Shown: positions 1 through 64,000 of the stretch, in pieces | Position numbering within the stretch: the stretch's first letter is position 1 | How the letters are laid out: the number at the start of each line of letters is the position of its first letter | Notes under the pieces: model-generated | Databases searched by the model: none | What the model saw: only the letters and a program-made list of their open reading frames with translations | What the model was told of the DNA's origin: nothing | Source of the DNA: an uncultured Omnitrophica bacterium | Lineage (GTDB): Bacteria > Omnitrophota > Gorgyraeia > JACQQV01 | Length of the DNA: 64,000 nt | Direction of reading: 5' to 3' | NCBI GenBank assembly: GCA_947085655.1 | Contig: CAMTXH010000003.1 | Location: 29,850 to 93,849 of the forward strand | Made by a program: the position numbers and the translations under genes

Positions 1-1
1 T

Positions 2-382
2 TTTGGAACCGCGATCACGGTCGACCTTGTCTCAAAAAAAGGGGAGTATCTGGGCGGGGTCATTGCACCGGGAATGGGAATTTCTCTGGAGGCATTGAAG
101 GAGAAAACCGCCCTTCTTCCCAGGGTGAAGCTTCGCCCCCCCCGAACGCTTCTCGGGAGAGATACCAAAGGGAGCATGCTGAGCGGCGCTTTTTATGGCT
201 TTGCATCGCTCTGTGACGGGCTTGTCGTAAACTTGAGGAAAAAATATGGGGGAGGGATTCAGGCGGTTGCCACAGGCGGTCATTCCAATTTTATCTCATC
301 TTATTGTAAAAAAATAAATTATGTCAATCCGCATCTCACCCTTCAAGGGCTCCGGCTTATCTTTGAGGCGATTCGGAAATAA
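2..382 (+). CDS. coaX: type III pantothenate kinase, 5'-truncated at window edge
   Basis: The frame is open from nt 2 with no stop. The C-terminal translation FGTAITVDLVSKKGEYLGGVIAPGMGISLEAL...ATGGHS matches the CoaX/Bvg accessory factor family. Confidence 0.75.
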   Translation, partial: FGTAITVDLVSKKGEYLGGVIAPGMGISLEALKEKTALLPRVKLRPPRTLLGRDTKGSMLSGAFYGFASLCDGLVVNLRKKYGGGIQAVATGGHSNFISSYCKKINYVNPHLTLQGLRLIFEAIRK

Positions 383-573
383 GAGGGTTAGGATAAACTG
401 TGAGTCATGTGAGTATCTTCATAACCTGATACAAAATATAGAGTTAGAATGTGTATATTACAAATCATGTTTTACGAAAATAAGGTCCTATTGAAAAACA
501 TAGAAAAATTTAGAATTTATTTGAAAAATGAAGAAAAATATGTATAATCAGATGAGAACGGAGTTGAAAAGAC

Positions 574-638
574 TTGAATTTTGCCTGTTTTGGGCCTATT
601 ATAACCGCACGCTGGCAGTCATTTAAGATGAGTGCTAA
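574..638 (+). promoter_or_regulatory. sigma70-like promoter followed by CIRCE-like inverted repeat upstream of groES
   Basis: The promoter is TTGAAT (574-579), a 17-nt spacer, then TATTAT (597-602). The inverted repeat is CTGGCAGTC-N9-GAGTGCTAA (612-638). The right half-site matches the CIRCE consensus exactly and the left half matches 6 of 9. Confidence 0.5.
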
Positions 639-690
639 TCCTATAAGTTCCGTTCATTCGAATCGAAATCAATTAAAAAGGGAGGTAAAG

Positions 691-2623
<1,933 letters not shown>

Positions 2624-2631
2624 ATGAGACC

Positions 2632-2663
2632 CGAACTTATGGAACGTAAGTGACATAAGTTCG
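2632..2663. promoter_or_regulatory. perfect 10-bp inverted repeat CGAACTTATG-N12-CATAAGTTCG between groEL stop and second groES
   Basis: Read directly from the sequence. No T-run follows it, so it may be an operator or an RNA hairpin rather than a terminator. Confidence 0.4.
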
Positions 2664-2731
2664 TTGGCCGAATTTATCCTGAGGCCGTACAGGCCGAAGG
2701 ATCCAACACTGATATAGGATGGAGCATCGCA

Positions 2732-3019
2732 ATGAATCTGAAACCGATAGGCGATAAAATCATTGTCGAAGTCCTCGATGCGGAGGAAAGGACCAAAGGG
2801 GGCATCGTCCTTCCCGACACGGCTCAGGAGAAACCCCAGCAGGGGAAGGTGATTGCGGTCGGCTCCGGGAAAACCCTCTCCAACGGAAAGATTGTTCCTC
2901 CGAGCGTCAAACCGGGCGACCGGATCATCTTCGGAAAGTATTCCGGCAATGAGGTGAAACTCGATGAATCGGAATACCTCATTGTCAACGAAGAGGACAT
3001 TCTGGCGATTGTTAGCTGA
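2732..3019 (+). CDS. second GroES-family co-chaperonin
   Basis: The 95-aa product reads [44 protein letters not shown] and is clearly GroES-like. It sits immediately downstream of groEL. Confidence 0.85.
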   Translation: MNLKPIGDKIIVEVLDAEERTKGGIVLPDTAQEKPQQGKVIAVGSGKTLSNGKIVPPSVKPGDRIIFGKYSGNEVKLDESEYLIVNEEDILAIVS

Positions 3020-3039
3020 CCTTGCCTCGTTGCTCCAAA

Positions 3040-3071
3040 CCCCCTACCGGTTTGCCGGTAGGGGGTTTTTG
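3040..3071 (+). terminator. rho-independent terminator after second groES
   Basis: CCCCCTACCGG-tttg-CCGGTAGGGGG is followed by TTTTTGTTT. Confidence 0.85.
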
Positions 3072-3151
3072 TTTATCAACACAAGGTTGACATCCTGATG
3101 TAATTTTTATAACATAAGTAAATCCAACCAGTTTGAGGAGATGGCCAACCC

Positions 3152-4312
3152 ATGGGTGAGTTTGTTGGAAGAGGCCGGAAGGCCCGCCGCTGCTACGGAT
3201 TTGATGAAATTTCGCTTGTGCCGGGTCAGGTAACGGTGAACCCGGCCGAGGTAGACACCAGCTGGGAGGTGAACGGAAAGCGGTTCCGCGTCCCGATCAT
3301 TGCCGCTGCGATGGACGGGGTGGTGGATGTTTCCTTTGCCGTCAAAATGAGCCAGCTGGGAGGGCTGGCGGTGTTGAATCTGGAGGGAGTTCAGACCCGG
3401 TATGAAAACCCGAACGAGGTTCTGGACCGGATTGCCAGCGCCAGTGCCGAAGAAGCGACGAAGCTGGTTCAGGATGTTTACCTGGAGCCGATCAAGGAAA
3501 AGCTGATTTCGCAGAGGATCCAGGAAATCAAAAAGGGAAAGGGGATCGCCGCGGTCAGCACGATTCCCCAGAAGGCGGAGCATTACGGCCCGATTGCCCA
3601 GGAAGCAGGATGTGAGGTCTTCGTAGTCCAATCCACCGTCACCACCGTCAAGCATATCGCCACTGCCTACAAAATTCTCGACTTCCGTAAATTCTGCAAG
3701 ACGATGAAAATCCCGGTGATTATCGGGAATGCGGTGACCTATCAAGTGGTCCTGGATTTGTTGGATACCGGCGCAGCCGCACTCCTCATCGGAATCGGAC
3801 CGGGTGCCGCTTGTACCACGCGCGGTGTTTTGGGAATCGGCGTGCCGCAGGTGACGGCCACGATTGATGCGGCGGCCGCACGCGACTTTTATCATAAAAA
3901 GACCGGCCGATACGTCCCGATTGTGACCGACGGCGGGATGAACCGGGGAGGGGATGTCTGCAAGGCCTTTGCCTGCGGGGCGGATGCGGTGATGATCGGC
4001 TCCGCCTTTGCCCGCGCAAAAGAGGCACCGGGCCGGGGCTATCACTGGGGCATGGCGACGCCGCATGCCAATCTTCCGCGGGGAACGCGCATCCACGTCG
4101 GCGTGACTGGAACGTTGGAGGAAATTCTGTTCGGCCCGGCCCGGCTGGACGACGGATCCCAAAATTTGATGGGGGCGCTTCAGACCTGTATGGGCAACGT
4201 CGGCGCCCGGAATATCAAGGAACTGCAGCTTACCGAGCTCATCATTGCCCCGTCCATCCAGACCGAGGGAAAGATCTTTCAGAAGGCCCAACGGGTCGGA
4301 ATGGGGAAATGA
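3152..4312 (+). CDS. IMP dehydrogenase family protein lacking the CBS/Bateman insert (GuaB-like)
   Basis: The 386-aa product has the catalytic loop [20 protein letters not shown], which matches the IMPDH motif IGPGSICTTR. It is about 100 aa shorter than canonical IMPDH. It is followed by guaA with a 4-nt overlap. Confidence 0.8.
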
Positions 4313-5856
4313 CCTCCTGTCACGAAATGGTTCTGATTCTCGATTTTGGTTCTCAATACAACCAATTGATTGCGCGCCGAATCCGGGAGCAGAACGTCTT
4401 CTGCAAGATTGTCCCGCACTCCGTCTCTCTTGAAACCATCCGGAAAGAATCCCCGAAGGCGCTGATTTTTTCAGGCGGGCCCGCCAGCGTCTACGGTCCA
4501 GCCGCACCCGATTGCGACAGCCGGATTTACGAGACAAACCTGCCCATTCTCGGAATTTGCTACGGGATGCAGCTTTTGGGGAAGCACTTCGGCGGCAAAG
4601 TGGTTTCCTCCCGGAAGCGCGAATACGGTCATGCGGAACTTTTCATCGACGACCGGAAGGACCTTTTTGAAAATTTTCCCTCCCGGATCCGCGCCTGGAT
4701 GAGTCACGGCGATTCCCTCGAAAAACTCCCGGAGGGATTCGAGCCCCTCGGTCACACCGACAGCACTCCCTATGCGGCCATAGCGGACCGGAAGCGCCGG
4801 CTTTACGGCGTCCAATTTCACCCGGAAGTCCAGCATACCGAACGGGGATCTCAGATTCTCTCGAAGTTTCTTTTCAAGATTTCAGGCCTTCGCGGCGATT
4901 GGTCCGTCCAATCCTACGGGGAGGAAAAGATTCGGGAAATCCGGGAGACTCTCGGAAAGGAAAAAGTTCTTCTCGCCTTAAGCGGCGGCGTCGATTCCTC
5001 GGTCACGGCAGCCCTTCTTCATCGGGCGGTCGGAGGTCAGCTCACCTGCATCTTTGTCAATAACGGGCTTCTCCGGAAGGGGGAGGAGGAAAAGGTCCGG
5101 GAAGTCTTCGGAAAGCATTTCAAGATGGACCTCCGCGTTTCGGATGCGCGGGAACGGTTTCTCACAAAACTCAAGGGCGTTCAAGACCCGGAACAGAAAC
5201 GGAAGATCATCGGGAACGAATTTATCCGGGTCTTTGAGGAGGAGGCGAAGAAAATCCGGGATGTCCGGTTTCTGGCGCAGGGGACCCTCTATCCGGATGT
5301 GATCGAATCGGTATCGAGTTTCGGAGGGCCCTCCGCTACGATCAAGACCCATCACAATGTCGGAGGACTTCCAGAGAAGATGCATCTGAAACTGGTGGAA
5401 CCGCTTCGCGAGCTTTTCAAGGACGAAGTAAGGCGGCTCGGAAGAGAACTCGGTCTTCCGGATGAAATTCTGAACCGGCACCCCTTTCCGGGACCTGGAC
5501 TCGCCGTGCGGGTTCTGGGAGAGGTGACGCCGGAAAGGATCCGGATCCTCCAGGAGGCGGACGCGATTTATCTCGAAGAGATTCAGAAAAGCGGCCTTTA
5601 CAACGATATCTGGCAGGCCTTTGGTGTGCTGCTGCCGGTGAAAAGCGTCGGTGTCATGGGGGATGAGCGGACGTATGAGGATGTGGTTGCCCTCCGGGCG
5701 GTGACCAGTCAGGACGGGATGACCGCCGACTGGGCGCGGATCCCGCCGGAAGTTTTGGGCCGGATCTCAAACCGGATTATCAACGAGGTCAAAGGAGTGA
5801 ACCGGGTCGTCTATGACGTGAGTTCCAAACCCCCGGCCACCATCGAGTGGGAATGA
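4309..5856 (+). CDS. guaA: GMP synthase (glutamine-hydrolysing)
   Basis: The 515-aa product has a class I glutamine amidotransferase N-terminus and an ATP-pyrophosphatase SGGVDSS motif. Confidence 0.95.
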
Positions 5857-6164
5857 AAGAGACGACCGAAACGCAACTGGCAACTCTTTCAGCCCACTTC
5901 TCAAAACTGGAGCAATTTTGTGGCCGTCCGAAGGAAGGGCAAACGATCGGGGAGATTTTCCGGAAGCTTCAGGAGTCGATAGCATCTCTTGGGAAAGGAT
6001 CTCCTTCAGGACGTCGGGAATTGTTGGAGGATCTTCAGGTCCGTGTGTCTACCTGGCTGGAGGTATGGCCCCGTTTGGGGAAAGACATTGATTTCCGGAA
6101 TGCCGTGGCGCGGGAGGCAAGGATCTGGTCTAAGAAATTGGCGGAGGCGGCCAAACGGCCATGA
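5853..6164 (+). CDS. hypothetical protein
   Basis: The ATG overlaps the guaA stop (ATGA). The roughly 103-aa ORF has no recognisable family and is coupled in frame to flanking genes. Confidence 0.45.
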
Positions 6165-6937
6165 GACGGTTTGTCTTTTTCTTTTTGGCGGGATTCCTTT
6201 TTTTCAGTACCGGATGCGCCAGTGTTACTTACATTCCCCCCGCCAAGCCGGTCTCCCTTCCGACCGCCGATGGGATATTCCATATTGTCGGGCCCGGCGA
6301 GACCCTTTGGAACATTGCCCAGCGTTACGGCGTGGAGGTCCACGAGGTTCAACACCTCAACTATCTCCGGAATCCCAACGAGATCCAGGTGGGCCAGCGG
6401 CTGATTATCCCGACGCCCGACCTTCCGCCGCCGCTCATTACGCCGTTTGAGAGAATCTCGGCCGATCCTTCCATTGAGCGGAAGGTCGGTTACAAACGGA
6501 CTGACTCCAAGTGGGAATACATCACCCTTCACCACAGCGCGACGTCGCAGGGAAGCGCCGCCGCCTTCCACCGGGACCACAGCCGCCGGAAAATGGGGGG
6601 ACTTTTTTATCATTTTGTCATCGGAAACGGTCACGGTGCGAACGACGGGGAGGTGGAAGTCGGCTGGCGCTGGCACAAGCAGGTCCGGAGCAAGAAAGAC
6701 CGTCCGCGGGATATTCAGATCTGCCTCGTCGGGAATTTCAATGAGGAGGACGTTTCTTCGAATCAATTTCAGTCGCTCGTCAATCTGGTTCATGTCCTCC
6801 GCAAACAGTACGGCATTTCCCTCCGGAATGTCCGACGTCATCGCGACATCCATGGGACAACGACCGAATGCCCGGGAAGTCGGTTCCCGTTTTTCTGGGT
6901 TCTCTCAGAACTGAAAAGAATGGAAAGCGGCGGATAA
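6161..6937 (+). CDS. lipoprotein with LysM domain and N-acetylmuramoyl-L-alanine amidase (amidase_2/PGRP) domain
   Basis: A signal peptide carries the lipobox FSTGC. The LysM domain reads HIVGPGETLWNIAQRYGV...GQRLIIP. The amidase_2 Zn motifs are HHSAT ... RHRDI ... TECPG. Confidence 0.8.
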   Translation: MRRFVFFFLAGFLFFSTGCASVTYIPPAKPVSLPTADGIFHIVGPGETLWNIAQRYGVEVHEVQHLNYLRNPNEIQVGQRLIIPTPDLPPPLITPFERISADPSIERKVGYKRTDSKWEYITLHHSATSQGSAAAFHRDHSRRKMGGLFYHFVIGNGHGANDGEVEVGWRWHKQVRSKKDRPRDIQICLVGNFNEEDVSSNQFQSLVNLVHVLRKQYGISLRNVRRHRDIHGTTTECPGSRFPFFWVLSELKRMESGG

Positions 6938-9900
6938 TGCATCACGAAAATTTCGTCCACCTTCACCTCCACACCCAGTACAGTCTTCTCGACGGCGCCT
7001 GCTTCATCCCCCATCTCATGGAGATGGCCCGGAACTACAAGATGCCGGCGATCGCCATGACCGACCACGGGAATCTTTTCGGAACCATCGAGTTTTACGA
7101 CGAGGCGTTAAAGCACGGCATAAAGCCGATTATCGGGTGCGAGATGTACGTGGCGCCCACAGACCGCCGTGAGCGGGTGATGGACCCTCTGCACGGTGCC
7201 TCTTCGCATTTGATTCTTCTTGCGAAGAACGAAGCAGGGTATCGAAACCTGATGAAACTGGTGAGTGCCGGCTACTTCGAAGGGTTTTATTACAAGCCGA
7301 GGATTGATAAGACGCTCCTCAGAGAACATCGGGAAGGTCTGATCGGACTCTCGAGCTGCCTGAAGGGAGAGGTTCCCCGCTGTCTCACCGTCGGTCAATT
7401 AAACCAGGCAAAGGAAGCGGCCGCCTTCTTCAAAGAACTTTTTGAAGCGGGGGATTTCTATCTGGAACTTCAGGACCACCGTCTACCCGAACAGAAGAAG
7501 GTCAACGAGGGACTCATCCGGATCGGCCGGGAAGTCGGCATCCCCCTCTGTGCGACCAACGACGTTCATTACCTCCATCAAAAGGATGCAAAGGCGCACG
7601 ATGCCCTGATTTGCATCCAGACTCAGACCACCCTGGACGACCCCCACCGGATGCGTTACGTCACGCCTGAATTTTATTTCAAAAATCCGCAGGAGATGAC
7701 GGCCATTTTCAAAGACCTTTCCGAGGCGATCCGGAGCACCATTGAAATTGCCGAAAAATGCAACCTGGAACTCGACTTCAGCAAGACCCACCTCCCTTCC
7801 TATCCTCTGCCGGAAGGCAAGAGCGCGGAGGAGTACCTTCGCGATCTCTGTCACGAAGGTCTCCGGAGGCGCTACCCCAGGGTGGATGACCGGCTGACCG
7901 AGCGGCTGGAACAGGAACTGGCGGTGATTAAAAAGGCCGGTTTTGTCAGCTATTTCCTCATCACCTGGGATTTTGTCCATTACGCCAAGGCAAAGGGGAT
8001 ACCGGTCGGCCCCGGCCGGGGATCGGTTGCAGGGAGTCTCGTGAGTTACGTCCTCGGCATCACCGATATTGATCCATTGCGGTACGATTTAATTTTTGAA
8101 CGTTTCCTCAACCCGGACCGGGTCTCCCTCCCCGATATCGACATCGATTTTTGTTATGAACGGCGCGGGGAGGTGATTGATTATGTGACCCGCAAATACG
8201 GCGCGCAGAATGTGGCGCAAATCATCACTTTCGGAACGATGCAGGCACGGGCGGTGGTGCGGGATGTGGGACGCGTCATGAATATACCGTATCCCGAAGT
8301 GGACCGGATTGCGAAGCTGATTCCGTACGAACTGAACATGACGCTGAAGGATGCCGTTGAGCAGGAGCCGGAGCTGAAAAAACTGAAGGAGTCCAATCCC
8401 AAGGTTACGGAACTGTTGGAAACCTCTCTCTCACTCGAAGGATTGACCCGTCATGCCTCCACCCACGCCGCCGGCGTCGTCATCAGCGACCGGCCTCTCA
8501 CCGACTACATGCCCCTTTTCAAGTCGAACGAAGAACAGACCACGACCGGTTATGACATGAAGTCCCTCGAGAAAATCGGCCTTTTGAAAATCGATTTTTT
8601 GGGTCTCAGAACCCTGACGGTGATTGAGGAAACCCTCCAGCAGATCTGGGAGCAGAAAGTGGATTTGGATCTGAACCGCATCCCGCTCAATGATTCGAAA
8701 ACCTACCAGCTCCTTTCGAATGCGGAGACGTTCGGGGTCTTTCAGCTTGAGAGCTCCGGCATGCGGGACCTCCTGAAAAAGATGGGGCCGACCTGCTTTG
8801 AGGATATTGTCGCGCTCCTCGCCCTTTTCCGTCCCGGTCCGATCGGAAGCGGCATGGTGGATGATTTCATCTCCCGAAAACACAATCCCACCTTGATCCG
8901 TTACGATGACCCGCGTCTGGAACCGATTTTGAAGGAAACGTACGGCATCATCGTCTATCAGGAGCAGGTGATGCGGATTGCCAGCACGCTCGGCGGGCTG
9001 ACCTTAAGTCAGGCCGATTCCCTCCGGCGGGCGATGGCCAAGAAGGAACCGGAAATCATGGAACGGATGCGGCGGGACTTTATCGAAGGGGCGCTGGAGA
9101 GCGGAACCCCCAAGCGGGTCGCGGAGAAAGTCTTCAATTTAATCGAGTATTTTTCGGGGTACGGTTTTAATAAAAGCCATTCCGCCGCCTATGCGATGAT
9201 TTCCTACCGGACGGCGTATCTGAAGGGGCACTATCCGGTCGAATTCATGACCGCCCTTCTCACCAGTGAAAAGGACAACACGGATAAAATCGTTCAATAC
9301 ACGAACGAGGCGGCCCGGATGGGAATCCGGATTCTCCCTCCCTCGATCAATGAGAGTGAATCGAAATTCAAAAAGACCGGTGAGCGGGACATCCGCTTCG
9401 GTCTATCCGCCGTTAAAAATGTAGGACTGGGCGCAATTGAGTCCATTCTCCAGAGCCGGAAACAGGACGGCCCCTTCAAATCGCTCTTTAATTTGTGTGA
9501 GCGGGTAGAACTTCGCCTCGTGAACCGGAAGGTCCTGGAAAGTCTGATCAAATGCGGCGCGATGGATTCCTTCGGACTCTATCGATCACAACTTTTGGCG
9601 ATGCTGGACCAGGCCCTTGGCTCCGCCTCCAAACGGCAGCGGGATCGCCAGGGAGGTCAGCTCTCTTTCTTTGATGTCCTCGGAGAGGAGAAATTCGGGG
9701 AGGGAAGTTCTCTTCCGCCCCCTTTGAAAGAGTGGCCGGAACATCAACTTCTCGCTTATGAACGGGAACTTCTCGGATTTTATGTCACGGGTCACCCGCT
9801 TGCCCGGTTTGAGAAGCTCCTCCGGACTTACGGCACCTCCCTCGGTGCCCTGGGTCTTCATCCAGATGGTGAGTTCCTGTGTGTGGGCGGTATTTTGGGA

Positions 9901-10422
9901 AAAGTGCGGCTGACCACCACAAAGCGGCTTGGGGAGAAGATGGCCATCCTGACACTCGAAGATCTTGATGGGTCTGCAGAGGTGATCGTCTTCCCAAGCG
10001 TTTTTGCAAAGACCTATCATGCCATTCGGGAGAACGCCATCGTTTTTATCAAGGGGCGCGTCAGTCTCAAGGAGGAGTCCCCCAAGGTGATTGCGGAAGA
10101 TGTTGTCTTTGCGGAGGAAGCGAAAAAAAGATTGACCGGCAGTATCGTCGTTCATCTTCAGACCGCCGCTTTGGAGGAGAGCCGGGTGAAAGCCCTGCGT
10201 GAAATTCTGGCCCGTCATCCGGGAGAAATTCCGCTCTATCTGAACTTTAAGTCACCGAATCAACAAGAGTTAAGAGTTTTGGTCAATCGCTCCCTCTTTG
10301 TAGGGCCCACCGAGGCATTTGAGGCGGATGTGGAACGTCTTGTTGGAGAAGGAGTTATCGAATACCTCCCCCAAATCGTGCCACAAAAACATCTTGACAA
10401 CAAAAAGGCGGCTATGGTATAG
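6937..10422 (+). CDS. dnaE: DNA polymerase III subunit alpha
   Basis: The protein starts MHHENFVHLHLHTQYSLLDGA, a PHP domain N-terminus. The ATG overlaps the upstream stop (TAATG). The in-frame upstream extension to 6868 is unlikely to be real. Confidence 0.95.
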   Translation: MHHENFVHLHLHTQYSLLDGACFIPHLMEMARNYKMPAIAMTDHGNLFGTIEFYDEALKHGIKPIIGCEMYVAPTDRRERVMDPLHGASSHLILLAKNEAGYRNLMKLVSAGYFEGFYYKPRIDKTLLREHREGLIGLSSCLKGEVPRCLTVGQLNQAKEAAAFFKELFEAGDFYLELQDHRLPEQKKVNEGLIRIGREVGIPLCATNDVHYLHQKDAKAHDALICIQTQTTLDDPHRMRYVTPEFYFKNPQEMTAIFKDLSEAIRSTIEIAEKCNLELDFSKTHLPSYPLPEGKSAEEYLRDLCHEGLRRRYPRVDDRLTERLEQELAVIKKAGFVSYFLITWDFVHYAKAKGIPVGPGRGSVAGSLVSYVLGITDIDPLRYDLIFERFLNPDRVSLPDIDIDFCYERRGEVIDYVTRKYGAQNVAQIITFGTMQARAVVRDVGRVMNIPYPEVDRIAKLIPYELNMTLKDAVEQEPELKKLKESNPKVTELLETSLSLEGLTRHASTHAAGVVISDRPLTDYMPLFKSNEEQTTTGYDMKSLEKIGLLKIDFLGLRTLTVIEETLQQIWEQKVDLDLNRIPLNDSKTYQLLSNAETFGVFQLESSGMRDLLKKMGPTCFEDIVALLALFRPGPIGSGMVDDFISRKHNPTLIRYDDPRLEPILKETYGIIVYQEQVMRIASTLGGLTLSQADSLRRAMAKKEPEIMERMRRDFIEGALESGTPKRVAEKVFNLIEYFSGYGFNKSHSAAYAMISYRTAYLKGHYPVEFMTALLTSEKDNTDKIVQYTNEAARMGIRILPPSINESESKFKKTGERDIRFGLSAVKNVGLGAIESILQSRKQDGPFKSLFNLCERVELRLVNRKVLESLIKCGAMDSFGLYRSQLLAMLDQALGSASKRQRDRQGGQLSFFDVLGEEKFGEGSSLPPPLKEWPEHQLLAYERELLGFYVTGHPLARFEKLLRTYGTSLGALGLHPDGEFLCVGGILGKVRLTTTKRLGEKMAILTLEDLDGSAEVIVFPSVFAKTYHAIRENAIVFIKGRVSLKEESPKVIAEDVVFAEEAKKRLTGSIVVHLQTAALEESRVKALREILARHPGEIPLYLNFKSPNQQELRVLVNRSLFVGPTEAFEADVERLVGEGVIEYLPQIVPQKHLDNKKAAMV

Positions 10423-10452
10423 TAATCTAATAATGATAAGGGGTTAGGTAAA

Positions 10453-10498
10453 GACTCCTCCTTTTCGTATGCTCCCCGGAGGTCGATTTTTTTTCGTT
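10453..10498 (+). terminator. putative intrinsic terminator after dnaE
   Basis: An imperfect stem GACtcCTCC...GGAGGTC is followed by a T8 run. Confidence 0.4.
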
Positions 10499-10578
10499 CT
10501 CTATATTACCTATTTTATTTTAATGAAAGGGTTTGAGTAGATTGTCGGCATCCGGGTGCATATAAAGGAGGAATAAGG

Positions 10579-10851
10579 ATGACAAAGAAGGACATCGTCT
10601 TGAAGATTGCCGAAGAGACCGGGATCAAACAGGTCGATGTGAAACGCGTAGTTCAGCGGGCACTCGACCATATTGTCCAGAGTCTCCAGGCGGGTGAGAC
10701 CGTGGAACTGAGAAATTTCGGCATTTTTAAGGTCAAATCCAGAAGAGGTCGGACAGGACGGAATCCACGGACCGGCGAGAAAGTGCCCGTACCGCCCAAG
10801 AAGGTGGCGGTCTTTAAACCGGGTCTGATCATGAAAAAAGAGGTCCTCTAA
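10579..10851 (+). CDS. hup: HU family DNA-binding protein
   Basis: The 90-aa product reads MTKKDIV...RNPRTGE and has an AAGGAGG RBS. Confidence 0.9.
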   Translation: MTKKDIVLKIAEETGIKQVDVKRVVQRALDHIVQSLQAGETVELRNFGIFKVKSRRGRTGRNPRTGEKVPVPPKKVAVFKPGLIMKKEVL

Positions 10852-10927
10852 TCCAACTCTTGTCGTTGAACATCCTGCCGTTTTGACACACTTGTGGCCG
10901 CCGGCCACCCTCATTTGAAAGACATTC

Positions 10928-12202
10928 ATGCAGATTAAAGCCCTGCGGGGAACAGACGATCTCTTTTCGCCCGCTGTTGAAAAATGGCGGAACGTAGAGA
11001 CCGCTGCCCGAGCCGTTTTCAAAAGTTACGCCTTCAAAGAAATCCAGACCCCTTTGCTGGAAGAAACGCTCCTGTTTCAACGCGCCATCGGTGAGACGAC
11101 CGACATTGTTGAAAAACAGATGTACACCTTTCGGGACCGGGGGGAGCGGCTTTTGTCTCTCCGTCCGGAAGGGACTGCACCCGTGATTCGGGCCTACCTG
11201 GAGCGACACCTCGACCAAAATCCCGGTCTTTCGCGCCTTTTTTATATCGGACCGATGTTCCGGGCCGAGCGGCCGCAGGCGGGACGGCTCCGTCAATTTC
11301 ATCAGATCGGGGCGGAGGTGATCGGTTCCTATAGCCCCTATGTGGATGCGGAAGGACTTTCCCTCGTCACCCGTTTTTTTGAACGGTTGGGGCTTTCCGG
11401 AGGCCATCTCCATTTGAATTCCCTCGGATGCGAGAAGGACAAAAAGAAAGTTTCCGCCTTTTTAAAGGAAGCCCTTTCAAAAAAACGGTCCTCTCTATGC
11501 GCCGAATGCCGAAAACGGTTTGAGCGGAACGTCTTCCGGATCCTGGATTGTAAGGAAAAAGGATGCCGTGCGATTGTCCAGTCTCTTGCGCCGATTTTGG
11601 ATCAACTCTGTCAGGAATGTCTCACCCATTTTAAGGAACTCCAAAGCGCATTGAAACGGGCGGGAATCGGTTTCGTCCTTTCGCCGCACCTGGTGCGCGG
11701 GCTCGACTATTACACCCGGACCGCCTTTGAGATCACCCATCCCGCACTCGGGGCACAGGATGCCCTTTGTGCGGGGGGACGGTATGACGGACTGGTGGAA
11801 GCACTCGGCGGAAAACCGACCGGTGCTTTCGGTTTTTCCATCGGGTTCGAACGGCTCCTCATGACACTGGATGCCCAGAAAATTAATGCGGGCGTTCCGG
11901 AGTCCTTGGATGTCTTCATCGTCACGGTGGGGGAGGGAGGTTTTGAGACAGCGTTTGAGATTTCGGAACAACTCCGAAAAGAGGAAATTACCTCCCTTCT
12001 TGATTATGAAGGAAAATCGCTCAAAGCACAGATGCGGCTTGCCAATCATCTGAAAGCGGCGTGGGTGATCTTAGTCGGCGAAGAGGAGCTGAAGGAAAAA
12101 TCGGTCACCCTGAAGGAGATGGAGGGGGGTAAAGAGGAGCGGATTCCCCGTGAAAGAATCGTGAAGGAACTGCAGAACCGCCTGAAAAAGGTAAAGAGCT
12201 GA
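10928..12202 (+). CDS. hisS: histidine--tRNA ligase
   Basis: The 424-aa product has class II aaRS motifs typical of HisRS. Confidence 0.95.
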   Translation: MQIKALRGTDDLFSPAVEKWRNVETAARAVFKSYAFKEIQTPLLEETLLFQRAIGETTDIVEKQMYTFRDRGERLLSLRPEGTAPVIRAYLERHLDQNPGLSRLFYIGPMFRAERPQAGRLRQFHQIGAEVIGSYSPYVDAEGLSLVTRFFERLGLSGGHLHLNSLGCEKDKKKVSAFLKEALSKKRSSLCAECRKRFERNVFRILDCKEKGCRAIVQSLAPILDQLCQECLTHFKELQSALKRAGIGFVLSPHLVRGLDYYTRTAFEITHPALGAQDALCAGGRYDGLVEALGGKPTGAFGFSIGFERLLMTLDAQKINAGVPESLDVFIVTVGEGGFETAFEISEQLRKEEITSLLDYEGKSLKAQMRLANHLKAAWVILVGEEELKEKSVTLKEMEGGKEERIPRERIVKELQNRLKKVKS

Positions 12203-14010
12203 TGCGAAGCCACCGATGCGGCGAACTCCGGAGTGATGCGATCGGGAAGGAGGTCGCCCTCTGCGGTTGGGTTCACCGGCGCCGGGATCACGGGGGGCTG
12301 ATTTTCATTGATCTAAGGGACATCTCGGGACTGGCCCAGGTTGTCTTTCATCCCGACAACAAAAAAGTCTTTCAAGAGGCGAAGGGGCTCCGGGGAGAAT
12401 TTGTGCTTCGGGTCCGGGGAAAAGTTCAGAGACGCCCGAAAGGAACCGAGAATCCGAATCTTGCCACCGGAGAAGTGGAGATCGTCTGCGATTCCTTCGA
12501 AACATTCAATCCGTCTGAAACTCCTCCTTTTGAAGTGGAAGAACAGACCACCGCTTCGGAGGAGGTCCGGCTCGCTTATCGTTATATCGACCTTCGCCGA
12601 GAGAACATGAAGAAAAATTTGATTCTCCGGCACCGGGTGACCCAGCGGGTCCGGAATTTTCTCGACCGGGAGGGATTCATCGATGTGGAAACGCCGATCC
12701 TCACCAAAAGCACGCCGGAGGGGGCCCGGGATTTTCTGGTGCCGAGCCGGTTGAGCCCCGGCACATTTTATGCCCTTCCGCAGTCTCCCCAGCTTTTCAA
12801 ACAGCTCCTCATGGTCTCGGGACTCGACCGTTATTTTCAAATTTCTCGCTGTTTCCGGGATGAGGATCTCCGGGCGGACCGCCAGCTGGAATTCACCCAG
12901 ATCGATATCGAAATGTCATTTCCGGAAGAGAAGACCTTTTTTGAATTGATGGACCGGCTCCTGAAAGATGTTTTCGAGAATGCTTCCGATTTGATCGGGA
13001 AAAAACTGGATTGCACCTTTCAGAGGATGACGTACCAGGAGGCGATTGACCGTTTTGGCGCCGATTCACCGGACCTCCGGTTCGGAGTGGAATTGCAGGA
13101 CCTGACAGATCTTCTCCGGGATTGCGGTTTTAAGGCCTTTGAGTCTGTCGCGAGTAGCGGAGGACGGATCCTCGGGATCAATGCCCCGGGCGGAGTCAAA
13201 CTTTCGGGGAAGCAAATTGAGAAATTAAGAGAAGAGGTAAAGGAACGGGGCGCGCCCGATATCGCTTCTTTTAAATATGAAAAGGGGGAACTGGTCTCCC
13301 CCTTCTCGCATTTTTTCCGAAAGGAGTCTCTCGCCAAAGTCCAAAAAAAATTGGGGATCGGACAACATGACCTTGCCCTGATCGTTGCCGCCAAAGACCC
13401 GTTCAACTGGCAGGCGCTCGGAAGAGTCAGGGATTGCCTGAAGGAGAAAAACTACCTTGAAGACGTTCTTCTCAAGGGAAAGGAAAAGGAGTGCCGGTTT
13501 GTCTGGATTATCGATTTTCCCCTTTTTATCCGGGACGATGAGGGGAATATTGTGTCATCCCACCACCCCTTTACGGCACCCCACCCGGAAGACGTCCCCC
13601 GCCTCGAAAAAACCGGGGAGGAGTTGCTTGCCGTCCGTTCGCGTGCCTATGACCTTGTTCTGAACGGGATTGAACTCGGAAGCGGAAGTGTGAGGATTCA
13701 TGACCGCGGCGTCCAAGAAAAGATTTTTGAGAAACTGAAACTCTCCAAACAGGAACAAGAATCGCGCTTCGGATTTTTATTGAAGGCCTTTCAGTACGGA
13801 GCACCGCCGCATGGCGGCATCGCGTTCGGATTGGACCGTTTGGTCGCGATACTGGTGGATTTCCGGGAGGAGAAGTTTTCCGACACAGAACAAGCGACCA
13901 GCATCCGGGAAGTCATTGCATTTCCCAAAACACAGAAGGGGAGCTGTCCCTTGACCATTGCCCCTTCCGACGTCCCACGGGAGAAATTGAAGGAACTGGG
14001 GTTGAAATAG
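12202..14010 (+). CDS. aspS: aspartate--tRNA ligase
   Basis: The 602-aa product has an OB-fold N-terminus and a class II core. Its ATG overlaps the hisS stop. Confidence 0.95.
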   Translation: MRSHRCGELRSDAIGKEVALCGWVHRRRDHGGLIFIDLRDISGLAQVVFHPDNKKVFQEAKGLRGEFVLRVRGKVQRRPKGTENPNLATGEVEIVCDSFETFNPSETPPFEVEEQTTASEEVRLAYRYIDLRRENMKKNLILRHRVTQRVRNFLDREGFIDVETPILTKSTPEGARDFLVPSRLSPGTFYALPQSPQLFKQLLMVSGLDRYFQISRCFRDEDLRADRQLEFTQIDIEMSFPEEKTFFELMDRLLKDVFENASDLIGKKLDCTFQRMTYQEAIDRFGADSPDLRFGVELQDLTDLLRDCGFKAFESVASSGGRILGINAPGGVKLSGKQIEKLREEVKERGAPDIASFKYEKGELVSPFSHFFRKESLAKVQKKLGIGQHDLALIVAAKDPFNWQALGRVRDCLKEKNYLEDVLLKGKEKECRFVWIIDFPLFIRDDEGNIVSSHHPFTAPHPEDVPRLEKTGEELLAVRSRAYDLVLNGIELGSGSVRIHDRGVQEKIFEKLKLSKQEQESRFGFLLKAFQYGAPPHGGIAFGLDRLVAILVDFREEKFSDTEQATSIREVIAFPKTQKGSCPLTIAPSDVPREKLKELGLK

Positions 14011-14097
14011 GGACGTTTTCAGAAAGTGTCCTCCTGGCCTGCCGGCCAGGGCAGGCCAGCGTGAGGGAGATACAAGGGACACTTTCGAAAACGTCCC
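14009..14097 (+). other. long imperfect hairpin (20-bp stem, 1-nt bulge) carrying conserved motif ACTTTCGAAAACGTCCC; enclosed nested palindrome TGGCCTGCC-GGCCAGG-GCAGGCCA
   Basis: GGACGTTTTCAGAAAGTGTCC (14011-14031) pairs with GGACACTTTCGAAAACGTCC (14077-14096). It lies between the aspS stop and a lipoprotein gene. Confidence 0.5.
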
Positions 14098-14115
14098 AAG
14101 AAAAGGAGCACGACA

Positions 14116-14772
14116 ATGGGCCGTTTCGAAAAGAGCATGTTCAAAATTTTGATTTGGGTGGCGATTCTCTTTGTCTTTTCCGGATGTCTCCGGAAGGTGC
14201 AGGTGGTGAGGCGCGAACGGGTGGACCAAACGCTTGCAGGGAACCGGGGTGTCCTTCTGGGACCTGTTCCGACGACTCCCTCGACGGCGTCAAAGACCCG
14301 GGAGTATATTGAATGGGATTTTGAAGTCCCCACCTATGAAGTCCAGGTTCAGGTGCCTGAATGGCGCCGCGAGTCGGTTGATAAGGAAATCTGGGGAAAC
14401 CGAGGATATCTGTCCGGCAGTTCGGCAAGAAGCGCCCAGGCACCGCGGGTCAGTGTACCTCCTTCAACCCCCAGGCCTCTTCCTCCGAAAACCCCTGTCG
14501 TCTCCCCTGTTCCGGAGACGCCGCCGAAGCCGTTTTGGGAAAAACTTCCCTCAAGGCAGCCCAAACCAGCCGATTTTACCTCTTATACCGTCCAGCGCGG
14601 CGACACATTGGGCAAGATTTCAACCGACGTCTACGGAACCTCGAGAGGATGGCAGCAGATTTACGAGGCGAATCGCGATCTGTTGAGCGACCCGAACCGC
14701 CTGAAGCCGGGACAGACCCTCCGGATTCCGCCGTGGGAAAAGACAAGAAAACCCTCCTCCGGGATCAAATAA
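14116..14772 (+). CDS. proline-rich lipoprotein with C-terminal LysM domain
   Basis: It has a signal peptide and lipobox VFSGC. A Pro-rich linker precedes the LysM domain YTVQRGDTLGKIS...GQTLRIP. An AAGGAG RBS is present. Confidence 0.75.
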   Translation: MGRFEKSMFKILIWVAILFVFSGCLRKVQVVRRERVDQTLAGNRGVLLGPVPTTPSTASKTREYIEWDFEVPTYEVQVQVPEWRRESVDKEIWGNRGYLSGSSARSAQAPRVSVPPSTPRPLPPKTPVVSPVPETPPKPFWEKLPSRQPKPADFTSYTVQRGDTLGKISTDVYGTSRGWQQIYEANRDLLSDPNRLKPGQTLRIPPWEKTRKPSSGIK

Positions 14773-14775
14773 CCG

Positions 14776-15750
14776 ATGGCTGAGAAACAGATTCCCCTGA
14801 AAGATACGGAAGAAGCAAAGATCCTTTTTGGCAGGCATGACGACCATCTCAGACTGATTGAAAAGGAATTCGGCATCGAACTGTTCTCCCGCGGCGAGGA
14901 GTTGGTCCTGAAGGGAGACGAAAAGGGCGTTGAGAAGGTTGCCAAAATGATCGAGACGCTCCTGGCGGTCATCCGGAAGGGGGCGCAGATCCGGATGCAT
15001 GATTTGATTTATGCCATCCGAACCGCCAAGGAGGATCATCTGGACCGGCTTCCGGGAATCTACCTTGACCGGATTGAGGTCTCCTCAAAGCGACACTCTG
15101 TCACCCCCAAGACGGAAGGACAGAAACGGTACGTGGATGCCATCCGGAAGCACGACATCGTCTTCGGCATAGGCCCGGCCGGAACCGGAAAAACGTATTT
15201 GGCTATGGCGATGGCGGTCCAGGCGCTCCGACAAGAGGAAGTGAGCCGAATTATCCTCACACGGCCTGCGGTGGAGGCGGGGGAGAAACTCGGGTTTCTT
15301 CCGGGAGACATGCAGGAGAAGGTCACGCCGTATCTTCGCCCGCTTTATGATGCCCTTTATGACATGATGGAGGTGGACCAAATCGAGCGGTATGTGGAAC
15401 GGGGGATTATTGAGGTGGCGCCGTTGGCCTTCATGCGCGGGAGGACCCTCAACGATGCCTTCATCATCCTGGATGAGGCGCAGAATTCCACTCAGGAACA
15501 GATGAAGATGTTTCTGACACGGCTCGGCTTTGATTCCAAAACGGTCATTACGGGGGATATCACCCAGGTCGATCTTCCCGGTGACAAGACATCCGGTCTG
15601 GTCCATGTCCAGGGTCTTTTGAAGGAGATCGACGGTATTTCCTTTGTCTATTTCACCGGTCAGGATGTGGTCCGCCATGAACTGGTCCAGCAGATTGTGG
15701 AGGCGTATGAAAAGGCAGGGGGAAACAGCATCGCCCAGAACAAAAAATGA
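14776..15750 (+). CDS. phoH: PhoH family ATPase
   Basis: The product has a KH-like N-terminus and a Walker A motif GPAGTGKT. Confidence 0.9.
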   Translation: MAEKQIPLKDTEEAKILFGRHDDHLRLIEKEFGIELFSRGEELVLKGDEKGVEKVAKMIETLLAVIRKGAQIRMHDLIYAIRTAKEDHLDRLPGIYLDRIEVSSKRHSVTPKTEGQKRYVDAIRKHDIVFGIGPAGTGKTYLAMAMAVQALRQEEVSRIILTRPAVEAGEKLGFLPGDMQEKVTPYLRPLYDALYDMMEVDQIERYVERGIIEVAPLAFMRGRTLNDAFIILDEAQNSTQEQMKMFLTRLGFDSKTVITGDITQVDLPGDKTSGLVHVQGLLKEIDGISFVYFTGQDVVRHELVQQIVEAYEKAGGNSIAQNKK

Positions 15751-16187
15751 AGATTACCATCACGAATCGCCAGCGGCTCCTTCCCATTTCACCCGTTCAA
15801 GTCCGGCGGATAGCAAAAAATGTCTTGAAGCACTTCCAGTTGAAGGAGACTCGTTTGAACATTCTCTTCCTGGATGACAAGGCGATCGCTGAACTTCACA
15901 GGCGCTTTCTGGGCAAAGACGGTCCCACGGATGTTTTGGCGTTCGGGATGCAGGAGGGAAAATCTTTGAGAGGGGATCCGCATCTTTTGGGGGACATTGC
16001 CATCTCCGCGGAGAGGGCCCTGGACCAGTCCAAACGGCTCCGTGTCTCCGTCCAAAAGGAACTTGCCCTTTACGTCATCCACGGAATCCTCCACCTTTTG
16101 GGTTACGACGACCATGACCGGCGGGCCCACCTTTTGATGCGGCGCAAGGAAAAGGAACTTCTGAGACTGTGCCGAAACGGGGACTGA
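15747..16187 (+). CDS. ybeY: rRNA maturation RNase YbeY
   Basis: The 146-aa product carries the HGILHLLGYDH zinc motif. Confidence 0.9.
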   Translation: MKITITNRQRLLPISPVQVRRIAKNVLKHFQLKETRLNILFLDDKAIAELHRRFLGKDGPTDVLAFGMQEGKSLRGDPHLLGDIAISAERALDQSKRLRVSVQKELALYVIHGILHLLGYDDHDRRAHLLMRRKEKELLRLCRNGD

Positions 16188-16870
16188 CGGAAAGTTTCAA
16201 CAACGCCATCGAAGGAATTGTCCATGCGGTCAGGACGCAGCGGAATCTCTGGATTCATCTGACTGCGGGCGTCGGCGTTTTGGTGTTGGCGGTTCTTTTG
16301 GGGGTTAACCGTTTTGAGTTTGCGCTTTTGATTCTGACGATTGCATTCGTGATTGCAGCCGAGATGCTGAACACCGCCGTGGAACTTTTGATTGACCTGA
16401 CAAAAGACCATCTTCATCCGGTGGCCCGCGCCGCCAAAGATGTGGCGGCGGGAGGCGTCCTGGTGGCTGCGGTGAGCGCTTTCGGTATCGGCTGTTTGAT
16501 TTTTGCGGAGCGGTTCAAGCGGTTCCTCGAGGGAACGCTCGAGCAGGTGCGGCTTGTGCCTTGGCATGTGAGCGTCCTGGCGCTCACCGCTGTTCTTTTG
16601 GCCGTGATCTCCCTCAAGTTTTTTTTCCGGCGGGGCACACCGGTTTTGGGCGGAATGCCGAGCGGTCATGCCGCCTTTGCCTTTTCGCTCTGGACGCTAG
16701 TGGCCCTTTTCCAGCCGAACCTTTTGGTGACGGTTTTGGTCCTGGTTTTGGCGGTTCTGGTCGCCCGGCACCGGGTTCGGGCTGGTTTCCATACGTTTCT
16801 GGAATCGGCGGCAGGGGCTTTTCTCGGGATCCTGGTGACGTTTCTGGTCATGAGGGTTCTCGGCGTATGA
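16169..16870 (+). CDS. dgkA: diacylglycerol kinase (DgkA) fused to PAP2-type phosphatase domain
   Basis: The N-terminus ESFNNAIEGIVHAVRTQRNLWIHL...AAEMLNTAVE is DgkA-like. The C-terminus has the PAP2 motif GGMPSGHAAFAFSLWT. It has a GTG start. Confidence 0.8.
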   Translation: MPKRGLTESFNNAIEGIVHAVRTQRNLWIHLTAGVGVLVLAVLLGVNRFEFALLILTIAFVIAAEMLNTAVELLIDLTKDHLHPVARAAKDVAAGGVLVAAVSAFGIGCLIFAERFKRFLEGTLEQVRLVPWHVSVLALTAVLLAVISLKFFFRRGTPVLGGMPSGHAAFAFSLWTLVALFQPNLLVTVLVLVLAVLVARHRVRAGFHTFLESAAGAFLGILVTFLVMRVLGV

Positions 16871-17616
16871 TCCAAACCACCGACGGGGTCATTCTCCGTT
16901 CCGTCCTTTTCCGCGAAACGAGCCAGCTGGTTACCTTTTTGACCCCCGACTTCGGGAAGGTATTTGCCTTGGCCAAAGGGGTCCGGCGAAAGCCGCGGCG
17001 GTTCGGCTCCACCTTCGATCTTTTTACCTGTAACCGGATTGTTTTTTACGAAAGGGACCGGTCGAACCTTCAGCTGTTGACCCAGTGCGACTTGGTCGAT
17101 CCTTTTTCCGCCATCCGTTCCGATCTGAAAAAGATGGCGGTGGCGGTCTATTTCTCGGAACTCACCGACCGGGCTACCGAGCCGAAAGACCCGAGCGGTC
17201 GGATGTATGCCCTTCTTTTGGAAGGGCTCAAGGCCCTCGCCGAAAAAGATGCGCACGAAGAGACGATGCGGATTTTTGAGGTCAAACTCCTTTCCATTTC
17301 CGGCTGGATGCCGGAACTCTCCCGCTGTCAGCGTTGCCGCGGGGAATTGACGGAGCGGGTTATCTTGAGTCCATCGAGAGAGGGGGTCTGGTGCGGTCGC
17401 TGTTTCAAGGAGGGATCCGGAGCGGTCCCCCTTTCGAGAGGGTCGCTTGTCTGCCTACAACAGTTGGCCAGGACACCCTGGGAGCGGGTCTTCCGAATCC
17501 GAATGTCAAAGACTAGCCGCCAAGAACTGAAAACGGTTTTGGAGCAGTGCATCGATTTTCACCTCGATGTCAAAATTCAATCCCGCCGCTTTTTAAAGGA
17601 GCTTGAAGCGCTTTGA
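16867..17616 (+). CDS. recO: DNA repair protein RecO
   Basis: The 249-aa product starts MIQTTDGVILR and has a CxxC...CxxC zinc motif. Its ATG overlaps the dgkA stop. The longer ORF-track frame from 16561 overlaps dgkA and is rejected. Confidence 0.85.
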   Translation: MIQTTDGVILRSVLFRETSQLVTFLTPDFGKVFALAKGVRRKPRRFGSTFDLFTCNRIVFYERDRSNLQLLTQCDLVDPFSAIRSDLKKMAVAVYFSELTDRATEPKDPSGRMYALLLEGLKALAEKDAHEETMRIFEVKLLSISGWMPELSRCQRCRGELTERVILSPSREGVWCGRCFKEGSGAVPLSRGSLVCLQQLARTPWERVFRIRMSKTSRQELKTVLEQCIDFHLDVKIQSRRFLKELEAL

Positions 17617-18479
17617 ATTTTCAAGATCTGATCGCCGCGTTGAACGATTTTTGGAAGAAAGAGGACTGTATTCTCCTTCAGCCGCTCGATGTGGAAATGG
17701 GGGCCGGAACGTTCCATCCGGCAACCTTCTTCAAGGTCTTGGGAAAGGACCCCTGGCGGACGGCGTATGTTCAGCCCTGCCGGCGGCCGACCGACGGGCG
17801 GTACGGCGAAAACCCCTTCCGAACCCAGCATTATTTTCAATATCAGGTCATTCTCAAACCGTCGCCGGAAGACGTTCAGCGGCTTTACCTGGAAAGTCTC
17901 AAATCGGTCGGCGTCCGCCTGAAGGAGCATGACGTCCGTTTTGTGGAGGACGACTGGGAGTCGCCGACGCTGGGGGCACAGGGGCTCGGATGGGAGGTTT
18001 GGCTGGACAGTCTGGAAGTGACGCAGTTCACCTATTTCCAACGGATTGCAGGGATTGACCTTGAGGTCATTCCGTGCGAGCTGACTTACGGGCTTGAGCG
18101 GGTCTGTATGTTCCTTCAGGGAGAGTATGACCTTTTCAAACTCAAATGGTCCGAGGGTACGACCTACGGCGACCTTTACCGGAAGAACGAAGAAGAATGC
18201 TCCCGTTACAACTTCGAGAAAAGTGACCCGAAGCTTTTTTTGGAACTTTTCAACCGGTATGAATCGGAAATGAAGCGGATGATTGAAGAGGATCTTTTGC
18301 CGTCCGCTTATGATTTTGTGTTGAAGATGTCCCATGTCTTTAATCAGTTGGATGCGCGGGGGGCGGTGAGTCAGATGGAGCGCCCGACCTTCATCGGACG
18401 GGTCCGGAATGCGGCCAAAAAATGCGCGGAACTTTATCTGGAACGGCTGAATGAAACCGAAAAAACAAAAGCAAAATAA
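17613..18479 (+). CDS. glyQ: glycine--tRNA ligase alpha subunit
   Basis: The 288-aa product starts with TTG and reads MNFQDLIAALNDFW. Confidence 0.95.
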   Translation: MNFQDLIAALNDFWKKEDCILLQPLDVEMGAGTFHPATFFKVLGKDPWRTAYVQPCRRPTDGRYGENPFRTQHYFQYQVILKPSPEDVQRLYLESLKSVGVRLKEHDVRFVEDDWESPTLGAQGLGWEVWLDSLEVTQFTYFQRIAGIDLEVIPCELTYGLERVCMFLQGEYDLFKLKWSEGTTYGDLYRKNEEECSRYNFEKSDPKLFLELFNRYESEMKRMIEEDLLPSAYDFVLKMSHVFNQLDARGAVSQMERPTFIGRVRNAAKKCAELYLERLNETEKTKAK

Positions 18480-20565
18480 CTCGAGCGAACTTCTCCTTGA
18501 AATCGGCACGGAGGAAATTCCGTGGTCCTACCTTGAGGGCCTTGGGGATCCCGAGCGCGGTCTCAATGCCCTTGTGAAAACGCTCCTTCCTGAATCCTTC
18601 CGGGATGAAGCAGAAATCAGGAGTTTTCAGACGCCCTGCCGGATCGTCCTTTGGGTCCTGGGACTTCCTCCATTTGATGAAAGGAAAGAGGAGGTTGTGG
18701 GTCCCAGGAAAGAGGCCTGCTATGGCTCCGACGGGAAGCCGACGGCCGCGCTTCAGGGATTCTTGAAAAGTAAAAATGCGGCTGCTAGAGATTTGACTGA
18801 GGAAAAAGGACGGATGGTCATTCGGAGAAGCGTCCGGACTTCCACCGAAACTCTTTTAAAGATCCAAATCCAGCATCTTGTCCAGCTTTTGAGCTTTCCC
18901 AAAATGATGCGTTGGAATGAGAGGGATATCCGTTTCCCGAGACCGGTCCGATGGCTTCTCTGTCTTTACAACGGGAAGGTTCTTCCGCTTTCAGACCTCC
19001 CCTTCAAGGCGGATCGAAAAACGTTCGGCTTGGGGCCGTTCAAAAAACCGCGTAGTATCCAAAAGCCGCCGGAATACTTCTCCTTTTTAAAAAAGGAGGG
19101 GATTCTTCTGGAGGAATTTTCCACACCCGACGGAGAAGGGGAACGGAAACGGACCATCCGGAAGCAATGTGAGCAGCTGGTCAGGCGGCTTGGGGGAGAT
19201 CCGGCCCGGATCGACCCGGCGCTTCTGGCTGAGGTGACAAACCTTGTCGAAAAACCGTTCCTTTTCGCCGGCACGGTCAATAAAACCTATCTTGATCTTC
19301 CGAAAGAGGTGTTGATTGCGAGCATGGCGAAGTATCAGCGGCTTTTTGCGGTGGAAGACCGCCGCGGAAAACTCCTTCCTTCTTTCATCGCCTGCGCCAA
19401 CGGAAGACCGTCTTTGGTCAAAATCCGGAAAAACTACGAGCAGGTATTAAATGCGCGTCTTGAGGATGCCCACTTCTTTTTCACAGCGGACATGCGCGAA
19501 ACACTCTCCCGGAAACGGGACCGGCTGAAACAGCTTATCTATCATCGAAAACTCGGGACGATGTTCGATAAATCGGAACGGATGGCAGAGGTGGCTTCGG
19601 CCCTTGCCGGGAAGGTCGGAGTTCAGGAATTCGCATTGGCTCAGGCCGCACGGCTTGCCAAAAATGACCTTGTGACGGCAATGGTCAAAGAATTTCCGTC
19701 GCTTCAGGGGGTGATCGGGTACTATTACGCGCGGAGGGAAGGGGTTTCGGAGGAGATTTCCCGCGCCCTTTGGGAGCAGTATTTGCCGAAGGGAACCGAT
19801 GCGGAACTCCCCAAAACGGCGCTGGGGGCGGCCCTTTCGTTCCTTGAAAAACTCGACCATCTGACCGGCTTTTTCCATGCGGGTGAAGTGCCGACCGGAA
19901 GCATGGACCCCTACGGTCTCCGGAGGGCCGCCAACGCCCTTTTCAGGATTCTCCTCGAGAGAAAATGGCATCTTCCTTTTGCGGAACTGGTCGAGAAAAA
20001 CCTCGAGCGCTTTTCGGCTGCCCTCGAAACCCGGTTGAAACTCCATGAATTTCTTCTGGAGCGTTTGAAGAGCATTTGTCGGGAGAGGGGATACCGGAGC
20101 GACTTGGTTGAAGCGGTGTCGCGTGACCTCCGGGACCCGGTCGAAACGGAAAAGAAGCTGAGTTCCCTTAGTCAGATGATGTCCACGCAGAAGGAGACCT
20201 TTTTGGCCGCTTTCAAGGTGGTGGAGCGGACCCACAACATCCTGAAACCGGTACAACCCAAAGAACAGCAGGGACTTGGGAGCGTCCGGCCGGACCTTTT
20301 CCAGGATGAAATTGAAAAAAACCTCTGGAACTTATACAATACAGGGAAGCGTCCGATTGAGAAACTGATCGCCGAAAGCGCCTGGAGCCAGGCCACGGCC
20401 CGTTATGCCCAGACCTTTTCGGAAACGTTGCATCAGTTTTTTGATAAGGTTTTGGTTAATGTGGAAGATCCGGGCATCCGGCGTAACCGCCTGGCTCTGA
20501 TGAAAGAAATCAACGAACTCTATACCAAGCCGGTGGCGGATCTCTCCAAACTGATCATTGAATAA
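18451..20565 (+). CDS. glyS: glycine--tRNA ligase beta subunit
   Basis: The 704-aa product contains LLLEIGTEEIP. It overlaps glyQ by 29 nt because no alternative in-frame start exists. Confidence 0.9.
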   Translation: MKPKKQKQNNSSELLLEIGTEEIPWSYLEGLGDPERGLNALVKTLLPESFRDEAEIRSFQTPCRIVLWVLGLPPFDERKEEVVGPRKEACYGSDGKPTAALQGFLKSKNAAARDLTEEKGRMVIRRSVRTSTETLLKIQIQHLVQLLSFPKMMRWNERDIRFPRPVRWLLCLYNGKVLPLSDLPFKADRKTFGLGPFKKPRSIQKPPEYFSFLKKEGILLEEFSTPDGEGERKRTIRKQCEQLVRRLGGDPARIDPALLAEVTNLVEKPFLFAGTVNKTYLDLPKEVLIASMAKYQRLFAVEDRRGKLLPSFIACANGRPSLVKIRKNYEQVLNARLEDAHFFFTADMRETLSRKRDRLKQLIYHRKLGTMFDKSERMAEVASALAGKVGVQEFALAQAARLAKNDLVTAMVKEFPSLQGVIGYYYARREGVSEEISRALWEQYLPKGTDAELPKTALGAALSFLEKLDHLTGFFHAGEVPTGSMDPYGLRRAANALFRILLERKWHLPFAELVEKNLERFSAALETRLKLHEFLLERLKSICRERGYRSDLVEAVSRDLRDPVETEKKLSSLSQMMSTQKETFLAAFKVVERTHNILKPVQPKEQQGLGSVRPDLFQDEIEKNLWNLYNTGKRPIEKLIAESAWSQATARYAQTFSETLHQFFDKVLVNVEDPGIRRNRLALMKEINELYTKPVADLSKLIIE

Positions 20566-20591
20566 ATAGAGAGGGATGATTCAAGGGATAC

Positions 20592-20629
20592 CCGGCCTGT
20601 CGGCCAGGACAGACTTTCGAAAACGTCCC
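20592..20629 (+). other. second copy of intergenic motif GGCCTGYCGGCCAGGRCAG + ACTTTCGAAAACGTCCC
   Basis: It shares a 17-nt identity with 14081-14097. It lies between the glyS stop and the ppdK start. Confidence 0.45.
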
Positions 20630-20641
20630 CAGAAAGGATAC

Positions 20642-23353
20642 ATGCCAAAATACGTTTACTTTTTCGGCGGAGGGAAGGCGGACGGGAATGCCGCAATGAA
20701 GGAGCTTTTAGGCGGGAAGGGTGCGAATCTGGCCGAAATGACCAACGCGGGCGTTCCGGTTCCCCCCGGTTTTACCATCACCACCGAGGTCTGCAAACTC
20801 TTTTACCGGAATCAAAAGAGGGTTCCGTCCGCCATCGCCGATGAGATTGACAAGAATCTCCAGCGGTTGGAGAGGACGATGAAGGCGCGGCTGGGGGATC
20901 CGGTGAATCCTTTGCTCCTTTCCGTCCGCTCCGGCGCAAAATTTTCGATGCCGGGTATGATGGACACGATTCTGAATCTCGGGCTCAACGACAGGACGGT
21001 GGAGGGACTCATCCGGAAGACAAAAAATGAACGGTTTTCCCTCGATTGTTACCGACGCTTCATCCAGATGTTCGGGAACGTTGTCCTCGGAATAGAGAAA
21101 TATGTCTTTGAAGAGATTATTCTGGAGAGGAAAAAACTCCGCCGCATTACCCAGGACACCGAACTGGATACCACCGACCTGAAGGAACTGATCCGGCAAT
21201 TCAAGGAAACGGTCCGCTATGATACCCAGGAAGAGCTGCCGCAGGATGCCCGGCGACAGCTGGAGATGGCGCGGGATGCGGTCTTTCTTTCCTGGAACAA
21301 CGAGCGGGCCATTTTTTACCGGAAACAGTACCGCATTCCGGATGACTTGGGGACGGCGGTGAATGTCCAGACGATGGTCTTCGGAAACATGGGAAAGACC
21401 TCGGGGACCGGCGTCGGGTTTACCCGGAATCCCTCCACCGGTGAAAAGGAGTTCTTCGGAGAGTATCTCACTAATGCGCAGGGCGAGGATGTGGTGGCGG
21501 GGGTCCGGAATCCGAAGCCTATCGGTGAATTGAAGAAAGAGATGCCTTCCGTTTACAAGGAACTGGCGGGAATTACCCGGCGTCTTGAACGGAACTACCG
21601 GGACGTTCAGGATTTCGAGTTTACGATCCAGGAAGGGAAACTTTACATGCTTCAGACCCGGACCGGGAAGCGGACCGGCCCGGCCGCCGTCAAGATTGCG
21701 GTTGATATGGTTCAGGAAAAATTGATTGCCCCCAAGGAGGCGGTGTTGCGGGTGGAGCCGGACCAATTGGACCAGTTGCTTCATCCCCGGATTGACCCGA
21801 AAGTGGAGGTTAAGGTCATTGCCAGGGGTCTGAATGCCTCGCCCGGTGCTGCGGTCGGAAAGGCCTTTTTTGATGCGACGGAGGCGGCCGAGGCGGCCAA
21901 AAAGGGGGAGCGGGTGGTGTTGATCCGAAAGGAGACCTCGCCGGACGATATCCACGGCATTGCCGCGGCACAGGGGATATTGACCGCGACCGGCGGAGCC
22001 ACCTCGCATGCGGTGGTGGTCTCCCGGCAGATGGGCAAGCCCTGCGTGGCCGGATGTTCGGCCATTGCCATCGATGAAGAAAAAGGACTTTTCGAAGTCA
22101 ACGGTCTCCAGGTCAAAAAGGGGGAGATGATTGCGATTGACGGGACAACCGGCCGCGTGATGGTGGGGGATGTCCCGACCATCAAGCCGGATATGCGGGA
22201 TCTGGAAAAAGGCGATTACGGAAAACTCCTCCGCTGGGCAGACCAATACCGGATGCTCGGCGTCCGCGCCAATGCGGATACGCCCCAGGATGCGACCATC
22301 GCCCGGCAAAACGGCGCGGAGGGAATCGGCCTCTGCCGGACAGAGCATATGTTTTTTGCGACGGACCGGCTTCCGATCGTGCAGGAGATGATTCTCGCCT
22401 CCACCCTCGAAGACCGGAAGCGCGTCCTCGACAAACTCGCGCCGATGCAAAAACAGGATTTCAAGGAAATTTTCCGGGTCATGAAGGGACATCCGGTGAC
22501 CATCCGTCTTCTGGACCCTCCTCTTCATGAATTTCTCCCGAATCGGGACGAACTGGTCGAGGAAATTCAGGAACTGGAGCTTTCAAAGAAAGAGCCCGAG
22601 CTTCTCCAGCTAAAGAAAAATCTTTTGGCCCGGATCGCCCAGCTCCATGAGTTTAATCCGATGCTGGGTCTCCGGGGTTGCCGCCTCGGGATTACGATGC
22701 CGGAGATCACGCAGATGCAGGCAAGGGCGATTCTGGAGGCGGCCTGCGAACTGGTCCGGGAGAAGATTCGCGTCTATCCGGAGATCATGATTCCGCTGGT
22801 GGGGACGGTGGAGGAATTCCGTCATCAAAAACGGGTCATCCTGGAAACGGCTGCGGAGGTTTTCAAGGTGCAAGGTCATCCGGTCCGCTTTTTAATCGGA
22901 ACGATGATAGAAATTCCGCGTGCCGCCCTCACCGCCGGAGAAATTGCCAAAGAAGCGGACTTTTTCAGTTTCGGAACCAACGATCTCACCCAAATGACCT
23001 TCGGCTTTTCCCGGGATGATACCGGGAAGTTTCTCCCGAAGTATCTGGACGAAAAGATTCTTAATTTCGATCCCTTTGTCACCATTGACCAGGAGGGCCT
23101 CGGACAACTTATCCGGATGGGGACGGAGAACGGGCGGAAGAGCCGGCCGGAGCTGAAGGTCGGAATCTGCGGTGAGCATGGCGGAGAGCCCCAGAGCGTC
23201 ATCTTCTGTCATAAAGTGGGGCTCAACTATGTCAGTTGCTCCCCCTATCGGGTTCCCATTGCCCGTCTTGCTGCGGCAAGAGCCGCCTTGGAAGAAGAAT
23301 TTCCATCCCCGGGGCGCAAGACTCAGAAAAAAACGCGTTCAAAGCGGAAGTAA
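20642..23353 (+). CDS. ppdK: pyruvate, phosphate dikinase
   Basis: The product is about 903 aa and starts [11 protein letters not shown]. It has PEP-utilising and PPDK domains and a Lys-rich C-terminal tail. Confidence 0.95.
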
Positions 23354-23363
23354 CCGTTTCAAG

Positions 23364-24188
23364 ATGGAATCCATCCGACAATATCTAAAGGAAATCAAAG
23401 ATATTCCCCTTTTGACGCCGGAGGAGGAGATCCGTCTTGCGCGCCTGGTGAAAAAGGGGGATGAAAAGGCGCGCAAGAGGATGATTCAGTCGAATCTCCG
23501 CCTAGTCATCAATATCGCCAAACGGTATACCCACTTGGGCCTTCCGATCATGGATCTGATCGAAGAGGGAAATATGGGGCTCATGAAAGCGGTGGAGAAA
23601 TTCGATCCCAAAAAAGGATACCGTTTTTCGACGTACGGCGCTTGGTGGGTGAAGCAGTATATCACGCGGGCCATCGCGAATCAGGGGAAAACCATCCGTG
23701 TTCCGGTTTACATGGTCGAGACGATCAGCCGGCTTAAAAAGACCCAGGAGCATCTGACCCAGAAATTCGGACGGAAGCCCCGGATCAACGAACTGGCCAA
23801 GGCGATGAAGATGCCGATCAAGAAGGTCCGGCTCATCAGCGATCAGATTTCCCGGACAACCTCCTTGGATGCACCCGTCGGTGAAGATGAGTCCGGTCAG
23901 GTGATCGATTTGATCGAAGACGAGACAAGCAGTTCCCCCGTCGACGAATTCACCAAGGTGATGCGCCACGAGCGGATCAAGGACCTCCTGGAAAAAATGA
24001 ACAAGCGCGAACAGGAAATCCTTTCCCTCCGCTTCGGGCTTCAGGACGGCGCGACCCATACCCTTTCCGAAACAGCCAAGCGCTTCGGGATCACGCGCGA
24101 ACGGGTCCGGCAGATTGAGAATGCCGCCATGCGGAAACTTCGATCTTATCTGGCGGCCCAGGATATGATTCTGAAGGGTCTGGAATAG
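23364..24188 (+). CDS. RNA polymerase sigma factor, sigma-70 family (group-2/RpoS-like, 274 aa)
   Basis: Regions 1.2 to 4 are present, including [32 protein letters not shown] and the [14 protein letters not shown]. It starts 10 nt after the ppdK stop. Confidence 0.85.
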
Positions 24189-24203
24189 AAAGAGGGGTTT
24201 CCG

Positions 24204-25001
24204 ATGGCACCCAGGGGTCTTTTGCGGCGCGCCTTGGGAGAAAAATTCTACACCAATTTCCTCTGCGCGGAACTGACCCTCAAGACCATTTCCCGGAACC
24301 TCCTTTTCCGAAAACTGGAATCCGAAATTTTTATCCTTCACCGCCTTATCCGGCCGGGCGCGGTCTGTCTGGATATCGGGGCGGCCTATGGACGCTACAC
24401 CCTCTTTTTATCACGGCTCGCCGGCCCGGAAGGGAGGGTGTACAGTTTTGAGCCGGGCGCTTTGAGTTATCGGGTGTTGTCCAACGCGCTCCGCTTCCAC
24501 CGGCTCCAAAACGTGATTCCGGTCCAGAAAGCCCTTTCCAGTCGGCCGGGATGGGGGGAACTTGCGATTCCTGTGAAAAAGGGAGACCGGCTCGGCCTTT
24601 CCCTCGCTCATTTGGAGGTTTCGGGGGATGGGTGCCGACAAAAAACAGTAACGGAGAAAGTTCCGGTCACCACCGTCGACAGTTTTGTGGCCGACCACGG
24701 CCTCCAGCGGGTTGATTTCATCAAATGCGATGTGGAAGGAGGCGAACTTTCCGTTTTTCAGGGGGCCGAGAAGGTGCTGGAACGGGATAGACCCGCACTC
24801 TTGTGCGAGGTGGACCGATCGTTTCTTGCGGCACTCGAGATTTCACCCCGCCAACTCCATCAGTTTTTTTCCCAACTCGGTTACCGTGCTTCCCGCCTGA
24901 ACAATTCAGGCCATCTTGAGGAAGTGAAACATTTGGAAGAGCCGCATAATTATTTTTTTGTCCATCCGGAAGGAGTGTCATGGCGGAACGAAAAAAACTG
25001 A
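24204..25001 (+). CDS. FkbM family methyltransferase
   Basis: The 265-aa product contains LDIGAAYGRYT and FEP, which define the FkbM domain. Confidence 0.8.
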   Translation: MAPRGLLRRALGEKFYTNFLCAELTLKTISRNLLFRKLESEIFILHRLIRPGAVCLDIGAAYGRYTLFLSRLAGPEGRVYSFEPGALSYRVLSNALRFHRLQNVIPVQKALSSRPGWGELAIPVKKGDRLGLSLAHLEVSGDGCRQKTVTEKVPVTTVDSFVADHGLQRVDFIKCDVEGGELSVFQGAEKVLERDRPALLCEVDRSFLAALEISPRQLHQFFSQLGYRASRLNNSGHLEEVKHLEEPHNYFFVHPEGVSWRNEKN

Positions 25002-25825
25002 GTCTCATTGTGATCACCAAAAACGAAGAGGCGAATCTCCGCGAATGCCTGGAGAGCGCGGAGGGACTTCCGGATGAAATTGTCATCGTGGACGATGAGA
25101 GCACGGACCGGACCCGGGAGATTGCACGGGAGTTTACCGATAAAATTTACAGCCGGAAGATGGACCTGGAAGGACGCCACCGGAACTGGGCCGCCTCCCG
25201 TGCCACCCACGACTGGGTGCTCTGGATGGATGCGGATGAACGGATGACGCCGGAACTCAAAGAAGAAATCCGCCAAACCCTCTCGCAGAGCAATGCCAAC
25301 ATCGCCGCCTACTGGATTCCCCGGAAAAACTATCTCGGAAAGAGGTGGCTGAAACATGGCGGCTGGTACGCGGCGCACATCAAACTTTACGACCGGCGGC
25401 TGACCCGTTGGCGGGAAGTGGTGCATGATGTGGTGCACCCAGGAATTGACATCGCGGAGGGGTATAGCGGGAAGGAGTTGAAAAAGCCGCTCATTCATTA
25501 CAATTTCAAGAACATAGAGGATTTTATCCAGAAGGTAAACCGGCACTCTACCTTTGAGGCGGTGAAGTGGCATCTACAGGGGAAGAGGATCACCCTTTGG
25601 CACGGGCTTTGGAAGGCCTTTGACCGTTTTTGGAAGCGTTACGTTTATAAAATGGGTTTCCTGGACGGTCTTGAGGGATTCGTTGCCGCTTTCTTGAGCG
25701 GGTTTTATCAGTTCGCCGCCTATTGCAAGTTCCGGGAAATTCGGAAAGAGGGGATTTATCTGGACCGTGTGGCTCCATCTCCTGACACAAAAGAACAACC
25801 CATTCAGCCCTCCGTGCCCCTGTAG
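24980..25825 (+). CDS. glycosyltransferase family 2
   Basis: The product contains LSLIVITKNEE...IVIVDDESTD...DADE, a GT-A DxD fold. It overlaps the upstream gene by 22 nt. Confidence 0.85.
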   Translation: MAERKKLSLIVITKNEEANLRECLESAEGLPDEIVIVDDESTDRTREIAREFTDKIYSRKMDLEGRHRNWAASRATHDWVLWMDADERMTPELKEEIRQTLSQSNANIAAYWIPRKNYLGKRWLKHGGWYAAHIKLYDRRLTRWREVVHDVVHPGIDIAEGYSGKELKKPLIHYNFKNIEDFIQKVNRHSTFEAVKWHLQGKRITLWHGLWKAFDRFWKRYVYKMGFLDGLEGFVAAFLSGFYQFAAYCKFREIRKEGIYLDRVAPSPDTKEQPIQPSVPL

Positions 25826-25892
25826 CTCAGATGGATAGAGCAGAGGTTTCCTAAACCTCGTGTCGGGAGTTCGAATCTTCCCAGGGGCACCA
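25816..25892 (+). tRNA. tRNA-Arg (anticodon CCU)
   Basis: The cloverleaf is read by eye. The acceptor stem is GCCCCTG/CAGGGGC, followed by A and CCA. The anticodon loop TTCCTAA gives anticodon CCT. T-arm GTTCGAATC. The 5' end overlaps the GT2 stop codon. Confidence 0.88.
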
Positions 25893-25901
25893 CCTTTTAG
25901 G

Positions 25902-27602
25902 ATGCGTCGCAAAGGGATATTTGTCTTTCTAATCATTCTCCTCCTCGGTTTCGCCGTTTATTCGAACACCTTCTGGGCCTCCTTCCAGTTTGACGACGAA
26001 GTGGCCCTTGTCAAGAATCGCGCGATTTGGAGGTTGAATCTTCCTGCTCTCTGGGGGGCCTTCAATACGCGGTTTGTGACGGGGGTCACCTTTGCGCTGA
26101 ATTACGCACTCGGTGGTTTCAACGTCTTCGGTTATCACCTGTTCAATATCACCTGCCACATCCTTTCCTCATTTCTCGTATATGTTCTCGTCAGTTTAGT
26201 TTTTCAGGCGCCCGCAATGAAGGACCATCCACTGGAGTCCCATCGGGAGGGGGTGGCTTTTTGTTCCGGAGTTCTCTTTCTCGTTCACCCGGTTCAGACG
26301 ATGGCGGTGAATTATATTTGGCAGCGGGCTGCCTCCTTGGCGACCTTGTTTTATCTCATCTCGGTGACGTCGTATCTGAAAGCGCGCCTCACCTCGCGGA
26401 GGATCTATTTTGGCGCGAGTCTTTTTTCCACACTCCTCGGCATGTTTACCAAAGAAATCGCCTTTACGATTCCTTTCATGCTTTTCTTGATAGAAATCTT
26501 CTTTCTGGGATCCGAAAAGGATCTTTGGAGGCGGCTCCGCTTTCTTCTCCCGCAGTTTCTTACCCTCTGCGTCATTCCACTTACCCTTTCAAGAGCCAAT
26601 CGTGTGGTGATGCCGGTGATGTATCCCGAGTATCCGATGTCTTATCGGGAGTATCTGTTGACCCAACTGAACGCGTTTCGGACGTATTGGCGTCTTCTTT
26701 TCTTTCCGATTGCTCAGAACGTTGATTATGACTACCCGGTTGCCCGGGGTCTTCTTGAGCCGGGGACATTTTTCTCGTTTTTGTTTTTTCTGGCGATGGG
26801 AGGGGTGATGTTCAAAACGTTCCGGAAGAACCGTCTCCTTTCCTTCGGACTCGCCTGGTTTTTCCTGAGTCTTTCGGTGGAATCGGGCATCCGGCTCCTT
26901 GACCCCATTTTCGAGTACCGGCTTTACCTCCCGATGGTCGGTTTCTCCCTCTTTTTCACAGCCACCTCTTTTTATTTTTTGAAACAGACAAAAAGAATCG
27001 CGATTCTTTTTTCGGTCCTTTTCCTTGTCTTCTCCCTTGCCACGTTCCGACGGAATGCGGTTTGGAGAGATCCGGTGACCTTTTGGGAGGATACTGTCCG
27101 GAAGTCCCCCGGAAAACCGAGGCCTTATAGCAACTTAAGCGGCTCCTATTTGGAGGAGGGACGGATAGAGGAAGCGATTGAGGCCTCCCGAAAAGCCCTC
27201 AAACTCGATCCCTTCTTTGTAGATGCTTTCTATAACCTCGGTCTTGCGTATGCCAGGAAAGGGGAGTATGAAAAGGCCCTGCCGCCCTGGGAAAGGGTGC
27301 TGAAAGAGGAAAAAAACCCAAACCGTCTTGCCGAACTCAATCGGAACTTTGGTGTTATCTCAACCTGGAAAGGAGAGACGGATCAAGCCCTTAGGTATTT
27401 CGAGAAGGCCCTGGAACTGGATCCAGAAAGCCCCGAAATCTGCAACAATCTCGGATACGTTTACTTCACAAAGAGAAAGTATGAACAGGCGGTATCGTTT
27501 TACCAAAAAGCGCTCGAGCTGAGACCTGGCGATTTGGAGGCGGATCAGGGGCTCAAGATGGCCCAGGAACGGTTAAAATGGCAAAAAGGTACCCTGGAGT
27601 GA
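25902..27602 (+). CDS. multi-pass membrane protein with C-terminal TPR repeats (TMTC/DUF1736-like putative GT-C glycosyltransferase)
   Basis: The product is about 566 aa. The N-terminus has a FQFDDE motif and about 10 TM segments. The C-terminus has at least three TPR units. Confidence 0.75.
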   Translation: MRRKGIFVFLIILLLGFAVYSNTFWASFQFDDEVALVKNRAIWRLNLPALWGAFNTRFVTGVTFALNYALGGFNVFGYHLFNITCHILSSFLVYVLVSLVFQAPAMKDHPLESHREGVAFCSGVLFLVHPVQTMAVNYIWQRAASLATLFYLISVTSYLKARLTSRRIYFGASLFSTLLGMFTKEIAFTIPFMLFLIEIFFLGSEKDLWRRLRFLLPQFLTLCVIPLTLSRANRVVMPVMYPEYPMSYREYLLTQLNAFRTYWRLLFFPIAQNVDYDYPVARGLLEPGTFFSFLFFLAMGGVMFKTFRKNRLLSFGLAWFFLSLSVESGIRLLDPIFEYRLYLPMVGFSLFFTATSFYFLKQTKRIAILFSVLFLVFSLATFRRNAVWRDPVTFWEDTVRKSPGKPRPYSNLSGSYLEEGRIEEAIEASRKALKLDPFFVDAFYNLGLAYARKGEYEKALPPWERVLKEEKNPNRLAELNRNFGVISTWKGETDQALRYFEKALELDPESPEICNNLGYVYFTKRKYEQAVSFYQKALELRPGDLEADQGLKMAQERLKWQKGTLE

Positions 27603-27692
27603 GGGAGGAACAAAAATGTACATCCTTTTTCGATTTAACTATATATGAGTAAATGAGTTATATCACTCCCCTTACCCAATTTGAAAAAAAAC

Positions 27693-27721
27693 TTGACATG
27701 TGAAGACCCCTTTGCTAAAAT
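27693..27721 (+). promoter_or_regulatory. sigma70 promoter TTGACA-N17-TAAAAT with ~185-nt leader to OMP gene
   Basis: This is a consensus -35 and a good -10, set in an AT-rich intergenic region. Confidence 0.6.
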
Positions 27722-27910
27722 GCTTTCAACTTCCTCGAAAGGGGAAGGTTTTCTATATGTTAGGTAACTTCACTCAAGGCGAAGAAAGGGGGGATGCACT
27801 CAGAAGCCGAAGTTATCGGACGATGCAGCTAAACACTGCAGGGTCCTGAAAGAATAAGAAGTCAAAGTAGGCTGACCACCTGTAAAAGAAAAGGTTCTTA
27901 GGAGGTATTA

Positions 27911-29293
27911 ATGAAAAAAGTTTCACTGTTTGTGGCTTTGGCGCTTGTCGGGTTTTTAGCCATCCCGGCCTATGCCGAAGTCCAGAACATCAGAGTGAGC
28001 GGTGATGTCCACTCCTTGGGAGTGTACCGCGACAACTTTGATTTGCGGACAACCTCTGGGACATCCAACGACGATGATGAAGATTTCATCATCACGTACA
28101 CCCGCGTCAGAGTGGATGCGGACCTCACCGACAATGTTTCCGCCACTGTCCGTCTCTTGAACGAGCGGGAGTGGGGAGAAGAGGATGATGCGCAGAATGA
28201 AGATGGCGACAGCCGTGTGGCGGTCGACCTTTCGTATGTCACCCTGGGTGAATTCCTCTACTCGCCGTTGACGCTCATGATCGGGCGTCAGGAACTCGGT
28301 TACGGAAACAAGCTCGTGATCGGTGATGTGGACAGCAATGCCTCTTCCCGTCAGACGGGAATTGCGCAGGAATTCAGCAAGAGGAAGGCGTTCGATTCGG
28401 TCCGTGCGGTGCTGGACTTCGATCCGATCGTGATCGACACTTTCCATGCGATTCTCGCGGAAACCGGCACATCCAGCCAGGACTGGACGGTTTCAGGTGT
28501 CGATGCATCCTACGCATTGGGCGATTATGATGCGAACCTGGCCGGTTACTGGGTCTGGTCGAAGCATGCCGATAACAGCGGCACCCCCACCCCACCGCAA
28601 CTCGGTGGCATCTGGACAACATCGACCAACCTGGGTCGGTCGATCCACACCTTGGGGGGGAGGGGTGATATTACCCCGACACCGGCTTTGAATTTGGGGG
28701 GAGAACTTGCCTTCCAGACCGGTGAATATAGCGATGGCCGTGACCAAAACGCCATGGCTGCGCAACTGAACGGTTCCTACACGTTCGATGCGAAGATGCG
28801 TCCGGTTGTGAGGGCTGCTTTCGCCCATTTCTCGGGTGAAGAGGCGGCCGGTACCGGCGACCAGGATTCCTGGATTGCCGCCCATGAGGATCAAAGATGG
28901 GGCATCATTGCTGACCGGATGCAGCTCTCGACCATTAGTGGGAGCACCTGCTCTGGCAGCACCAACGACTGTCCTCAGAGTGCCAATACCAACATGAACA
29001 TCTTCAACCTCGGTGCGGATCTTGAGCCGCTTGAAGATGTCACGCTCAGCGTTGACTGGTATAACTACAGCTTGGATGAAGCGAACGTCAATGCGGCCGG
29101 AAGCGGAAACAATGAAGTCTTCACAACGAACGACGACTACGGTGATGAAGTCGATGTTGTCGTGGCGTACGACTACACCGAGGATGTGACCTTCAACGGA
29201 AGCTTCGCTTGGTTTGGCCCAGGCAATGCTTGGGATAGCGATGCGCAGGATGAAGCACTCCAGGTGACCGGAGGCGTGTTGGTTGCCTTCTAA
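27911..29293 (+). CDS. putative outer-membrane beta-barrel (porin-like) protein, acidic
   Basis: The signal peptide is cleaved at AYA/EV. The product is rich in alternating beta-strand-like segments and ends in Phe (VLVAF). Its GC content is lower than that of its neighbours. Confidence 0.65.
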   Translation: MKKVSLFVALALVGFLAIPAYAEVQNIRVSGDVHSLGVYRDNFDLRTTSGTSNDDDEDFIITYTRVRVDADLTDNVSATVRLLNEREWGEEDDAQNEDGDSRVAVDLSYVTLGEFLYSPLTLMIGRQELGYGNKLVIGDVDSNASSRQTGIAQEFSKRKAFDSVRAVLDFDPIVIDTFHAILAETGTSSQDWTVSGVDASYALGDYDANLAGYWVWSKHADNSGTPTPPQLGGIWTTSTNLGRSIHTLGGRGDITPTPALNLGGELAFQTGEYSDGRDQNAMAAQLNGSYTFDAKMRPVVRAAFAHFSGEEAAGTGDQDSWIAAHEDQRWGIIADRMQLSTISGSTCSGSTNDCPQSANTNMNIFNLGADLEPLEDVTLSVDWYNYSLDEANVNAAGSGNNEVFTTNDDYGDEVDVVVAYDYTEDVTFNGSFAWFGPGNAWDSDAQDEALQVTGGVLVAF

Positions 29294-29341
29294 GGCAAGT
29301 TCCTAACGGCCTGCTTCGGCAGGTCGCCTACAAAGGTTTAA

Positions 29342-29380
29342 CCCCCCTGGGTCTACAAGACCCAGGGGGGTATTGTTTTA
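29342..29380 (+). terminator. rho-independent terminator
   Basis: CCCCCCTGGGTCT-aca-AGACCCAGGGGGG is followed by TATTGTTTT. Confidence 0.85.
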
Positions 29381-29401
29381 GTCCCTCTTGAAAGTCCGGG
29401 A

Positions 29402-29518
29402 GTTGCCTCCGCTTGCCGCTCGCTTCGATGACGCATCTTTGCTCGCTGTGGAGCAAATCCGCCGCGACACTGGATCGCGGTTTGGGATGCGTCGGATTTT
29501 CTACAGTCGCTCCGGCAA
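29402..29518 (+). repeat. 117-nt conserved structured element, copy 1 (candidate ncRNA or MITE-like element) enclosed by 13-bp inverted flanks GAAAGTCCGGGAG / CTCCCGGACTTTC
   Basis: It is 115/117 identical to 62863-62979. It contains the internal hairpins TTTGCTC-gctgtg-GAGCAAA and CCGCGA-cactgga-TCGCGG. Confidence 0.7.
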
Positions 29519-29542
29519 ACTCCCGGACTTTCTTTGGTGAGA

Positions 29543-30160
29543 CTAAAGAAAAAACGTGAGGACTACCACGAGGAGGACATACAGCCGGTAGGGCCAGCTT
29601 TGGCGGGGGAAGTCCCAGAAGAGGATTTTTTCAAAAAGGGAGGGGGGAGGAGTGTTTTGAAGGAGGCGGCGGGTATGCCGGATCCGGTGAATCAAGGTTA
29701 ATGTCCCGCCAACGGCGAGAATCCAAAGGACAACAGGCAAACGGTTGGCCAAAAGTCCCAAAAGAAGAAGAATAAGCCGCTCCGGCCTTTCCCAGAATCC
29801 GACCCGGCAGTTTTCAATGAAGTTTTCCGCCCGGGCCCGGGTGTAACTGACGAGCATTGCGCTTCCGATGGCCCAGTAGGCCGCGCCGGCCAAAAGCAAG
29901 CGCCCTTCCTTCAGATAAAAAAAGAGAATTCCCGCATAAAAAATGAGTTCTGTCACACGATCCGTGGCGGAATCCAAAAAAGCGCCGAAAGGAGTGATCC
30001 TTCCCCGTTTTTTGGCGGTGTATCCGTCCAAAAAATCACAAAGAGAAACACCGACTCCGAGAAAAAAAGCGGCGAGGAATGCGCCGCGCAATAAAAACCA
30101 AAAGGCAAAAAGACTTAAGGGGAGTGCCGAGAGGGTAATCCCGTTCGGGGAAAGGCGCAA
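29543..30160 (-). CDS. CDP-alcohol phosphatidyltransferase (putative phosphatidylinositol-phosphate synthase)
   Basis: The motif DG..AR..G....G...D...D appears as CDFLDGYTAKKRGRITPFGAFLDSATDRVTE. It is a membrane protein encoded immediately downstream of MIPS. Confidence 0.8.
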   Translation of the reverse strand: MRLSPNGITLSALPLSLFAFWFLLRGAFLAAFFLGVGVSLCDFLDGYTAKKRGRITPFGAFLDSATDRVTELIFYAGILFFYLKEGRLLLAGAAYWAIGSAMLVSYTRARAENFIENCRVGFWERPERLILLLLGLLANRLPVVLWILAVGGTLTLIHRIRHTRRLLQNTPPPSLFEKILFWDFPRQSWPYRLYVLLVVVLTFFL

Positions 30161-30163
30161 GGC

Positions 30164-31273
30164 CTACCTTTCGAGTTTTCCCGAAACGAAATGCTTCACC
30201 ATCTCGCGCGCTTTTTCGTCGCAGATCTGTTTGGGGGGATGTTTCATGGTATAGGCGGAGATGGAGACAAGGGGGCCTCCGATCCCGCGATCCCGCGCAA
30301 TCCGGCAGCAGCGGATCGCGTCAATCGCAACGCCGGCCGAGTTGGGGGAGTCTTCGACGGAGAGTCGCAGCTCGAGTTCGAGGGGGATGCCGCCGAAGCC
30401 GCGTCCCTCGATCCGGATAAAGCAGACTTTGTTGTCCTTCTGCCAGGGGACGTAATCCGAAGGGCCGATATGGATATTTTCGGTCGAAAGAGGGGTCGAA
30501 AGCGCCGACTGCACCGCCTCGGTTTTTGAAATCTTCTTTGACTTAAGTCGCGATCTATCCATCATGTTCAGAAAATCGGTGTTCCCACCCGTATTCAGCT
30601 GGTAGGTCCGTTCAATCTTGATGCCCCGGTCGTTGAAGAGTTTCACCAGGGAGCGGTGGAGGATCGTTGCCCCGAGTTGCGATTTGATGTCGTCCCCCAC
30701 AATGGGAATGCCCTTTTCCCGAAAACGGTCTGCCCAACTTCGCTCGCTTGCGATGAAGACCGGGATGCAGTTGATGAAACTCACTCCCACTTCAAGGCAA
30801 CATTCGGCATAAAACTGGGTTGCTTTCTCCGAGCCGACCGGAAGATAATTGAGGAGGATTTCGACGCCGCTTTCCCGGAGGACCTTTTTCACATCCGCCG
30901 GCTTTTGCGAGGAGGCGACAAAGCGCTCCGATTCAGGGTAATTTTCCATATGGGGGGCGATACTGTCATGCATTTCGCCCATCTGAACGGTGATCTGGGA
31001 ATCGAGGAAATTCGTATAGATCGGTTTGGTGCAGTTCGGAAGGGAAAAGAGCGCCTCCTTTAAAGGCTTGCTCACTTTCCGGACGTCTACGTCGAATGCG
31101 CAGACCGGGGTGATGTCCTCCGGCGTGTAGCCGCCGACCTCGTAGTTCATGAGGCCGATCGATTCTTTTTTCCCGTTTTGAGAATGGGCGCGATAGTATT
31201 CGATTCCCTGGACCAGGGAGCTGGCGCAGTTTCCGACGCCGACAATTCCGATCCTTATCTTCCTATCTGACAT
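30164..31273 (-). CDS. ino1: myo-inositol-1-phosphate synthase
   Basis: The roughly 369-aa product starts MSDRKIRIGIVGVGNCASSL with a Rossmann NAD site. The ORF-track start at 31291 is a TTG that lies inside the promoter -10. Confidence 0.9.
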   Translation of the reverse strand: MSDRKIRIGIVGVGNCASSLVQGIEYYRAHSQNGKKESIGLMNYEVGGYTPEDITPVCAFDVDVRKVSKPLKEALFSLPNCTKPIYTNFLDSQITVQMGEMHDSIAPHMENYPESERFVASSQKPADVKKVLRESGVEILLNYLPVGSEKATQFYAECCLEVGVSFINCIPVFIASERSWADRFREKGIPIVGDDIKSQLGATILHRSLVKLFNDRGIKIERTYQLNTGGNTDFLNMMDRSRLKSKKISKTEAVQSALSTPLSTENIHIGPSDYVPWQKDNKVCFIRIEGRGFGGIPLELELRLSVEDSPNSAGVAIDAIRCCRIARDRGIGGPLVSISAYTMKHPPKQICDEKAREMVKHFVSGKLER

Positions 31274-31282
31274 GGTGAAAAT

Positions 31283-31310
31283 ATTATACAAAAAGCAAAC
31301 CCTTTGTCAA
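31283..31310 (-). promoter_or_regulatory. consensus sigma70 promoter TTGACA-N16-TATAAT on minus strand, 9 nt upstream of ino1 ATG (near-leaderless)
   Basis: Read on the reverse complement as cactcgTTGACAaagggtttgctttttgTATAATattttcaccATG. Confidence 0.6.
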
Positions 31311-31427
31311 CGAGTGATTTTTCTTTGCCCCGCTTTCCTTTTCTTGGTATACTCCTCCCAGACGAAAAAAGGGAGGGAATCGAAGATTTTTTCTATAACT
31401 ATTTTTGGTTAAAAGAGTTATAATGAT

Positions 31428-32177
31428 ATGGTGGAAGTGGTGGTGGTCGGTTCAGGAACAGGGGTTCCTTCCGTCAAGCGGGCCTCGCCGAGCTATCTTT
31501 TGAGACTTTCAAACCAGATGCTCTTGGTCGATCTGGGGCCGGGGACCTTGCGGCGACTTGCGGAACTGGAGGTCCGGATTCAGGAGATTGACGGGATCTG
31601 CTGCACCCATTTTCATCCGGACCATATCGCGGACCTTGTCCATTTTTTCTTCGCCTCCAAAAATCCGATGGACCCCCGGAAAAAGCCGCTCACCCTTTTT
31701 GCCGCCCCGAAAATCCGGTCGTTTTACGATGAACTCCTCTACGCTTATGAGGGGGTTTTTCGGCCTGATTTCCCCTTTTCCATTGTCACCCTGGAAGATT
31801 CCCAGCACGATGAGGCCCATTTCCGTTTGTTCACGCTCCCGATCCTCCACACCCCCCACAGCATCGGTTTCCGGTTCGAGTCGGAAGGGAAGGTGGTGGT
31901 CTTTTCCGGAGATACGGATGTCTGCGATAATCTGGTCACGCTTGCGCATGGAGCGGACCTTTTTGTCTTGGAATGTTCCTTCCCCGATTCGATGAAGGTG
32001 CAGGGGCATCTTGTTCCAAAGGAATGCGGTCAGCTGGCCCAGAAGGCGGAGGTGAAGCGGCTCCTCTTAAGCCACTTTTATCCTCCTTGTGAGGGGGCGG
32101 ATCTTGTGGGGGCCTGTAAAAAATTTTACACCGGAGAGATACTTTTGGCGTCGGATGGACTTCGAGTCAGGGTGTAG
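31428..32177 (+). CDS. MBL-fold metallo-hydrolase
   Basis: The product has the HxHxDH motif CTHFHPDH and downstream His/Asp ligands. Confidence 0.8.
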   Translation: MVEVVVVGSGTGVPSVKRASPSYLLRLSNQMLLVDLGPGTLRRLAELEVRIQEIDGICCTHFHPDHIADLVHFFFASKNPMDPRKKPLTLFAAPKIRSFYDELLYAYEGVFRPDFPFSIVTLEDSQHDEAHFRLFTLPILHTPHSIGFRFESEGKVVVFSGDTDVCDNLVTLAHGADLFVLECSFPDSMKVQGHLVPKECGQLAQKAEVKRLLLSHFYPPCEGADLVGACKKFYTGEILLASDGLRVRV

Positions 32178-32180
32178 GAA

Positions 32181-33383
32181 TCAGGCGGCGACTTCGTTCA
32201 AGAGGGTGAGAAACGCTTCCGAGACGCGGGGATCGAATTGACTGCCGATGTTCCGCTTGATTTCAAGGATGGCATCCGGCACACTCATCGCTTTCCGGTA
32301 GGCCCGGTCCGTGGTCATTGCATCAAAAGCATCCGCCAGTGAGACCACGCGGGCAATGGTCGGAATAGTCTCCCCAATGAGTCCATCCGGATAGCCGTTT
32401 CCATCATACCTTTCATGGTGGTTCCGCACGACGCTGATGCCATGATGGAGAAAGCGGAGCGGCTCCAGCATTTCAGCGCCGCGGCTCGGGTGGAGCTCGA
32501 TCTGCGCCCGCTCCGTCACCGTCAATTTTCCCGGTTTGTCCAGAATCTGGTCCGGAATCGCAATCTTTCCGATATCATGGAGTTTCCCGGTGGAGCGGAT
32601 GGCATCCAACTCCGTTTCGGCCAGTCCGATCCTCCGTCCCATCTCCAGGGCATAGCGGGTCACCCGTTCCGCATGGCCCCGCGTATACGAATGACGCGCC
32701 TCCATCGCCATCACAAGAGCGTTGATGGTGTCCAGGTATCCGACCTGTGTCTCTTCGTGCAGCTTGGCGTTTTTAATCGCAAGGGCCGTTTGAGAGGCGA
32801 AAGTGGAGAGGAGCCGTTTCTGTTTGGAGGTGAAGACGCCGGGTTGTCGCCCGTAGACGGTCAGCGTGCCGAGGACCTCGTCATAAAAAAGGATTGGGGA
32901 AGACATGATGGAGCGATACCCCTCCTCAACCACCAGTTGCGGATATCGGACCCTGTCGTCCTTCAAGACGTCATCGACCAAAATGATGATTCTTTCCTTA
33001 ATAGCCCGCCCCGGGATTCCTTCTCCCAGTTTCAGGGGGGTTTTAAGGAGGTAATCATTCGCAAGACCGTAAACCGATCCGGGGGGGAGGAGTTTTTTCT
33101 CTTCATTGTAGAGCCGGAGGGAACAAGCATCCGCCTTCATGATTTCGGCGACGAGACGGACCACCAAATCCGAAACATCCGAAAAGGTGGGAAAGCTGAC
33201 CAGCCCGTTTGAAACCTGAAAGACCGCTTCCAGTTCCCGGTTCAGATGCTGAAGATAGTCACTCCGGGCAAGCGCCTTTTTTTTGAAGCTTTGAGCGAGG
33301 GTTTGGTACTTCTGGAGGTTTTGTTGGAGGACGTCAACCTTTTTGGAGCGGGGACTCTTCCTTTTTTGAGATATTCCCATCAA
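32181..33383 (-). CDS. GAF sensor domain / HD-GYP domain protein (putative c-di-GMP phosphodiesterase)
   Basis: An N-terminal GAF domain is followed by an HD domain with HD...HHERYDGNGYP. Confidence 0.85.
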   Translation of the reverse strand: MMGISQKRKSPRSKKVDVLQQNLQKYQTLAQSFKKKALARSDYLQHLNRELEAVFQVSNGLVSFPTFSDVSDLVVRLVAEIMKADACSLRLYNEEKKLLPPGSVYGLANDYLLKTPLKLGEGIPGRAIKERIIILVDDVLKDDRVRYPQLVVEEGYRSIMSSPILFYDEVLGTLTVYGRQPGVFTSKQKRLLSTFASQTALAIKNAKLHEETQVGYLDTINALVMAMEARHSYTRGHAERVTRYALEMGRRIGLAETELDAIRSTGKLHDIGKIAIPDQILDKPGKLTVTERAQIELHPSRGAEMLEPLRFLHHGISVVRNHHERYDGNGYPDGLIGETIPTIARVVSLADAFDAMTTDRAYRKAMSVPDAILEIKRNIGSQFDPRVSEAFLTLLNEVAA

Positions 33384-33645
33384 CCGATTGTCTCCTTCCC
33401 TGGGAGACGGGATATGAAAATTGACAAAATGTGTAAACTATTAGATGTGAATCACCGTCTTTAATAAAGTATACACAAGAACTTCCATCTTGTCAAGGGA
33501 ACCGCCCCTTTTTGAAAAGAGGCCTTTGTTTCCCCTTTAAAGATAAGGGATAATGACTTTTATCATATTAAATAAATCATTTTTAAATGAACCTTGTTTT
33601 GTTATAATGAGCGCCGATTGACAGATTGTTTCGAAGCAGAAAAAA

Positions 33646-34191
33646 GTGAAAAGAATCCTTGTCGGAATATTCATAGCAGGGATCCTCGGACTCGGGGTCT
33701 ACGGCTACCTGGAGGGCTATTATTACCGGGATGATCCCTTGTGGATTTCTCCCCTTCCTCTGGAAGTGGGTTTCCAGATTCGGAGAGATAGTCTTGGACG
33801 GGGTGAATTCGGTGCGCGGCGAAGCGGCGGCAGGCGCCACAAAGGGGTCGACCTTCTGGCTCCCTCAGAGACACCTGTTTTTGCGACCCGCTCCGGCTGG
33901 GTTAAGATCGGAAACGTCCCGAAGGGAATGGGTAACTATGTTGCGATCATGCACCGGGACGGCTATCAGTCCATCTACGGGCATCTTTCGGAAGTTCGTG
34001 TAAAGGACAGAAGGCGGATCCGCCAGGGAACCGTTGTCGGTGCAGTCGGCAAAACAGGGAATGCCGATTCCGACCGGATCAAACCCCATCTCCATTTTGA
34101 AGTCCGGCATGAAGGTAGACCAGTCAACCCTTTGCTGCTTCTCACCGAAGCGTTTTCCAATTCCCCCCGCGCCGATAGGATGCCGAGATAG
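33646..34191 (+). CDS. M23 family metallopeptidase
   Basis: The product has a signal/TM and the motifs HKGVDL...HLHFE. It has a GTG start. Confidence 0.8.
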   Translation: MKRILVGIFIAGILGLGVYGYLEGYYYRDDPLWISPLPLEVGFQIRRDSLGRGEFGARRSGGRRHKGVDLLAPSETPVFATRSGWVKIGNVPKGMGNYVAIMHRDGYQSIYGHLSEVRVKDRRRIRQGTVVGAVGKTGNADSDRIKPHLHFEVRHEGRPVNPLLLLTEAFSNSPRADRMPR

Positions 34192-34213
34192 ACCTCGAGA
34201 CATAGTAGGGCGG

Positions 34214-34243
34214 TTGACAAAACGGCTTTTTAACCGTTATACT
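34214..34243 (+). promoter_or_regulatory. sigma70-like promoter TTGACA-N18-TATACT ending 7 nt before queD GTG
   Basis: Read from the sequence. The spacer contains the palindrome AACGG-cttttta-CCGTT. Confidence 0.45.
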
Positions 34244-34250
34244 ATCAACC

Positions 34251-34619
34251 GTGGTCTACCTTACCAAAAAAGTCCGTTTCAGCGCAAGCCACGTCTTGAA
34301 GCAGCCGAAAGGGAAGGATCTGCCTCACGGACACAACTACACCCTGGAAGTGACGGTCCGGGGCGAGCCGGATCCCAAAAGCGGCCTTTTGATTGATTTT
34401 GACCGTCTGGGTGATGCCATTGAAAAAAAGGTTTTGTCGAAGGTAAACTATAAACACCTTGACGAAACAACCCCTTTTCTGGAAGGAAAGGCCCCGACGG
34501 CGGAAAATCTTGTAAAGACATTCTGGAAGGGGCTGGAACATTCCTTTCCGGAGGGAACACTCGTGGAAATCCGGCTGCACCAGGGAGATGGGGAAACGGC
34601 CGCCTATCGGGGGGAGTGA
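34251..34619 (+). CDS. queD: 6-carboxytetrahydropterin synthase QueD / 6-pyruvoyl-tetrahydropterin synthase
   Basis: The 122-aa product starts [16 protein letters not shown]...HGHNY, which is the PTPS fold with its zinc-binding His residues. Confidence 0.85.
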
Positions 34620-35203
34620 TGGAACGAATGGACGTTAAAGAAGTTTCGATTTCGGAGTGGGTGCGGGAGTTCCTGCACCAGATCGGCGAGGATCCTTCAA
34701 GGGCCGGGCTTTTGAAAACACCCGAGCGGTTTGAGAAGAGCATCCGATATCTGACGAGCGGCTATGAAAAGGACATCCGGTCGGTCCTGAACGGCGCTCT
34801 GTTTGAAGAGCCCTACGATGAAATGGTGACGGTTCGGGATATCGAGCTTTTCAGTCTTTGCGAACACCATCTCCTTCCTTTTTACGGCAAGTGTCATGTG
34901 GCCTACATTCCGGACGGTCGCCTCATCGGTCTTTCCAAGATCCCGCGTCTGGTGGATGTTTTTGCGAGACGCCTCCAGGTCCAGGAGCGGCTCACCAACC
35001 AGATCGCCACCTCCCTCCAGGAGATTTTGAAACCGCAGGGGGTGGCGGTGGTGATTGAGGCGTTTCATCTCTGCATGGCGATGCGCGGGGTCGAAAAACA
35101 GAATGCCTTTGCCGTCACCAGTACCATGCTCGGGGTCTTTCGAAAGGATCCCCGTTCGCGGTCTGAGTTCATGACGCTGATTCAAAGCGAGCGGCGCAAG
35201 TGA
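34616..35203 (+). CDS. folE: GTP cyclohydrolase I
   Basis: The 195-aa product contains CEHHLLPF and the FolE signature. It overlaps queD by 4 nt. Confidence 0.95.
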
Positions 35204-35412
35204 ATTGTAAAATTTTTTTTGTCTTGGGCATCCTTTTATCAGGATGCGCGGCCTCTTCTGCCACGAACCGCCCCTACCGAGATCCCGTCACCTATTCCTT
35301 TGAGGCCTACACCCCCCATCAAAAAGAGGAAGGCCCGATGAACCAGTTTCTCACCCACATGAAGGAATCCGCCCGCACCATTCAGGATTGGGAAAAGAAA
35401 CACCTCTGGTAG
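35200..35412 (+). CDS. small hypothetical lipoprotein
   Basis: The 70-aa product has a lipobox LLSGC. Its GTG start overlaps the folE stop. Confidence 0.45.
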
Positions 35413-35467
35413 CCCTTTTTTATTGAAGCTTTGAATTTCCATTGCCATTTATTTAAAGGAGGGTTGC

Positions 35468-35881
35468 ATGAAATCCCACACCGAATATCTCTGGGTCAAT
35501 ACCAAAAAGCACCGGGAAATCGTCTATCTCACGGACCAAGTGGAGTCCATCGTCAAAAAGAGCAAGATTCAGGAGGGATTTGTCCTCGTCTCCGCCATGC
35601 ATATTACGGCCAGCGTCTATATCAACGACAATGAGGACGGTCTTTTCCGGGATATGGAAGAGTGGCTTCAGAAGCTTTGTCCGGAGGGGCCCGATTACCA
35701 CCATCACAAATCAGGGGAGACAAACGGGGACGCGCACCTGAAAAATCTCCTCATGGGGCATCAGGTCGTTGTCCCGATTACCAAAGGAAAGTTGGATCTT
35801 GGCCCGTGGCAATCGGTTTTTTACTACGAATTTGACGGCCAGCGGAAGAAGCGTGTTTTGGTCAAGGCGATTGGGGAGTAA
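35468..35881 (+). CDS. YjbQ/UPF0047 family protein (secondary thiamine-phosphate synthase-like)
   Basis: The 137-aa product contains ...[12 protein letters not shown]...GPDYHHH..., which is the YjbQ signature. Confidence 0.85.
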
Positions 35882-35964
35882 ACTCCGCCAGAAGCGGGGT
35901 AAACCTTTTTCAAGCCCCTCCGTCTAATACGACAGAAACCCGAAAAACGGAGGAGGAAAAAAAG

Positions 35965-36849
35965 ATGAGAAAGACACCATTAGCAGTTTTGATTTCGCTC
36001 TTATTCCTTGGTATACAAGGAGTTCCGGCGATTGCCGAGGAGGCCGAGAACGGTTTGGTTGAGGCCACCCGAGAAGAGGAGATCGCTCTTCGGGCCCTAA
36101 AACAAAAAGACCCCGAGGTGTATCGGAAGCATATTGCCGAAAAAAAGGAGAAACTTCGGGAGCGGCTGAAGCAACTAAGGGAAGAGGACATTGAGAAATT
36201 TCATGAGGTCATGAAGCAGCATCAAAACGCCCGGAGGCGGCACCTTTCCAATCTTAAGGAAAAAGATCCGGAGAAATTCCGGGAAATCATGCATCGGCGA
36301 AGAGAAGCACTAGAGCAGAGACTGCACGAACTGAGGGAGAATCATCCCGAGCGGTACGAAGAGATCATGAAGCGCCGGCAGGCACACCGTCATGAGGGAA
36401 AACATCACGACCGGCATGGGGAACATCACGACCGGCACGAAGATCGCCGGGATAGACGGGAAGATATTCGGGACCGGAGAGAAGATATCCGAGACACCCA
36501 GCATGACGGCGGTGTAAGGGATCGAATTGAGGATCGGCATGACCGGCGTGAGGATCGTTGGGATCGCCGGGAAGACCGGTTTGATCAGCGAGAGAACCGT
36601 TGGGACCGGCGTGAAGGCCGGTATGACCGGAGAGAGGATGTCCGGGACCGTTTTGAGGACCGATTCGACCGTCGGGACGACGCCCATGAGCGGGTCATTG
36701 AAAGAAGAGAAGGGGCAATGGACCGGCTCTCCGGAACACCTGCTAACCGGCGGGCGGTAGAACGTCACGGTCAAAATATCGAGCGTTATCGGGAAAAACA
36801 GGGAGGCGGCGGAGGACGTCATGGCGGCAGAGGAGATCGCGGCCGTTAA
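35965..36849 (+). CDS. secreted Spy/CpxP/ZraP-like periplasmic protein with His-rich segment and long Arg/Asp/Glu repeat tail
   Basis: A signal peptide is present. Three LxxxDPExYRxxI repeats in helical segments precede HHDRHGEHHDRH and about 20 copies of DRRED/DRFED-like motifs. Confidence 0.6.
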   Translation: MRKTPLAVLISLLFLGIQGVPAIAEEAENGLVEATREEEIALRALKQKDPEVYRKHIAEKKEKLRERLKQLREEDIEKFHEVMKQHQNARRRHLSNLKEKDPEKFREIMHRRREALEQRLHELRENHPERYEEIMKRRQAHRHEGKHHDRHGEHHDRHEDRRDRREDIRDRREDIRDTQHDGGVRDRIEDRHDRREDRWDRREDRFDQRENRWDRREGRYDRREDVRDRFEDRFDRRDDAHERVIERREGAMDRLSGTPANRRAVERHGQNIERYREKQGGGGGRHGGRGDRGR

Positions 36850-37435
36850 TGCCGCATCCGATCTCGACCTGGTTCACCGTGTTCAGGAACACGATGATCT
36901 CAGGGCATACGAAACCCTTGTCAGGCGCTATGAGAAAGAAGCATTCGGCCTTGCCTATACCCTTGTGGGAGACCGGGAAGAAGTGAAAGACCTGCTTCAA
37001 GAAAGTTTTTTCAGTCTCTACCGATCCATCAAAATGTACCGCGGCGAGGCAAGTTTCAGGACCTATTTTTTCAAAATCGTTGTGAACCGGTGCCGGGATG
37101 CCCAGCGAAGAAAGAGTTCCTGGGGAAAAATCTTCTGGTCCCCCTCAGCCGACATTGAGGGGGAATCCCTGGAGGGAATCACGGAGAAGACTCCCTCTGA
37201 TGCTTTGATCCGGACGGAACTCGGCCGGGAGATTCATTCGGCACTGAAACGACTCCCGTGGCGCCAGCGAACCGTTTTCTCCTTGAAATTCATGGAAGGG
37301 ATGAAGATCCGTGAAATTGCGGAGATGACCGGCTTGAGCGAAGGAACCGTGAAAGCCACCCTTTTCCATGCCGTCTTGAAAATGCGGCAGGCCCTTAAAA
37401 CCGCGCTCGGTTTGGAGTCGGAGGTACACTCATGA
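36821..37435 (+). CDS. ECF (sigma-24 family) RNA polymerase sigma factor
   Basis: The 204-aa product has sigma70 regions 2 and 4 (FMEGMKIREIAEMTGLSEGTVKA). It overlaps the upstream gene by 29 nt. Confidence 0.85.
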   Translation: MAAEEIAAVNAASDLDLVHRVQEHDDLRAYETLVRRYEKEAFGLAYTLVGDREEVKDLLQESFFSLYRSIKMYRGEASFRTYFFKIVVNRCRDAQRRKSSWGKIFWSPSADIEGESLEGITEKTPSDALIRTELGREIHSALKRLPWRQRTVFSLKFMEGMKIREIAEMTGLSEGTVKATLFHAVLKMRQALKTALGLESEVHS

Positions 37436-38052
37436 ACTGTCGCACATTGCAGGAAAGATTGATCGAATCTTTTGACCAGGAACGGTCACCGGAGGAGACT
37501 TCCCATCTTTCCGCCTGTTCCGCATGCCTGGGACTGTTCGAGGAACTCAAGCGATTCCGGTCCGAAATAAAGAAAGCTCAGGCCGCACCGGATACCGCCT
37601 TTTTCGATGAGATGCGCCGAGGGCTTTTTGCACAAATCCGGGAAAACCGTCCCTCGAAGGAGATCCGGGTCACTCCCATTTTCCGAAAAGAGCGGATTCC
37701 GGTTTGGGCACCGGTGCTGGCCGGCCTTTTAGTCCTCGCGCTCATCCCGGTCCTCCTCTCCCGTCAACAGCTCCCGACGATTCAGGGGGACCTTGCCTTT
37801 CTCGGCGCGCTGGAGACAGTCGAGGGGGAAGTTTCGATAGAAGTCTATCCGGAGGATCCGGTCCTCCTGGAAGAGGAGATTGCGATCACGGATGAACTGC
37901 TCCTTGCCCAGTCGGAGGAACCGGAAGGGGAGGTCTGGATTCAGGAAACCTTCCAGCTTTTGGAGACGCTGGAAGAGACGGAGGACCTTGAGTCTGACCC
38001 GGCCCTTCTGGAGGAAGAGTTCCTTTTTTTGGATGAGGTCCTTTCGGGATAA
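37432..38052 (+). CDS. anti-sigma factor (zinc-finger ZAS-like, single TM)
   Basis: HLSACSACLGLFEE is an H..C..C motif. A TM helix is followed by an acidic periplasmic tail. The ATGA overlap with the ECF sigma indicates translational coupling. Confidence 0.7.
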   Translation: MNCRTLQERLIESFDQERSPEETSHLSACSACLGLFEELKRFRSEIKKAQAAPDTAFFDEMRRGLFAQIRENRPSKEIRVTPIFRKERIPVWAPVLAGLLVLALIPVLLSRQQLPTIQGDLAFLGALETVEGEVSIEVYPEDPVLLEEEIAITDELLLAQSEEPEGEVWIQETFQLLETLEETEDLESDPALLEEEFLFLDEVLSG

Positions 38053-38055
38053 CGG

Positions 38056-38084
38056 TTGACATTTTCCCTTAAGCGTGTTAAATT
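38056..38084 (+). promoter_or_regulatory. candidate promoter TTGACA-N17-TAAATT upstream of gatC
   Basis: Sequence match only. The -10 abuts the RBS, so the position is uncertain. Confidence 0.35.
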
Positions 38085-38099
38085 AAGGAGAAAGGGAAA

Positions 38100-38387
38100 A
38101 TGATCAACCTGGAAACCGTCCATTATGTGGCTGCCCTGGCCCGAATCCGCTTGGAGGCGGAGGAATCCAAGGCCTTCACCGCGCAACTTTCCAAAATTCT
38201 CTCTTATTTCGAATCTCTGAAGCAAATTCCAACCGATAACATTGAACCGACCAGTCATGCCATTCCGATGCAGAATGTTTTCAGACCGGATGCTCCCAAA
38301 GGTTCTTTAAGTCAGGAAGAGGTGCTGGCACTGGCGCCAAAGCGTCGGGGAGGGTGGATCCAGGTGTTGCGGGTGATCGAAACATAG
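38100..38387 (+). CDS. gatC: Asp-tRNA(Asn)/Glu-tRNA(Gln) amidotransferase subunit C
   Basis: The 95-aa product belongs to the GatC family. Confidence 0.9.
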   Translation: MINLETVHYVAALARIRLEAEESKAFTAQLSKILSYFESLKQIPTDNIEPTSHAIPMQNVFRPDAPKGSLSQEEVLALAPKRRGGWIQVLRVIET

Positions 38388-38406
38388 GATTCAGCTAGGA
38401 TTCAGC

Positions 38407-39831
38407 GTGGATCTTTTTCGACAGACTGCCCATTCCCTCATCCGTTTGATTCAGGAAAAAAAGAGTTCTCCTTCCGAAATCATCGCCTCCCTCCGGCAGC
38501 GGATCAAAGCGGTTGACCCCTCCCTTCACGCCTATCTTTCGCTCGACGGGGAATTACAGGCGCCGGAATCCTTCCCCAAGGGCTCGTTTCAGGGTCTTCC
38601 CATCGGCATCAAAGACAATATCTGCGTGAAAGGGCGGCTCACGACCTGTTGTTCCAAAATTCTTGAAGGGTTCAGATCTCCTTATCATGCCACCGTGGTC
38701 AGGCGGCTTTTGGCTCAAGGTGTTTTTCCTTTCGGCCGGACAAACATGGATGAATTCGCCTTCGGGTCAAGCACGGAAACCTCCTGTTACGGCGTTACCT
38801 TCAATCCGTGGGATCGAAAGCGGATTCCGGGAGGGTCCAGCGGCGGCTCTGCCGCGGCCGTGGCTGCGGATGAGGCGATCTGGGCCCTTGGTTCGGATAC
38901 CGGCGGTTCCATCCGTCAGCCGGCTTCTCTTTGCAGCGTGGTTGGTCTCAAACCGACTTATGGGAGAGTTTCGCGGTACGGTCTGGTTGCGTTTGCCTCG
39001 AGCCTCGACCAGATTGGACCGATCACAAAGGACGTGGAGGATGCGGCTCTTCTTTTGGGGGTGATTGCCGGACGGGATGAGATGGATTCAACCTCAGCCG
39101 ATCTCCCGGTTCCCGATTACCGGAAAGCATTGAAAAAAGAGATCCGTGGGATTCGCCTCGGTGTTCCGAAAGAGCATTTTGAAAAAGGACTCGATCCGGA
39201 AGTGGAAGCGATCGTTCGTCGAGGCATCGACACCCTCAAACAACTAGGGGCTGAAATCAAGGAAGTGTCACTCCCGCATTCCCCTCAGGCGGTTGCGGTC
39301 TATTACATCGTCGCTCCGGCAGAAGCAAGTTCCAACCTTGCCCGTTTTGACGGCGTGCAGTACGGGTACCGAGAGGAAGGGGAGGACCTTCTTTCCACTT
39401 ACAGTCTCACCCGCAAGAGGGGTTTCGGGAAGGAAGCGAAACGGCGGATTATGCTCGGGACATACGCCCTTTCCAGCGGTTATTACGACGCCTATTACCT
39501 GAAGGCCCTCAAAGTTCGGACACTCATCAAACAGGATTTTGACCGGGCCTTCCGCAACTGCGATTGCCTTGCGGGGCCGGTGTCGCCGACCGCCGCGTTC
39601 CGACTCGGGGAAAAACTGGAAGATCCCCTGACGATGTATCTTTCGGATATTTATACGATCCCCGCGAACCTTGCCGGCATTCCGGCAATATCCATTCCGT
39701 GCGGCTTCACTCGAAGCGGCCTTCCGGTCGGGATTCAGTTTCTTGCGAGGCCCTTTGCGGAAGAGACCCTTTTTCAAGTGGCCTACGCCTTTGAGCAGAA
39801 CACCGATTTTCACGAGCGAAAGCCCCTTTGA
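38407..39831 (+). CDS. gatA: Glu-tRNA(Gln) amidotransferase subunit A
   Basis: The product has the amidase signature GGSSGGSAAAVA. It has a GTG start. Confidence 0.95.
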   Translation: MDLFRQTAHSLIRLIQEKKSSPSEIIASLRQRIKAVDPSLHAYLSLDGELQAPESFPKGSFQGLPIGIKDNICVKGRLTTCCSKILEGFRSPYHATVVRRLLAQGVFPFGRTNMDEFAFGSSTETSCYGVTFNPWDRKRIPGGSSGGSAAAVAADEAIWALGSDTGGSIRQPASLCSVVGLKPTYGRVSRYGLVAFASSLDQIGPITKDVEDAALLLGVIAGRDEMDSTSADLPVPDYRKALKKEIRGIRLGVPKEHFEKGLDPEVEAIVRRGIDTLKQLGAEIKEVSLPHSPQAVAVYYIVAPAEASSNLARFDGVQYGYREEGEDLLSTYSLTRKRGFGKEAKRRIMLGTYALSSGYYDAYYLKALKVRTLIKQDFDRAFRNCDCLAGPVSPTAAFRLGEKLEDPLTMYLSDIYTIPANLAGIPAISIPCGFTRSGLPVGIQFLARPFAEETLFQVAYAFEQNTDFHERKPL

Positions 39832-41270
39832 TGAGCGATTACGAACCGGTCATCGGTCTTGAGGTGCATGTGGAACTCTCCACCGAGACCAAGGTTTTCT
39901 GCGGCTGCCCGACCCGTTTCGGGGCGGAGCCAAATACGCAGACCTGTCCGGTTTGTCTGGGGTTTCCCGGGTCGCTGCCGGTCTTAAACCGGAAAGCACT
40001 TGAATACGGCATCAAAACGGCCCTCGCTCTTCATGGGACGATCTCCCCCCTCATCAAATTTGACCGGAAAAATTATTTTTACCCTGATCTTCCGAAAAAC
40101 TACCAGATCTCCCAATACGATCTTCCCCTTGGGAGAGGCGGGTACATCATGGTGGAAGGGGATACCGGAAAGAAAAAAATCCGGATTCACCGGGTTCATC
40201 TGGAGGAGGATACGGGGAAACTGATTCATCCGGAGGCAAGCCCCACGAGTCTTCTGGATTTCAACCGCTCGGGCATCCCTCTCCTTGAGATTGTGAGTGA
40301 GCCGGACATCCGGACGCCGGATGAGGCGCATGCGTATGCGACAGCCCTGAAAGCGAACCTTGAATATCTGGATGTGTCGGACTGCAACATGGAGCAGGGG
40401 AGTCTCCGGTGTGATACGAACGTCTCGGTCCGGAAGAAGGGACAAGAAACCTTCGGAACCAAAGTAGAGATCAAAAATCTCAACTCATTCCGCGCGGTCA
40501 AGTTGAGCGTGCAGTATGAAATCGACCGCCAGATCCGCCAACTGGAAGCGGGCGGGAAACTGGTTCAGGAAACAAGGCTCTGGGATCCGGCGAAAAACGC
40601 GACTTTTCCGATGCGCTCGAAGGAGTATGCGCATGACTACCGTTATTTCCCGGAGCCGGACCTTGTCCCGTTTGTTCTTTCCAAAGGGGAAATCGAAGCG
40701 CTCCGGGAAACGATTCCGGAACTTCCGGAGGAGCGGATGGAACGGTTTGTGAAGGGCTATCAACTCCCCCCTTATGACGCCAAGGTGTTGACGAGTGAGA
40801 AGGCCCTTTCCGACTACTTTGAGGCCTCTGTCCGGCTTTTTTCGAATCCCAAGCAAGTTGCCAACTGGGTGATCGGTCCCGTATTAGAGCATGCCAAGAC
40901 TCCGGAAGGGATCGCCTCTTTTGCCGTTCCTCCGGAACGTCTGGTGGAACTCCTCCGGTTTCTGGAGTCGGGGAAAATCACCCAACTGGCGGCCAAACAG
41001 GTTCTGGAGGAGATGGTGCGGACAAAAGAACCGGCCGCCGCCGTGATCCAGCGCGAGAATCTCTCTCAAATCCAGGATACGGGGACCCTGGAACACCTCA
41101 TTCAGGAGGCGATTCGGGAAAATCCGAAGACGGTCGCAGACTACCATCAGGGGAAAGAAAATGCTATGATGTATCTGATAGGCCAGGTGATGAAAAAGAC
41201 AAAAGGAAGCGCCAATCCCAAAAAAGTGAATGTACTTCTCAAGGAAAAATTGGAGGAGGCAAAACCATGA
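39828..41270 (+). CDS. gatB: Glu-tRNA(Gln) amidotransferase subunit B
   Basis: The 480-aa product belongs to the GatB/YqeY family. Confidence 0.95.
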   Translation: MMSDYEPVIGLEVHVELSTETKVFCGCPTRFGAEPNTQTCPVCLGFPGSLPVLNRKALEYGIKTALALHGTISPLIKFDRKNYFYPDLPKNYQISQYDLPLGRGGYIMVEGDTGKKKIRIHRVHLEEDTGKLIHPEASPTSLLDFNRSGIPLLEIVSEPDIRTPDEAHAYATALKANLEYLDVSDCNMEQGSLRCDTNVSVRKKGQETFGTKVEIKNLNSFRAVKLSVQYEIDRQIRQLEAGGKLVQETRLWDPAKNATFPMRSKEYAHDYRYFPEPDLVPFVLSKGEIEALRETIPELPEERMERFVKGYQLPPYDAKVLTSEKALSDYFEASVRLFSNPKQVANWVIGPVLEHAKTPEGIASFAVPPERLVELLRFLESGKITQLAAKQVLEEMVRTKEPAAAVIQRENLSQIQDTGTLEHLIQEAIRENPKTVADYHQGKENAMMYLIGQVMKKTKGSANPKKVNVLLKEKLEEAKP

Positions 41271-42553
41271 AGAAGCGTCTTTTGGGGGTCCTGCTGCTTT
41301 TGTTTCTCTTCGGTGCCGGTTCGTTTTCCCTGAATGCCGCCGAGAAGCCCGCGAAGGAAGAAAGCAATTTCTATGAGGACCTGGAGCTCTTCACGGACGC
41401 CCTTTCCATCATTCAGCTCGATTATGTGGAGGAAAAGACCTCCAAGGATCTGATTTACGGGGCGCTCAAGGGGATGCTGAAGAGTCTGGATCCCCACAGT
41501 CAGTTCATGACGCCGGACATCTATCAGGAGGTCAAGATCGAAACCGAGGGGGAATTCGGGGGACTCGGTATCGAAATCACCATTCAGGATGAACTCCTCA
41601 CGATTATTTCCCCCATTGATGACACCCCCGCCCACCGGGCCGGACTGAGGGCGGGGGACCGGATCGTCAAAATCGACGGAGAACTCACCCGCGACATCAC
41701 CCTTCTGGATGCGGTCAAGAAACTCCGCGGAAAACCGGGGACCGAGGTCACGTTGAGCATCTTGCGGGAAAAGGAGGAAAAGCTCATGGACCTGAAGGTT
41801 GTCCGGGACGTGATCAAAATTAAAAGCATCAAGGAAGCGGAGATCCTGGGGGACGATATCGGTTATATCCGGCTCTCCGAGTTTCAGGAAAATACCCCCC
41901 GTGACCTTAACCGCGCATTGAAGCAACTGGAGGATAAAAAGATCAAGGGTTTGGTGCTGGATCTCCGGAATAACCCCGGAGGACTTTTGAATACCGCAGT
42001 GTCCGTTGCGGAACATTTTGTTCCGAAAGGGGAATTGATCGTTTACACGAAAGGGAGGAGGGAAAACCAGGATATCGAATTCCGCTCGCGGGGCAGATAT
42101 GCCCCGCCCTCTTATCCGGTTGTGGTTTTGATTAACGGGGGATCCGCCAGCGGTTCGGAAATTCTGGCGGGGGCGATTCAAGATCATCGGCAGGGGATCC
42201 TTCTCGGGACAAAGACGTTCGGAAAGGGATCCGTCCAGACGGTCGTGCCGCTCAAAGACGGTTCGGCGGTCCGGTTGACAACGAGCAAATACTACACTCC
42301 CAAGGGCCGGATGATTCACGAAAAGGGGATTGAGCCGGATGTGGAGGTCCCTTTTGTGGAGCGGAAGGTCCCCGAGAAGGAAAAGAGCGAAGAAGTCTTC
42401 GAAAAAATTGAAGAAGAAAAAGAGACCGAAGAGACCAAAGAAGAAAAGGAAAGAAAGCGAAAGTTGCAGGAAAAAGTCTTTCTGGATAATCAACTGGAAC
42501 GGGCCATCGACCTGATCAAAGGGATTGATGTCTATCGGACCATCGGCGGATGA
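41267..42553 (+). CDS. ctpA: carboxyl-terminal processing protease (S41)
   Basis: The product has a signal peptide, a PDZ domain and an S41 catalytic domain. It has a Lys/Glu-rich C-terminus. Confidence 0.9.
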   Translation: MKKRLLGVLLLLFLFGAGSFSLNAAEKPAKEESNFYEDLELFTDALSIIQLDYVEEKTSKDLIYGALKGMLKSLDPHSQFMTPDIYQEVKIETEGEFGGLGIEITIQDELLTIISPIDDTPAHRAGLRAGDRIVKIDGELTRDITLLDAVKKLRGKPGTEVTLSILREKEEKLMDLKVVRDVIKIKSIKEAEILGDDIGYIRLSEFQENTPRDLNRALKQLEDKKIKGLVLDLRNNPGGLLNTAVSVAEHFVPKGELIVYTKGRRENQDIEFRSRGRYAPPSYPVVVLINGGSASGSEILAGAIQDHRQGILLGTKTFGKGSVQTVVPLKDGSAVRLTTSKYYTPKGRMIHEKGIEPDVEVPFVERKVPEKEKSEEVFEKIEEEKETEETKEEKERKRKLQEKVFLDNQLERAIDLIKGIDVYRTIGG

Positions 42554-42567
42554 AAGGAAAGGATCCG

Positions 42568-43569
42568 ATGCATGTCTTGGGAATTGAAAGTTCCTGTGAC
42601 GAGACCGCCTGTTCCGTGGTGAGGGACGGGATGGAGATTCTCTCGAATGTCGTTGCTACCAGTCTCGAGGAGCACCGCCGTTACGGGGGCGTGATTCCCG
42701 AAATTGCCTCCCGCTCTCATGTGGAATGGCTCATCCCGGTCCTGGAAGAAGCCCTTTCAAAAGCAGAGCTTTCCTACCGGGAGATCGATTTGATTGCGGC
42801 CACGCAAGGTCCAGGTCTGCCCGGGTCTCTTTTGGTCGGGCTTTCAGCGGCAAAAGCGCTCAGTTTCGCGCGGGAGATTCCCTTCATCGGTGTGGACCAT
42901 CTTCACGCCCATCTCTACGCCTGCTTGATGCAGCCGGGTCCCCCCTCTTTTCCTTTTGTCGGGATGGTTGTCTCCGGGGGGCACACCGCCCTTTTCTGGA
43001 TAGAGGATGTCCACCGGATCCGTCGGATCGCCGAAACCCAGGATGATGCTTGCGGGGAAGCGTTTGACAAAGTTGCAAAGATTCTCGGGCTCGGATATCC
43101 GGGGGGACCAGAAGTCGAAAAGCGGGCGCGGGCGGGAAATCCGTCTCGATTCCGCTTTCCGCCACCGAGGGTTCAGGAAGGGTCCCTGGACTTCAGTTTC
43201 AGCGGCATCAAAACAGCGGTCTTGTATCAGGTGAAAGATCTTCCAAAACCCCTGACGGAAAAAGTCGTTCAAGATCTTTGCGCCGGTTTCCAGGAGACAG
43301 TCATTCAGACGCTGAGTAACCATGCCCTTGAGGCCTGTCGGCGTTTTAAAGCGGAGGCGCTTCTGGTCGGAGGAGGGGTCATTGCCAATCAGGCGCTCCG
43401 GGAGGCCCTGGAAAAACGCTTTGTGAAAGAGAACCGCCAAGTCCTTTTCCCGCCGAAGGGGCTTTCCCTTGATAATGCGGCGATGGTGGCGGGTCTGGGC
43501 TACCATCTTTATCGGAAGGGACTCCACTCCCAACTCGATCTTGGAGTTGAACCGCTTGGGGTGAATTGA
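42568..43569 (+). CDS. tsaD: tRNA N6-adenosine threonylcarbamoyltransferase
   Basis: The product starts MHVLGIESSCDETA. An RBS AAAGGAAAGGA is present. The ORF-track start at 42550 overlaps ctpA. Confidence 0.9.
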   Translation: MHVLGIESSCDETACSVVRDGMEILSNVVATSLEEHRRYGGVIPEIASRSHVEWLIPVLEEALSKAELSYREIDLIAATQGPGLPGSLLVGLSAAKALSFAREIPFIGVDHLHAHLYACLMQPGPPSFPFVGMVVSGGHTALFWIEDVHRIRRIAETQDDACGEAFDKVAKILGLGYPGGPEVEKRARAGNPSRFRFPPPRVQEGSLDFSFSGIKTAVLYQVKDLPKPLTEKVVQDLCAGFQETVIQTLSNHALEACRRFKAEALLVGGGVIANQALREALEKRFVKENRQVLFPPKGLSLDNAAMVAGLGYHLYRKGLHSQLDLGVEPLGVN

Positions 43570-43571
43570 AC

Positions 43572-44225
43572 ATGAACGGAATGGACATTCTTTTTCGGTT
43601 GCTTCTGGCTCTTTTGTTCGGAGGGGTGATTGGGTTTGAACGGGAGCGCCAGGGGCGGGCGGCCGGGTTCAGGACCCATATTTTGGTTTGCGTCGGGGCC
43701 TGTCTTGTGATGTGCCTTGGACTCTATTTGGCCGAACAGTATCCGAATTCTGACCCTTCCCGGATTGCGGCGCATGTCATCAGCGGCATCGGTTTTCTGG
43801 GAGCAGGGACGATTCTCCGGTTTCGTGTTTCTGTCCGGGGGCTGACCACCGCAGCGAGTCTCTGGACCGTTTCTGTCATCGGCCTTGCGGTCGGCGCCGG
43901 TTTCTATTTGGCCGCCCTCCTTGCCACCGGTGCGGTTTTGGTCACCCTTTACTGGCTCAATTTTCTGGTGGACAGAGTGATGACCCGGCGGGACTGGTAC
44001 CGGATGCTCCTTCTTGAAATGACCGGCAGTTTTGAAGGACTCCAGAATATCCGGGAAATCCTCGCCGCCTACCATGCGGAGATCAAGGATTTCAACATCG
44101 AAAAAAAAGAGGGCGGAACGGTTTCTTTAAGTTTGGACCTGCGACTTCTTTCTCCCCGGGATGAGGAGCCGATTGCCAAGGAGCTGTCAGGGTTGGAAGA
44201 CGTCAAACGGGCGGTTTGGAAGTAA
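43572..44225 (+). CDS. mgtC: MgtC/SapB family membrane protein
   Basis: The product has the MgtC N-terminal domain (GFERE..). The ATG follows a GGGGTGA RBS. Confidence 0.8.
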   Translation: MNGMDILFRLLLALLFGGVIGFERERQGRAAGFRTHILVCVGACLVMCLGLYLAEQYPNSDPSRIAAHVISGIGFLGAGTILRFRVSVRGLTTAASLWTVSVIGLAVGAGFYLAALLATGAVLVTLYWLNFLVDRVMTRRDWYRMLLLEMTGSFEGLQNIREILAAYHAEIKDFNIEKKEGGTVSLSLDLRLLSPRDEEPIAKELSGLEDVKRAVWK

Positions 44226-44242
44226 AACGAAGGAGGGATCAC

Positions 44243-44782
44243 ATGGCGATATTACGCGGCAAGGGAAAGGTTGAGGAAAAAGTGCTGGATGTGGATGCCA
44301 GTATGCAGGGGACGCTTTCCTTCCGGGATCCGGTGAATCTGAAAATTAACGGCAAGTTTGAAGGGACACTGGATACGCGGGGATCCTTGACGGTCGGGGA
44401 CAATGCGGTGGTTCAGGCAAACATCAAGGGAGAGACCATTATCATTTCAGGGAAGGTAAGCGGGAACATTACGGCACAGGAGATTATCCGGATCCTCCCA
44501 CCGGGCGAGGTGATCGGCGATATCCAGACACCCCTTCTCGAAGTCCAGGAGGGGGCCATCTTTCACGGAAATTGTCAGATGGGCAAGACAAAATCCATTT
44601 CTTCAGGCGCAAGAAGAGAACTTCTCACCGCAGAGGAACTGGCGCGCTATCTGGAAGTGGAAACCTCCTCCATCTTGGAATGGGCCGAACGGGGAAAGAT
44701 CCCGGGGGTTCGGGAGGGGAATTTCTGGAAATTTGACCGCGCCAAGATTGACGAGTGGGTCACGAACGAAAAGCTGAAATAA
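44243..44782 (+). CDS. bactofilin domain protein fused to C-terminal HTH (excisionase/MerR-type) DNA-binding domain
   Basis: The bactofilin beta-helix repeats read KINGKFEGTLDTRGSLTVGDNAVVQANIKGETIIISGKVSGNITA. The C-terminal HTH region reads LLTAEELARYLEVETSSILEWAERGKIPGV...WKFDRAKIDEWV. An AAGGAGG RBS is present. Confidence 0.7.
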   Translation: MAILRGKGKVEEKVLDVDASMQGTLSFRDPVNLKINGKFEGTLDTRGSLTVGDNAVVQANIKGETIIISGKVSGNITAQEIIRILPPGEVIGDIQTPLLEVQEGAIFHGNCQMGKTKSISSGARRELLTAEELARYLEVETSSILEWAERGKIPGVREGNFWKFDRAKIDEWVTNEKLK

Positions 44783-44788
44783 GGGATT

Positions 44789-45091
44789 GTGGAGGAAAAA
44801 CTTTTAAACATCAACGAGGCGGCGGCGGTCCTTTCGCTATCGATTCAGGATGTGGAGTTCCTGGTCAACGAAGGGAAAATCCCGGCCTTTCATCTGGACG
44901 GCAAGTATCTCCGCTTCCGGCGTGAAGATCTGGTTGCTTACCGGAGGACGGTTTTCTACCAGTCGGAGGAAGGAGGGGTAGTCCGATATACGTTAGGGGA
45001 CGGCCTTCACGACTTCTTTTATTTTAACGACTTCTACCTTTTTTCCCTCCTTTTCATTTTCCTCATCCTCTTTAGCATCCTGAAGATCTGA
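44789..45091 (+). CDS. small HTH (excisionase-family) domain protein with hydrophobic C-terminal tail
   Basis: The N-terminus reads LLNINEAAAVLSLSIQDVEFLVNEGKIPAFHLDGKYLRFRREDL. The C-terminus FYLFSLLFIFLILFSIL looks like a membrane anchor. It has a GTG start. Confidence 0.55.
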   Translation: MEEKLLNINEAAAVLSLSIQDVEFLVNEGKIPAFHLDGKYLRFRREDLVAYRRTVFYQSEEGGVVRYTLGDGLHDFFYFNDFYLFSLLFIFLILFSILKI

Positions 45092-45156
45092 ATTTCCCTT
45101 CCGACCGCATGTTACATTGATAAAATTGTAAATGTAACCTGTTGTGTCACAAGGAC

Positions 45157-45185
45157 TTGACACTTTACCCGAGGTGTGGTATACT
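45157..45185 (+). promoter_or_regulatory. sigma70 promoter TTGACA-N17-TATACT about 200 nt upstream of pilin gene; inverted repeat GTTACATT-N12-AATGTAAC (45111-45138) just upstream
   Basis: Read from the sequence. Confidence 0.6.
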
Positions 45186-45199
45186 TTTTCCCGCATACC

Positions 45200-45370
45200 G
45201 ATAAGGGCAAACCGCGGGAGACCGCGGGACATCCGCGAGTGAGGCATTCATCCTCCGGATTCCCCGCCAGAGCGGCGGGGAGCAAAGCCATGGGTCCTTA
45301 AAACGGTGAAGGGTGTCAGAACACCTAACACCACACGCCGTTTTACAGGATCGCCAGGCTGCCGAAGTAA
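45200..45370 (+). promoter_or_regulatory. structured 5' leader with c-di-GMP-I (GEMM)-like motifs
   Basis: GGGCAAACC-CCGCGG-GAGA-CCGCGG-GAC (45205-45230) mirrors the Vc2 riboswitch P2 arm GGGCAAACC-stem-GNRA-stem-GGGAC. GCAAAGCC lies at 45282-45289. Further hairpins are CCCCGCC-agag-GGCGGGG and UAAAACGG...CCGUUUUA. The spacing between the two motif blocks is longer than in the canonical aptamer. Confidence 0.3.
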
Positions 45371-45386
45371 CGAAGGAGAATGCCTC

Positions 45387-45842
45387 ATGAGAAAACGGGA
45401 AAAGGGATTTACCCTTGTCGAAGTCTTAACTACCTCTTGCATTGTCTCCCTGATTGCCCTCCTGGCGATACCCAATTTTGTCAGGGTTTGGCAGGATGTG
45501 AATGAAAGGACCGCCCAGGAAACACTCCGGACCATTCACCAGGCGATGATTTCCTACCGGGGATTCAATTTAAGTTATCCATCCGATCTTACGGAATTGG
45601 CCGATTCCCAAGGGGGCCCTTACTATCTGAATCAGAGTGTGGCAAGCGGGAAAAAATCGGGCTACCTTTATCGTCTGGATTCGAGCGACAAATATACGTT
45701 CCGCGTTACCGCGATTCCAGAAAATCCCGGTGTGAGCGGAAAACGGTCCTTTGTCGTGACGGAAGCAGGCCTTATCGAGACAAACTCCAGTACTGTCACC
45801 ATTGTTCCGAACGCCACAGAACCTGGCCTGGACGGCAGGTAA
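45387..45842 (+). CDS. type IV pilin / pseudopilin (prepilin-type N-terminal cleavage/methylation domain)
   Basis: MRKREKGFTLVEVLTTSCIVSLIALLAIP carries the class III signal G/FTLVE. A GAAGGAG RBS is present. Confidence 0.8.
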   Translation: MRKREKGFTLVEVLTTSCIVSLIALLAIPNFVRVWQDVNERTAQETLRTIHQAMISYRGFNLSYPSDLTELADSQGGPYYLNQSVASGKKSGYLYRLDSSDKYTFRVTAIPENPGVSGKRSFVVTEAGLIETNSSTVTIVPNATEPGLDGR

Positions 45843-45873
45843 TAATAGCCCTCTTCAAACCCCCAGAATTCTC

Positions 45874-45902
45874 TTGATTTTTCGTACATAATATAGTATA
45901 AT
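45874..45902 (+). promoter_or_regulatory. sigma70 promoter TTGATT-N17-TATAAT upstream of TPR protein gene
   Basis: Read from the sequence. Confidence 0.55.
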
Positions 45903-45929
45903 ATAACGAGTTATAACTTTGGAGGATTC

Positions 45930-48797
45930 GTGTCCAGACGGAAAATAATTTTTCTTTTTATCCCAATTTTTCTTTTATCGACTCCTTTAGAAGGGGCGGT
46001 GAATGAAGATGCAATCCGCTACCGGATCCGGGGCTACCAACTCCAGCACCAGGGCTATGTGGAGGAAGCGATCGAACTCTACCGGAAGGCGATCGAGGCG
46101 GACCCGAACTATGCTGCTCCCCACAATGACCTGGGCGTCATTTACGAAGAACGGGGGGATCTGAAACTGGCGGAAGGGGAGTACCTGGAAACACTCCGGA
46201 TCGACCCCCAATACGTCGATGCCTATTCCAATCTTGCCATTCTCTACGGCAAACAGAATCAAAGAGAAAAGATGCTTGAAATGCTGAAAAAGCGGGTTGA
46301 CTTGGGGGAGCCGGAGGATATCGGAACCCGCGAGGCGCAGGCGAAACTGGATTCTTTGGGTGTGGTGACGGAAATTCCCGAGAAACCCCGGCCCGCTGTT
46401 CCTCCTTTTGAGAAAAGACCTTCTGCCGAAATCAGGCCCCTGAAGGAGATTCCGGAAGCCCCTCCGGTTGTAGAGGCAAAGGAGGAGCAAAAGGCGCTCC
46501 GGGAGGAAATGAAGGCGGTTAAAAAGGAAATTTTAGAGAAAGAAACGGCTGCGCGAAAACTGGAGGATCGGGAGAAAGCGGTTCAGGTTGTTGAAGAGCC
46601 TGCTGCTGAAAAAGCGGCGGCACTCCGGAATGAAGGGTTGAAACACCACCAAAAGGGCGAGCTGGATGAGGCGATCCGGAATTACCGGGAGGCGATCCGC
46701 ATGAACCCCGATTTTGCAACCGCCTACAACGACCTGGGAATTGCCCTGGAGGAAAAAGGGTTTCTGGAAAACGCCGAGACCCAATACCTGAATGCACTGG
46801 CACTCGATCCTTCCTACACCCATGCCCTCTATAACCTCGCTCTTCTCTACGCCAAAATGGAACGGCGGAAAGAGGCGATTCAAACCCTTGAAGAATTTCT
46901 GAAAAAGAAAGTGGACAGCAAGCGGAGCGGCGTCGCCCGGGCCAAACTCGAAGTCCTTTTGAATGAGGAAAAAGAAGAGGCCGAGCGGCTTGCCCGGGAA
47001 CAAGAGGCCAAACGGCTCGAAGCAGAGGCGAAACGCCGCCAGGAGGAGGAAGCAAGGAAGCGGGAAGAGGCTTTGGCGTCTCTCCGGGGGGAAGTCGAGA
47101 AAGAGGTCAAAGCCGAATATGAAGAGAAATTCAAACTGACCCAATTTTTTGAGCAGGGCAAGGTCGCTTTTCAAAACGGGGATTACCCGACGGCAAAAGA
47201 CCTCTTTGAAAAACTCCTCGTGATCGACCCGGAAAACGAAATGGGAAAAACCTATCTCGCCAAGGTTGAGGAAGCCGTTCAGGAAGCGGAACGGAAAAAA
47301 GAGATAGAAGCCGAAAGACAACGACAAGAGGCGGAAGAGGCGCGCCGGATGGAAGAGGAGAAAAGAGTGAAAGAGGAAGAGAAACAAAAGCGTACGACAG
47401 CCCTTTATGATGAAGCGAAAGAGATGTACCGTTCCGGCAATCTGGATAATGCCCTTCTCCGCTTTCAGGAGATTCTGATCCTCGAACCGGAACATCCCTA
47501 TGCAGGACGGTATGTGGATCGGATTCGGGAACGAAAAGAGGAACTTGAGGCGGAGAGGATCGCCCGTGAGAAGGCGGCCCGTGAGGAAGACCAGGCGCGC
47601 CGGCGCCAAATCGCCGAGTATTTTGAGGAAGCGGAAAAACAGGTTCGGGAGCGTTCCTACGACGAAGCAATCAAGACGTATCGAGAACTTCTTTTACTCG
47701 ACCCGGAGCATAAAGAGGCGAATCGACGGCTTGAGGAGATCCGGGAGACCCTCCGGAAAAAGAAAGAGGAAAAACATCTCGCCAAAATCCGCAAAAAAGA
47801 GACACGTCTTGAAGGTGCCGAGAAGCGGATGAAAGAATCGGCTCAGACGTATTACCAAGCAGGGCTCAAAGCGTTCCGGGAGGAAAAACTGGATCAGGCC
47901 GAATATGCGTTCCGAAAGGTCCTTTCATACGACAAAAGTCACAAAGAGGCGAATAAGCAGCTTGTCCTCTTGATGGAAAAACAGGCGGAGCTGGAGGCAA
48001 GGGTCTGGCGGGAGGAACAGGAGGCCATTTTCCGAAAGGAATACACCCCCGCCGAAGAAAAACGGCTTTACGAACGGGCAAAGGCGGCTTATGACGCGGG
48101 GGATTATCGGATGGCGCAGAAAACGCTCGAGTATCTCCTTTTTCTTGACCCGAATCATCCGTTTGCGCCGAGGGATCTGGATGAAGTGGAGGCCAAAATC
48201 CGGGTAGCGCATCAAAAGGAGGCGGTGGCCGAGGCGGCCCTCAAAAAGGAAGCTCGGAAAACCCTTTCCCGTCCTCCCTCTGTCAGTGTGACTGAACCTT
48301 TTCTCCGGGCTCAAACCAAGCCCCAGGAAATCCCCTATTTCCGGCCGTCCCCTTCCGATCGGCTGGATGCTTTCGTGGAGGATGAACCGGTTTGGACAGA
48401 CGCGCACCAGGCGATGGAAAGGGTCGCCCTTGCCTACCATCAGCAGGCGTATGACCTTCAACGTCAGAACGACGTTGAAGGGGCCATTGCCCAATACCGG
48501 AAGGCGATGGCGATCCGCTCGACACCGGGGGCGGCGAACAGTTTGGGTGTCTTGTATGAAAAGAAGGGATGGTACACCCAAGCGGAACAGTATTACAAAA
48601 AAGCGCTGAGACTTGATCCGGCGTATCTGGCGGCCCATACGAATCTGGCCCTTCTCTATGAGGATTTGGAGCGCAAGGAGGAGGCCCTGGCCCACTGGCG
48701 GATCCGGGCCGAGCAAGGGAAAAAGGGAGAGGCGTGGACTGAGCACGCCCGGCGCCGCCTTGAGGCGGTTCAGGCGGTTCCTGAAAAGAACCCTTGA
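45930..48797 (+). CDS. large secreted TPR-repeat protein with interspersed Lys/Glu/Arg-rich coiled-coil segments
   Basis: The 955-aa product has a signal peptide and a GTG start after a GGAGGA RBS. Pairs of TPR motifs (AxxYxNLGxxY) recur about 8 times and are separated by EEAERLAREQEAKRLE-type charged helices. Confidence 0.75.
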   Translation: MSRRKIIFLFIPIFLLSTPLEGAVNEDAIRYRIRGYQLQHQGYVEEAIELYRKAIEADPNYAAPHNDLGVIYEERGDLKLAEGEYLETLRIDPQYVDAYSNLAILYGKQNQREKMLEMLKKRVDLGEPEDIGTREAQAKLDSLGVVTEIPEKPRPAVPPFEKRPSAEIRPLKEIPEAPPVVEAKEEQKALREEMKAVKKEILEKETAARKLEDREKAVQVVEEPAAEKAAALRNEGLKHHQKGELDEAIRNYREAIRMNPDFATAYNDLGIALEEKGFLENAETQYLNALALDPSYTHALYNLALLYAKMERRKEAIQTLEEFLKKKVDSKRSGVARAKLEVLLNEEKEEAERLAREQEAKRLEAEAKRRQEEEARKREEALASLRGEVEKEVKAEYEEKFKLTQFFEQGKVAFQNGDYPTAKDLFEKLLVIDPENEMGKTYLAKVEEAVQEAERKKEIEAERQRQEAEEARRMEEEKRVKEEEKQKRTTALYDEAKEMYRSGNLDNALLRFQEILILEPEHPYAGRYVDRIRERKEELEAERIAREKAAREEDQARRRQIAEYFEEAEKQVRERSYDEAIKTYRELLLLDPEHKEANRRLEEIRETLRKKKEEKHLAKIRKKETRLEGAEKRMKESAQTYYQAGLKAFREEKLDQAEYAFRKVLSYDKSHKEANKQLVLLMEKQAELEARVWREEQEAIFRKEYTPAEEKRLYERAKAAYDAGDYRMAQKTLEYLLFLDPNHPFAPRDLDEVEAKIRVAHQKEAVAEAALKKEARKTLSRPPSVSVTEPFLRAQTKPQEIPYFRPSPSDRLDAFVEDEPVWTDAHQAMERVALAYHQQAYDLQRQNDVEGAIAQYRKAMAIRSTPGAANSLGVLYEKKGWYTQAEQYYKKALRLDPAYLAAHTNLALLYEDLERKEEALAHWRIRAEQGKKGEAWTEHARRRLEAVQAVPEKNP

Positions 48798-48822
48798 CAA
48801 CCCTCTAGGCGCAGGATATACT
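48794..48822 (+). promoter_or_regulatory. consensus sigma70 promoter TTGACA-N17-TATACT upstream of polA, immediately followed by GAAAACGTCCC motif
   Basis: Read from the sequence. Confidence 0.55.
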
Positions 48823-48907
48823 GAAAACGTCCCACATTTTTTCGTAAAATACCCACAAAATCTCATGTCGAGCCCGCGTCCCGTGTTTTCCCTTATGTGA
48901 TTCCCGA

Positions 48908-51562
48908 ATGAAAAAGGAAAGGGCTTTTTTGATCGACGGTAACGCCATGTGTTACCGTGCCTACTACGCCATCCGTTCGTTGAGTACGCGGGACGGAAGA
49001 CCGACCAACGCCGTCTACGGCTTTATGGCGATGCTCAAAAAACTCCTCGCGGAGGAAAAGCCGGACTATCTGGCGGTTTCTTTCGATTTGAAAGGGGAGA
49101 CCTTCCGAAAAAAGGCCTTCGAATCCTACAAAATTCACCGTAAACCGATGCCCGATGATTTGGCGGAGCAGATGCCCGTGGTTAAGGAGATGCTCGGGTA
49201 TTACCGAATTCCCATTTTTGAGAAAGAAGGGTACGAGGCGGATGATCTCCTCGCCACCCTTTCCCGCCGCCTCTCCGGCAAAGGCATTTCAGTTTATATC
49301 GTGACGGGGGACAAAGATATGCTGCAACTGGTCTCCGACAACATTTTCGTCTATAACGCCCACAAGGAGGGATTGATTTACGGACGAAAAGAGGTCCAGG
49401 AGCGTTTCGGAGTCGGTCCGGAAAAGATTGTGGAACTGATCGGCCTTTGCGGGGATTCCAGTGACAATATCCCGGGCGTACCGGGGATCGGTGAAAAAAC
49501 AGCAATGGGTCTCATTCAAAAATTTGGGACGGTCGAAAAAGTCCTCTCCAACGTGGATAGAGTGGAAGGAGAATCGAGGCGGCGCGCCTTAAAGCAACAT
49601 GCCGGGCAGGCGCGGCTTTCGAGGGAACTGGCCCTTTTGGTCCAGGACGCCCCTTTGGAGGTCTCGCTGGAGGCGCTCCGGCCAAAAACACCCGACGGGG
49701 AAAAACTTTTCCAGTTTTTCAAGTCGCTTGAGTTTAAAACATTCCTGCCGGAGTTTGTCCCGGAACATCCCGAAGGGGGCGATTATTGCCTGATCCAAAC
49801 CCAAAAGGAGCTTGAAGATTTTTTCAAAAAGCTCCGTTCTGTCAAAAAATTCGCCTTTGATTTTGAAACGACGTCAGAGGACGCAATGAAGGCGGAGATC
49901 GTCGGGATCTCCTTTTCCTGGGAGGAGGGGGAGGCCTTTTACGTCCCATTCGGGGATAAGGGGTTCCCGGAATCCGAAGTTTTGGAGGGACTCCGGAACA
50001 TTCTGGAAGACCCCGACGTTTTAAAAATCGGGCAGAACATCAAGTACGAAATGATGATTCTCGCCCAGAGGGGCATTTCACTCCGGGGAATCTCTTTTGA
50101 TACGATGATCGCCTCCTATCTTCTGAACCCCTCCAGACCCAACCATAACCTCGGTGAGATTGCGCTCGAGTATCTGTCCAGGCGAAAGACGCCGATTACA
50201 GAACTCATCGGGAAAGGAAGGTCCCAGAAATCAATGGCGGAGGTGCCGGTTGAGAGGGTCACGGCCTACGCCTGCGAGGACAGCGACCTCACCTTCCGCC
50301 TGGGAAACGTTCTCTCCAAAGAACTCCGGAAGGAAAATCTGGAGGAACTTTTTGAGACGATGGAGCGGCCTCTGATCGGGGTTTTGGCCTCCATGGAACA
50401 GGCGGGGGTTGCGATTGACGCCCCTCTCCTAAAGGAGCTGACGGGAGAGATGGACCGGAAACTGAAGAAACTGACCCAGGACATTTTTGAAATGGCCGGT
50501 TCCGAATTCAACATCAACAGTCCCAAGCAGCTGCAGGAGATTCTCTTCCGGAAACTGAGACTCCCGATTCTCAAACGTACCAAAACCGGCGCCTCAACCG
50601 ACGCCTGGGTTCTGGAGCAATTGGCTGTGATCCATCCCCTCCCTAAAACCATCGTTCAGTACCGGGAAATTGCCAAACTCAAATCAACGTATGTGGACAC
50701 CCTCCCGAATCTGGTTCATCCGAAGACCGGACGGATCCACGCCTCTTTCAACCAAACCGTCACCGCCACCGGACGGCTCTCCTCCTCCGATCCCAACCTC
50801 CAGAATATTCCTGTCCGGACTGAAGAGGGGCGCAAAATCCGGAAGGCCTTTATCCCGCGCGAAAAGGGATGGTGTCTTGTCTCCTTCGATTACTCGCAGA
50901 TTGAACTCCGGATTCTGGCCCATCTTTCGAAAGACGACGCCTTGAAGGAGGCCTTTCGAAAGGGACAGGATGTTCATCGTCTCACGGCGAGTCTCATCTA
51001 CGATGTTCCGGAGGAAGAGGTGGAGGACCCGATGCGGGAGACGGCAAAGACCGTGAACTTCGGGATCCTTTACGGAATGAGCCCCTTCGGGCTTTCCCGG
51101 GACCTTGGGATTGATGTGGGGCAGGCGAGGATGTTCATTGACGCTTACTTTGAACGATACCCGAAAGTGAAAACATACATTGAGAGGCAGATTGAGGAGG
51201 CGAGGGAGGAAGGGATGGTCACCACCCTTTTTAATCGCCGACGGGTTCTTCCGGAAATCCGGAGCCAGAACATGAGCGAACGTCAATGGGGGGAGCGGAT
51301 TGCCATCAATGCGCCGATTCAGGGAACCGCCAGCGACCTCATTAAAATGGCAATGATTGAGATTCACAGGGAACTGGAGAAGCGGAAGAGCCGAGGTGGG
51401 ATGGTGATCCAGGTGCACGATGAACTCGTCTTTGATATGCCGGAGGAGGAAGAAAGGATTCTCTCTCCCCTCATTCAGGAAAAAATGGAGAAGGGGACGA
51501 AGCTTTCGGTTCCGATTCAAGTGACGGTGAAGCGGGGAAAAAACTGGATGGAAATGGAATGA
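48908..51562 (+). CDS. polA: DNA polymerase I
   Basis: The 884-aa product has a 5'-3' exonuclease domain, a 3'-5' exo-like domain and a polymerase domain. Confidence 0.95.
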   Translation: MKKERAFLIDGNAMCYRAYYAIRSLSTRDGRPTNAVYGFMAMLKKLLAEEKPDYLAVSFDLKGETFRKKAFESYKIHRKPMPDDLAEQMPVVKEMLGYYRIPIFEKEGYEADDLLATLSRRLSGKGISVYIVTGDKDMLQLVSDNIFVYNAHKEGLIYGRKEVQERFGVGPEKIVELIGLCGDSSDNIPGVPGIGEKTAMGLIQKFGTVEKVLSNVDRVEGESRRRALKQHAGQARLSRELALLVQDAPLEVSLEALRPKTPDGEKLFQFFKSLEFKTFLPEFVPEHPEGGDYCLIQTQKELEDFFKKLRSVKKFAFDFETTSEDAMKAEIVGISFSWEEGEAFYVPFGDKGFPESEVLEGLRNILEDPDVLKIGQNIKYEMMILAQRGISLRGISFDTMIASYLLNPSRPNHNLGEIALEYLSRRKTPITELIGKGRSQKSMAEVPVERVTAYACEDSDLTFRLGNVLSKELRKENLEELFETMERPLIGVLASMEQAGVAIDAPLLKELTGEMDRKLKKLTQDIFEMAGSEFNINSPKQLQEILFRKLRLPILKRTKTGASTDAWVLEQLAVIHPLPKTIVQYREIAKLKSTYVDTLPNLVHPKTGRIHASFNQTVTATGRLSSSDPNLQNIPVRTEEGRKIRKAFIPREKGWCLVSFDYSQIELRILAHLSKDDALKEAFRKGQDVHRLTASLIYDVPEEEVEDPMRETAKTVNFGILYGMSPFGLSRDLGIDVGQARMFIDAYFERYPKVKTYIERQIEEAREEGMVTTLFNRRRVLPEIRSQNMSERQWGERIAINAPIQGTASDLIKMAMIEIHRELEKRKSRGGMVIQVHDELVFDMPEEEERILSPLIQEKMEKGTKLSVPIQVTVKRGKNWMEME

Positions 51563-52164
51563 TCCTCGGCGTCACCGGCTCCGTCGGGACAGGGAAAACG
51601 ACCGTCTCCAGGATGTTTGCCCGGAAGGGTGGCTTTCGGATCGATGCAGACCGACTTGCCCGCGAGGCGCTTCGGAAGGGAGCCCCTCCGTACCGGGCGG
51701 TTGTCCGGGCATTCGGAAGGGGAATCCTCCGCTTCGACCGAAGCGTGGACCGGAAGAAACTGGCGGAAATCGTTTTCCGGAATGAGCGGAAGAGAAAACT
51801 TCTTAACCGGCTGATTCATCCCTATGTGATCCGGAGAATCCGTGAAGCAATCCGGAGGAAAAAGGGGAAATGGATCGTCGTGGAAGTTCCCCTGTTGCAC
51901 GAAGCAGGGCTTGTCCGGCTCTTCGATCGGGTCATGACCGTCTCGACGAGTCGAAACGTTCAGGAAACAAGGTGGCGTAAACGGGGACTTCCCCTCGGGG
52001 CTCTCCGGGAGCGTCGCTCATCGCAGTGGCCCCTTTCATACAAAAGGCGGCACTCGGACTTCATTATCGATAATAGCGGAAGTAAGACCAAAACGGAGGA
52101 ACAAGTCCACCGGATTTGGAAAAAGTTGCACCTTGAAAGGAGAGGAAAAACAAAAAATGGCTGA
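51559..52164 (+). CDS. coaE: dephospho-CoA kinase
   Basis: The product has a P-loop [11 protein letters not shown]. Confidence 0.9.
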
Positions 52165-53473
52165 ACCCAAAGATGTCACAGAAACCAAGGAGATGCCGGA
52201 GAGCAGGGGGAAGGAAGCGAAGCTGAATCTGGAAAAACTGCAGGATCTCCGGATCGCCGAGCTCAACAAAATCGCCAAGGAGATGAAGCTGAACGGTGTT
52301 GCAGGACTGAAAAAGCAGGACCTGATTTTCAAGATTCTGCAGGCGCAAACCGAAAGAGAGGGGCTTATCTTCGGGGAGGGGGTGCTTGAGATTCTCGAAG
52401 ATGGTTTCGGATTCCTCCGGAGCCCCAAGTACAACTATCTTCCGGGACCGGATGATATCTATATTTCGCCTTCCCAGATCCGGAAATTCGACCTCCGGAC
52501 CGGCGACACTGTCAGCGGTCAGATCCGCCCGCCAAAGGAGGGGGAACGGTATTTTGCCCTTCTCAAGGTGGAGGCGGTCAATTTCGAAGACCCGGAAAAG
52601 GCAAAGGATAAAATCCTCTTCGACAACCTCACCCCCACCTATCCGCATGAGCGGATCGTATTGGAGTGCCGGCCGGATGAAGTCTCGACCCGGGTGATGG
52701 ATCTTCTCACGCCGATCGGAAAGGGCCAGCGGGGACTGATTGTCGCCCCCCCTTACAGCGGGAAGACCATTCTGCTTCAGAAGGTGGCAAACGCCATCAC
52801 GACCAACCATCCGGAGATGGTTCTCATCGTCCTTTTAATCGATGAGCGGCCGGAGGAGGTCACCGATATGCAGCGGTCCGTGAAGGGGGAGGTGGTCAGT
52901 TCCACCTTTGACGAACCGGCCGAACGGCATATCCAGGTGGCCGAGGTGGTTTTGGAAAAGGCGAAGCGGCTGGTGGAGCACCGGAAGGATGTGGTCATTC
53001 TCCTCGACTCCATTACGCGGCTTGCCAGGGCCTACAATACCGCCGTTCCGCACAGCGGAAAGATTCTTTCCGGCGGTGTGGATGCGAACGCCCTTCACAA
53101 ACCGAAACGTTTTTTCGGCGCGGCGCGGAACATCGAGGAGGGGGGAAGTCTCACGATTTTGGCGACGGCCCTCATCGACACCGGCTCGCGGATGGACGAA
53201 GTAATTTTTGAAGAGTTCAAAGGGACCGGCAATATGGAGATTCAGCTTGACCGGAACCTTTTCCAAAGGCGGATCTACCCGGCGATTGACATCAAACGTT
53301 CCAATACGCGGAAAGAGGAGCTCCTCGTGAAGGATGACGAACTCCAGCGCATTTGGGCCATCCGGAAGGTGCTGAACGAACTCAACTCCATCGAGGCGAT
53401 GGAACTTTTGATCGAGAAGCTTTCCAAAAGCAAATCCAATTCGGAATTTTTGAAGACACTGAATAAACAATAA
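52157..53473 (+). CDS. rho: transcription termination factor Rho
   Basis: The product has an N-terminal RNA-binding domain and a RecA-like ATPase. ATG 52157 follows an AAAGGAGAGG RBS. The TTG at 52133 is an alternative start. Confidence 0.9.
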
Positions 53474-53489
53474 TCAGAAGGAGGCAACG

Positions 53490-53696
53490 TTGAAAGAGAA
53501 GATTCATCCCTCGTATGTGGACTCGACCATTACCTGCGCCTGCGGGGAAGTGATTCATACCCGTTCCACCAAGCAGAATATCCGCGTCGAAATCTGCAGC
53601 CGGTGCCACCCGTTCTTCACCGGAAAGCAGAAATTCGTAGATACGGCCGGCCGGGTGGAAAAGTTCATGAGAAAATACAAAAAAGAGAAGAAGTAA
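53490..53696 (+). CDS. rpmE: 50S ribosomal protein L31
   Basis: The 68-aa product has a CxC...CxxC zinc ribbon. It has a TTG start after GAAGGAGG. Confidence 0.85.
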
Positions 53697-53699
53697 CCG

Positions 53700-54788
53700 G
53701 TGTTTGACTTTGGGGCGCTTGAAAAAAAACTGCGGGAGTATGAGGACCTTGAAAAAAAACTTTCCGACCCCGAGGTCCTGAAGGAGCCCGCTGTCTACCA
53801 GAGGCATGCGCGCTCACTTTCGGCGCTTTCCCCATTGGTGAAAAAAGTAAGGGCGTACCAGGAAGTGTTAAAGCAGATTGCGGATGCCGAGAAACTTCTA
53901 TCGAGGAAGGACGATGAGGAAATAAAAGGTCTTGCGGCGGAGGAGTTGAAAACACTCGGCGAAAAAAAACAAGAGCTCGAGAGAGGCCTGGAAGAGTCCC
54001 TTTTGGGTCAGAATCCCGAAGCCCATCGGAATGTCATCATGGAAATCCGGGCCGGAACAGGCGGAGCGGAGGCATCTCTTTTTTCATCGGATATTTTCAG
54101 GATGTATGCCAAATATGCGGCGGGCCGGAACTGGAAACTGGAGATCATGGATAGCCATCCGACCGAAGCAGGCGGATTTAAGGAAATTATTTTTTCGGTG
54201 GAGGGGGAGGGCGTTTACGATCGGCTCAAATTCGAAAGCGGGGTTCACCGGGTGCAGCGGGTTCCGGAAACGGAGGCCTCCGGACGAATCCACACCTCTG
54301 CCGTGACGGTGGCGGTGCTTCCGCAGGCGGAAGAGGTGGAGCTTGAGATAAAACCCCAGGACATCCGGGTGGATGTTTTTCGTGCCTCAAGCAAAGGAGG
54401 CCAGGGCGTGAATACCACCGATTCCGCGGTCCGAATTACCCATCTGCAGACGGATTTGGTGGTGACCTGTCAGGATGAACGGTCCCAACTGAAGAACAAA
54501 CAAAAAGCTTTGAAGGTGCTCCGGGCACGGCTGCTTCAGAAGATGCGGGACGAGTCGCAGGCAAAGACGACCTCCCAGCGCCGCGCCATGGTCGGCACAG
54601 GCGACCGGAGCGAGAAAATCAGAACCTATAATTTTCCGGATCGCCGGGTCACAGACCATCGGATTGGGCTTACCCTTCACCGGTTAGAAGAGATTCTTGA
54701 GGGGGATCTGGACTGTTTGATTGAACCGCTCCTCAAGGAGGAGCGGAAAGCACTTTTGTCTCAATTGAGGGGGAAATCCGGAACATGA
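53700..54788 (+). CDS. prfA: peptide chain release factor 1
   Basis: The product has the GGQ motif and the RF1-type region [25 protein letters not shown]. Confidence 0.95.
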
Positions 54789-55663
54789 GAAACGGCAGAA
54801 CAGCCCGGCGACTGATCCGGGAAGGGGTTCCCCGGTTGGAGGAACTGTCATCCCCAAAGCGGCTCTGTGAGACTATCCTTTCAGAACTTCTGGAGCGCCC
54901 CCGGACCGCTCTTTATTTGGAGGAGGAAGAACTTTCGGAGGGACAGGCCAGTCGTTATTTTGAACTCCTGGAGGGATTGAAGCGGCATGAACCCCTTCAG
55001 TACCTCCTGGGAAAGGCCTATTTTTTGGGGGAGCCCTACCGGGTGGACCGTTCCTGCTTCATTCCAAGGCCCGATACGGAGCTTTTGGTGGAGGCCTGCC
55101 TTGACTATTTCCCCCATCCCCCATCCCCCATCCCCCATCCCCCACCTCTCCTATTTATAGATGTGGGAACAGGTTCCGGCTGTATTGCAATTTCTTTGAC
55201 AAAGCGGATTAAGTCGTGTAAAATGCTCGCCATTGATGTCCGGGAGGATACCCTCCGGCTTGCCCGGGAAAACGGGAAACATCACGGCGTCTCATCCCGG
55301 ATTTCCTGGATCTGCGGAGACCTTTTCGGGTCTTTGAAGCCTGGGACGCAGGCGGATGCCATTCTTTCCAATCCGCCCTATATTCCTACGGAGGAGATCC
55401 CCCTCCTCCCGCCCGAAGTCCGGCGCGAACCGCGGATCAGTCTGGAGGGGGGAGAAGCAGGCCTTTCTTATTACAAGCGCCTAGCCGGAGAAAGCCATTC
55501 TTGGCTGCGGAAGGGCGGAACCCTTTTTCTGGAAATAGGGGACGGACAGAGCGAGCCGGTGGCAGCAATTTTCCGGGAAAAAAGTCCGCTTTTTCTCTCG
55601 GAAATCCGGAGAGGAATTCTCGGGACACCGAGGGTCATGATCTTTCGGAAAGACCATGGATAA
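54785..55663 (+). CDS. prmC: release factor glutamine methyltransferase
   Basis: The product has the NPPY motif and an SAM-binding region DVGTGSG. It sits in the classical prfA-prmC arrangement. Confidence 0.9.
55111..55145 (+). repeat. heptanucleotide tandem repeat (CCCCCAT)x4 + CCCCCAC inside prmC coding sequence
   Basis: Read directly from the sequence. It encodes [12 protein letters not shown] in the linker before the MTase domain. Confidence 0.9.
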
Positions 55664-56921
55664 ACTGGTGATCCTGGGTGGAAACCGGCTGACGGGAACC
55701 GTCACGGTCGGAGGGGCGAAAAATTCTGCCCTCCCCATTTTGGCGGCGACCCTCCTTTCGGACGAGCCGTCCACCCTCTCGAACGTTCCGACGACCCTTC
55801 GGGATGTTGCGACGATGGTGCGGGTTTTGCGCGCCTTGGGGGTCGGCGTAGAGGTGGGTGAGGGGACGATCCATGTTGATCCGAAAGGATACAAAGGATG
55901 GGAGGCCCCTTATAAGTATGTGAGCACGATGCGCGCCTCTGTTTGCGTGCTTGGGCCGCTTTTGGCAAAGCAAAAAAAAGCAAGGGTCTCTCTCCCGGGA
56001 GGGTGTGTGATCGGCCCCCGTCCGATCGATCTTCACCTGAAGGGACTTAGGGCGATCGGAGGAGAGCTCATCCTTGAACACGGCTATGTGGTTGGCAGCA
56101 CCAAGGGACTTCGAGGGGCTTCTGTCTATCTTGGGGGCGCCTACGGTTCGAGTGTCCTGGCGACGGCGAATCTGTTGATGGCCGCCACCCTTGCAAAGGG
56201 GACCACCCTTATTGAAAATGCCGCCTGTGAGCCGGAGGTTGTCGATCTTTCCCAGTTCCTGGTCAAAATGGGCGCTAAGATCCGTGGGATCGGTTCCAAA
56301 GCGCTCGAGGTGGAGGGGGTGAAATCGCTTCACGGAGCGACCCACCGGCTGATTCCGGACCGGATCGAGGCGGGAACGTATCTATTTGCCGGGGCGATTA
56401 CCCGCGGAGACATTACCATCCGCGAGGCCCGTGCCGACCATCTCGGCGCGGTGATCGATAAACTGACCGAAGTTGGAGTTCAGATTGCCGCTGTGGAGAA
56501 TGGACTCCGGGTCCGGAGCCCGCGGGTCAACCGGGCGATGGACGTGACCACACATTCGTACCCCGGTTTTCCGACCGATCTCCAGGCGCAGATGATGGCG
56601 CTCATGACGGTTACGGATGGGATCAGCATCATCACCGAAAAGATTTATCCGGACCGGTTCATGCATGTCAGTGAAATGGCGCGGATGGGAGCGGATATTA
56701 TCCTGGAGGGTCCCTCCGCCATTGTAAAAGGGAAGAAATCTTTAAGCGGCGCACCGGTCATGGCGTCGGATCTCCGGGCCTCGGCGGCGTTGGTTCTGGC
56801 AGGACTCGTGGCCAAGGGAAAAACGGAGATTGCGAGGGTTTATCATTTGGACCGGGGGTACGAACAGATGGAAATGAAACTTTCGTCCCTCGGAGCATCC
56901 ATTCGCAGAGAAAAAGAATAG
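55656..56921 (+). CDS. murA: UDP-N-acetylglucosamine 1-carboxyvinyltransferase
   Basis: The 421-aa product belongs to the EPT family. Confidence 0.95.
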   Translation: MDKLVILGGNRLTGTVTVGGAKNSALPILAATLLSDEPSTLSNVPTTLRDVATMVRVLRALGVGVEVGEGTIHVDPKGYKGWEAPYKYVSTMRASVCVLGPLLAKQKKARVSLPGGCVIGPRPIDLHLKGLRAIGGELILEHGYVVGSTKGLRGASVYLGGAYGSSVLATANLLMAATLAKGTTLIENAACEPEVVDLSQFLVKMGAKIRGIGSKALEVEGVKSLHGATHRLIPDRIEAGTYLFAGAITRGDITIREARADHLGAVIDKLTEVGVQIAAVENGLRVRSPRVNRAMDVTTHSYPGFPTDLQAQMMALMTVTDGISIITEKIYPDRFMHVSEMARMGADIILEGPSAIVKGKKSLSGAPVMASDLRASAALVLAGLVAKGKTEIARVYHLDRGYEQMEMKLSSLGASIRREKE

Positions 56922-56933
56922 GAGGAACTTCAC

Positions 56934-57170
56934 TTGCCATCAGTCATACGTCTCAAACGGGTCGGCACGAAAAAAAAGCCGCATATGCGAATTGTGGTCT
57001 GTGATTCGCGCAGTCCCCGGGACGGCCGTTTCATCGAGGAGTTGGGGACCTACAATCCGGTCGGCCCCACGCCGACGATTACCCTGAAGAAGGATCGGCT
57101 CCTTCACTGGTTGAAAGTCGGGGCGCGGCCTTCACCGACGGTGAAGAAACTGATCAAGCATGGAGATTGA
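56934..57170 (+). CDS. rpsP: 30S ribosomal protein S16
   Basis: The product reads [32 protein letters not shown]. It has a TTG start. Confidence 0.9.
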
Positions 57171-57840
57171 TGTCCTGACCCTTTTTCCGAAGATGTTTCG
57201 AGGCCCGTTCAGCGAATCGATCGTTCAGCGGGCCGTGAAGAAGGGGCTCGTCACCCTCCGGATTGTCGATATCCGGCGTTTTTCGACTGACAAACACAAA
57301 AAAGCGGATGACCGTCCCTACGGCGGCGGCCCGGGGATGATCCTCCTCGTCGATCCGATTGTGAGGGCCTTGTCCGCTCTGAAAAAGGGGCGCTCTCCGT
57401 ATGTGGTACTCCTTTCGGCCGGCGGGAAGCGTTTGACGCAGCGGACGGCCCGTAAGTTTTCACGGAAAGAGCGGCTTGTCCTTATCTGCGGGCATTACGA
57501 GGGTGTGGATGAACGGATTAAACGGTGGGTGCATGAGGAGTGTTCCATCGGGGATTACGTATTGACGGGAGGAGAGATACCAGCGATGGTGGTGATCGAC
57601 AGTGTCATCCGGTTTCTCCCGGGGGTTTTGGGGGATGAGCGTTCTTCAGACTCTGATTCGTTCGAAGAGGGGCTCCTGGAGTACCCGCAGTATACCCGGC
57701 CGAGGGTTTACCGGGGGCTTAAGGTTCCCGAGGTTCTCCTTTCCGGAAACCATCAACAAATTGCCGCCTGGCGGAAAAGGCAGGCGTTGGCCAAAACGGC
57801 CCGGAATCGCCCGGAGCTTTTAAAGGAAGTGTCCCAATGA
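57160..57840 (+). CDS. trmD: tRNA (guanine37-N1)-methyltransferase
   Basis: The product has a SPOUT fold. No rimM lies between rpsP and trmD. Confidence 0.95.
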
Positions 57841-58247
57841 ATAAAATTCAACTCGCTGAATCCAAATTTCTGAAGAAGGAGGTTCCCCCCTTTTCGGTGG
57901 GGGACACCCTGAAGGTGTATGTCCGCGTCGAAGAGGGAGATAAAAGCCGTCTTCAAGCGTTTGAGGGAACGGTGATTTCCCGACGGGGCGCCGGAACCCG
58001 CGAAACGTTTACGCTCCGCCGAATCTCCTATGGGGAAGGGGTGGAGCGGACCTTCCCGCTCCATTCGCCGTTTCTTGGAAAGATCGAGGTCATCCGACAG
58101 GGAAAGGTCAGACGCGCGAAACTCTACTATCTCCGTAAAAAGATCGGGAAGCAAACCAAGGTAGAGGAAAAGGGAGAAAGCCCTGAACAGCTCTCTGCGG
58201 AAGAGCCAACCGAGGAGACGGTTAAGGCAGACAACCCCTCTCCGTGA
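57837..58247 (+). CDS. rplS: 50S ribosomal protein L19 with ~20-aa acidic C-terminal extension
   Basis: The product has an L19 core and an extra tail [29 protein letters not shown]. Confidence 0.9.
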
Positions 58248-58338
58248 GGTTTTTGTTTTCGAAAGAAGAGCAAGGGCGAGGGGATACCGGTTCATCTGCG
58301 GTCTTGATGAGGCAGGCAGGGGACCGCTTGCGGGGCCG

Positions 58339-58866
58339 GTGGTTGCCTGTGCCATCATCCTTCGGGACCCGCATTTCCGGGTTCGGATTGACGATTCAAA
58401 ACGGCTGACCGAATCCCAGCGATGCCGGGCATTTGAAGTCATCGTTCAAAAGGCCTGGGTCGGGATCGGCAAGGTCGGGCCGGGTCTGATCGACCGCATC
58501 AACATCCTGAGGGCGAGCGCCCTTGCCATGGCGCAGGCCATCCGGAATATCGGTTTTGATCCGGATTTTCTTTTGATTGACGGAAATGTGCCGGTGCCGA
58601 CTTTGCATGCGCGCGAATGTCTGGTGCACGGGGAAAGCCGTTCCCTTTCCATTGCGTGCGCCTCGATCGTCGCAAAGGTGACGCGGGACCGGCTGATGTC
58701 CGAGTATGACAGGACATTTCCGGAATACGGTTTTTGCCGGCACAAAGGATACCCCACGCCGGAGCACCTGGCGGCCCTGGAAAAATACGGTCCTTCGCCC
58801 ATTCACCGGAAGAGTTTCAGACCGGTTTCACAGTTGCATCCCGGGTTCTATGCAGACATCGATTGA
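58339..58866 (+). CDS. rnhB: ribonuclease HII (canonical-start ORF; true N-terminus probably upstream)
   Basis: The RNase HII body starts from a GTG at 58339. The conserved catalytic GLDEAGRGPLAGPVV is encoded in frame at 58301-58338, but no ATG/GTG/TTG lies between the in-frame stop at 58162-58164 and 58339. Confidence 0.75.
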   Translation: MVACAIILRDPHFRVRIDDSKRLTESQRCRAFEVIVQKAWVGIGKVGPGLIDRINILRASALAMAQAIRNIGFDPDFLLIDGNVPVPTLHARECLVHGESRSLSIACASIVAKVTRDRLMSEYDRTFPEYGFCRHKGYPTPEHLAALEKYGPSPIHRKSFRPVSQLHPGFYADID

Positions 58867-60505
58867 AATTGCCCAAAAAAGCCATCCCCTTCAAATTACG
58901 GAGATTGCCAAATCCCTCAGTCTCAGACTGGAAGAAATTTCCACCCAAGGCCCCCACAAGGCCAAGGTCTCCCTGGATGTCCTGACCCGCCTTAAAAGCC
59001 GTCCGAACGGAAAATTGATTGTGGTCACCGCCATCACCCCAACACCGCAGGGCGAGGGAAAGACCTGCACCTCCATTGCCCTGACCCAGGCCCTCGGCAA
59101 ACTCGGGAAGCGGGCGATGGTCTGCATCCGTCAGCCGTCCCTTGGACCGACCTTCGGGATCAAGGGGGGAGGGACCGGCGGCGGGTATGCGCAGCTTGTT
59201 CCGATGGAAGAGATCAACCTCCATTTTACCGGCGATAACCACGCCGTGGAGTACGCCCACAACCTCCTGGCCAGCGTCATCGGAAATCATATGTTCCGGG
59301 GGAACGCTCTGAATCTTGACCCGGAGCGGGTTCTCTGGCGCCGGGTGATTGATGTGCCGGACCGGGAACTCCGGAATTTTTTCGTCGAGGTCAAAGAAAA
59401 AGGGAAGAAGGTCAAACGTCCCACCGGATTCGACATCACCGCCTCGAGTGAGGTGATGGCGATTCTGGCTTTGGCGAGTGATTTAAAGGATTTGTCGGAG
59501 CGGCTGGCGCGGATTGTCATCGGCTTCACCGATGACGGAAAGCCGGTCACCGTTTCTGACCTCAAACTGGAGGGGGCGCTCACGCTCATCCTGCGCGATG
59601 CGGCAAGACCGAATCTCGTTCAAACACTCGAGGGACAGGGGGCGTTTGTTCATGCGGGGCCCTACGCGAACGTTGCCCACGGGAATTCGAGCGTCATCGC
59701 CACCCAGATGGCGCTCAAACTGGCGAATTATGTGGTAACCGAAAGCGGTTTCGGCTCGGACTTGGGTCTTGAGAAGTTCCTGAACATCGTCTGCCGGCAG
59801 GCCTCCTTCAAGCCGGATTGCATCATTTTGGTCTGCTCGGTCAAAGCCCTCCGGATTCAGGGGGGCGAGGAAAAGGGTTCCACCGATTCTTTGAAGGGGG
59901 GACTCCTCAACCTCAAGCGGCACATCGATAACATCCAGAAATTCGGTTTCAAACCGATTGTCTGCATCAACCGGTTTCAGGAGGACAAAGAGTGGGAGAT
60001 TCAGGAGGTCGTGACGTACAGCCGTTATCTGGGAATGCCGGTTGCTGTCAGCGAGGGATATGCCAAGGGGTCGAAGGGGGCGATGGAGTTGGCGGAACGG
60101 GTGCTTGCGGCGATTCAGGAAAACGGAAGCCGTTTCCAGTTTTTGTATCCATCGGAACTTCCCCTTAACCAAAAAATAGAACGGCTTGCCAAGGAACTTT
60201 ACGGAGCCAAGTCGGTCCGGTATTCCCCCAAGGCGGAGCAGGCCCTTTCGGAACTGACAAAACTTGGATTCGGGCATCTTCCGGTGAATATGGCGAAGAC
60301 GCATCTTTCTTTTACGGATGACCCGAAGGTGAAGGGGGTACCCACCGGCTGGTCGCTCCGGGTACAGGAGCTCCGGGTCGCTGCGGGAGCCGGTTTCATC
60401 AATTGCATTGTCGGCAACATGCTCCTTCTGCCCGGGCTTCCCGAACATCCGATTGCCCAGCAAATCACGGTTGACGGCTCCGGAAAAATCAAAGGGCTCT
60501 TCTGA
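58850..60505 (+). CDS. fhs: formate--tetrahydrofolate ligase
   Basis: The product starts MQTSIEIAQ...PI.EIA. It is about 551 aa and belongs to the FTHFS family. The ORF-track start at 58706 overlaps rnhB and is rejected. Confidence 0.95.
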   Translation: MQTSIEIAQKSHPLQITEIAKSLSLRLEEISTQGPHKAKVSLDVLTRLKSRPNGKLIVVTAITPTPQGEGKTCTSIALTQALGKLGKRAMVCIRQPSLGPTFGIKGGGTGGGYAQLVPMEEINLHFTGDNHAVEYAHNLLASVIGNHMFRGNALNLDPERVLWRRVIDVPDRELRNFFVEVKEKGKKVKRPTGFDITASSEVMAILALASDLKDLSERLARIVIGFTDDGKPVTVSDLKLEGALTLILRDAARPNLVQTLEGQGAFVHAGPYANVAHGNSSVIATQMALKLANYVVTESGFGSDLGLEKFLNIVCRQASFKPDCIILVCSVKALRIQGGEEKGSTDSLKGGLLNLKRHIDNIQKFGFKPIVCINRFQEDKEWEIQEVVTYSRYLGMPVAVSEGYAKGSKGAMELAERVLAAIQENGSRFQFLYPSELPLNQKIERLAKELYGAKSVRYSPKAEQALSELTKLGFGHLPVNMAKTHLSFTDDPKVKGVPTGWSLRVQELRVAAGAGFINCIVGNMLLLPGLPEHPIAQQITVDGSGKIKGLF

Positions 60506-61110
60506 TGAAACGCTACGCCGAAAAACGGATCTCCGATTTTCTGGAAGATTTGAGTTCCCATGCCTCGGTCCCGGGCGGCGGAAGTGCGGCGGCTTTTTCC
60601 GGGGCGCTGGGTGCTTCTCTCCTCAGCATGGTCGCCCATTTTTCCGGGGCAAAGGGTTCCAGCCGGCGGCGGAAAGAGATCAAGGAGCTCCTTTTGGAAA
60701 CATACCGGATCCGCGATGAACTGGTGAAATTAGTGGATGAGGATGCGGAAAGTTACAAAGAGGTCACCCGGGCCCAGCGCTCGGCCAAACTTTTGGCGCA
60801 TCAGAAATCACGCGTGAAAATATTAAGGGAAGCCCACCGGAAGGCCACCGCAAGCAGCTTTAGTATCTGCCAGGCCTCCCACCGGGGCCTTCGGATCGGA
60901 AGACGACTCCTTCGAATCGGAAATGAGCGGCTTGAAAGCGATACCCGGGGAGCCATTTTTTTTCTCTCGGCCGGTTTCAAGGCGGCCTATTTGATGACAG
61001 AGGAGAATCTTCGCTGGATGAAGGACCCCCCGGCGGCAAAAAAGACGAAACGGATGCTTTCCTCCATCCGTTCGGAAGTTTCAAGAATTCTTAAGGCGGC
61101 TGACAAATAA
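60505..61110 (+). CDS. cyclodeaminase/cyclohydrolase family protein (FTCD_C-like; putative methenyl-THF cyclohydrolase)
   Basis: The hallmark SHASVPGGGSAAAFSGALGASLL is present. It is flanked by fhs and folD. Confidence 0.75.
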   Translation: MKRYAEKRISDFLEDLSSHASVPGGGSAAAFSGALGASLLSMVAHFSGAKGSSRRRKEIKELLLETYRIRDELVKLVDEDAESYKEVTRAQRSAKLLAHQKSRVKILREAHRKATASSFSICQASHRGLRIGRRLLRIGNERLESDTRGAIFFLSAGFKAAYLMTEENLRWMKDPPAAKKTKRMLSSIRSEVSRILKAADK

Positions 61111-61111
61111 A

Positions 61112-61981
61112 ATGAAAAAAACAGTTCTGCTAAAAGGCGGAAAGATAGCCGACCGTATCTTCGAATCGCTGAGGGAGGAGGTAGCGGTCCTGCGTCGAAA
61201 GACTGGGAAGGTTCCGACACTCGCCAATATCCGGATCGGGGAAAATTACTCCGTCGCTCTTTACGAAAAGGCCCAAAAAAGGCGTGCGGAAGCGATCGGG
61301 ATCGGTTACAGGGGGTATCATCTCGGAGCCGGAACGACCCAGACGGGGATTGAACGGCTGATTCACCGTCTCAACCGGGAGTCTGCGGTCAACGGCATTG
61401 TTTTGCAGGTGCCGCTTCCGAAACAACTGGACCCGAGAAAAACGATTTATGCGATAGACCCAAGAAAAGATATCGAAGGGATCCATCCGGTCAATCTGGG
61501 CAAGGCGATTCTCGGAAGGGAGGAATACGGCTCCTGCACCGCCATTGCCATTATGGAACTTCTCAAGTCCTATCATGTGAAACTGTACGGAAAAGAAGCG
61601 GTGATCATCGGATCGAGCGATGTGGTGGGGAAGCCGACGAGTCTGATGCTGGCCGACGCTTTCGCCACAACCACCATCTGCCATATTGCGACCACGGAAC
61701 GGGGAAATTTGAAATCCCACGTCCAGAATGCCGAAATCCTCGTGGCCGCGGCGGGAAAGCCGTATCTGGTCAAAGGGAGCTGGATCCGGAAGGGGGCAGT
61801 GGTGATTGATGTCGGGATCAATCATTATCAGGGTCGGCTCGTAGGGGATGTCGAATTTGAGACGGCCCAAAAGAGGGCCTCCTACATTACCCCGGTTCCG
61901 GGCGGCGTCGGCCCTGTCGTTCCCGCCATCCTCATGCGCAAACTCGTTGCCGTCTTCAAGGCACAACTTTCAAGGACGTAG
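61112..61981 (+). CDS. folD: bifunctional methylene-THF dehydrogenase / methenyl-THF cyclohydrolase
   Basis: The 289-aa product belongs to the FolD family. Confidence 0.95.
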   Translation: MKKTVLLKGGKIADRIFESLREEVAVLRRKTGKVPTLANIRIGENYSVALYEKAQKRRAEAIGIGYRGYHLGAGTTQTGIERLIHRLNRESAVNGIVLQVPLPKQLDPRKTIYAIDPRKDIEGIHPVNLGKAILGREEYGSCTAIAIMELLKSYHVKLYGKEAVIIGSSDVVGKPTSLMLADAFATTTICHIATTERGNLKSHVQNAEILVAAAGKPYLVKGSWIRKGAVVIDVGINHYQGRLVGDVEFETAQKRASYITPVPGGVGPVVPAILMRKLVAVFKAQLSRT

Positions 61982-61984
61982 ATA

Positions 61985-62848
61985 TTGAAGATCAGCGAAA
62001 TTCTGAAAAAGCGGAATGAAGGCGTTTCGTTTGAATATTTCCCGCCGAGGACAGAGCAAGGCAAAAAATCATTCCTTGAAACGATCGAAGCCCTGAAGGT
62101 TTACAATCCCCTTTATGTCTCTATGACCTGCGGCGCAGGGGGGTCCGGGGCCTGGGACAGAACCGAAGGCGCCGTGGACCTTCTCTTGGAAAAAACAAAA
62201 TGGGTCGTGATGCCGCATGTGACCTGCATGGGGATCCGAAGGGAAGAGGTAAAGGGTCTTTTGGACCGGTACCAAGAAAAGGGGATTGAGAATTTAATGG
62301 TTTTGCGGGGGGACCCCCCGCGGGACGGAACGCCGTTTGATCCCTCCATCCGGGAATTCCGTTATGCGGTTGACCTTGTCTCCTTTGTCAAAGAGTACGG
62401 ACATTTTTGCATGGGAGTTGCGGTCTATCCGGAAGGCCACCTGGAGACCGGCTCCCTCAAGGAGGATCTGGAACATGCGAAGGCCAAGATCGACAGGGGG
62501 GCCGACTTTGCCATCACCCAGATGTTCTTTGACAATACCTATTATTACCGGATGCTCGACCGGATGAAGAAGGAGGGGATTACGATTCCGGTTTTGCCCG
62601 GGATTTTACCTTTGGCGGATGTGGCGAAGGTGAAACAATTTGCCTCCATCTGCCGGGCCACGATTCCCAAGGAAATCGAGGAAAAGATGGAGCGGCTGAA
62701 GGCGAATCCGGCCGAAATGGAAAAAGCGGGGCTTGATTTTACCATACGGCAGTGCCGCGATCTTCTCAAAAACGGGATCCGGAGGGTGCATTTCTATACG
62801 TTGAACAAATTTCAGGTGACAAAAACGGTCCTGGATGCAATCCTTTAG
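61985..62848 (+). CDS. metF: methylenetetrahydrofolate reductase
   Basis: The 287-aa product is a MetF-family TIM barrel. It has a TTG start. Confidence 0.9.
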   Translation: MKISEILKKRNEGVSFEYFPPRTEQGKKSFLETIEALKVYNPLYVSMTCGAGGSGAWDRTEGAVDLLLEKTKWVVMPHVTCMGIRREEVKGLLDRYQEKGIENLMVLRGDPPRDGTPFDPSIREFRYAVDLVSFVKEYGHFCMGVAVYPEGHLETGSLKEDLEHAKAKIDRGADFAITQMFFDNTYYYRMLDRMKKEGITIPVLPGILPLADVAKVKQFASICRATIPKEIEEKMERLKANPAEMEKAGLDFTIRQCRDLLKNGIRRVHFYTLNKFQVTKTVLDAIL

Positions 62849-62862
62849 TGGAGGCCATCAGG

Positions 62863-62979
62863 GTTGCCTCCGCTTGCCGCTCGCTTCGATGACGCATCTT
62901 TGCTCGCTGTGGAGAAAATCCGCCGCGACACTGGATCGCGGTTTGGGATGCGTCGGATTTTCTACAGTCGCGCCGGCAA
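62863..62979 (+). repeat. 117-nt conserved structured element, copy 2, enclosed by different inverted flanks CCATCAGGG / CCCTGATGG
   Basis: It is 115/117 identical to copy 1. It lies between metF and gcvT. Confidence 0.7.
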
Positions 62980-63008
62980 TCCCTGATGACCTCCTTAAAG
63001 GACAAGCG

Positions 63009-64000
63009 ATGCAGATGAGGGAACAGCTGAAAAAAACCTCCCTTTATGAACGGCACCTCCGGCTCGGGGCAAAGATGATGCCGTTCGGCGGTTTTTCGAT
63101 GCCGATTCAGTACACCAGCATCACCGAAGAACACCTCGCGACCCGGAAAAAAGCGGGCCTTTTTGACCTCTCCCACATGGGGGAGTTCGTTTTGATGTCA
63201 ACCGGTGCTTCCGAATTTTTGTCACGGATCACCACCGGGGACCCTGAAAAAATGCCGGAGGGGACGACGTTATATACCCTCTTTTGTAACCCGCAGGGCG
63301 GGGTGGTGGATGATCTGATTGTTTACCGGCTGGAAAAGGAGCGTTTTATGCTGGTGGTCAATGCCGCAAACATCCAGAAGGATTTTAAATGGGTCGAGGA
63401 GAATCTCGGGCGGGATGGGGTCCGTTTTGAAAATATCAGCGACACCATTGCCCTGATCGCCCTTCAGGGGCCGATGGCCGAGACGATTTTCCGGGACAGT
63501 CCTTACCATGATGGAGCGAACCTGAAACGGAACCAGTTTCTCGAGTTTGAGACGGAAGATGCAAAAGTGCTTGTTTCACGGACCGGATACACTGGAGAGG
63601 ACGGCTTCGAACTTTATACCTCTTCGCGATTTGCCCCGAAGGTCTGGGATGCGCTTATGGAAAAGGGTAAACGCTTTGGTCTCCTGCCGGTTGGTTTGGG
63701 AGCAAGGGATACCCTCCGGCTTGAGGCGCGTCTTCCTTTGTACGGTCATGAATTGGATGAGGACATAACCCCTTTCGAAGCAGGAATCGGTTGGACAGTC
63801 GCCCTTGATAAGGAAGATTTTATCGGAAAAAAAGCACTCCTCCAGCAGAAGGAAAGGGGAGTTCGAAGGGTCCTGGCCGGTTTTGAAATGCTGGAACAGG
63901 GGATTCCGCGGCAGGGATGTGCCATTTGGAAGGAAAAAATCATCGGCGCGGTCACCAGCGGGACTTTTTCCCCTTTTTTTAAGAAAAATATCGGACTCGG
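63009..64000 (+). CDS. gcvT: glycine cleavage system aminomethyltransferase T, 3'-truncated at window edge
   Basis: The product starts MQMREQLKKTSLYERHLRLGAKMMPFGGFSMPIQY and belongs to the GcvT family. The frame is open to the end of the window and is not listed in the ORF track. Confidence 0.9.
   Translation, partial: MQMREQLKKTSLYERHLRLGAKMMPFGGFSMPIQYTSITEEHLATRKKAGLFDLSHMGEFVLMSTGASEFLSRITTGDPEKMPEGTTLYTLFCNPQGGVVDDLIVYRLEKERFMLVVNAANIQKDFKWVEENLGRDGVRFENISDTIALIALQGPMAETIFRDSPYHDGANLKRNQFLEFETEDAKVLVSRTGYTGEDGFELYTSSRFAPKVWDALMEKGKRFGLLPVGLGARDTLRLEARLPLYGHELDEDITPFEAGIGWTVALDKEDFIGKKALLQQKERGVRRVLAGFEMLEQGIPRQGCAIWKEKIIGAVTSGTFSPFFKKNIGL

Follow-up and report, generated by a model that had tools for sequence, protein, structure and literature searches.

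A bactofilin–winged HTH fusion gene and a tail-anchored winged HTH gene form a conserved pair in Omnitrophota beside a separate pilin–TPR unit

The window analysed here is a 64,000 nt stretch from an uncultured Omnitrophica bacterium (GCA_947085655.1, contig CAMTXH010000003.1, positions 29,850–93,849, forward strand). An earlier note on the interval 44243–48797 of the window described a bactofilin fused to an HTH, a second HTH protein, a pilin and a TPR protein, with MgtC encoded just upstream. All five were found where the note had placed them (Table 1). The interval is best, if tentatively, explained as three units of this Omnitrophota genome that are independent of one another, rather than as a single module. 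The first closes a long housekeeping operon, gatCAB-ctpA-tsaD-mgtC, whose last genes are the bactofilin-winged HTH (wHTH) fusion and its partner, HTH2. The second is a separate transcription unit in which a sigma-70 promoter and a c-di-GMP-I riboswitch precede a type IV pilin gene, and the third is a secreted TPR/coiled-coil protein. The second and third units are a clade-specific insertion between the gene pair and polA.

Table 1. Features of the interval and its upstream flank, in positions of the window.
Feature	Position	Strand	Basis
mgtC, MgtC-family membrane protein	43566..44225	+	PF02308, 140.8 bits
Bactofilin-wHTH fusion gene, 179 aa + stop	44243..44782	+	uninterrupted single ORF; Pfam, TIGR01764, AF2
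Basic N-terminal tail, residues 1-13 (MAILRGKGK...)	44243..44281	+	resembles bactofilin membrane-targeting sequence (MTS)
Bactofilin beta-helix domain, residues 14-113	44282..44581	+	PF04519; AF2; Foldseek
Disordered linker, residues 114-125	44582..44617	+	AF2 pLDDT <50 at 116-125
C-terminal acidic winged HTH (HTH_17/excisionase/BldC type), residues 126-179	44618..44779	+	PF12728; TIGR01764
HTH2 gene, tail-anchored wHTH partner, 100 aa	44789..45091	+	PF12728; synteny with fusion
HTH2 wHTH domain, residues 3-53	44795..44947	+	AF2 elements H8-15, H19-27, E34-36, E40-44, H45-61
HTH2 juxtamembrane motif DFFYFNDFY, residues 75-83	45011..45037	+	invariant in alignment A4
HTH2 C-terminal transmembrane tail, residues 84-100	45038..45088	+	hydropathy; AF2 helix
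Inverted repeat, 16-nt arms, 81% complementary, just upstream of pilin promoter	45108..45141	.	repeat search
Sigma-70-type pilin promoter TTGACA-17-TATACT, extended -10 TG	45157..45185	+	11/12 matches
c-di-GMP-I (GEMM-I) riboswitch aptamer, large insertions in both hairpins	45196..45366	+	RF01051
Candidate anti-RBS segment in aptamer insertion	45239..45254	+	minimum-free-energy fold
Pilin Shine-Dalgarno (AAGGAG) + ATG start codon	45374..45389	+	read from sequence; sequestered in minimum-free-energy fold
Type IV pilin-like prepilin, 151 aa	45387..45842	+	G-1/F+1/E+5 motif; N_methyl; TIGR02532
Promoter-like site TTGATT-17-TATAAT upstream of TPR gene	45874..45902	+	10/12; consensus match only
Secreted TPR/charged coiled-coil protein, 955 aa	45930..48797	+	TPR_2 163.8 bits, 9 stretches (Pfam)

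The fusion ORF begins at ATG 44243, preceded by GAAGGAGGG. Pfam bactofilin (PF04519) matched residues 14-112 (E 7.7e-25, 87.4 bits, cut-off 27.9) and HTH_17 (PF12728) matched residues 127-175 (E 5.6e-11, 43 bits, cut-off 27). TIGR01764 'excise' scored 39.6 against a cut-off of 28.8. A bactofilin and an excisionase/MerR-type HTH are thus joined in one ORF, as the earlier note had proposed. In the AlphaFold2 model a beta-helix (pLDDT ~90) is connected to a winged HTH by a disordered linker (116-125). Foldseek matched the beta-helix to TtBac (6rib, TMt 0.80) and BacA (2n3d, TMt 0.82), and the HTH to BldC (6ama, rmsd 1.4 A). F107 aligns with the polymerisation residues F105 of TtBac and F130 of BacA, mutation of either of which blocks polymerisation (PMC12448750).

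The small excisionase/BldC-class winged HTH takes the place of the usual disordered C-terminal tail of bactofilins, and the linker that joins it to the bactofilin domain varies from 6 to 16 aa across the family. At the other end the family has the pattern M-[L/A/M/I]-[G/K/L/I/R]-[R/K], with a mean charge of +2.1. F2 and K4/K7 are critical in the BacA N-terminus, MFSKQAKS (PMC12448750). The fusion N-terminus loosely resembles such an MTS, with L/A/M instead of F at position 2. Because 120/120 of the best database homologues carry both domains, a missed stop or misassembly, which the earlier note had raised, is excluded. More than 116 orthologues have the fused architecture. No description of a bactofilin-HTH_17 fusion was found in the literature searched, in keeping with the note's view that the architecture is not standard.

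HTH2 starts with GTG 6 nt past the stop codon of the fusion. Its N-terminal winged HTH (PF12728 at residues 5-53, 38.7 bits, cut-off 27) is followed by a variable linker, the DFFYFNDFY motif and a single C-terminal transmembrane helix. The best fold match of the wHTH is the chromosome-anchoring protein RacA (5i44), and BldC (6ama) is next. In the wing, R42 never varies and 78/79 sequences have R/K44. The motif, scanned for as DF[FLV]Y[FY]NDF, occurs in 77/79 family members. The family tail is 16-19 aa long with a mean Kyte-Doolittle hydropathy of 2.61, and AF2 predicted a strongly hydrophobic helix at 81-99 (pLDDT 83-93), which agrees with the hydrophobic C-terminal tail noticed earlier. HTH2 has essentially no extracytoplasmic part and no obvious effector domain besides the HTH.

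The fusion and HTH2 genes are a strictly coupled pair, conserved phylum-wide in Omnitrophota. In 78/78 genome loci HTH2 is the next gene after the fusion; the spacing ranges from -32 to +196 nt, and overlaps of 4-32 nt are frequent. In the reverse test, started from the HTH2 motif, the fusion was upstream in 65/66 metagenome loci. A relative of the fusion is encoded in 430 species-representative genomes, the best 80 of which are Omnitrophota-type MAGs. At E<=1e-30 about 20 clusters (50% identity) were found among 1.84 billion representatives. The median fraction of self-score is 0.54 for the fusion, 0.54 for gatB, 0.53 for polA and 0.45 for tsaD, the fusion figure being biased upwards because loci were picked by similarity to the fusion. 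Inter-protein covariation between fusion and HTH2 (z 6.8) is no stronger than in the fusion-MgtC control (z 6.2).

Located at the end of the housekeeping operon, the pair lacks its own promoter or operator. The MgtC gene immediately precedes the fusion in 70/75 loci, as it does in the distant locus L095. The operon carries a CtpB_N-like/PDZ/S41 protease, separated from the pair by tsaD and mgtC, and a polysaccharide deacetylase gene is also among the operon neighbours. In L091, whose fusion is 37% identical, the pair is intact in a different context, beside SPOR and TPR-PDZ genes. Other Omnitrophota have additional small HTH_17 genes near the pair. The ctpA, polysaccharide deacetylase, SPOR and PDZ neighbours point to envelope functions as much as to DNA.

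The true start of the pilin is ATG 45387, which gives the prepilin motif MRKREKG|FTLVE. The profile scores are 22.1 for N_methyl (cut-off 21.2) and 20.8 for TIGR02532 (cut-off 16.3). Beyond this pilin, no other prepilin motifs or pilus genes were found in the window. The promoter and structured leader proposed in the earlier note were both recovered. The promoter is conserved in L088 and L089 (alignment A5). No equivalent of the inverted repeat upstream of it was found in L088 or L089, which have other short repeats only. The strongly folding leader (-97.5 kcal/mol, z -7.8) proved to be a c-di-GMP-I riboswitch, which the earlier note had not recognised. RF01051 (Rfam) scored 38.4 bits here (gathering score 35), and 69 and 43.9 bits at the orthologous positions of L088 and L089. 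In the minimum-free-energy fold 45239-45254 pairs over 15 bp with 45374-45388, and L089 shares the UGAGGCA/UGCCUCA complementarity. Through this segment of the aptamer insertion, a putative anti-RBS, the riboswitch probably controls translation.

The 955-aa protein was described earlier as secreted, with TPRs alternating with KE-rich coiled coils. The nine TPR_2 stretches indeed alternate with segments of up to 60% K/E/R, and a signal-peptide-like segment was recognised by inspection at the N-terminus. Its orthologues are confined to L007, L088 and L089. The pilin-TPR unit as a whole occurs only in these close relatives, with 72-82% identical fusion proteins, and is absent from the equally close L087 and L090. 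The pilin and the TPR protein are not part of the bactofilin-HTH module but unrelated local additions.

In the earlier note the fusion was regarded as a DNA-binding filament subunit. The fusion of bactofilin and HTH stands, but DNA binding is doubtful because the domain is acidic and Glu/Asp replaces the base-reading Arg of BldC and RacA. The mean net charge of the fused HTH is -2.8 over 54 residues, compared with +6 for the aligned BldC stretch. The DNA contacts K26, R30, K33, R47 and R50 of BldC correspond to S, E/D, N/E, W and D/E, with E/D at the position of Arg30 in 110/116 sequences. Arg30 is the essential base-reading residue of BldC, and R30A abolishes DNA binding (PMC5859096). In HTH2 the equivalent position is basic in only 38/79 sequences and Phe in this window, but the basic wing is retained.

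With somewhat less than even confidence, we favour a membrane-bound bactofilin scaffold that docks the membrane-anchored HTH partner and possibly tethers DNA. What the sequences and models establish is the identity and fold of the domains, the conserved polymerisation residue, the coupling of the two genes in both directions and their spread through the phylum; that the pair polymerises, binds the membrane, docks HTH to HTH and tethers DNA is inferred. The beta-helix would polymerise on the cytoplasmic face of the membrane via the MTS-like N-terminus, and the polymer would thereby present a regular array of wHTH domains. These could dock the wHTH of co-translated HTH2 in the head-to-tail manner of BldC. 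BldC and RdfS wHTH proteins function as head-to-tail multimers (PMC5859096, PMC11963761), a precedent for such docking. Any DNA contact would be made by the RacA-like, basic-winged HTH2 and not by the acidic bactofilin-borne HTH. The outcome would be a membrane-cytoskeleton scaffold that keeps the nucleoid, or one site of the chromosome, at the envelope. Further precedents are the organisation of ParB/PadC by bactofilins (PMC5703909) and the recruitment of the HTH protein BacR to the membrane by bactofilins (PMC13649987).

A rather unlikely alternative is a scaffold of protein-protein contacts only, in which wHTH folds are repurposed as docking modules and no DNA is bound. The bactofilin polymer would bind the wHTH of HTH2, itself a membrane anchor or client, and together they would organise functions of the envelope, of morphogenesis or of division, much like BacA with PbpC or LmdC. 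The acidic fused HTH with its lost base-contact residues fits such a scaffold, and protein-binding MerR-like folds, CbpM (3ucs) and DafA (9dvi), are among the fold matches. W147, L137 and V139 stand where BldC has W31, F21 and V23, residues of its head-to-tail interface, and W147 and L137 are invariant. PbpC, a known client of bactofilins, is a bitopic membrane protein whose cytoplasmic N-terminus makes the contact (PMC12448750), and the operon and alternative contexts hold the CtpB-like protease, polysaccharide deacetylase, SPOR and PDZ genes. However, HTH2 offers little besides its HTH to act as an envelope effector, retains in its wing the conserved basic residues that DNA-binding HTH_17 proteins typically have, and has the RacA DNA-binding domain as its best fold match.

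The pair might also be regulatory, an option raised in the earlier note as well: two transcription factors kept off DNA, one by the filament and one by the membrane, until envelope stress releases or switches them. One possible parallel is the BacR-BacEF switch of B. subtilis, in which the HTH protein BacR, co-encoded with bactofilins, is recruited to the membrane and relocates to the nucleoid when the cell wall is stressed (PMC13649987). Alternatively, regulated proteolysis by the CtpB-like protease encoded upstream could free the tail-anchored factor. The protease gene in the same operon and the extra HTH_17 genes nearby in other Omnitrophota are consistent with regulation, but the protease link may be coincidental because tsaD and mgtC lie between. 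The position at a housekeeping operon end with no promoter or operator of its own, conservation equal to that of gatB, which is unusual for a niche regulator, and the missing base-reading residues of the fused HTH make regulation improbable.

A four-gene module for pilus positioning or polar localisation, suggested in the earlier note, is very improbable. In its favour, all four genes sit side by side on one strand both here and in three close relatives, and the TPR protein is weakly similar to the pilus TPR proteins Tgl and PilW, but those scores are far below the cut-offs and the protein has no lipobox. The window has no pilus machinery genes, the pilin has its own promoter and riboswitch, and the two equally close relatives lack the unit. 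Synteny speaks against the module as well: a pilin homologue follows the pair within 4 kb at 1/59 Omnitrophota loci and a TPR homologue at 2/59, and in more distant relatives the place is taken by larB/larC-like, PDZ, HAMP and fatty-acid synthesis genes.

The fusion shares the PF04519 beta-helix with the canonical bactofilins C. crescentus BacA, T. thermophilus TtBac and H. pylori CcmA (TMt 0.80-0.82) and keeps the hydrophobic residue of the polymerisation interface. The short, basic N-terminus is likewise MTS-like apart from position 2. Canonical bactofilins have a disordered C-terminal segment, whereas the fusion has a folded wHTH and its gene is obligately paired with that of a tail-anchored wHTH protein. 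In M. xanthus BacNOP-PadC-ParB a bactofilin scaffold is likewise linked to DNA-binding-type proteins (PMC5703909). There the link is in trans, via a ParB-like adaptor and ParABS, whereas here an HTH of the excisionase/MerR class, whose DNA binding is doubtful, is in cis. B. subtilis BacR (YhbD) is also encoded in one operon with bactofilins, BacE and BacF, and held with them at the membrane (PMC13649987). BacR, however, is a separate soluble DUF4004 dimer, whereas the Omnitrophota pair has one HTH fused to the bactofilin and a second with a TM anchor of its own.

B. subtilis RacA (5i41/5i44) also combines a MerR-like wHTH with an oligomerising or anchoring element. RacA anchors the chromosome by a coiled coil and DivIVA rather than by a bactofilin or TM helix, and its base-reading Arg is E/D in the fusion. 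BldC, phage Xis and RdfS have the same fold (rmsd 1.3-1.5 A, 26% identity), lack a dimerisation domain and form head-to-tail arrays. They are strongly basic, unlike the fused domain (-3), which lacks K26, R30, R47 and R50. The pilin riboswitch is of class I, has ~50-nt insertions in both hairpins and is probably a translational platform, whereas that of C. difficile pilA1 is of class II. The pilA1 gene is reported to be under c-di-GMP riboswitch control (PMC6200980, PMC6366702), as RF01051 predicts for the pilin here and in its relatives.

One open reading frame of 179 codons, free of internal stops and with GAAGGAGGG ahead of its ATG, encodes both a bactofilin and a helix-turn-helix domain of the winged type (wHTH), as the earlier note had proposed. 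Residues 14–112 match the bactofilin profile PF04519/DUF583 at 87.4 bits (Pfam cut-off 27.9) and residues 127–175 match HTH_17 (PF12728, Pfam) at 43 bits versus 27, while the NCBIfam profile TIGR01764 ('excise') scores 39.6 versus 28.8. A profile search of the PDB retrieved the known bactofilins BacA (2n3d, E 9.5e-11) and TtBac (6ria, E 1.3e-8). The fold was predicted with AlphaFold2 from an alignment of 116 sequences (mean pLDDT 79). The model consists of a beta-helix (pLDDT about 90 over residues 30–110, blocks at 87–94), a disordered linker (116–125) and a three-helix winged HTH. Foldseek against the PDB aligned the bactofilin part with T. thermophilus 6rib (TMt 0.80) and C. crescentus BacA 2n3d (TMt 0.82, rmsd 2.1 Å, 101 columns). 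The C-terminal domain was aligned with BldC 6ama (rmsd 1.4 Å, 26% identity), and phage Xis, RdfS, RacA and MerR regulators were further matches. Existing database labels call the protein either 'polymer-forming cytoskeletal protein' or 'excisionase family DNA binding protein'. The MADS defence protein MAD1 was rejected as its identity: NF047737 reaches 43.4 bits where 80 are required, the PADLOC mad1 matches are at the level of the HTH domain only, and defence genes are absent nearby.

Phe107 of the fusion aligns in profile alignments with TtBac F105 and BacA F130 at the end-to-end polymerisation interface. The family consensus in this column is leucine in two alignments (A1 and A2), and the window protein has phenylalanine. 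Polymerisation is blocked when TtBac F105 is mutated (the F105R mutant is 6ria), and likewise in the BacA F130R variant (PMC12448750). The N-terminus of the family, M-[L43/A35/M19]-[G42...]-[R50/K38] with a charge of +2.1, resembles the MFSK-type bactofilin membrane-targeting sequence MFSKQAKS (PMC12448750) but lacks Phe2.

The 120 best matches among 5.8 billion proteins are all 172–198 aa long and all have two domains, and the named entries among them are Candidatus Omnitrophica/Omnitrophota. With each GTDB species represented by one genome, the scan found 430 genomes that encode a relative; the best 80 of these are Omnitrophota MAGs or TPA MAGs that are labelled 'uncultured Planctomycetia' and share the same synteny. 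Omnitrophota belong to the PVC group. HMMER over 1.84 billion representatives at 50% identity found just 20 clusters at E<=1e-30 and, beyond these, a handful of remoter full-length fusions with 29–42% identity; those that could be named are again Omnitrophota. From this distribution the window probably stems from an Omnitrophota genome as well. The remainder of the 150 HMMER matches listed cover the bactofilin part alone or are fragments. The 120 two-domain homologues and 430 genomes rule out an assembly artefact or a missed stop behind the fusion, and the PF04519 match and beta-helix fold confirm that its N-terminal part is a bactofilin.

Every gene between 39828 and 52164 lies on the + strand, in the order gatB, a CtpB-like S41 protease, tsaD, MgtC, the fusion, a second HTH gene (HTH2), a pilin, a TPR protein, polA and coaE.

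Features of the fusion-HTH2 pair and the adjoining pilin-TPR unit (nucleotide positions in the window unless marked as residues)
Feature	Position	Strand	Remarks
MgtC	43566-44225	+	directly ahead of fusion
Fusion ORF	44243-44782	+	bactofilin + HTH_17
HTH2	44789-45091	+	100 aa
HTH2, wHTH	residues 3-53		
HTH2, linker			15-49 residues across family
HTH2, DFFYFNDFY motif			invariant
HTH2, hydrophobic tail			16-19 residues; mean hydropathy 2.61
Gap between HTH2 and pilin			295 nt
Pilin promoter	45157-45185	+	near-consensus, 11/12 matches; conserved in close relatives L088 and L089
c-di-GMP-I riboswitch (predicted)	45196-45366	+	RF01051, 38.4 bits vs gathering score 35
Pilin	45387-45842	+	
TPR protein	45930-48797	+	955 aa

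To measure conservation of this arrangement, ORFs were called in 81 non-redundant loci and scored with the window's proteins. HTH2 lies directly 3' of the fusion in all 78 loci with room for it, at a spacing of -32 to +196 nt. The two genes overlap in 21 loci, which suggests translational coupling. MgtC, which the earlier note had placed just upstream, is directly 5' of the fusion in 70/75 loci as well as in the window, and is almost always preceded by gatB, ctpA, an optional polysaccharide deacetylase and tsaD. All four genes of the neighbourhood that the note had singled out are present and the fusion-HTH2 pair is conserved, whereas within 4 kb downstream of the pair a pilin homologue was found in 1/59 loci and a TPR homologue in 2/59. 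polA is within 8 kb downstream in 9/59 loci, and remoter relatives have larB/larC-like, PDZ, HAMP and fatty-acid synthesis genes there instead. The finding of interest is a phylum-wide, tightly coupled pair, not the four-gene neighbourhood. Median score/self-score ratios across the loci were 0.54 for the fusion, 0.54 for gatB, 0.53 for polA, 0.45 for tsaD and 0.41 for MgtC, with the caveat that choosing the loci by fusion similarity raises the fusion's value.

The reverse test scanned metagenomes for the partner motif DF[FLV]Y[FY]NDF and gave 66 loci. The fusion is immediately upstream in 64 and 444 nt upstream in one more; in the remaining locus (L176, 2327-2731) HTH2 directly follows mgtC without a fusion upstream. 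The partner is absent from L087, a close relative whose fusion is 81% identical and is followed by a secreted protein that exceeds 1100 aa in length (8607-12098). HTH2 still adjoins a 37%-identical fusion in locus L091 (3912-5569), where SPOR-domain and TPR-PDZ proteins, not MgtC, lie upstream. Such a context may connect the pair with the septum or the cell wall.

Several observations were made elsewhere in the window and the homologous loci. The remaining window is housekeeping (groES/EL, guaA/B, dnaE, hisS, aspS and similar); its AT skew, mostly positive, is -0.155 at 16001-18000, and both strands hold long, overlapping ORFs at 16561-18509. A third, stand-alone HTH_17 gene of 65 aa is present in many Omnitrophota loci about 4 kb 3' of the pair (L001 12235-12432, L005 12734-12931; similar in L017, L018, L027, L032, L033, L041, L066, L068 and L069), after the larB/larC-like, PDZ and HAMP genes and before a fatty-acid/polyketide-type synthase cluster. 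Between gatA and gatB of L087 (3398-3485) is a palindromic GGGTTC(G/A)AG-type repeat array with a false mir-1304 match. In L093 (6001-6696), the gene for a protein made up of three tandem HTH_17 domains, which is unrelated to the pair, adjoins a pPIWI_RE (prokaryotic Argonaute-like) gene.

The pilin has its own promoter and a structured leader, as had been noticed from the sequence. The minimum-free-energy fold of the leader in the window is -97.5 kcal/mol (z -7.8), and from its match to RF01051 it is predicted to be a c-di-GMP-I riboswitch. The orthologous leaders score 43.9 bits in L089 and 69 bits in L088, whose aptamer is compact and canonical (gathering score 35); insertions of about 50–70 nt interrupt the aptamers of the window and L089. 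In all three the aptamer lies in the same place, in the window between the promoter and the SD/ATG at 45374-45389, and the GGCAAACC, GCAAAGCC and UGCCGAA segments of the leader agree with the riboswitch consensus. The leader is filed as ordinary class I because the GGC-variant class RF03167 falls below its gathering score (43.6 vs 59) and the canonical GCAAAGCC is kept. Rfam matches to mir-4841, mir-1304 and Rp_sR47 were far under their gathering scores and were dismissed. In the minimum-free-energy fold, a 15-bp pairing joins bases 45239-45254 of the aptamer insertion to the pilin SD and start codon (45374-45388), and the UGAGGCA/UGCCUCA complementarity is also found in L089. The predicted pairing suggests that the pilin is under translational control, and the expression platform may be nested inside the aptamer. 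An inverted repeat at 45108-45141 (16-nt arms, 81% complementary), immediately 5' of the -35 hexamer, could be an operator; no equivalent was found at the corresponding position in L088 or L089.

The pilin itself has a class III signal peptide (MRKREKG/FTLVEVLTTSCIVSLIALLAIPNF) with G-1, a hydrophobic +1, E+5 and a hydrophobic helix. It scores 22.1 versus 21.2 for N_methyl and 20.8 versus 16.3 for TIGR02532. All named equivalogs (PilA, GspG, ComGC) were below cut-off (ComGC 31.4 vs 75, GspG 29.9 vs 88.85), and no further prepilin motif or pilus machinery was found within the window. The TPR protein is very large and apparently secreted, in agreement with the earlier reading. It starts with a signal-peptide-like MSRRKIIFLFIPIFLLSTPLEGAV without a Cys lipobox, and its TPR-repeat blocks alternate with segments that are 40–60% K/E/R. 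The lack of a lipobox and scores of 91.3 versus 225 for Tgl and 81.2 versus 154 for PilW exclude the pilus TPR lipoproteins Tgl and PilW/PilF as its identity, and its orthologues are confined to the close clade. L007, the closest GTDB genome, encodes the pilin with only a short intergenic gap and gives no RF01051 match at gathering score, so that even among these close relatives the riboswitch varies. The equally close relatives L087 and L090 are without the whole pilin-TPR unit. In C. difficile, the pilin gene pilA1 is reported to be controlled by a c-di-GMP riboswitch (PMC6200980, PMC6366702), and a class I riboswitch controlling a pilin in Omnitrophota would be useful but expected biology.

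HTH2 is, as had been supposed, a second HTH_17 protein with a hydrophobic C-terminal tail. PF12728 scores 38.7 bits versus 27, and TIGR01764 is slightly under its cut-off (27.6 vs 28.8). Its AlphaFold2 model consists of the wHTH, a short helix at 69–78 and a helix at 81–99. By fold it matches best the chromosome anchor RacA, in its DNA-binding domain (26% identity), and BldC.

The residues through which BldC contacts DNA are known; R30 reads bases, R30A abolishes binding, and RacA has an equivalent arginine (PMC5859096). These positions were located in the fusion with W31=W147 and G35-K36=G151-K152 as alignment anchors. Among 116 sequences, the basic DNA-contact residues of the recognition helix and wing are missing from the fused wHTH: BldC K26 is replaced by S, R30 by E (92/116) or D (18/116), K33 by N/E/D, R47 by W and R50 by D/E, and R48 corresponds to K/R/H. 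The mean net charge of the acidic fused domain is -2.8 across 54 residues, compared with +6 for the stretch of BldC aligned to it. The fusion envisaged in the earlier note is real, but DNA binding by its filament subunit is the weak point, as the fused wHTH is acidic and R30 has become E/D in 110/116. HTH2 has the basic contact residues in part. R42 (BldC R48) is invariant and R/K44 (BldC R50) is present in 78/79 sequences; the R30 position is basic in just 38/79, and the recognition helix is mostly acidic.

What the pair consists of is secure; how it works we infer. Our tentative preference is for a membrane-bound scaffold that docks HTH2, in which HTH2 would be the main source of any DNA contact. 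A purely protein-protein scaffold is a more doubtful explanation. Two findings speak for it: L137 and W147, both invariant, and V139 occupy the positions of F21, W31 and V23 in the BldC head-to-tail interface, and the protein-binding MerR-like folds CbpM and DafA are also among the fold matches. A regulatory switch like that of BacR is improbable. This ranking follows from the charge, contact-residue, interface and fold-match evidence on the HTH domains. Inter-protein covariation, computed by MI-APC from 152 pairs (Neff 112), did not rise clearly above a control. The top fusion-HTH2 pair reached z 6.8 (A167/K168 with V26) and the top pair of the fusion-MgtC control z 6.2, and the top intra-protein pairs fell in gappy linkers.

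More broadly, an Omnitrophota polymer with one wHTH per bactofilin subunit and an obligate tail-anchored wHTH partner would be a means of nucleotide-independent coupling of cytoskeleton, membrane and chromosome, for nucleoid anchoring or segregation. We regard this as rather unlikely as it stands. The bactofilin polymer would pre-array domains of the BldC/Xis type, which otherwise assemble head-to-tail only on DNA, and a chromosome anchor would thereby be built in a new manner.

Omnitrophota also have a second, paralogous clade of bactofilin+HTH_17 fusions that shares about 29% identity with the protein in the window (L094 6001-6567, L096 179-754, L097 and L098). No tail-anchored partner gene lies beside it in L096-L098; in L094 the gene 3' of the fusion encodes 73 aa and lies at the contig end. 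Its contexts are organelle-type. In L094 it adjoins MamF/MmsF-like, Volactin-type actin and ParA/CbiA-like genes, and in L096-L098 histidine kinase, sigma-54 regulator, GvpA gas-vesicle and AAA genes. The MamF/actin/ParA-like and gas-vesicle neighbours of this clade hint at the positioning of organelles as a further possible use of the same design.

The pair is conserved at core-housekeeping level across a whole, largely uncultured phylum. Should it tether DNA, it would represent a chromosome-membrane anchor of a new type; should it not, it is a clear case of a DNA-binding fold that has taken on the role of a cytoskeletal docking module. Both outcomes would give a first handle on the cell organisation of Omnitrophota. 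Bactofilins are known as scaffolds that use disordered tails to recruit clients in trans. In the fusion family a folded HTH is built into every bactofilin subunit and is genetically coupled to a membrane-anchored HTH partner. This architecture is undescribed in the searched literature on bactofilins with helix-turn-helix, Omnitrophota or domain fusions. The nearest precedents are BacNOP-PadC-ParB (PMC5703909) and BacR-BacEF, where a co-encoded HTH protein is brought to the membrane by bactofilins, which lower its DNA binding (PMC13649987). Both systems act in trans, whereas in the fusion the HTH is part of the bactofilin.

Follow-up and report, generated by a model that had tools for sequence, protein, structure and literature searches.

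The pilin-like gene at 45387–45842 (+) of the window (the whole stretch of 64,000 nt analysed here) is preceded by a long structured leader, in which an earlier note had recognised motifs resembling those of a class I c-di-GMP riboswitch (GEMM-I), separated into two blocks by two extra hairpins. This raises the question of whether such a non-canonical leader belongs to the riboswitch class, and how it could control the gene downstream. c-di-GMP riboswitches are among the tightest RNA-ligand systems known, and RNA folding is studied with them as a model. We consider it likely that the leader contains a class I aptamer (45199–45367) of an insert-bearing subclass, and that at this locus the first insert hairpin acts as expression platform of a switch turned on by c-di-GMP.

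Promoter, leader and gene context

Transcription of the leader is predicted to originate from the promoter proposed in the earlier note (45157–45185, +), a σ70-type sequence TTGACA-17-TATACT with an extended −10 TG, which matches the consensus at 11 of 12 positions; the region contains 4 promoter-like sites versus 1.2 expected. The predicted transcription start at approximately 45192–45195 gives a leader of approximately 194 nt up to the AUG at 45387, in good agreement with the roughly 195 nt previously claimed, and the aptamer starts 4–8 nt after it. The perfect inverted repeat GTTACATT-N12-AATGTAAC (45111–45138), which had been noticed just upstream of the −35 sequence, is exact and unique in the window, with a mean of 0.09 matches in shuffled sequences even when 3 mismatches were allowed. 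Its centre lies approximately 68 nt before the point where transcription is predicted to start, it is identical in the assemblies L001 and L004, and it is a possible regulator-binding site.

The downstream gene encodes a type IV pilin-like protein of 151 aa with the prepilin leader MRKREKG/FTLVEVL, scoring above the cutoffs for Pfam N_methyl (22.1 bits versus 21.2) and NCBIfam TIGR02532 (20.8 versus 16.3), consistent with its earlier designation as a type IV pilin, with weaker matches to ComGC, GspG and PilA. No pilus machinery was detected within the window, making this an orphan gene, and only 4 pilin homologues were found among 5.8 billion proteins. The HD-GYP gene pointed out in the earlier note is located 12 kb from the leader (32181–33383, −), and encodes a GAF and HD-GYP protein (Pfam HD_5, 128.5 bits, plus GAF) with HD at residue 269, GYP at residue 330 and a partial match to an NCBIfam c-di-GMP phosphodiesterase family. 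The presence of this predicted c-di-GMP phosphodiesterase indicates that the organism turns over c-di-GMP. A rho gene is also present in the window.

The leader is conserved in the same-species assemblies L001–L004. Three SNPs distinguish the leader of L001, of which two are in predicted stems and both keep the pairing; the SNP at 45328 turns a U-G pair of P2 into U-A. The proposed conservation upstream of the pilin genes of relatives did not extend further. In L005, the only more distant relative, the pilin is 79% identical and the DNA from the Shine-Dalgarno (SD) sequence to the AUG is conserved, but its truncated upstream sequence of 150 nt contains no recognisable aptamer. Likewise, no aptamer was found upstream of 80 distant pilin homologues, and a scan of metagenomes gave only pilins of ≤40% identity, with no aptamer upstream.

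The class I c-di-GMP aptamer core

The covariance search proposed in the earlier note (cmscan) matched 45196–45367 (+) to RF01051 (c-di-GMP-I) with 38.4 bits versus a gathering score of 35, over model positions 1–87. The small margin of 3.4 bits above the threshold is explained by the Rfam model having no place for the insert described below. The assignment of the leader as a class I c-di-GMP riboswitch (GEMM-I) is thus supported, with the family given by the covariance model and c-di-GMP as the predicted ligand. The leader folds far better than shuffled sequences (z = −7.05), and no other GEMM-like cores were found in the window.

Residues were mapped using the Vc2 numbering (PMC11705072, PMC7288161). 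The 5′ side of the core (45199–45211, +), aligned to RF01051, RF03167 and our model R1 (see below), starts with the P1a 5′ strand CG (45199–45200, +, Vc2 C13 G14) and the junction AUAAG, and contains G20 (45206), G21 C22 (45207–45208) and A23-A25 (45209–45211). It is followed by the P1b hairpin CCGCGG-GAGA-CCGCGG (45212–45230, +) of 6 bp with a GNRA loop, and then G42 A43 C44 (GAC, 45228–45230). The first motif block of the earlier note is thereby present as GGGCAAA-CCGCGG-GAGA-CCGCGG-GAC at 45205–45230, although the note had counted one 'CC' twice. The second block also lies further downstream and precedes a long hairpin, as described there: the GCAAAGCC core (45282–45289, +) comprises G45 C46, A47 (45284), A48, and A49 at the beginning of P2, with high posterior probability in the alignments. 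According to the cmscan and R1 alignments, the P2 helix (45286–45360, +) consists of a 5′ strand (45286–45297) and a 3′ strand (45348–45360), with a distal hairpin extension of 50 nt (45298–45347) and a CG bulge containing G45353. In the 3′ tail GCCGAAG (45361–45367, +), position 45362 corresponds to C92, and CG at 45363–45364 is the 3′ strand of P1a.

Based on the model consensus and the Vc2 numbering, G20, A47 and C92, which touch the ligand or determine its specificity (PMC11705072, PMC7288161), are all canonical, as are the partners of the predicted tertiary pair, C44 (45230) and G83 (45353, the bulged G in P2). In Vc2, C92 pairs with one ligand guanine (PMC11705072), and the ligand pocket takes in C46-G50 (PMC7288161). 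The GC at 45207–45208 can pair with the GC at 45282–45283 (G21-C46, C22-G45) to close P1b, with AAA (45209–45211) and GAC (45228–45230) as internal loop. By sequence inspection, P1a contains only two clear pairs (C45199-G45364 and G45200-C45363), and can only be extended by U45196-G45367 and A45195-U45368 across a 2×2 mismatch. Since stable binding in Vc2 depends on P1a length (PMC11705072), this short P1a (two Watson-Crick pairs and weak extensions) counts against our best explanation.

Comparison with RF01051/Vc2 of Vibrio cholerae showed a shared core of P1b, P2 and a candidate P1a, GGCAAA, GAC and GCAAAGCC motifs, GNRA-capped P1b, G20, A47, C92 and C44-G83 partners and 5′ UTR position (PMC11705072, PMC7288161), whereas the leader differs by an insert of 51 nt, the 50 nt P2 distal extension, the P1a of only 2 core pairs, and an anti-SD segment within the aptamer (hairpin A) rather than downstream of P1a. 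The highest Rfam bit score of the window (43.6) was obtained with c-di-GMP-I-GGC (RF03167), which shares clan and fold with RF01051, but its gathering score of 59 was not reached, and its consensus GCGAAGCC differs from the GCAAAGCC of the window, where the residue equivalent to A47 is an A. The RF03167 threshold is exceeded by canonical aptamers from related loci of Omnitrophota and Planctomycetia (L030, 72.2 bits; L018, 63.3 bits). From the two consensus lines, we infer that 'GGC' in the name of this family refers to positions 20/47/92.

The two-hairpin insert and related aptamers

Exactly between C44 (GAC) and G45 (GCAAAGCC), the leader contains a 51-nt module of two abutting hairpins without linker, the same number that the earlier note had placed between its two blocks. 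Hairpin A (45231–45260, +, 30 nt) is imperfect, with 5 closing pairs and a stability of −10.3 kcal/mol alone, and hairpin B (UCCCCGCC-AGAGC-GGCGGGGA, 45261–45281, +) has 8 bp and is flanked by hairpin A on the 5′ side and G45 on the 3′ side. The module enters the internal loop of P1b on its 3′ strand, with C46 and A47 of the pocket one nucleotide away, and makes a multi-helix junction of this loop.

At the same C44/G45 site, a further 29 genomes (19 Omnitrophota, 9 Planctomycetota and 1 unclassified) were found to carry two hairpins that abut each other but are unrelated in sequence. Both hairpins have at least 5 contiguous closing pairs exactly at the insert boundaries in 24/30 members, compared with 18/6000 shuffled sequences and 0/71 non-aptamer pattern hits. 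Pairing was present in 97.2% of cells, versus 63% in shuffled sequences and 27–52% with slid partners, and in all ten closing pairs (5/5 in A, 5/5 in B) both partners vary among the members, with 96.7–98.4% paired for A and 94–100% for B (98.4% and 100%, respectively, for real sequences aligned to the model). In the core, P1b is paired in 99.4% of cells with 4/6 pairs changing on both sides, and P2 in 92% with 6/11 pairs changing on both sides. The loops and stems of the insert have no conserved sequence among members. All 30 members have a P1b hairpin of 6 bp (4 bp in L113) with a GNRA-type loop, followed by GAC, before the insert. The window and the 29 others also have the canonical form of G20, A47, C92, C44-G83, the AAA/GAC loop and the GNRA cap. 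G20 was partly imposed on the other members by the search pattern, but is a free observation for the window, and the invariance of GCAAAGCC in the subclass results from the design of that pattern.

A covariance model (R1) was constructed from 21 insert-bearing aptamers of other genomes, with the window excluded, and matched 45201–45367 over its full length with 64.7 bits (E = 2.7e-13), with A and B aligned as consensus helices. Genuine members score 54–74 bits and some canonical aptamers 55–59 bits, and therefore it is the alignment of A and B, not the R1 score, which identifies the subclass. Only 14 of the 29 insert-bearing aptamers are detected by RF01051 (35.6–46.6 bits), suggesting that c-di-GMP-controlled genes in Omnitrophota and Planctomycetota are under-annotated. 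The genes downstream of the members encode pilin-like proteins, secreted proteins and response regulators, which are typical c-di-GMP targets, and insert-bearing and canonical aptamers co-occur in the same loci, once in tandem. Most of the other 29 members appear by eye to use downstream terminators.

The insert was not taken for an aptamer of its own or for another RNA family already known, as a permissive Rfam scan of 45050–45450 gave only c-di-GMP models and its loops and stems have no sequence in common between members. A random repeat or mobile-element insertion was rejected, since 30 aptamers that have diverged, with inserts unrelated in sequence, all carry it at one and the same site. 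On comparative sequence evidence, the insert-bearing aptamers are a new structural variant within a class of riboswitches already known; no earlier description was found in the literature searched, although a prior mention is possible. The earlier note was correct in calling the leader 'not a canonical match', but the departure represents conserved architecture and not degeneration. We further propose, at slightly less than even confidence, that this is an unrecognised c-di-GMP-I subclass, widespread in Omnitrophota and Planctomycetota, in which the two-hairpin module has a function of its own and is usable as an embedded platform. This function could, for instance, be a change in the affinity or kinetics of ligand binding, the sensing of a second input, or docking.

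The Rfam alignments of both RF01051 and RF03167 place P1b differently, as a long-range helix (45212–45217 with 45272–45277) with a 53-nt variable loop and the local hairpin being incidental, and alternative pairings do exist, since CCGCGG is self-complementary and recurs three times. However, the Rfam register contains a non-standard pair and has GGA instead of the conserved GAC, while each of the 30 members has the capped P1b hairpin and GAC ahead of the insert, covariation of A and B is seen in the local register, and the model with the local register scores 26 bits higher. This placement of a 53-nt insert in the P1b loop was discarded on comparative grounds and keeps only a very slight probability, and the register of the earlier note (GNRA P1b, GAC, two hairpins, GCAAAGCC) is the one backed by the comparative data. 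Equally improbable is a decayed pseudo-riboswitch or a chance resemblance in a GC-rich structured leader: the Rfam score only 3.4 bits above the threshold, the short P1a and the lack of a recognisable aptamer in L005, the nearest non-identical relative, would fit such a remnant, but not the 64.7 bits (E ~3e-13) on an independent model, the integrity of every functionally important residue, the position directly behind a near-consensus promoter and ahead of a typical target gene, which fits a working riboswitch, or the preserved pairing in L001. The insert-bearing subclass might also bind another cyclic dinucleotide or related nucleotide, with the pocket reshaped by the insertion near C46 and A47. 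The insertion is indeed one nucleotide from pocket residues, single-base changes switch specificity (G20A to cGAMP, G20A/C92U to c-di-AMP; PMC7288161), and the variant model RF03167 gives the window a higher score (43.6 bits) than RF01051 does. The GEMM-Ib 3′3′-cGAMP riboswitches of Geobacter share the overall fold and Rfam family, and small scaffold changes alter their ligand choice (PMC7288161), but their cGAMP specificity goes with A20, whereas the window and all subclass members found have G20. The other canonical residues and motifs listed above are also shared by the window and all 29 others, the RF03167 gathering score of 59 is missed with an A in the window where its consensus has a G, the downstream genes are typical c-di-GMP targets, and insert-bearing aptamers share loci with canonical ones, in one case as a tandem; we regard a different ligand as highly unlikely.

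Predicted switching at the ribosome-binding site

Downstream of the aptamer, the ribosome-binding region (45371–45389, +) consists of the SD sequence GGAG (45375–45378), a spacer and the AUG (45387–45389). There is no intrinsic terminator between aptamer and gene. A 19-nt anti-SD segment within hairpin A (45239–45257) can pair with 45371–45388, covering SD, spacer and AUG, with 17 pairs of which 11 are contiguous, and the 8-nt loop of hairpin A (GGCAUUCA) provides a toehold for the spacer GAAUGCC. This complementarity of insert and ribosome-binding site (duplex z = −5.6, 0/300 shuffled sequences as good) points to translational control. The order of elements is that of a cis-regulatory leader, with the promoter followed by a 5′ UTR with aptamer and anti-SD helix, and then the pilin-like gene. 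The anti-SD in the insert was rejected as a general property of the subclass, as 0/12 other members show it.

The minimum free energy fold of the leader (−95.7 kcal/mol) has SD and AUG paired to 45239–45257, and the probability of being unpaired in the free ensemble is ≤0.07 at 16 of the 18 positions computed (45372–45389). When the aptamer is enforced (−79.5 kcal/mol), the SD is mostly free. Hairpin A alone (−10.3 kcal/mol) is much weaker than the competing duplex (−26 kcal/mol), while hairpin B is folded in both predicted states, and a transcript ending at 45368 folds alone into P1b, A, B and P2. Hairpin A probably also acts as a switch hiding or exposing the ribosome-binding site, and the most likely polarity is that the pilin-like protein is made when c-di-GMP is bound. 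As the SD-sequestered fold is 16 kcal/mol more stable than the aptamer fold in the nearest-neighbour model, switching would need kinetic trapping or a large contribution of ligand and tertiary contacts. Even with ligand bound, pairing between the hairpin A loop and the spacer could persist and would make the polarity less clear-cut.

In the proposed mechanism, the aptamer including hairpin A would fold first, during transcription. Binding of c-di-GMP would then lock the junction (P1a, the G21-C46 and C22-G45 pairs, and hairpin A), so that SD and AUG, emerging 10–25 nt later, stay single-stranded and translation is on. In the absence of ligand, the SD-spacer-AUG sequence would nucleate at the 8-nt loop of hairpin A, which is weak, and displace this hairpin, with the resulting 17-pair helix hiding SD and AUG and turning translation off, while the 5′ arm of hairpin A, once released, would pair anew with G19-G21. 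The expression platform would here be inside the aptamer, in hairpin A.

Alternatively, a genuine c-di-GMP aptamer may work with the opposite polarity, or the SD-sequestering helix may be constitutive and be opened by temperature, an RNA chaperone, an sRNA or a ribosome standby site, with the aptamer mainly acting on mRNA stability or Rho access. Such a role is compatible with the 16 kcal/mol advantage of the sequestered fold, the near-permanent pairing of SD and AUG in the free ensemble, the rho gene in the window and the possible contact of the hairpin A loop with the spacer even when the hairpin is closed. On the other hand, nothing else sequesters the SD in the aptamer-enforced fold, and hence there is no obvious structure for an off-switch; the anti-SD is located inside an element that needs to be closed in the ligand-bound architecture, a classic mutually exclusive arrangement, and the aptamer is complete approximately 10 nt before the SD is transcribed, allowing for a kinetic decision. 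We consider this alternative unlikely, and favour the on-switch with hairpin A as platform.

The link between c-di-GMP riboswitches and pilins, raised in the earlier note, has a precedent in Cdi-2-4, a class II riboswitch of Clostridioides difficile, which is likewise a c-di-GMP-sensing leader directly upstream of a type IV pilin gene (pilA1), and in which the ligand turns pilA1 on, coupling high c-di-GMP to pilus and adhesion functions (PMC6366702). It differs in having an unrelated fold, transcription termination/antitermination as mechanism and a Gram-positive host, and the polarity of the present leader is a predicted one.

A conserved and covarying two-helix insertion at one nucleotide from the ligand pocket is a natural experiment on how much expansion the fold tolerates, and what is gained by it. 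A subclass-aware model would correct the misalignment by Rfam and recover the approximately half of these aptamers that are missed, and an anti-SD within a peripheral aptamer hairpin makes for a compact translational switch, which could be reused in synthetic biology. Most Omnitrophota and Planctomycetota have not been cultured, and pili and attachment to surfaces are believed to play a central part in their way of life. For the host, the prediction is that the pilin-like surface protein would be made only at high c-di-GMP, and if the subclass reading is true, the c-di-GMP regulons of these poorly known phyla would be systematically under-called.

Promoter, leader and pilin-like gene

The pilin-like gene starting at AUG 45387 encodes a 151 aa protein with a prepilin leader (MRKREKG|FTLVEVL), which exceeded the cutoffs of both Pfam N_methyl and NCBIfam TIGR02532, in agreement with the type IV pilin gene proposed in the earlier note. 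The promoter described there at 45157-45185 is near-consensus (TTGACA-17-TATACT with an extended TG, 11/12 matches), and the transcription start predicted from it (~45192-45195) leaves a leader of ~194 nt before the AUG, close to the ~195 nt first estimated, with a Shine-Dalgarno (SD) sequence GGAG at 45375-45378. This leader folds far more strongly than its shuffles (z = -7.05).

The inverted repeat GTTACATT-N12-AATGTAAC noted upstream of the -35 is exact and occurs once in the window (45111-45138), with a mean of 0.09 matches in shuffles even when 3 mismatches were permitted. An adjacent pair of HTH_17 (excisionase-type) genes (44216-45091) is located directly upstream of the repeat and promoter, of which one (44216-44782) is fused to a bactofilin domain and the other (44789-45091) has a hydrophobic C-terminal tail, and the two proteins are candidate binders of the repeat. 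An 84-aa minus-strand gene called in public assemblies (44993-45247), which lacks a Pfam hit and spans the inverted repeat and promoter together with the first third of the aptamer, is probably spurious. A second promoter-like site (TTGATT-17-TATAAT, 10/12 matches, 45874-45902) falls between the pilin gene and the gene for a 955-aa TPR/coiled-coil-rich protein (45930-48797), and thus the pilin gene may be monocistronic. The HD-GYP gene reported for the window was recovered as a GAF and HD-GYP domain gene on the minus strand (32181-33383; HD at residue 269, GYP at 330); no pilus machinery was found in the window, the remaining genes of which are housekeeping.

A two-hairpin insert in a c-di-GMP-I-class aptamer

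A cmscan search of the whole window at the Rfam gathering thresholds gave only two matches, a tRNA gene (25816-25889, 63.1 bits) and, at 45196-45366, c-di-GMP-I (RF01051; 38.4 bits versus a threshold of 35). The second of these confirmed the proposed c-di-GMP-I-like leader; Rfam-based annotation would call the element as a c-di-GMP-I riboswitch. The sister model c-di-GMP-I-GGC (RF03167) reached 43.6 bits in a permissive scan, under its threshold of 59, and the window's GCAAAGCC corresponds to GCGAAGCC in its consensus. Residues of Vc2, the reference aptamer of Vibrio cholerae, were mapped to the window using PMC11705072 and PMC7288161, which placed G20 at 45206, G21 and C22 at 45207-8, C44 at 45230, G45 and C46 at 45282-3, A47 at 45284, G83 at 45353 and C92 at 45362. 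By this mapping, all residues known for ligand contact or specificity are canonical in the window; G20A is known to confer cGAMP binding, and G20A/C92U c-di-AMP binding (PMC7288161). We consider it very likely that the element is a c-di-GMP-I-class aptamer.

The RF01051 match covers 171 nt versus the 87 positions of the model, and the cmscan register accommodates this by enlarging the P1b loop by 53 nt and the P2 loop by ~46 nt, at the cost of one non-standard pair and with the conserved GAC becoming GGA. The register of the earlier note, consisting of a local hairpin (CCGCGG-GAGA-CCGCGG), GAC, two extra hairpins (A, 45231-45260; B, 45261-45281) and GCAAAGCC, is upheld by aptamers elsewhere. 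The pattern GGCAAACC-N10-16-GGGAC-N35-65-GCAAAGCC, scanned in one genome per GTDB species, gave at least 118 loci, comprising chance matches without hairpins, canonical or tandem aptamers with GCAAAG directly after GAC, and, among the matches listed, 29 aptamers built exactly as that of the window (19 from Omnitrophota, 9 from Planctomycetota and 1 from an unclassified MAG). In these, P1b has 6 bp (4 bp in locus L113) and a GNRA-type loop as its cap, and is followed by GAC, a linker-free insert of two abutting hairpins, GCAAAGCC, P2 and an (A/G)CC tail. The description of the leader as not a canonical match therefore holds for its departure from the canonical form, but the departure is a conserved, covarying two-hairpin expansion rather than a peculiarity of this locus.

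One Omnitrophota leader from the scan (L030, 1475-1742, minus strand) carries both architectures in tandem, with an insert-bearing aptamer at 1623-1742 and a canonical aptamer at 1475-1552, ~70 nt downstream; in three further loci (L016, L018 and L102) a canonical aptamer likewise occurs within the 8-kb locus, away from the insert-bearing one. The canonical aptamers of L030 (72.2 bits) and, in Planctomycetia, L018 (851-932) exceed the RF03167 threshold, and that of L030 reads GACGCAAAGC, with an A where the RF03167 consensus has a G; the c-di-GMP-I-GGC model may capture lineage-specific features rather than the variant base.

In 24 of the 30 members (window included), each of the two hairpins is closed by 5 or more contiguous pairs placed exactly at the insert boundaries, versus 18/6000 shuffled inserts and 0/71 non-aptamer pattern loci among the matches listed. 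In a boundary-anchored alignment 97.2% of cells were paired, versus 63% in shuffles and 27-52% with partners slid by 1-3 columns, and each of the 10 pairs counted for hairpins A and B shows changes in both partners (covariation score 0.892 versus 0.201). On the covariance-model alignment of the real sequences, pairing was 98.4% for A, 100% for B and 92% for P2. The stem sequences of the insert are unrelated from genome to genome, which argues that its structure is maintained by selection, not by common sequence ancestry. A covariance model of the subclass (R1; 21 members, loops trimmed, window left out) matched the window over its full length (45201-45367, 64.7 bits, E 2.7e-13), with both hairpins aligned as consensus helices at high posterior probability. 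Genuine members scored 54-74 bits on R1, and two with a very long P2 scored 37-43, while none of ~70 chance pattern loci or 80 distant-pilin loci matched; canonical aptamers reach 41-59 bits, and the subclass is marked by alignment, not score.

In Vc2, C44 lies outside the P1b stack and has G83 of P2 as its partner; beneath the ligand the helix is closed by the pairs G45-C22 and C46-G21, and A47 is within the pocket (PMC11705072, PMC7288161). The insert enters exactly between C44 and G45, so that a multi-helix junction takes the place of the AAA/GAC internal loop; the chain would be outside the fold at this step, and an insertion there would then be sterically plausible. Since the GNRA caps are kept in the subclass and 11-nt-receptor-like motifs were recognised by eye (unscored) in P2 of some members, the module apparently does not substitute for the tetraloop contact. 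In the part of the literature covered, GEMM-I aptamers with inserted helices at this site were not described; a prior mention elsewhere is possible.

Probable expression platform in the window

There is no terminator-like site between the aptamer and the pilin-like gene, which makes transcriptional attenuation unlikely at this locus. Control is probably exerted on translation, via a helix between 45239-45257 and 45371-45388. This helix (17 pairs, 11 contiguous) appeared in the unconstrained fold, which kept P1b, hairpin B and P2 but opened hairpin A, whose released 5′ arm paired with G19-G21; the 17-pair helix takes in GGAG and the spacer as well as the first two nucleotides of the AUG. From the predicted start, the unconstrained fold has -95.7 versus -79.5 kcal/mol for the aptamer-enforced fold, and hairpin A alone has -10.3 versus -26 kcal/mol for the competing duplex. 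The complementarity between insert and ribosome binding site (z = -5.6) was equalled by 0/300 shuffled inserts. Such anti-SD complementarity is absent in 12 other subclass members examined, most of which carry apparent terminators (by eye). Within the set, it is hairpin A of the window that is imperfect: it closes by 5 pairs, contains bulges and has an 8-nt loop, GGCAUUCA, that is complementary to the spacer GAAUGCC and may act as a toehold for strand invasion by it.

A transcript ending at 45368 is predicted to fold spontaneously into the full aptamer architecture, and the aptamer would therefore form ahead of its competitor. As P1a and the G21-C46 and C22-G45 pairs topologically cross the anti-SD helix, the two states would be mutually exclusive. 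In the simplest reading, ligand would lock the aptamer and leave the SD free. We favour an ON switch, with somewhat less confidence than control of translation; this polarity is inferred, and the c-di-GMP and pilus biology of C. difficile agrees with it (PMC6366702).

Distribution and visibility to annotation

Conservation of the leader in pilin relatives, raised in the earlier note, extended to four same-species assemblies, one of which (L001) has three SNPs, changing a U-G pair of P2 to U-A, a U-A pair of the anti-SD helix to U-G, and a position in a bulge. It did not extend to the 80 distant-pilin loci, where no aptamer was recognisable, nor to L005 (Hainich groundwater; 79% identity), the one remaining close pilin, where no aptamer model matched in the 150 nt between the contig end and the gene. 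The SD-AUG, the N-terminal DNA and the CCGCCGAAG tail are kept in L005 (1-160), which has GGGCAAGAAAACC in place of the window's GGGGAGCAAAGCC, and its leader may have decayed or been replaced. One distant relative (L006, 2967-5495) lies in a tandem array of three pilin paralogues, preceded by PilS/PilR-like genes, with a ~60-nt palindrome (3893-3954) between the first two and no c-di-GMP aptamer in the locus.

Among the matches listed, one other subclass member (L066) is located upstream of an N_methyl pilin-like gene, and genes downstream of further members encode DUF5329 proteins, single-domain response regulators and small secreted proteins. The L066 element (Omnitrophota, 2117-2343, minus strand) has the aptamer tail AGCCGGGUUACCGAAG and, ~30 nt after it, the near-repeat AUAGCCGAGCUACCGAAGG, which may imitate the 3′ strand of P2 and serve the expression platform.

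At the Rfam gathering threshold, 14 of the 29 insert-bearing aptamers among the scan matches listed were reported, all with 35.6-46.6 bits, versus 62.7-81.9 bits for canonical aptamers in the same loci; the window aptamer likewise passes marginally, and current models deal poorly with the insert-bearing subclass. Judged from sequence comparison, a two-hairpin expansion beside the ligand pocket defines this subclass in Omnitrophota and Planctomycetota, and in the window one of the added hairpins appears to have been recruited as an anti-SD, giving a translational switch, most likely ON, that is embedded in the aptamer and serves a pilin-like protein.

Follow-up and report, generated by a model that had tools for sequence, protein, structure and literature searches.

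The window analyzed here, a stretch of 64,000 nt from a Candidatus Omnitrophota genome, contains the co-directional genes metF (61985-62848, PF02219) and gcvT (PF01571), separated by a spacer that holds a structured, non-coding repeat. The gcvT start codon was placed at the ATG at 63009, from which the protein begins MQM..EQLK, as in a relative, while public gene calls in the same organism extend gcvT (429 aa; 10851-12140 of locus L001, which carries gcvT and gcvH) and trpA (305 aa; 10001-10918 of locus L005, which carries trpB and trpA) upstream through the element, producing spurious N-terminal extensions such as MTHLCSLWRKSAATLDRGLGCVGFSTVAPA... The two genes belong to a contiguous cluster, fhs-fchA-folD-metF-gcvT-gcvH-gcvPA-gcvPB-lplA, spanning 58706-64000 of the window and L001, which is the gene set of the reductive glycine / folate C1 route and is conserved in a relative whose MetF is 64% identical.

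A repeat search of the window reported 62863-62979 and 29402-29518 as a 117-nt direct repeat in the same orientation at 98% identity, and pairwise alignment showed 115 of 117 matching positions, with the two differences being GAGCAAA/GAGAAAA and CGCTCC/CGCGCC. A 61-nt probe allowing up to 3 mismatches found only these two sites in the window, and no site in 100 shuffles. The copy between metF and gcvT is closed by its own inverted repeat, GGAGGCCATCAGGG / CCCTGATGACCTCC, which forms 14 bp with one C·A mismatch and is extended by an outer helix, whereas the arms of copy 1, GAAAGTCCGGGAG / CTCCCGGACTTTC, are unrelated in sequence and have a weaker outer layer. The initial annotation had described a second copy of a 117-nt element with these same two substitutions and a different but complementary closing stem, and this observation was confirmed, although the stem is longer than had been stated. 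The features of the locus, all given on the plus strand, are as follows.

62841-62847 (+), outer half-helix TCCTTTA, overlapping the last metF codons and the first two bases (TA) of the stop codon TAG (62846-62848), complementary to 62996-63002
62850-62863 (+), 5' arm of the closing hairpin (P1), GGAGGCCATCAGGG, specific to this locus
62864-62868 (+), TTGCC, the 5' strand of the invariant inner closing helix, in which UGCC pairs with GGCA; the first base covaries with the base after GGCA (T-A here, C-G in copy 3)
62869-62884 (+), junction box 1, TCCGCTTGCCGCTCGC, unpaired; with the preceding TGCC it forms the 20-mer that retrieved the family
62885-62901 (+), variable hairpin P2, TTCGATGACGCATCTTT (GATG/CATC), in which GACGCATC (62891-62898) is complementary to 62947-62954
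62902-62909 (+), junction box 2, GCTCGCTG, identical in 21 of 23 distinct cores
62910-62922 (+), 5' strand of the long hairpin P3, TGGAGAAAATCCG, A-rich, with a conserved purine·A mismatch at the third position
62923-62941 (+), apical hairpin of P3, CCGCGA-CACTGGA-TCGCGG; on the minus strand this hairpin followed by CGGATTTTCT scores as terminator-like
62947-62954 (+), GATGCGTC in the 3' internal loop of P3, an 8-nt complement of the P2 loop and 3' strand, giving either a long-range pairing or an alternative fold
62954-62966 (+), 3' strand of P3, CGGATTTTCTACA, T-rich
62967-62974 (+), junction box 3, GTCGCGCC, for which the family consensus is GTCGCTCC; the G here is the only difference from the same locus in the MAG
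62975-62980 (+), GGCAA, the 3' strand of the inner closing helix, followed by one bulged base (T, 62980); most family members also have one extra base at this point
62981-62994 (+), 3' arm of P1, CCCTGATGACCTCC
62996-63002 (+), outer half-helix TAAAGGA, containing the likely gcvT ribosome-binding site AAGGA (inferred), 6 nt before ATG 63009
29390-29532 (+), copy 1 of the same element, with arms GAAAGTCCGGGAG / CTCCCGGACTTTC around the core at 29404-29517, between the alginate-export-type (outer-membrane) channel gene and a convergent CDP-alcohol phosphatidyltransferase (pgsA-like) gene

To determine whether the element occurs elsewhere in the same organism, we first examined contigs encoding the identical MetF protein. 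A contig of MAG GCA_964374045.1 carries the same element with one base difference, out of 3 differences in 12,016 aligned bases. Two Logan contigs carrying metF and two carrying the gene upstream of copy 1 all stop exactly 30 nt into the shared sequence, as expected for a repeat in a k=31 assembly graph. Another point where assemblies break is at or next to the tRNA gene at 25816-25889 of the window, as the MAG contig and a Logan contig both begin at about window position 25883, inside its 3' end. When the six-frame translation of the element was used as a protein query, a single protein was returned, a TrpA called with an N-terminal extension that runs through the element, and its contig revealed a third copy between trpB and trpA. 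The arms of this copy are again different, AGCCGTCTGCCGGGG / CCCCGGCATCCGGCT, and the outermost core pair is changed on both sides, to CTGCC...GGCAG instead of TTGCC...GGCAA. Three copies therefore occur in about 95 kb of this genome, with cores 98-99% identical and arms 29-59% identical. A concatenated protein query intended to extend along the MAG contigs returned nothing.

The trp operon that carries copy 3 also appears to contain a small inserted island, as three extra genes (an ORF6N-domain gene, an Rv0078B-like gene, and one of unknown function) sit between trpC and trpB (L005 7365-8755), with a 39-nt segment duplicated at 85% identity in front of the Rv0078B-like gene, the second of the three, and in front of trpB (7938-7976 and 8770-8808), and two perfect 12-13 bp palindromes at 7493-7519 and 7883-7907. 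In the window, a 36-nt repeat, ACTTTCGAAAACGTCCC..AAGAAAAGGAG (81% identical), at 14081-14116 and 20613-20648 lies just upstream of a LysM-protein gene and just inside the 5' end of the longest ppdK ORF, and may be a shared operator or leader. A c-di-GMP-I riboswitch match at 45196-45366 scored 38.4 bits against a gathering score of 35 and overlaps the start of a 178-aa ORF with no Pfam domain (45306-45842). Two Cpn10 genes flank groEL in the arrangement groES-groEL-groES (574-981, 998-2623, and 2732-3019), and share a 130-nt repeat at 71% identity (701-830 and 2742-2871).

We next asked whether the element is present at the equivalent site in relatives. MetF homologues identify the lineage as Candidatus Omnitrophota, with the nearest relative only 67% identical. 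One such relative (64% identical MetF) has the same gene order, fhs-fchA-folD-metF-gcvT-gcvH-gcvP, but its metF-gcvT spacer is 16 nt, with no element and no hairpin. The initial annotation had named absence from relatives with identical gene order as part of what would count against a conserved regulatory role. The MetF C-terminus (..LDAIL) is conserved, so the 5' flank up to the stop codon is native sequence. Flanking proteins were also looked up in other samples to find an empty site, but all of the contigs recovered carry the element or break in it.

To test if the element belongs to a broader family, we scanned public sequence collections with short patterns from the core. An internal 22-mer had no hit in metagenome contigs, consistent with that region being lineage-specific, and a scan of GTDB genome contigs with an internal 20-mer (GATGCGTCGGATTTTCTACA), also a lineage-specific probe, gave only a chance hit inside a Sphingobacterium coding sequence. 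In contrast, the first 20 bases of the core, TGCCTCCGCTTGCCGCTCGC, hit 31 JGI metagenome contigs, each referred to below by an L number. Of these, 23 hold complete elements with boxes 2 and 3 and complementary arms, and L033 is a further full-length member with a variant box 3. L023 and L040 are chance coding matches in an SPFH-type protein, and L004 is likewise a chance match. A few hits are truncated copies or are cut by contig ends: of the solo or truncated members (L025 2431-2465, L038 4315-4343, L018/L032, and L027), some keep the 5' arm and the first 12-20 bases of box 1 and then continue into unrelated sequence, while L027 lacks box 3 and the 3' arm, and these may be deletions, rearrangements, or assembly joins at the repeat. 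Of 28 hits on whole contigs, 17 lie within 300 nt of a contig end, against 7.3 expected.

All complete elements share one plan: a locus-specific 5' arm (11-45 nt); a pyrimidine, then UGCC; box 1, UCCGCUUGCCGCUCGC; the short variable hairpin P2; box 2, GCUCGCUG; the long variable hairpin P3, with an A-rich 5' strand and a U-rich 3' strand, a conserved purine·A mismatch near its base, and an internal loop on the 3' side; box 3, (A)GUCGCUCC, then GGCA and a purine; usually one extra base; and a 3' arm complementary to the 5' arm. The three invariant boxes are C/U-rich. Only box 1 was selected for in the search, and boxes 2 and 3 are conserved independently of that choice. Core lengths range from 108 to 157 nt. 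The flanking genes are ordinary housekeeping genes, including argS, rpsA, mfd, hypE, nadC, and uvrB, and the hosts are not close to the window organism; for example, a ManC orthologue is 37% identical.

No RNA or repeat catalogue that we searched contains the family. There was no Rfam 15 match at E<=10 on either strand of 62780-63060, including to glycine, THF, and ZTP riboswitches, small ribozymes, and HEARO/omega RNA, and no match overlapped the element in 18 related loci at E<=1. BLAST searches of plasmids and phages gave no match, and scans of IMG/VR with four patterns gave no hits. Literature searches by sequence strings, by accession, and by keywords for loop-targeting MITEs or Omnitrophota repeats found nothing relevant. 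A small ORF inside the element was also considered but was rejected, as both differences between copies change the amino acid, core lengths are not multiples of three, and the reading frames of the element have no Pfam hit.

To examine the predicted structure, we first used RNAalifold on a raw MAFFT alignment, which gave a poor structure because the variable hairpins were misaligned. We therefore built a covariance model (R1) from a hand-specified structure, which scored 25 full-length members (3 here and 22 in metagenome contigs) at 109-141 bits and the 3'-truncated copy L027 at 77 bits, and realigned them. On that alignment, 88.3% of cells form standard pairs, compared to 66.0% after shuffling (0 of 500 shuffles reached the observed value) and 39-51% when partners were slid by 1-3 columns. 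Changes on both sides occur in 15 of 19 P1 pairs and 11 of 12 P3 pairs. Because the alignment was fitted to the model, it leans towards that structure and these counts should be interpreted with this in mind, although the gap to the slid controls is large. A further complement of 5-8 nt links the P2 loop and 3' strand to the 3' internal loop of P3 and covaries, changing sequence between subfamilies, with GACGCATC/GATGCGTC here and CGCGCCAT/ATGGCGCG or CAAACGCG/CGCGTTTG elsewhere, although it is weak in one subfamily. An H-type pseudoknot of the two stems, as first drawn, was rejected because the linker between them would be 0 nt, and was replaced by P2, P3, and a loop/internal-loop pairing or alternative fold. 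The core is thus a three-way junction with long, invariant, unpaired junction strands and a long-range pairing or alternative fold.

We then asked what kind of constraint keeps the helices paired. G·U pairs (26) are no more frequent than A·C pairs (30) among 860 cells, unlike in known structured RNAs, and in the raw arm alignments A·C was the commoner of the two. Paralogues with cores 97-98% identical differ in their arms by substitutions and even by an insertion, and these changes are mirrored in the other arm, as in L022 against L026; one compensated indel, ACTCTGTGG/CCACAGAGT against ACTTTTGTGG/CCACAAAAGT, separates paralogues whose cores are 98% identical. In two separate lineages, this genome and the L022/L026/L028 group, cores are 97-99% identical while arms are 29-65% identical. 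These three results point away from base-by-base selection on an RNA and suggest that pairing is maintained at the DNA level, since complementarity that is perfect, symmetric between strands, and restored after indels is what copying one arm from the other would give. Fold-back synthesis and quasipalindrome template switching (PMC7202029) are two such processes, and REPIN hairpins are a documented precedent for compensated arms in mobile DNA (PMC3116915).

With respect to orientation, the element is in the sense direction in all 8 cases with co-directional genes on both sides, and in nearly all one-sided cases. This bias is stronger than the usual correlation between gene direction and replication direction, so a transcript-level constraint is likely, although the two explanations cannot be separated in the window, where the plus strand has positive GC skew throughout and carries 48 of 55 ORFs. 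No conserved promoter or plus-strand terminator accompanies this copy: its P1 helix is followed by TTAAAGGA rather than a U-tract, and a terminator scan found no plus-strand site at the element, only the minus-strand terminator-like site inside P3. Copy 1, on the other hand, has a T-rich tail. The window genes are all housekeeping, and no transposase, reverse transcriptase, integrase, or Y1 nuclease gene was found in the window or the fetched loci.

We compared the element with known systems in turn. Like classical MITEs, it is short, non-coding, and multi-copy, but its terminal inverted repeats are not conserved between the three copies, which share only TGCC/GGCA, and no direct repeat lies outside the arms or outside the core. 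Correia elements (CREE) of Neisseria and similar structured MITEs (ERIC, BOX, RUP) are also about 100-150 nt with an inverted-repeat-plus-core layout, sit in intergenic and intercistronic positions, and are co-transcribed with neighbouring genes as hairpin RNA that can be bound or cut by RNase III (PMC2649163). Correia elements have sequence-conserved 26-bp terminal inverted repeats and a TA target duplication, whereas here the terminal repeats differ at every locus in this genome and no target duplication is visible; the degree of cross-lineage conservation of the unpaired boxes has no counterpart known to us. REPINs and REP sequences mobilized by RAYT (TnpA-REP) transposases are likewise short, non-coding, multi-copy intergenic elements that fold into a hairpin as a single strand, with common compensatory changes on its two sides (PMC3116915), and are non-autonomous, with the presumed enzyme encoded elsewhere. 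In REPINs the two inverted REP arms are conserved and recognized and the middle is variable, while here the arms vary and a 114-nt core at the tip is conserved; no REP-like conserved palindrome was seen, and no RAYT gene or Y1 transposase was found among the genes of the window or the fetched loci, which represent only part of the genome.

Integron attC sites and IS200/IS605 ends, which are recombination substrates folded as single-stranded DNA, also place function in a folded single strand, with structure conserved with little G·T wobble, strand-specific orientation, and no coding capacity. However, attC conserves the base of the stem (R''/R' boxes RYYYAAC/GTTRRRY) and varies the tip, and here the stem bases are locus-specific, lack these boxes, and it is the tip that is conserved. 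IS200/IS605 elements insert next to a fixed tetra- or pentanucleotide, while the left flanks here end in GGGAG, CAGGG, and CGGGG plus T or C, and P2 and P3 are unlike each other rather than forming two similar subterminal hairpins. Flanking inverted repeats are present as in a retron msr-msd, but the neighbours are metF/gcvT, trpB/trpA, and a channel gene/pgsA-like gene, and no RT domain occurs in any fetched locus. Intervening sequences of 23S rRNA are extra structured segments of about 100-150 nt at the tip of a helix, excised or tolerated because the helix closes beneath them, but they lie in rRNA genes, are not built on a conserved three-way-junction core, and are not dispersed in operon spacers.

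Of the functions proposed in the initial annotation (a 3'-UTR-derived sRNA, an attenuator for gcvT, or an inserted miniature element), only the last fits the evidence, so that its interpretation was supported in part; made from the window alone, it could not see that the element belongs to a large, conserved, and structured family. We consider a non-autonomous, interspersed DNA repeat shaped like a long hairpin, at about 62841-63002, to be the best reading, with moderate confidence. In this view, the roughly 114-nt core folds as a single strand into a three-way junction (UGCC/GGCA closing helix, P2, A/T-rich P3, and the pairing between the P2 loop and a P3 internal loop), and the unpaired strands UCCGCUUGCCGCUCGC, GCUCGCUG, and GUCGCUCC are most likely the surface recognized by a factor encoded elsewhere, which copies the core to new sites. 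The complementarity of the arms would be written by DNA synthesis using one arm as template for the other, either by fold-back priming from the terminal TGCC/GGCA complement or by quasipalindrome template switching, rather than selected base by base in RNA. Once inserted in an operon, the element would be transcribed passively, with a closing helix of 19 bp or more folding the insert out of the message and bringing the upstream stop codon next to the downstream ribosome-binding site; only sense insertions are seen within operons, presumably because only those are tolerated. Our analysis establishes the copy number, the family and its architecture, the covariation, the symmetric wobble statistics, the orientation bias, and the absence from a relative and from catalogues, whereas mobility itself, the single-stranded DNA intermediate, the trans-acting factor, the way the arms are made, and the insulating effect in mRNA are inferred from sequence alone. 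No transposition event, empty site in a close strain, target-site duplication, or partner enzyme was found. Further, the 41 invariant junction bases are conserved across hosts whose orthologous proteins are only about 37% identical, which is more than most selfish repeats show and suits a functional RNA or a catalytic core, and the near-absolute sense orientation is more easily explained by an RNA-level role than by replication-coupled insertion.

The main rival, which we regard as possible but less likely, is a functional RNA module acting in cis within operon transcripts, as a processing or stability signal, a self-cleaving or protein-binding three-way-junction RNA, or a device for translational coupling, that has been duplicated to many intergenic sites, with the long P1 helix as part of the functional RNA. 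Invariant junction strands combined with covarying helices and a covarying loop/internal-loop pairing are the signature of riboswitch and ribozyme cores, the outer helix of this copy pairs the end of metF with the gcvT ribosome-binding site, and in copies 2 and 3 the 3' arm ends exactly 14 nt before the downstream start codon. Weighing against it are the lack of G·U enrichment, the compensated arm indels, the inconsistent genetic context, the absence of Rfam matches, the existence of truncated copies, and near-identical cores with unrelated arms in one genome, which mean recent copying rather than old conserved genes. A gcvT-specific attenuator or riboswitch is not supported and we consider it, or an sRNA derived from the metF 3' UTR, very unlikely. 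Although the position between metF and gcvT fits, glycine-cleavage operons are classic riboswitch targets, and the region is predicted to be highly structured (z = -3.7 on the plus strand), the same core occurs in unrelated contexts, it is absent from a relative with the same operon, it matches no glycine, THF, or ZTP riboswitch, and there is no promoter-like site and no terminator-like site following it on the plus strand; a 3'-UTR-derived sRNA cannot be excluded on sequence evidence alone.

The origin of the arms bears on a further alternative, in which the core is a mobile element that inserts into the loops (of about 3 nt) of pre-existing local hairpins such as terminators or REP-like palindromes. 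Removing the sequence from TGCC to GGCA leaves 13-14 bp stems with 3-nt loops (T|AA, T|AT, and C|GT), the window holds native, empty 14-bp perfect hairpins with 3-4 nt loops at 3037-3068 and 29341-29371, and the arms of copy 1 carry the A-tract and T-tract of a terminator. IS1397, which inserts into REP loops, provides a precedent (cited in PMC3116915). Other inserts in this genome also sit at hairpin tips. In the gcvT-gcvH spacer, about 130 nt beyond the window end (L001 12148-12340), a 121-nt AT-rich insert bounded by 36-nt inverted repeats (81% complementary) encodes the first half of a GIY-YIG nuclease domain (PF01541, E=2e-8, profile positions 1-41 of 78), and is a truncated nuclease gene at a hairpin tip. 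In the hisB-hisH spacer (L005 760-864), a 105-nt complex hairpin has a perfect 13-bp outer stem, AGGGACGTTTCTA/TAGAAACGTCCCT, around a G+C-rich interior, and its stem resembles the GGGACACTTTCGAAAACGTCCC palindrome at window 14076-14097. However, about 95 kb of this genome shows no empty G+C-rich long hairpin inside an operon, although copies 2 and 3 are both inside operons and lack T-tracts, the relative's 16-nt spacer has no hairpin, and no empty version of any arm pair was found in the fetched contigs. In other lineages the arms are related between loci and even have conserved outer layers, which a purely locally generated arm does not predict and which fits arms that travel with the element or a REP-like family of target hairpins. 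We rank arms written or renewed by templated synthesis first and pre-existing hairpins second, the loop-targeting reading being doubtful.

Bacterial interspersed repeats are usually defined by conserved ends and a dispensable middle, while this family is the reverse, with a conserved, elaborately folded middle and ends that, in this genome, differ at every site but always pair. It is possible, though tentative, that the family is a new class of structured nucleic-acid element, under one of two readings. The roughly 41 invariant unpaired bases, held on a three-way junction with a long-range pairing, could form a catalytic or protein- or ligand-binding RNA core, which would be a new ribozyme or a processing module that spreads through operons; alternatively, they could mark a new single-strand transposition system that builds an inverted duplication (hairpin arms) at each insertion instead of a direct target duplication. 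If the arms are written at insertion, that is a transposition chemistry that has not been described for bacteria, and if the core is an RNA, it is a widespread structured RNA missing from Rfam that sits inside essential operons (folate/glycine, tryptophan). In either case, the three boxes and the covariance model give a concrete, searchable signature for a repeat that breaks metagenome assemblies in poorly known lineages such as Omnitrophota.
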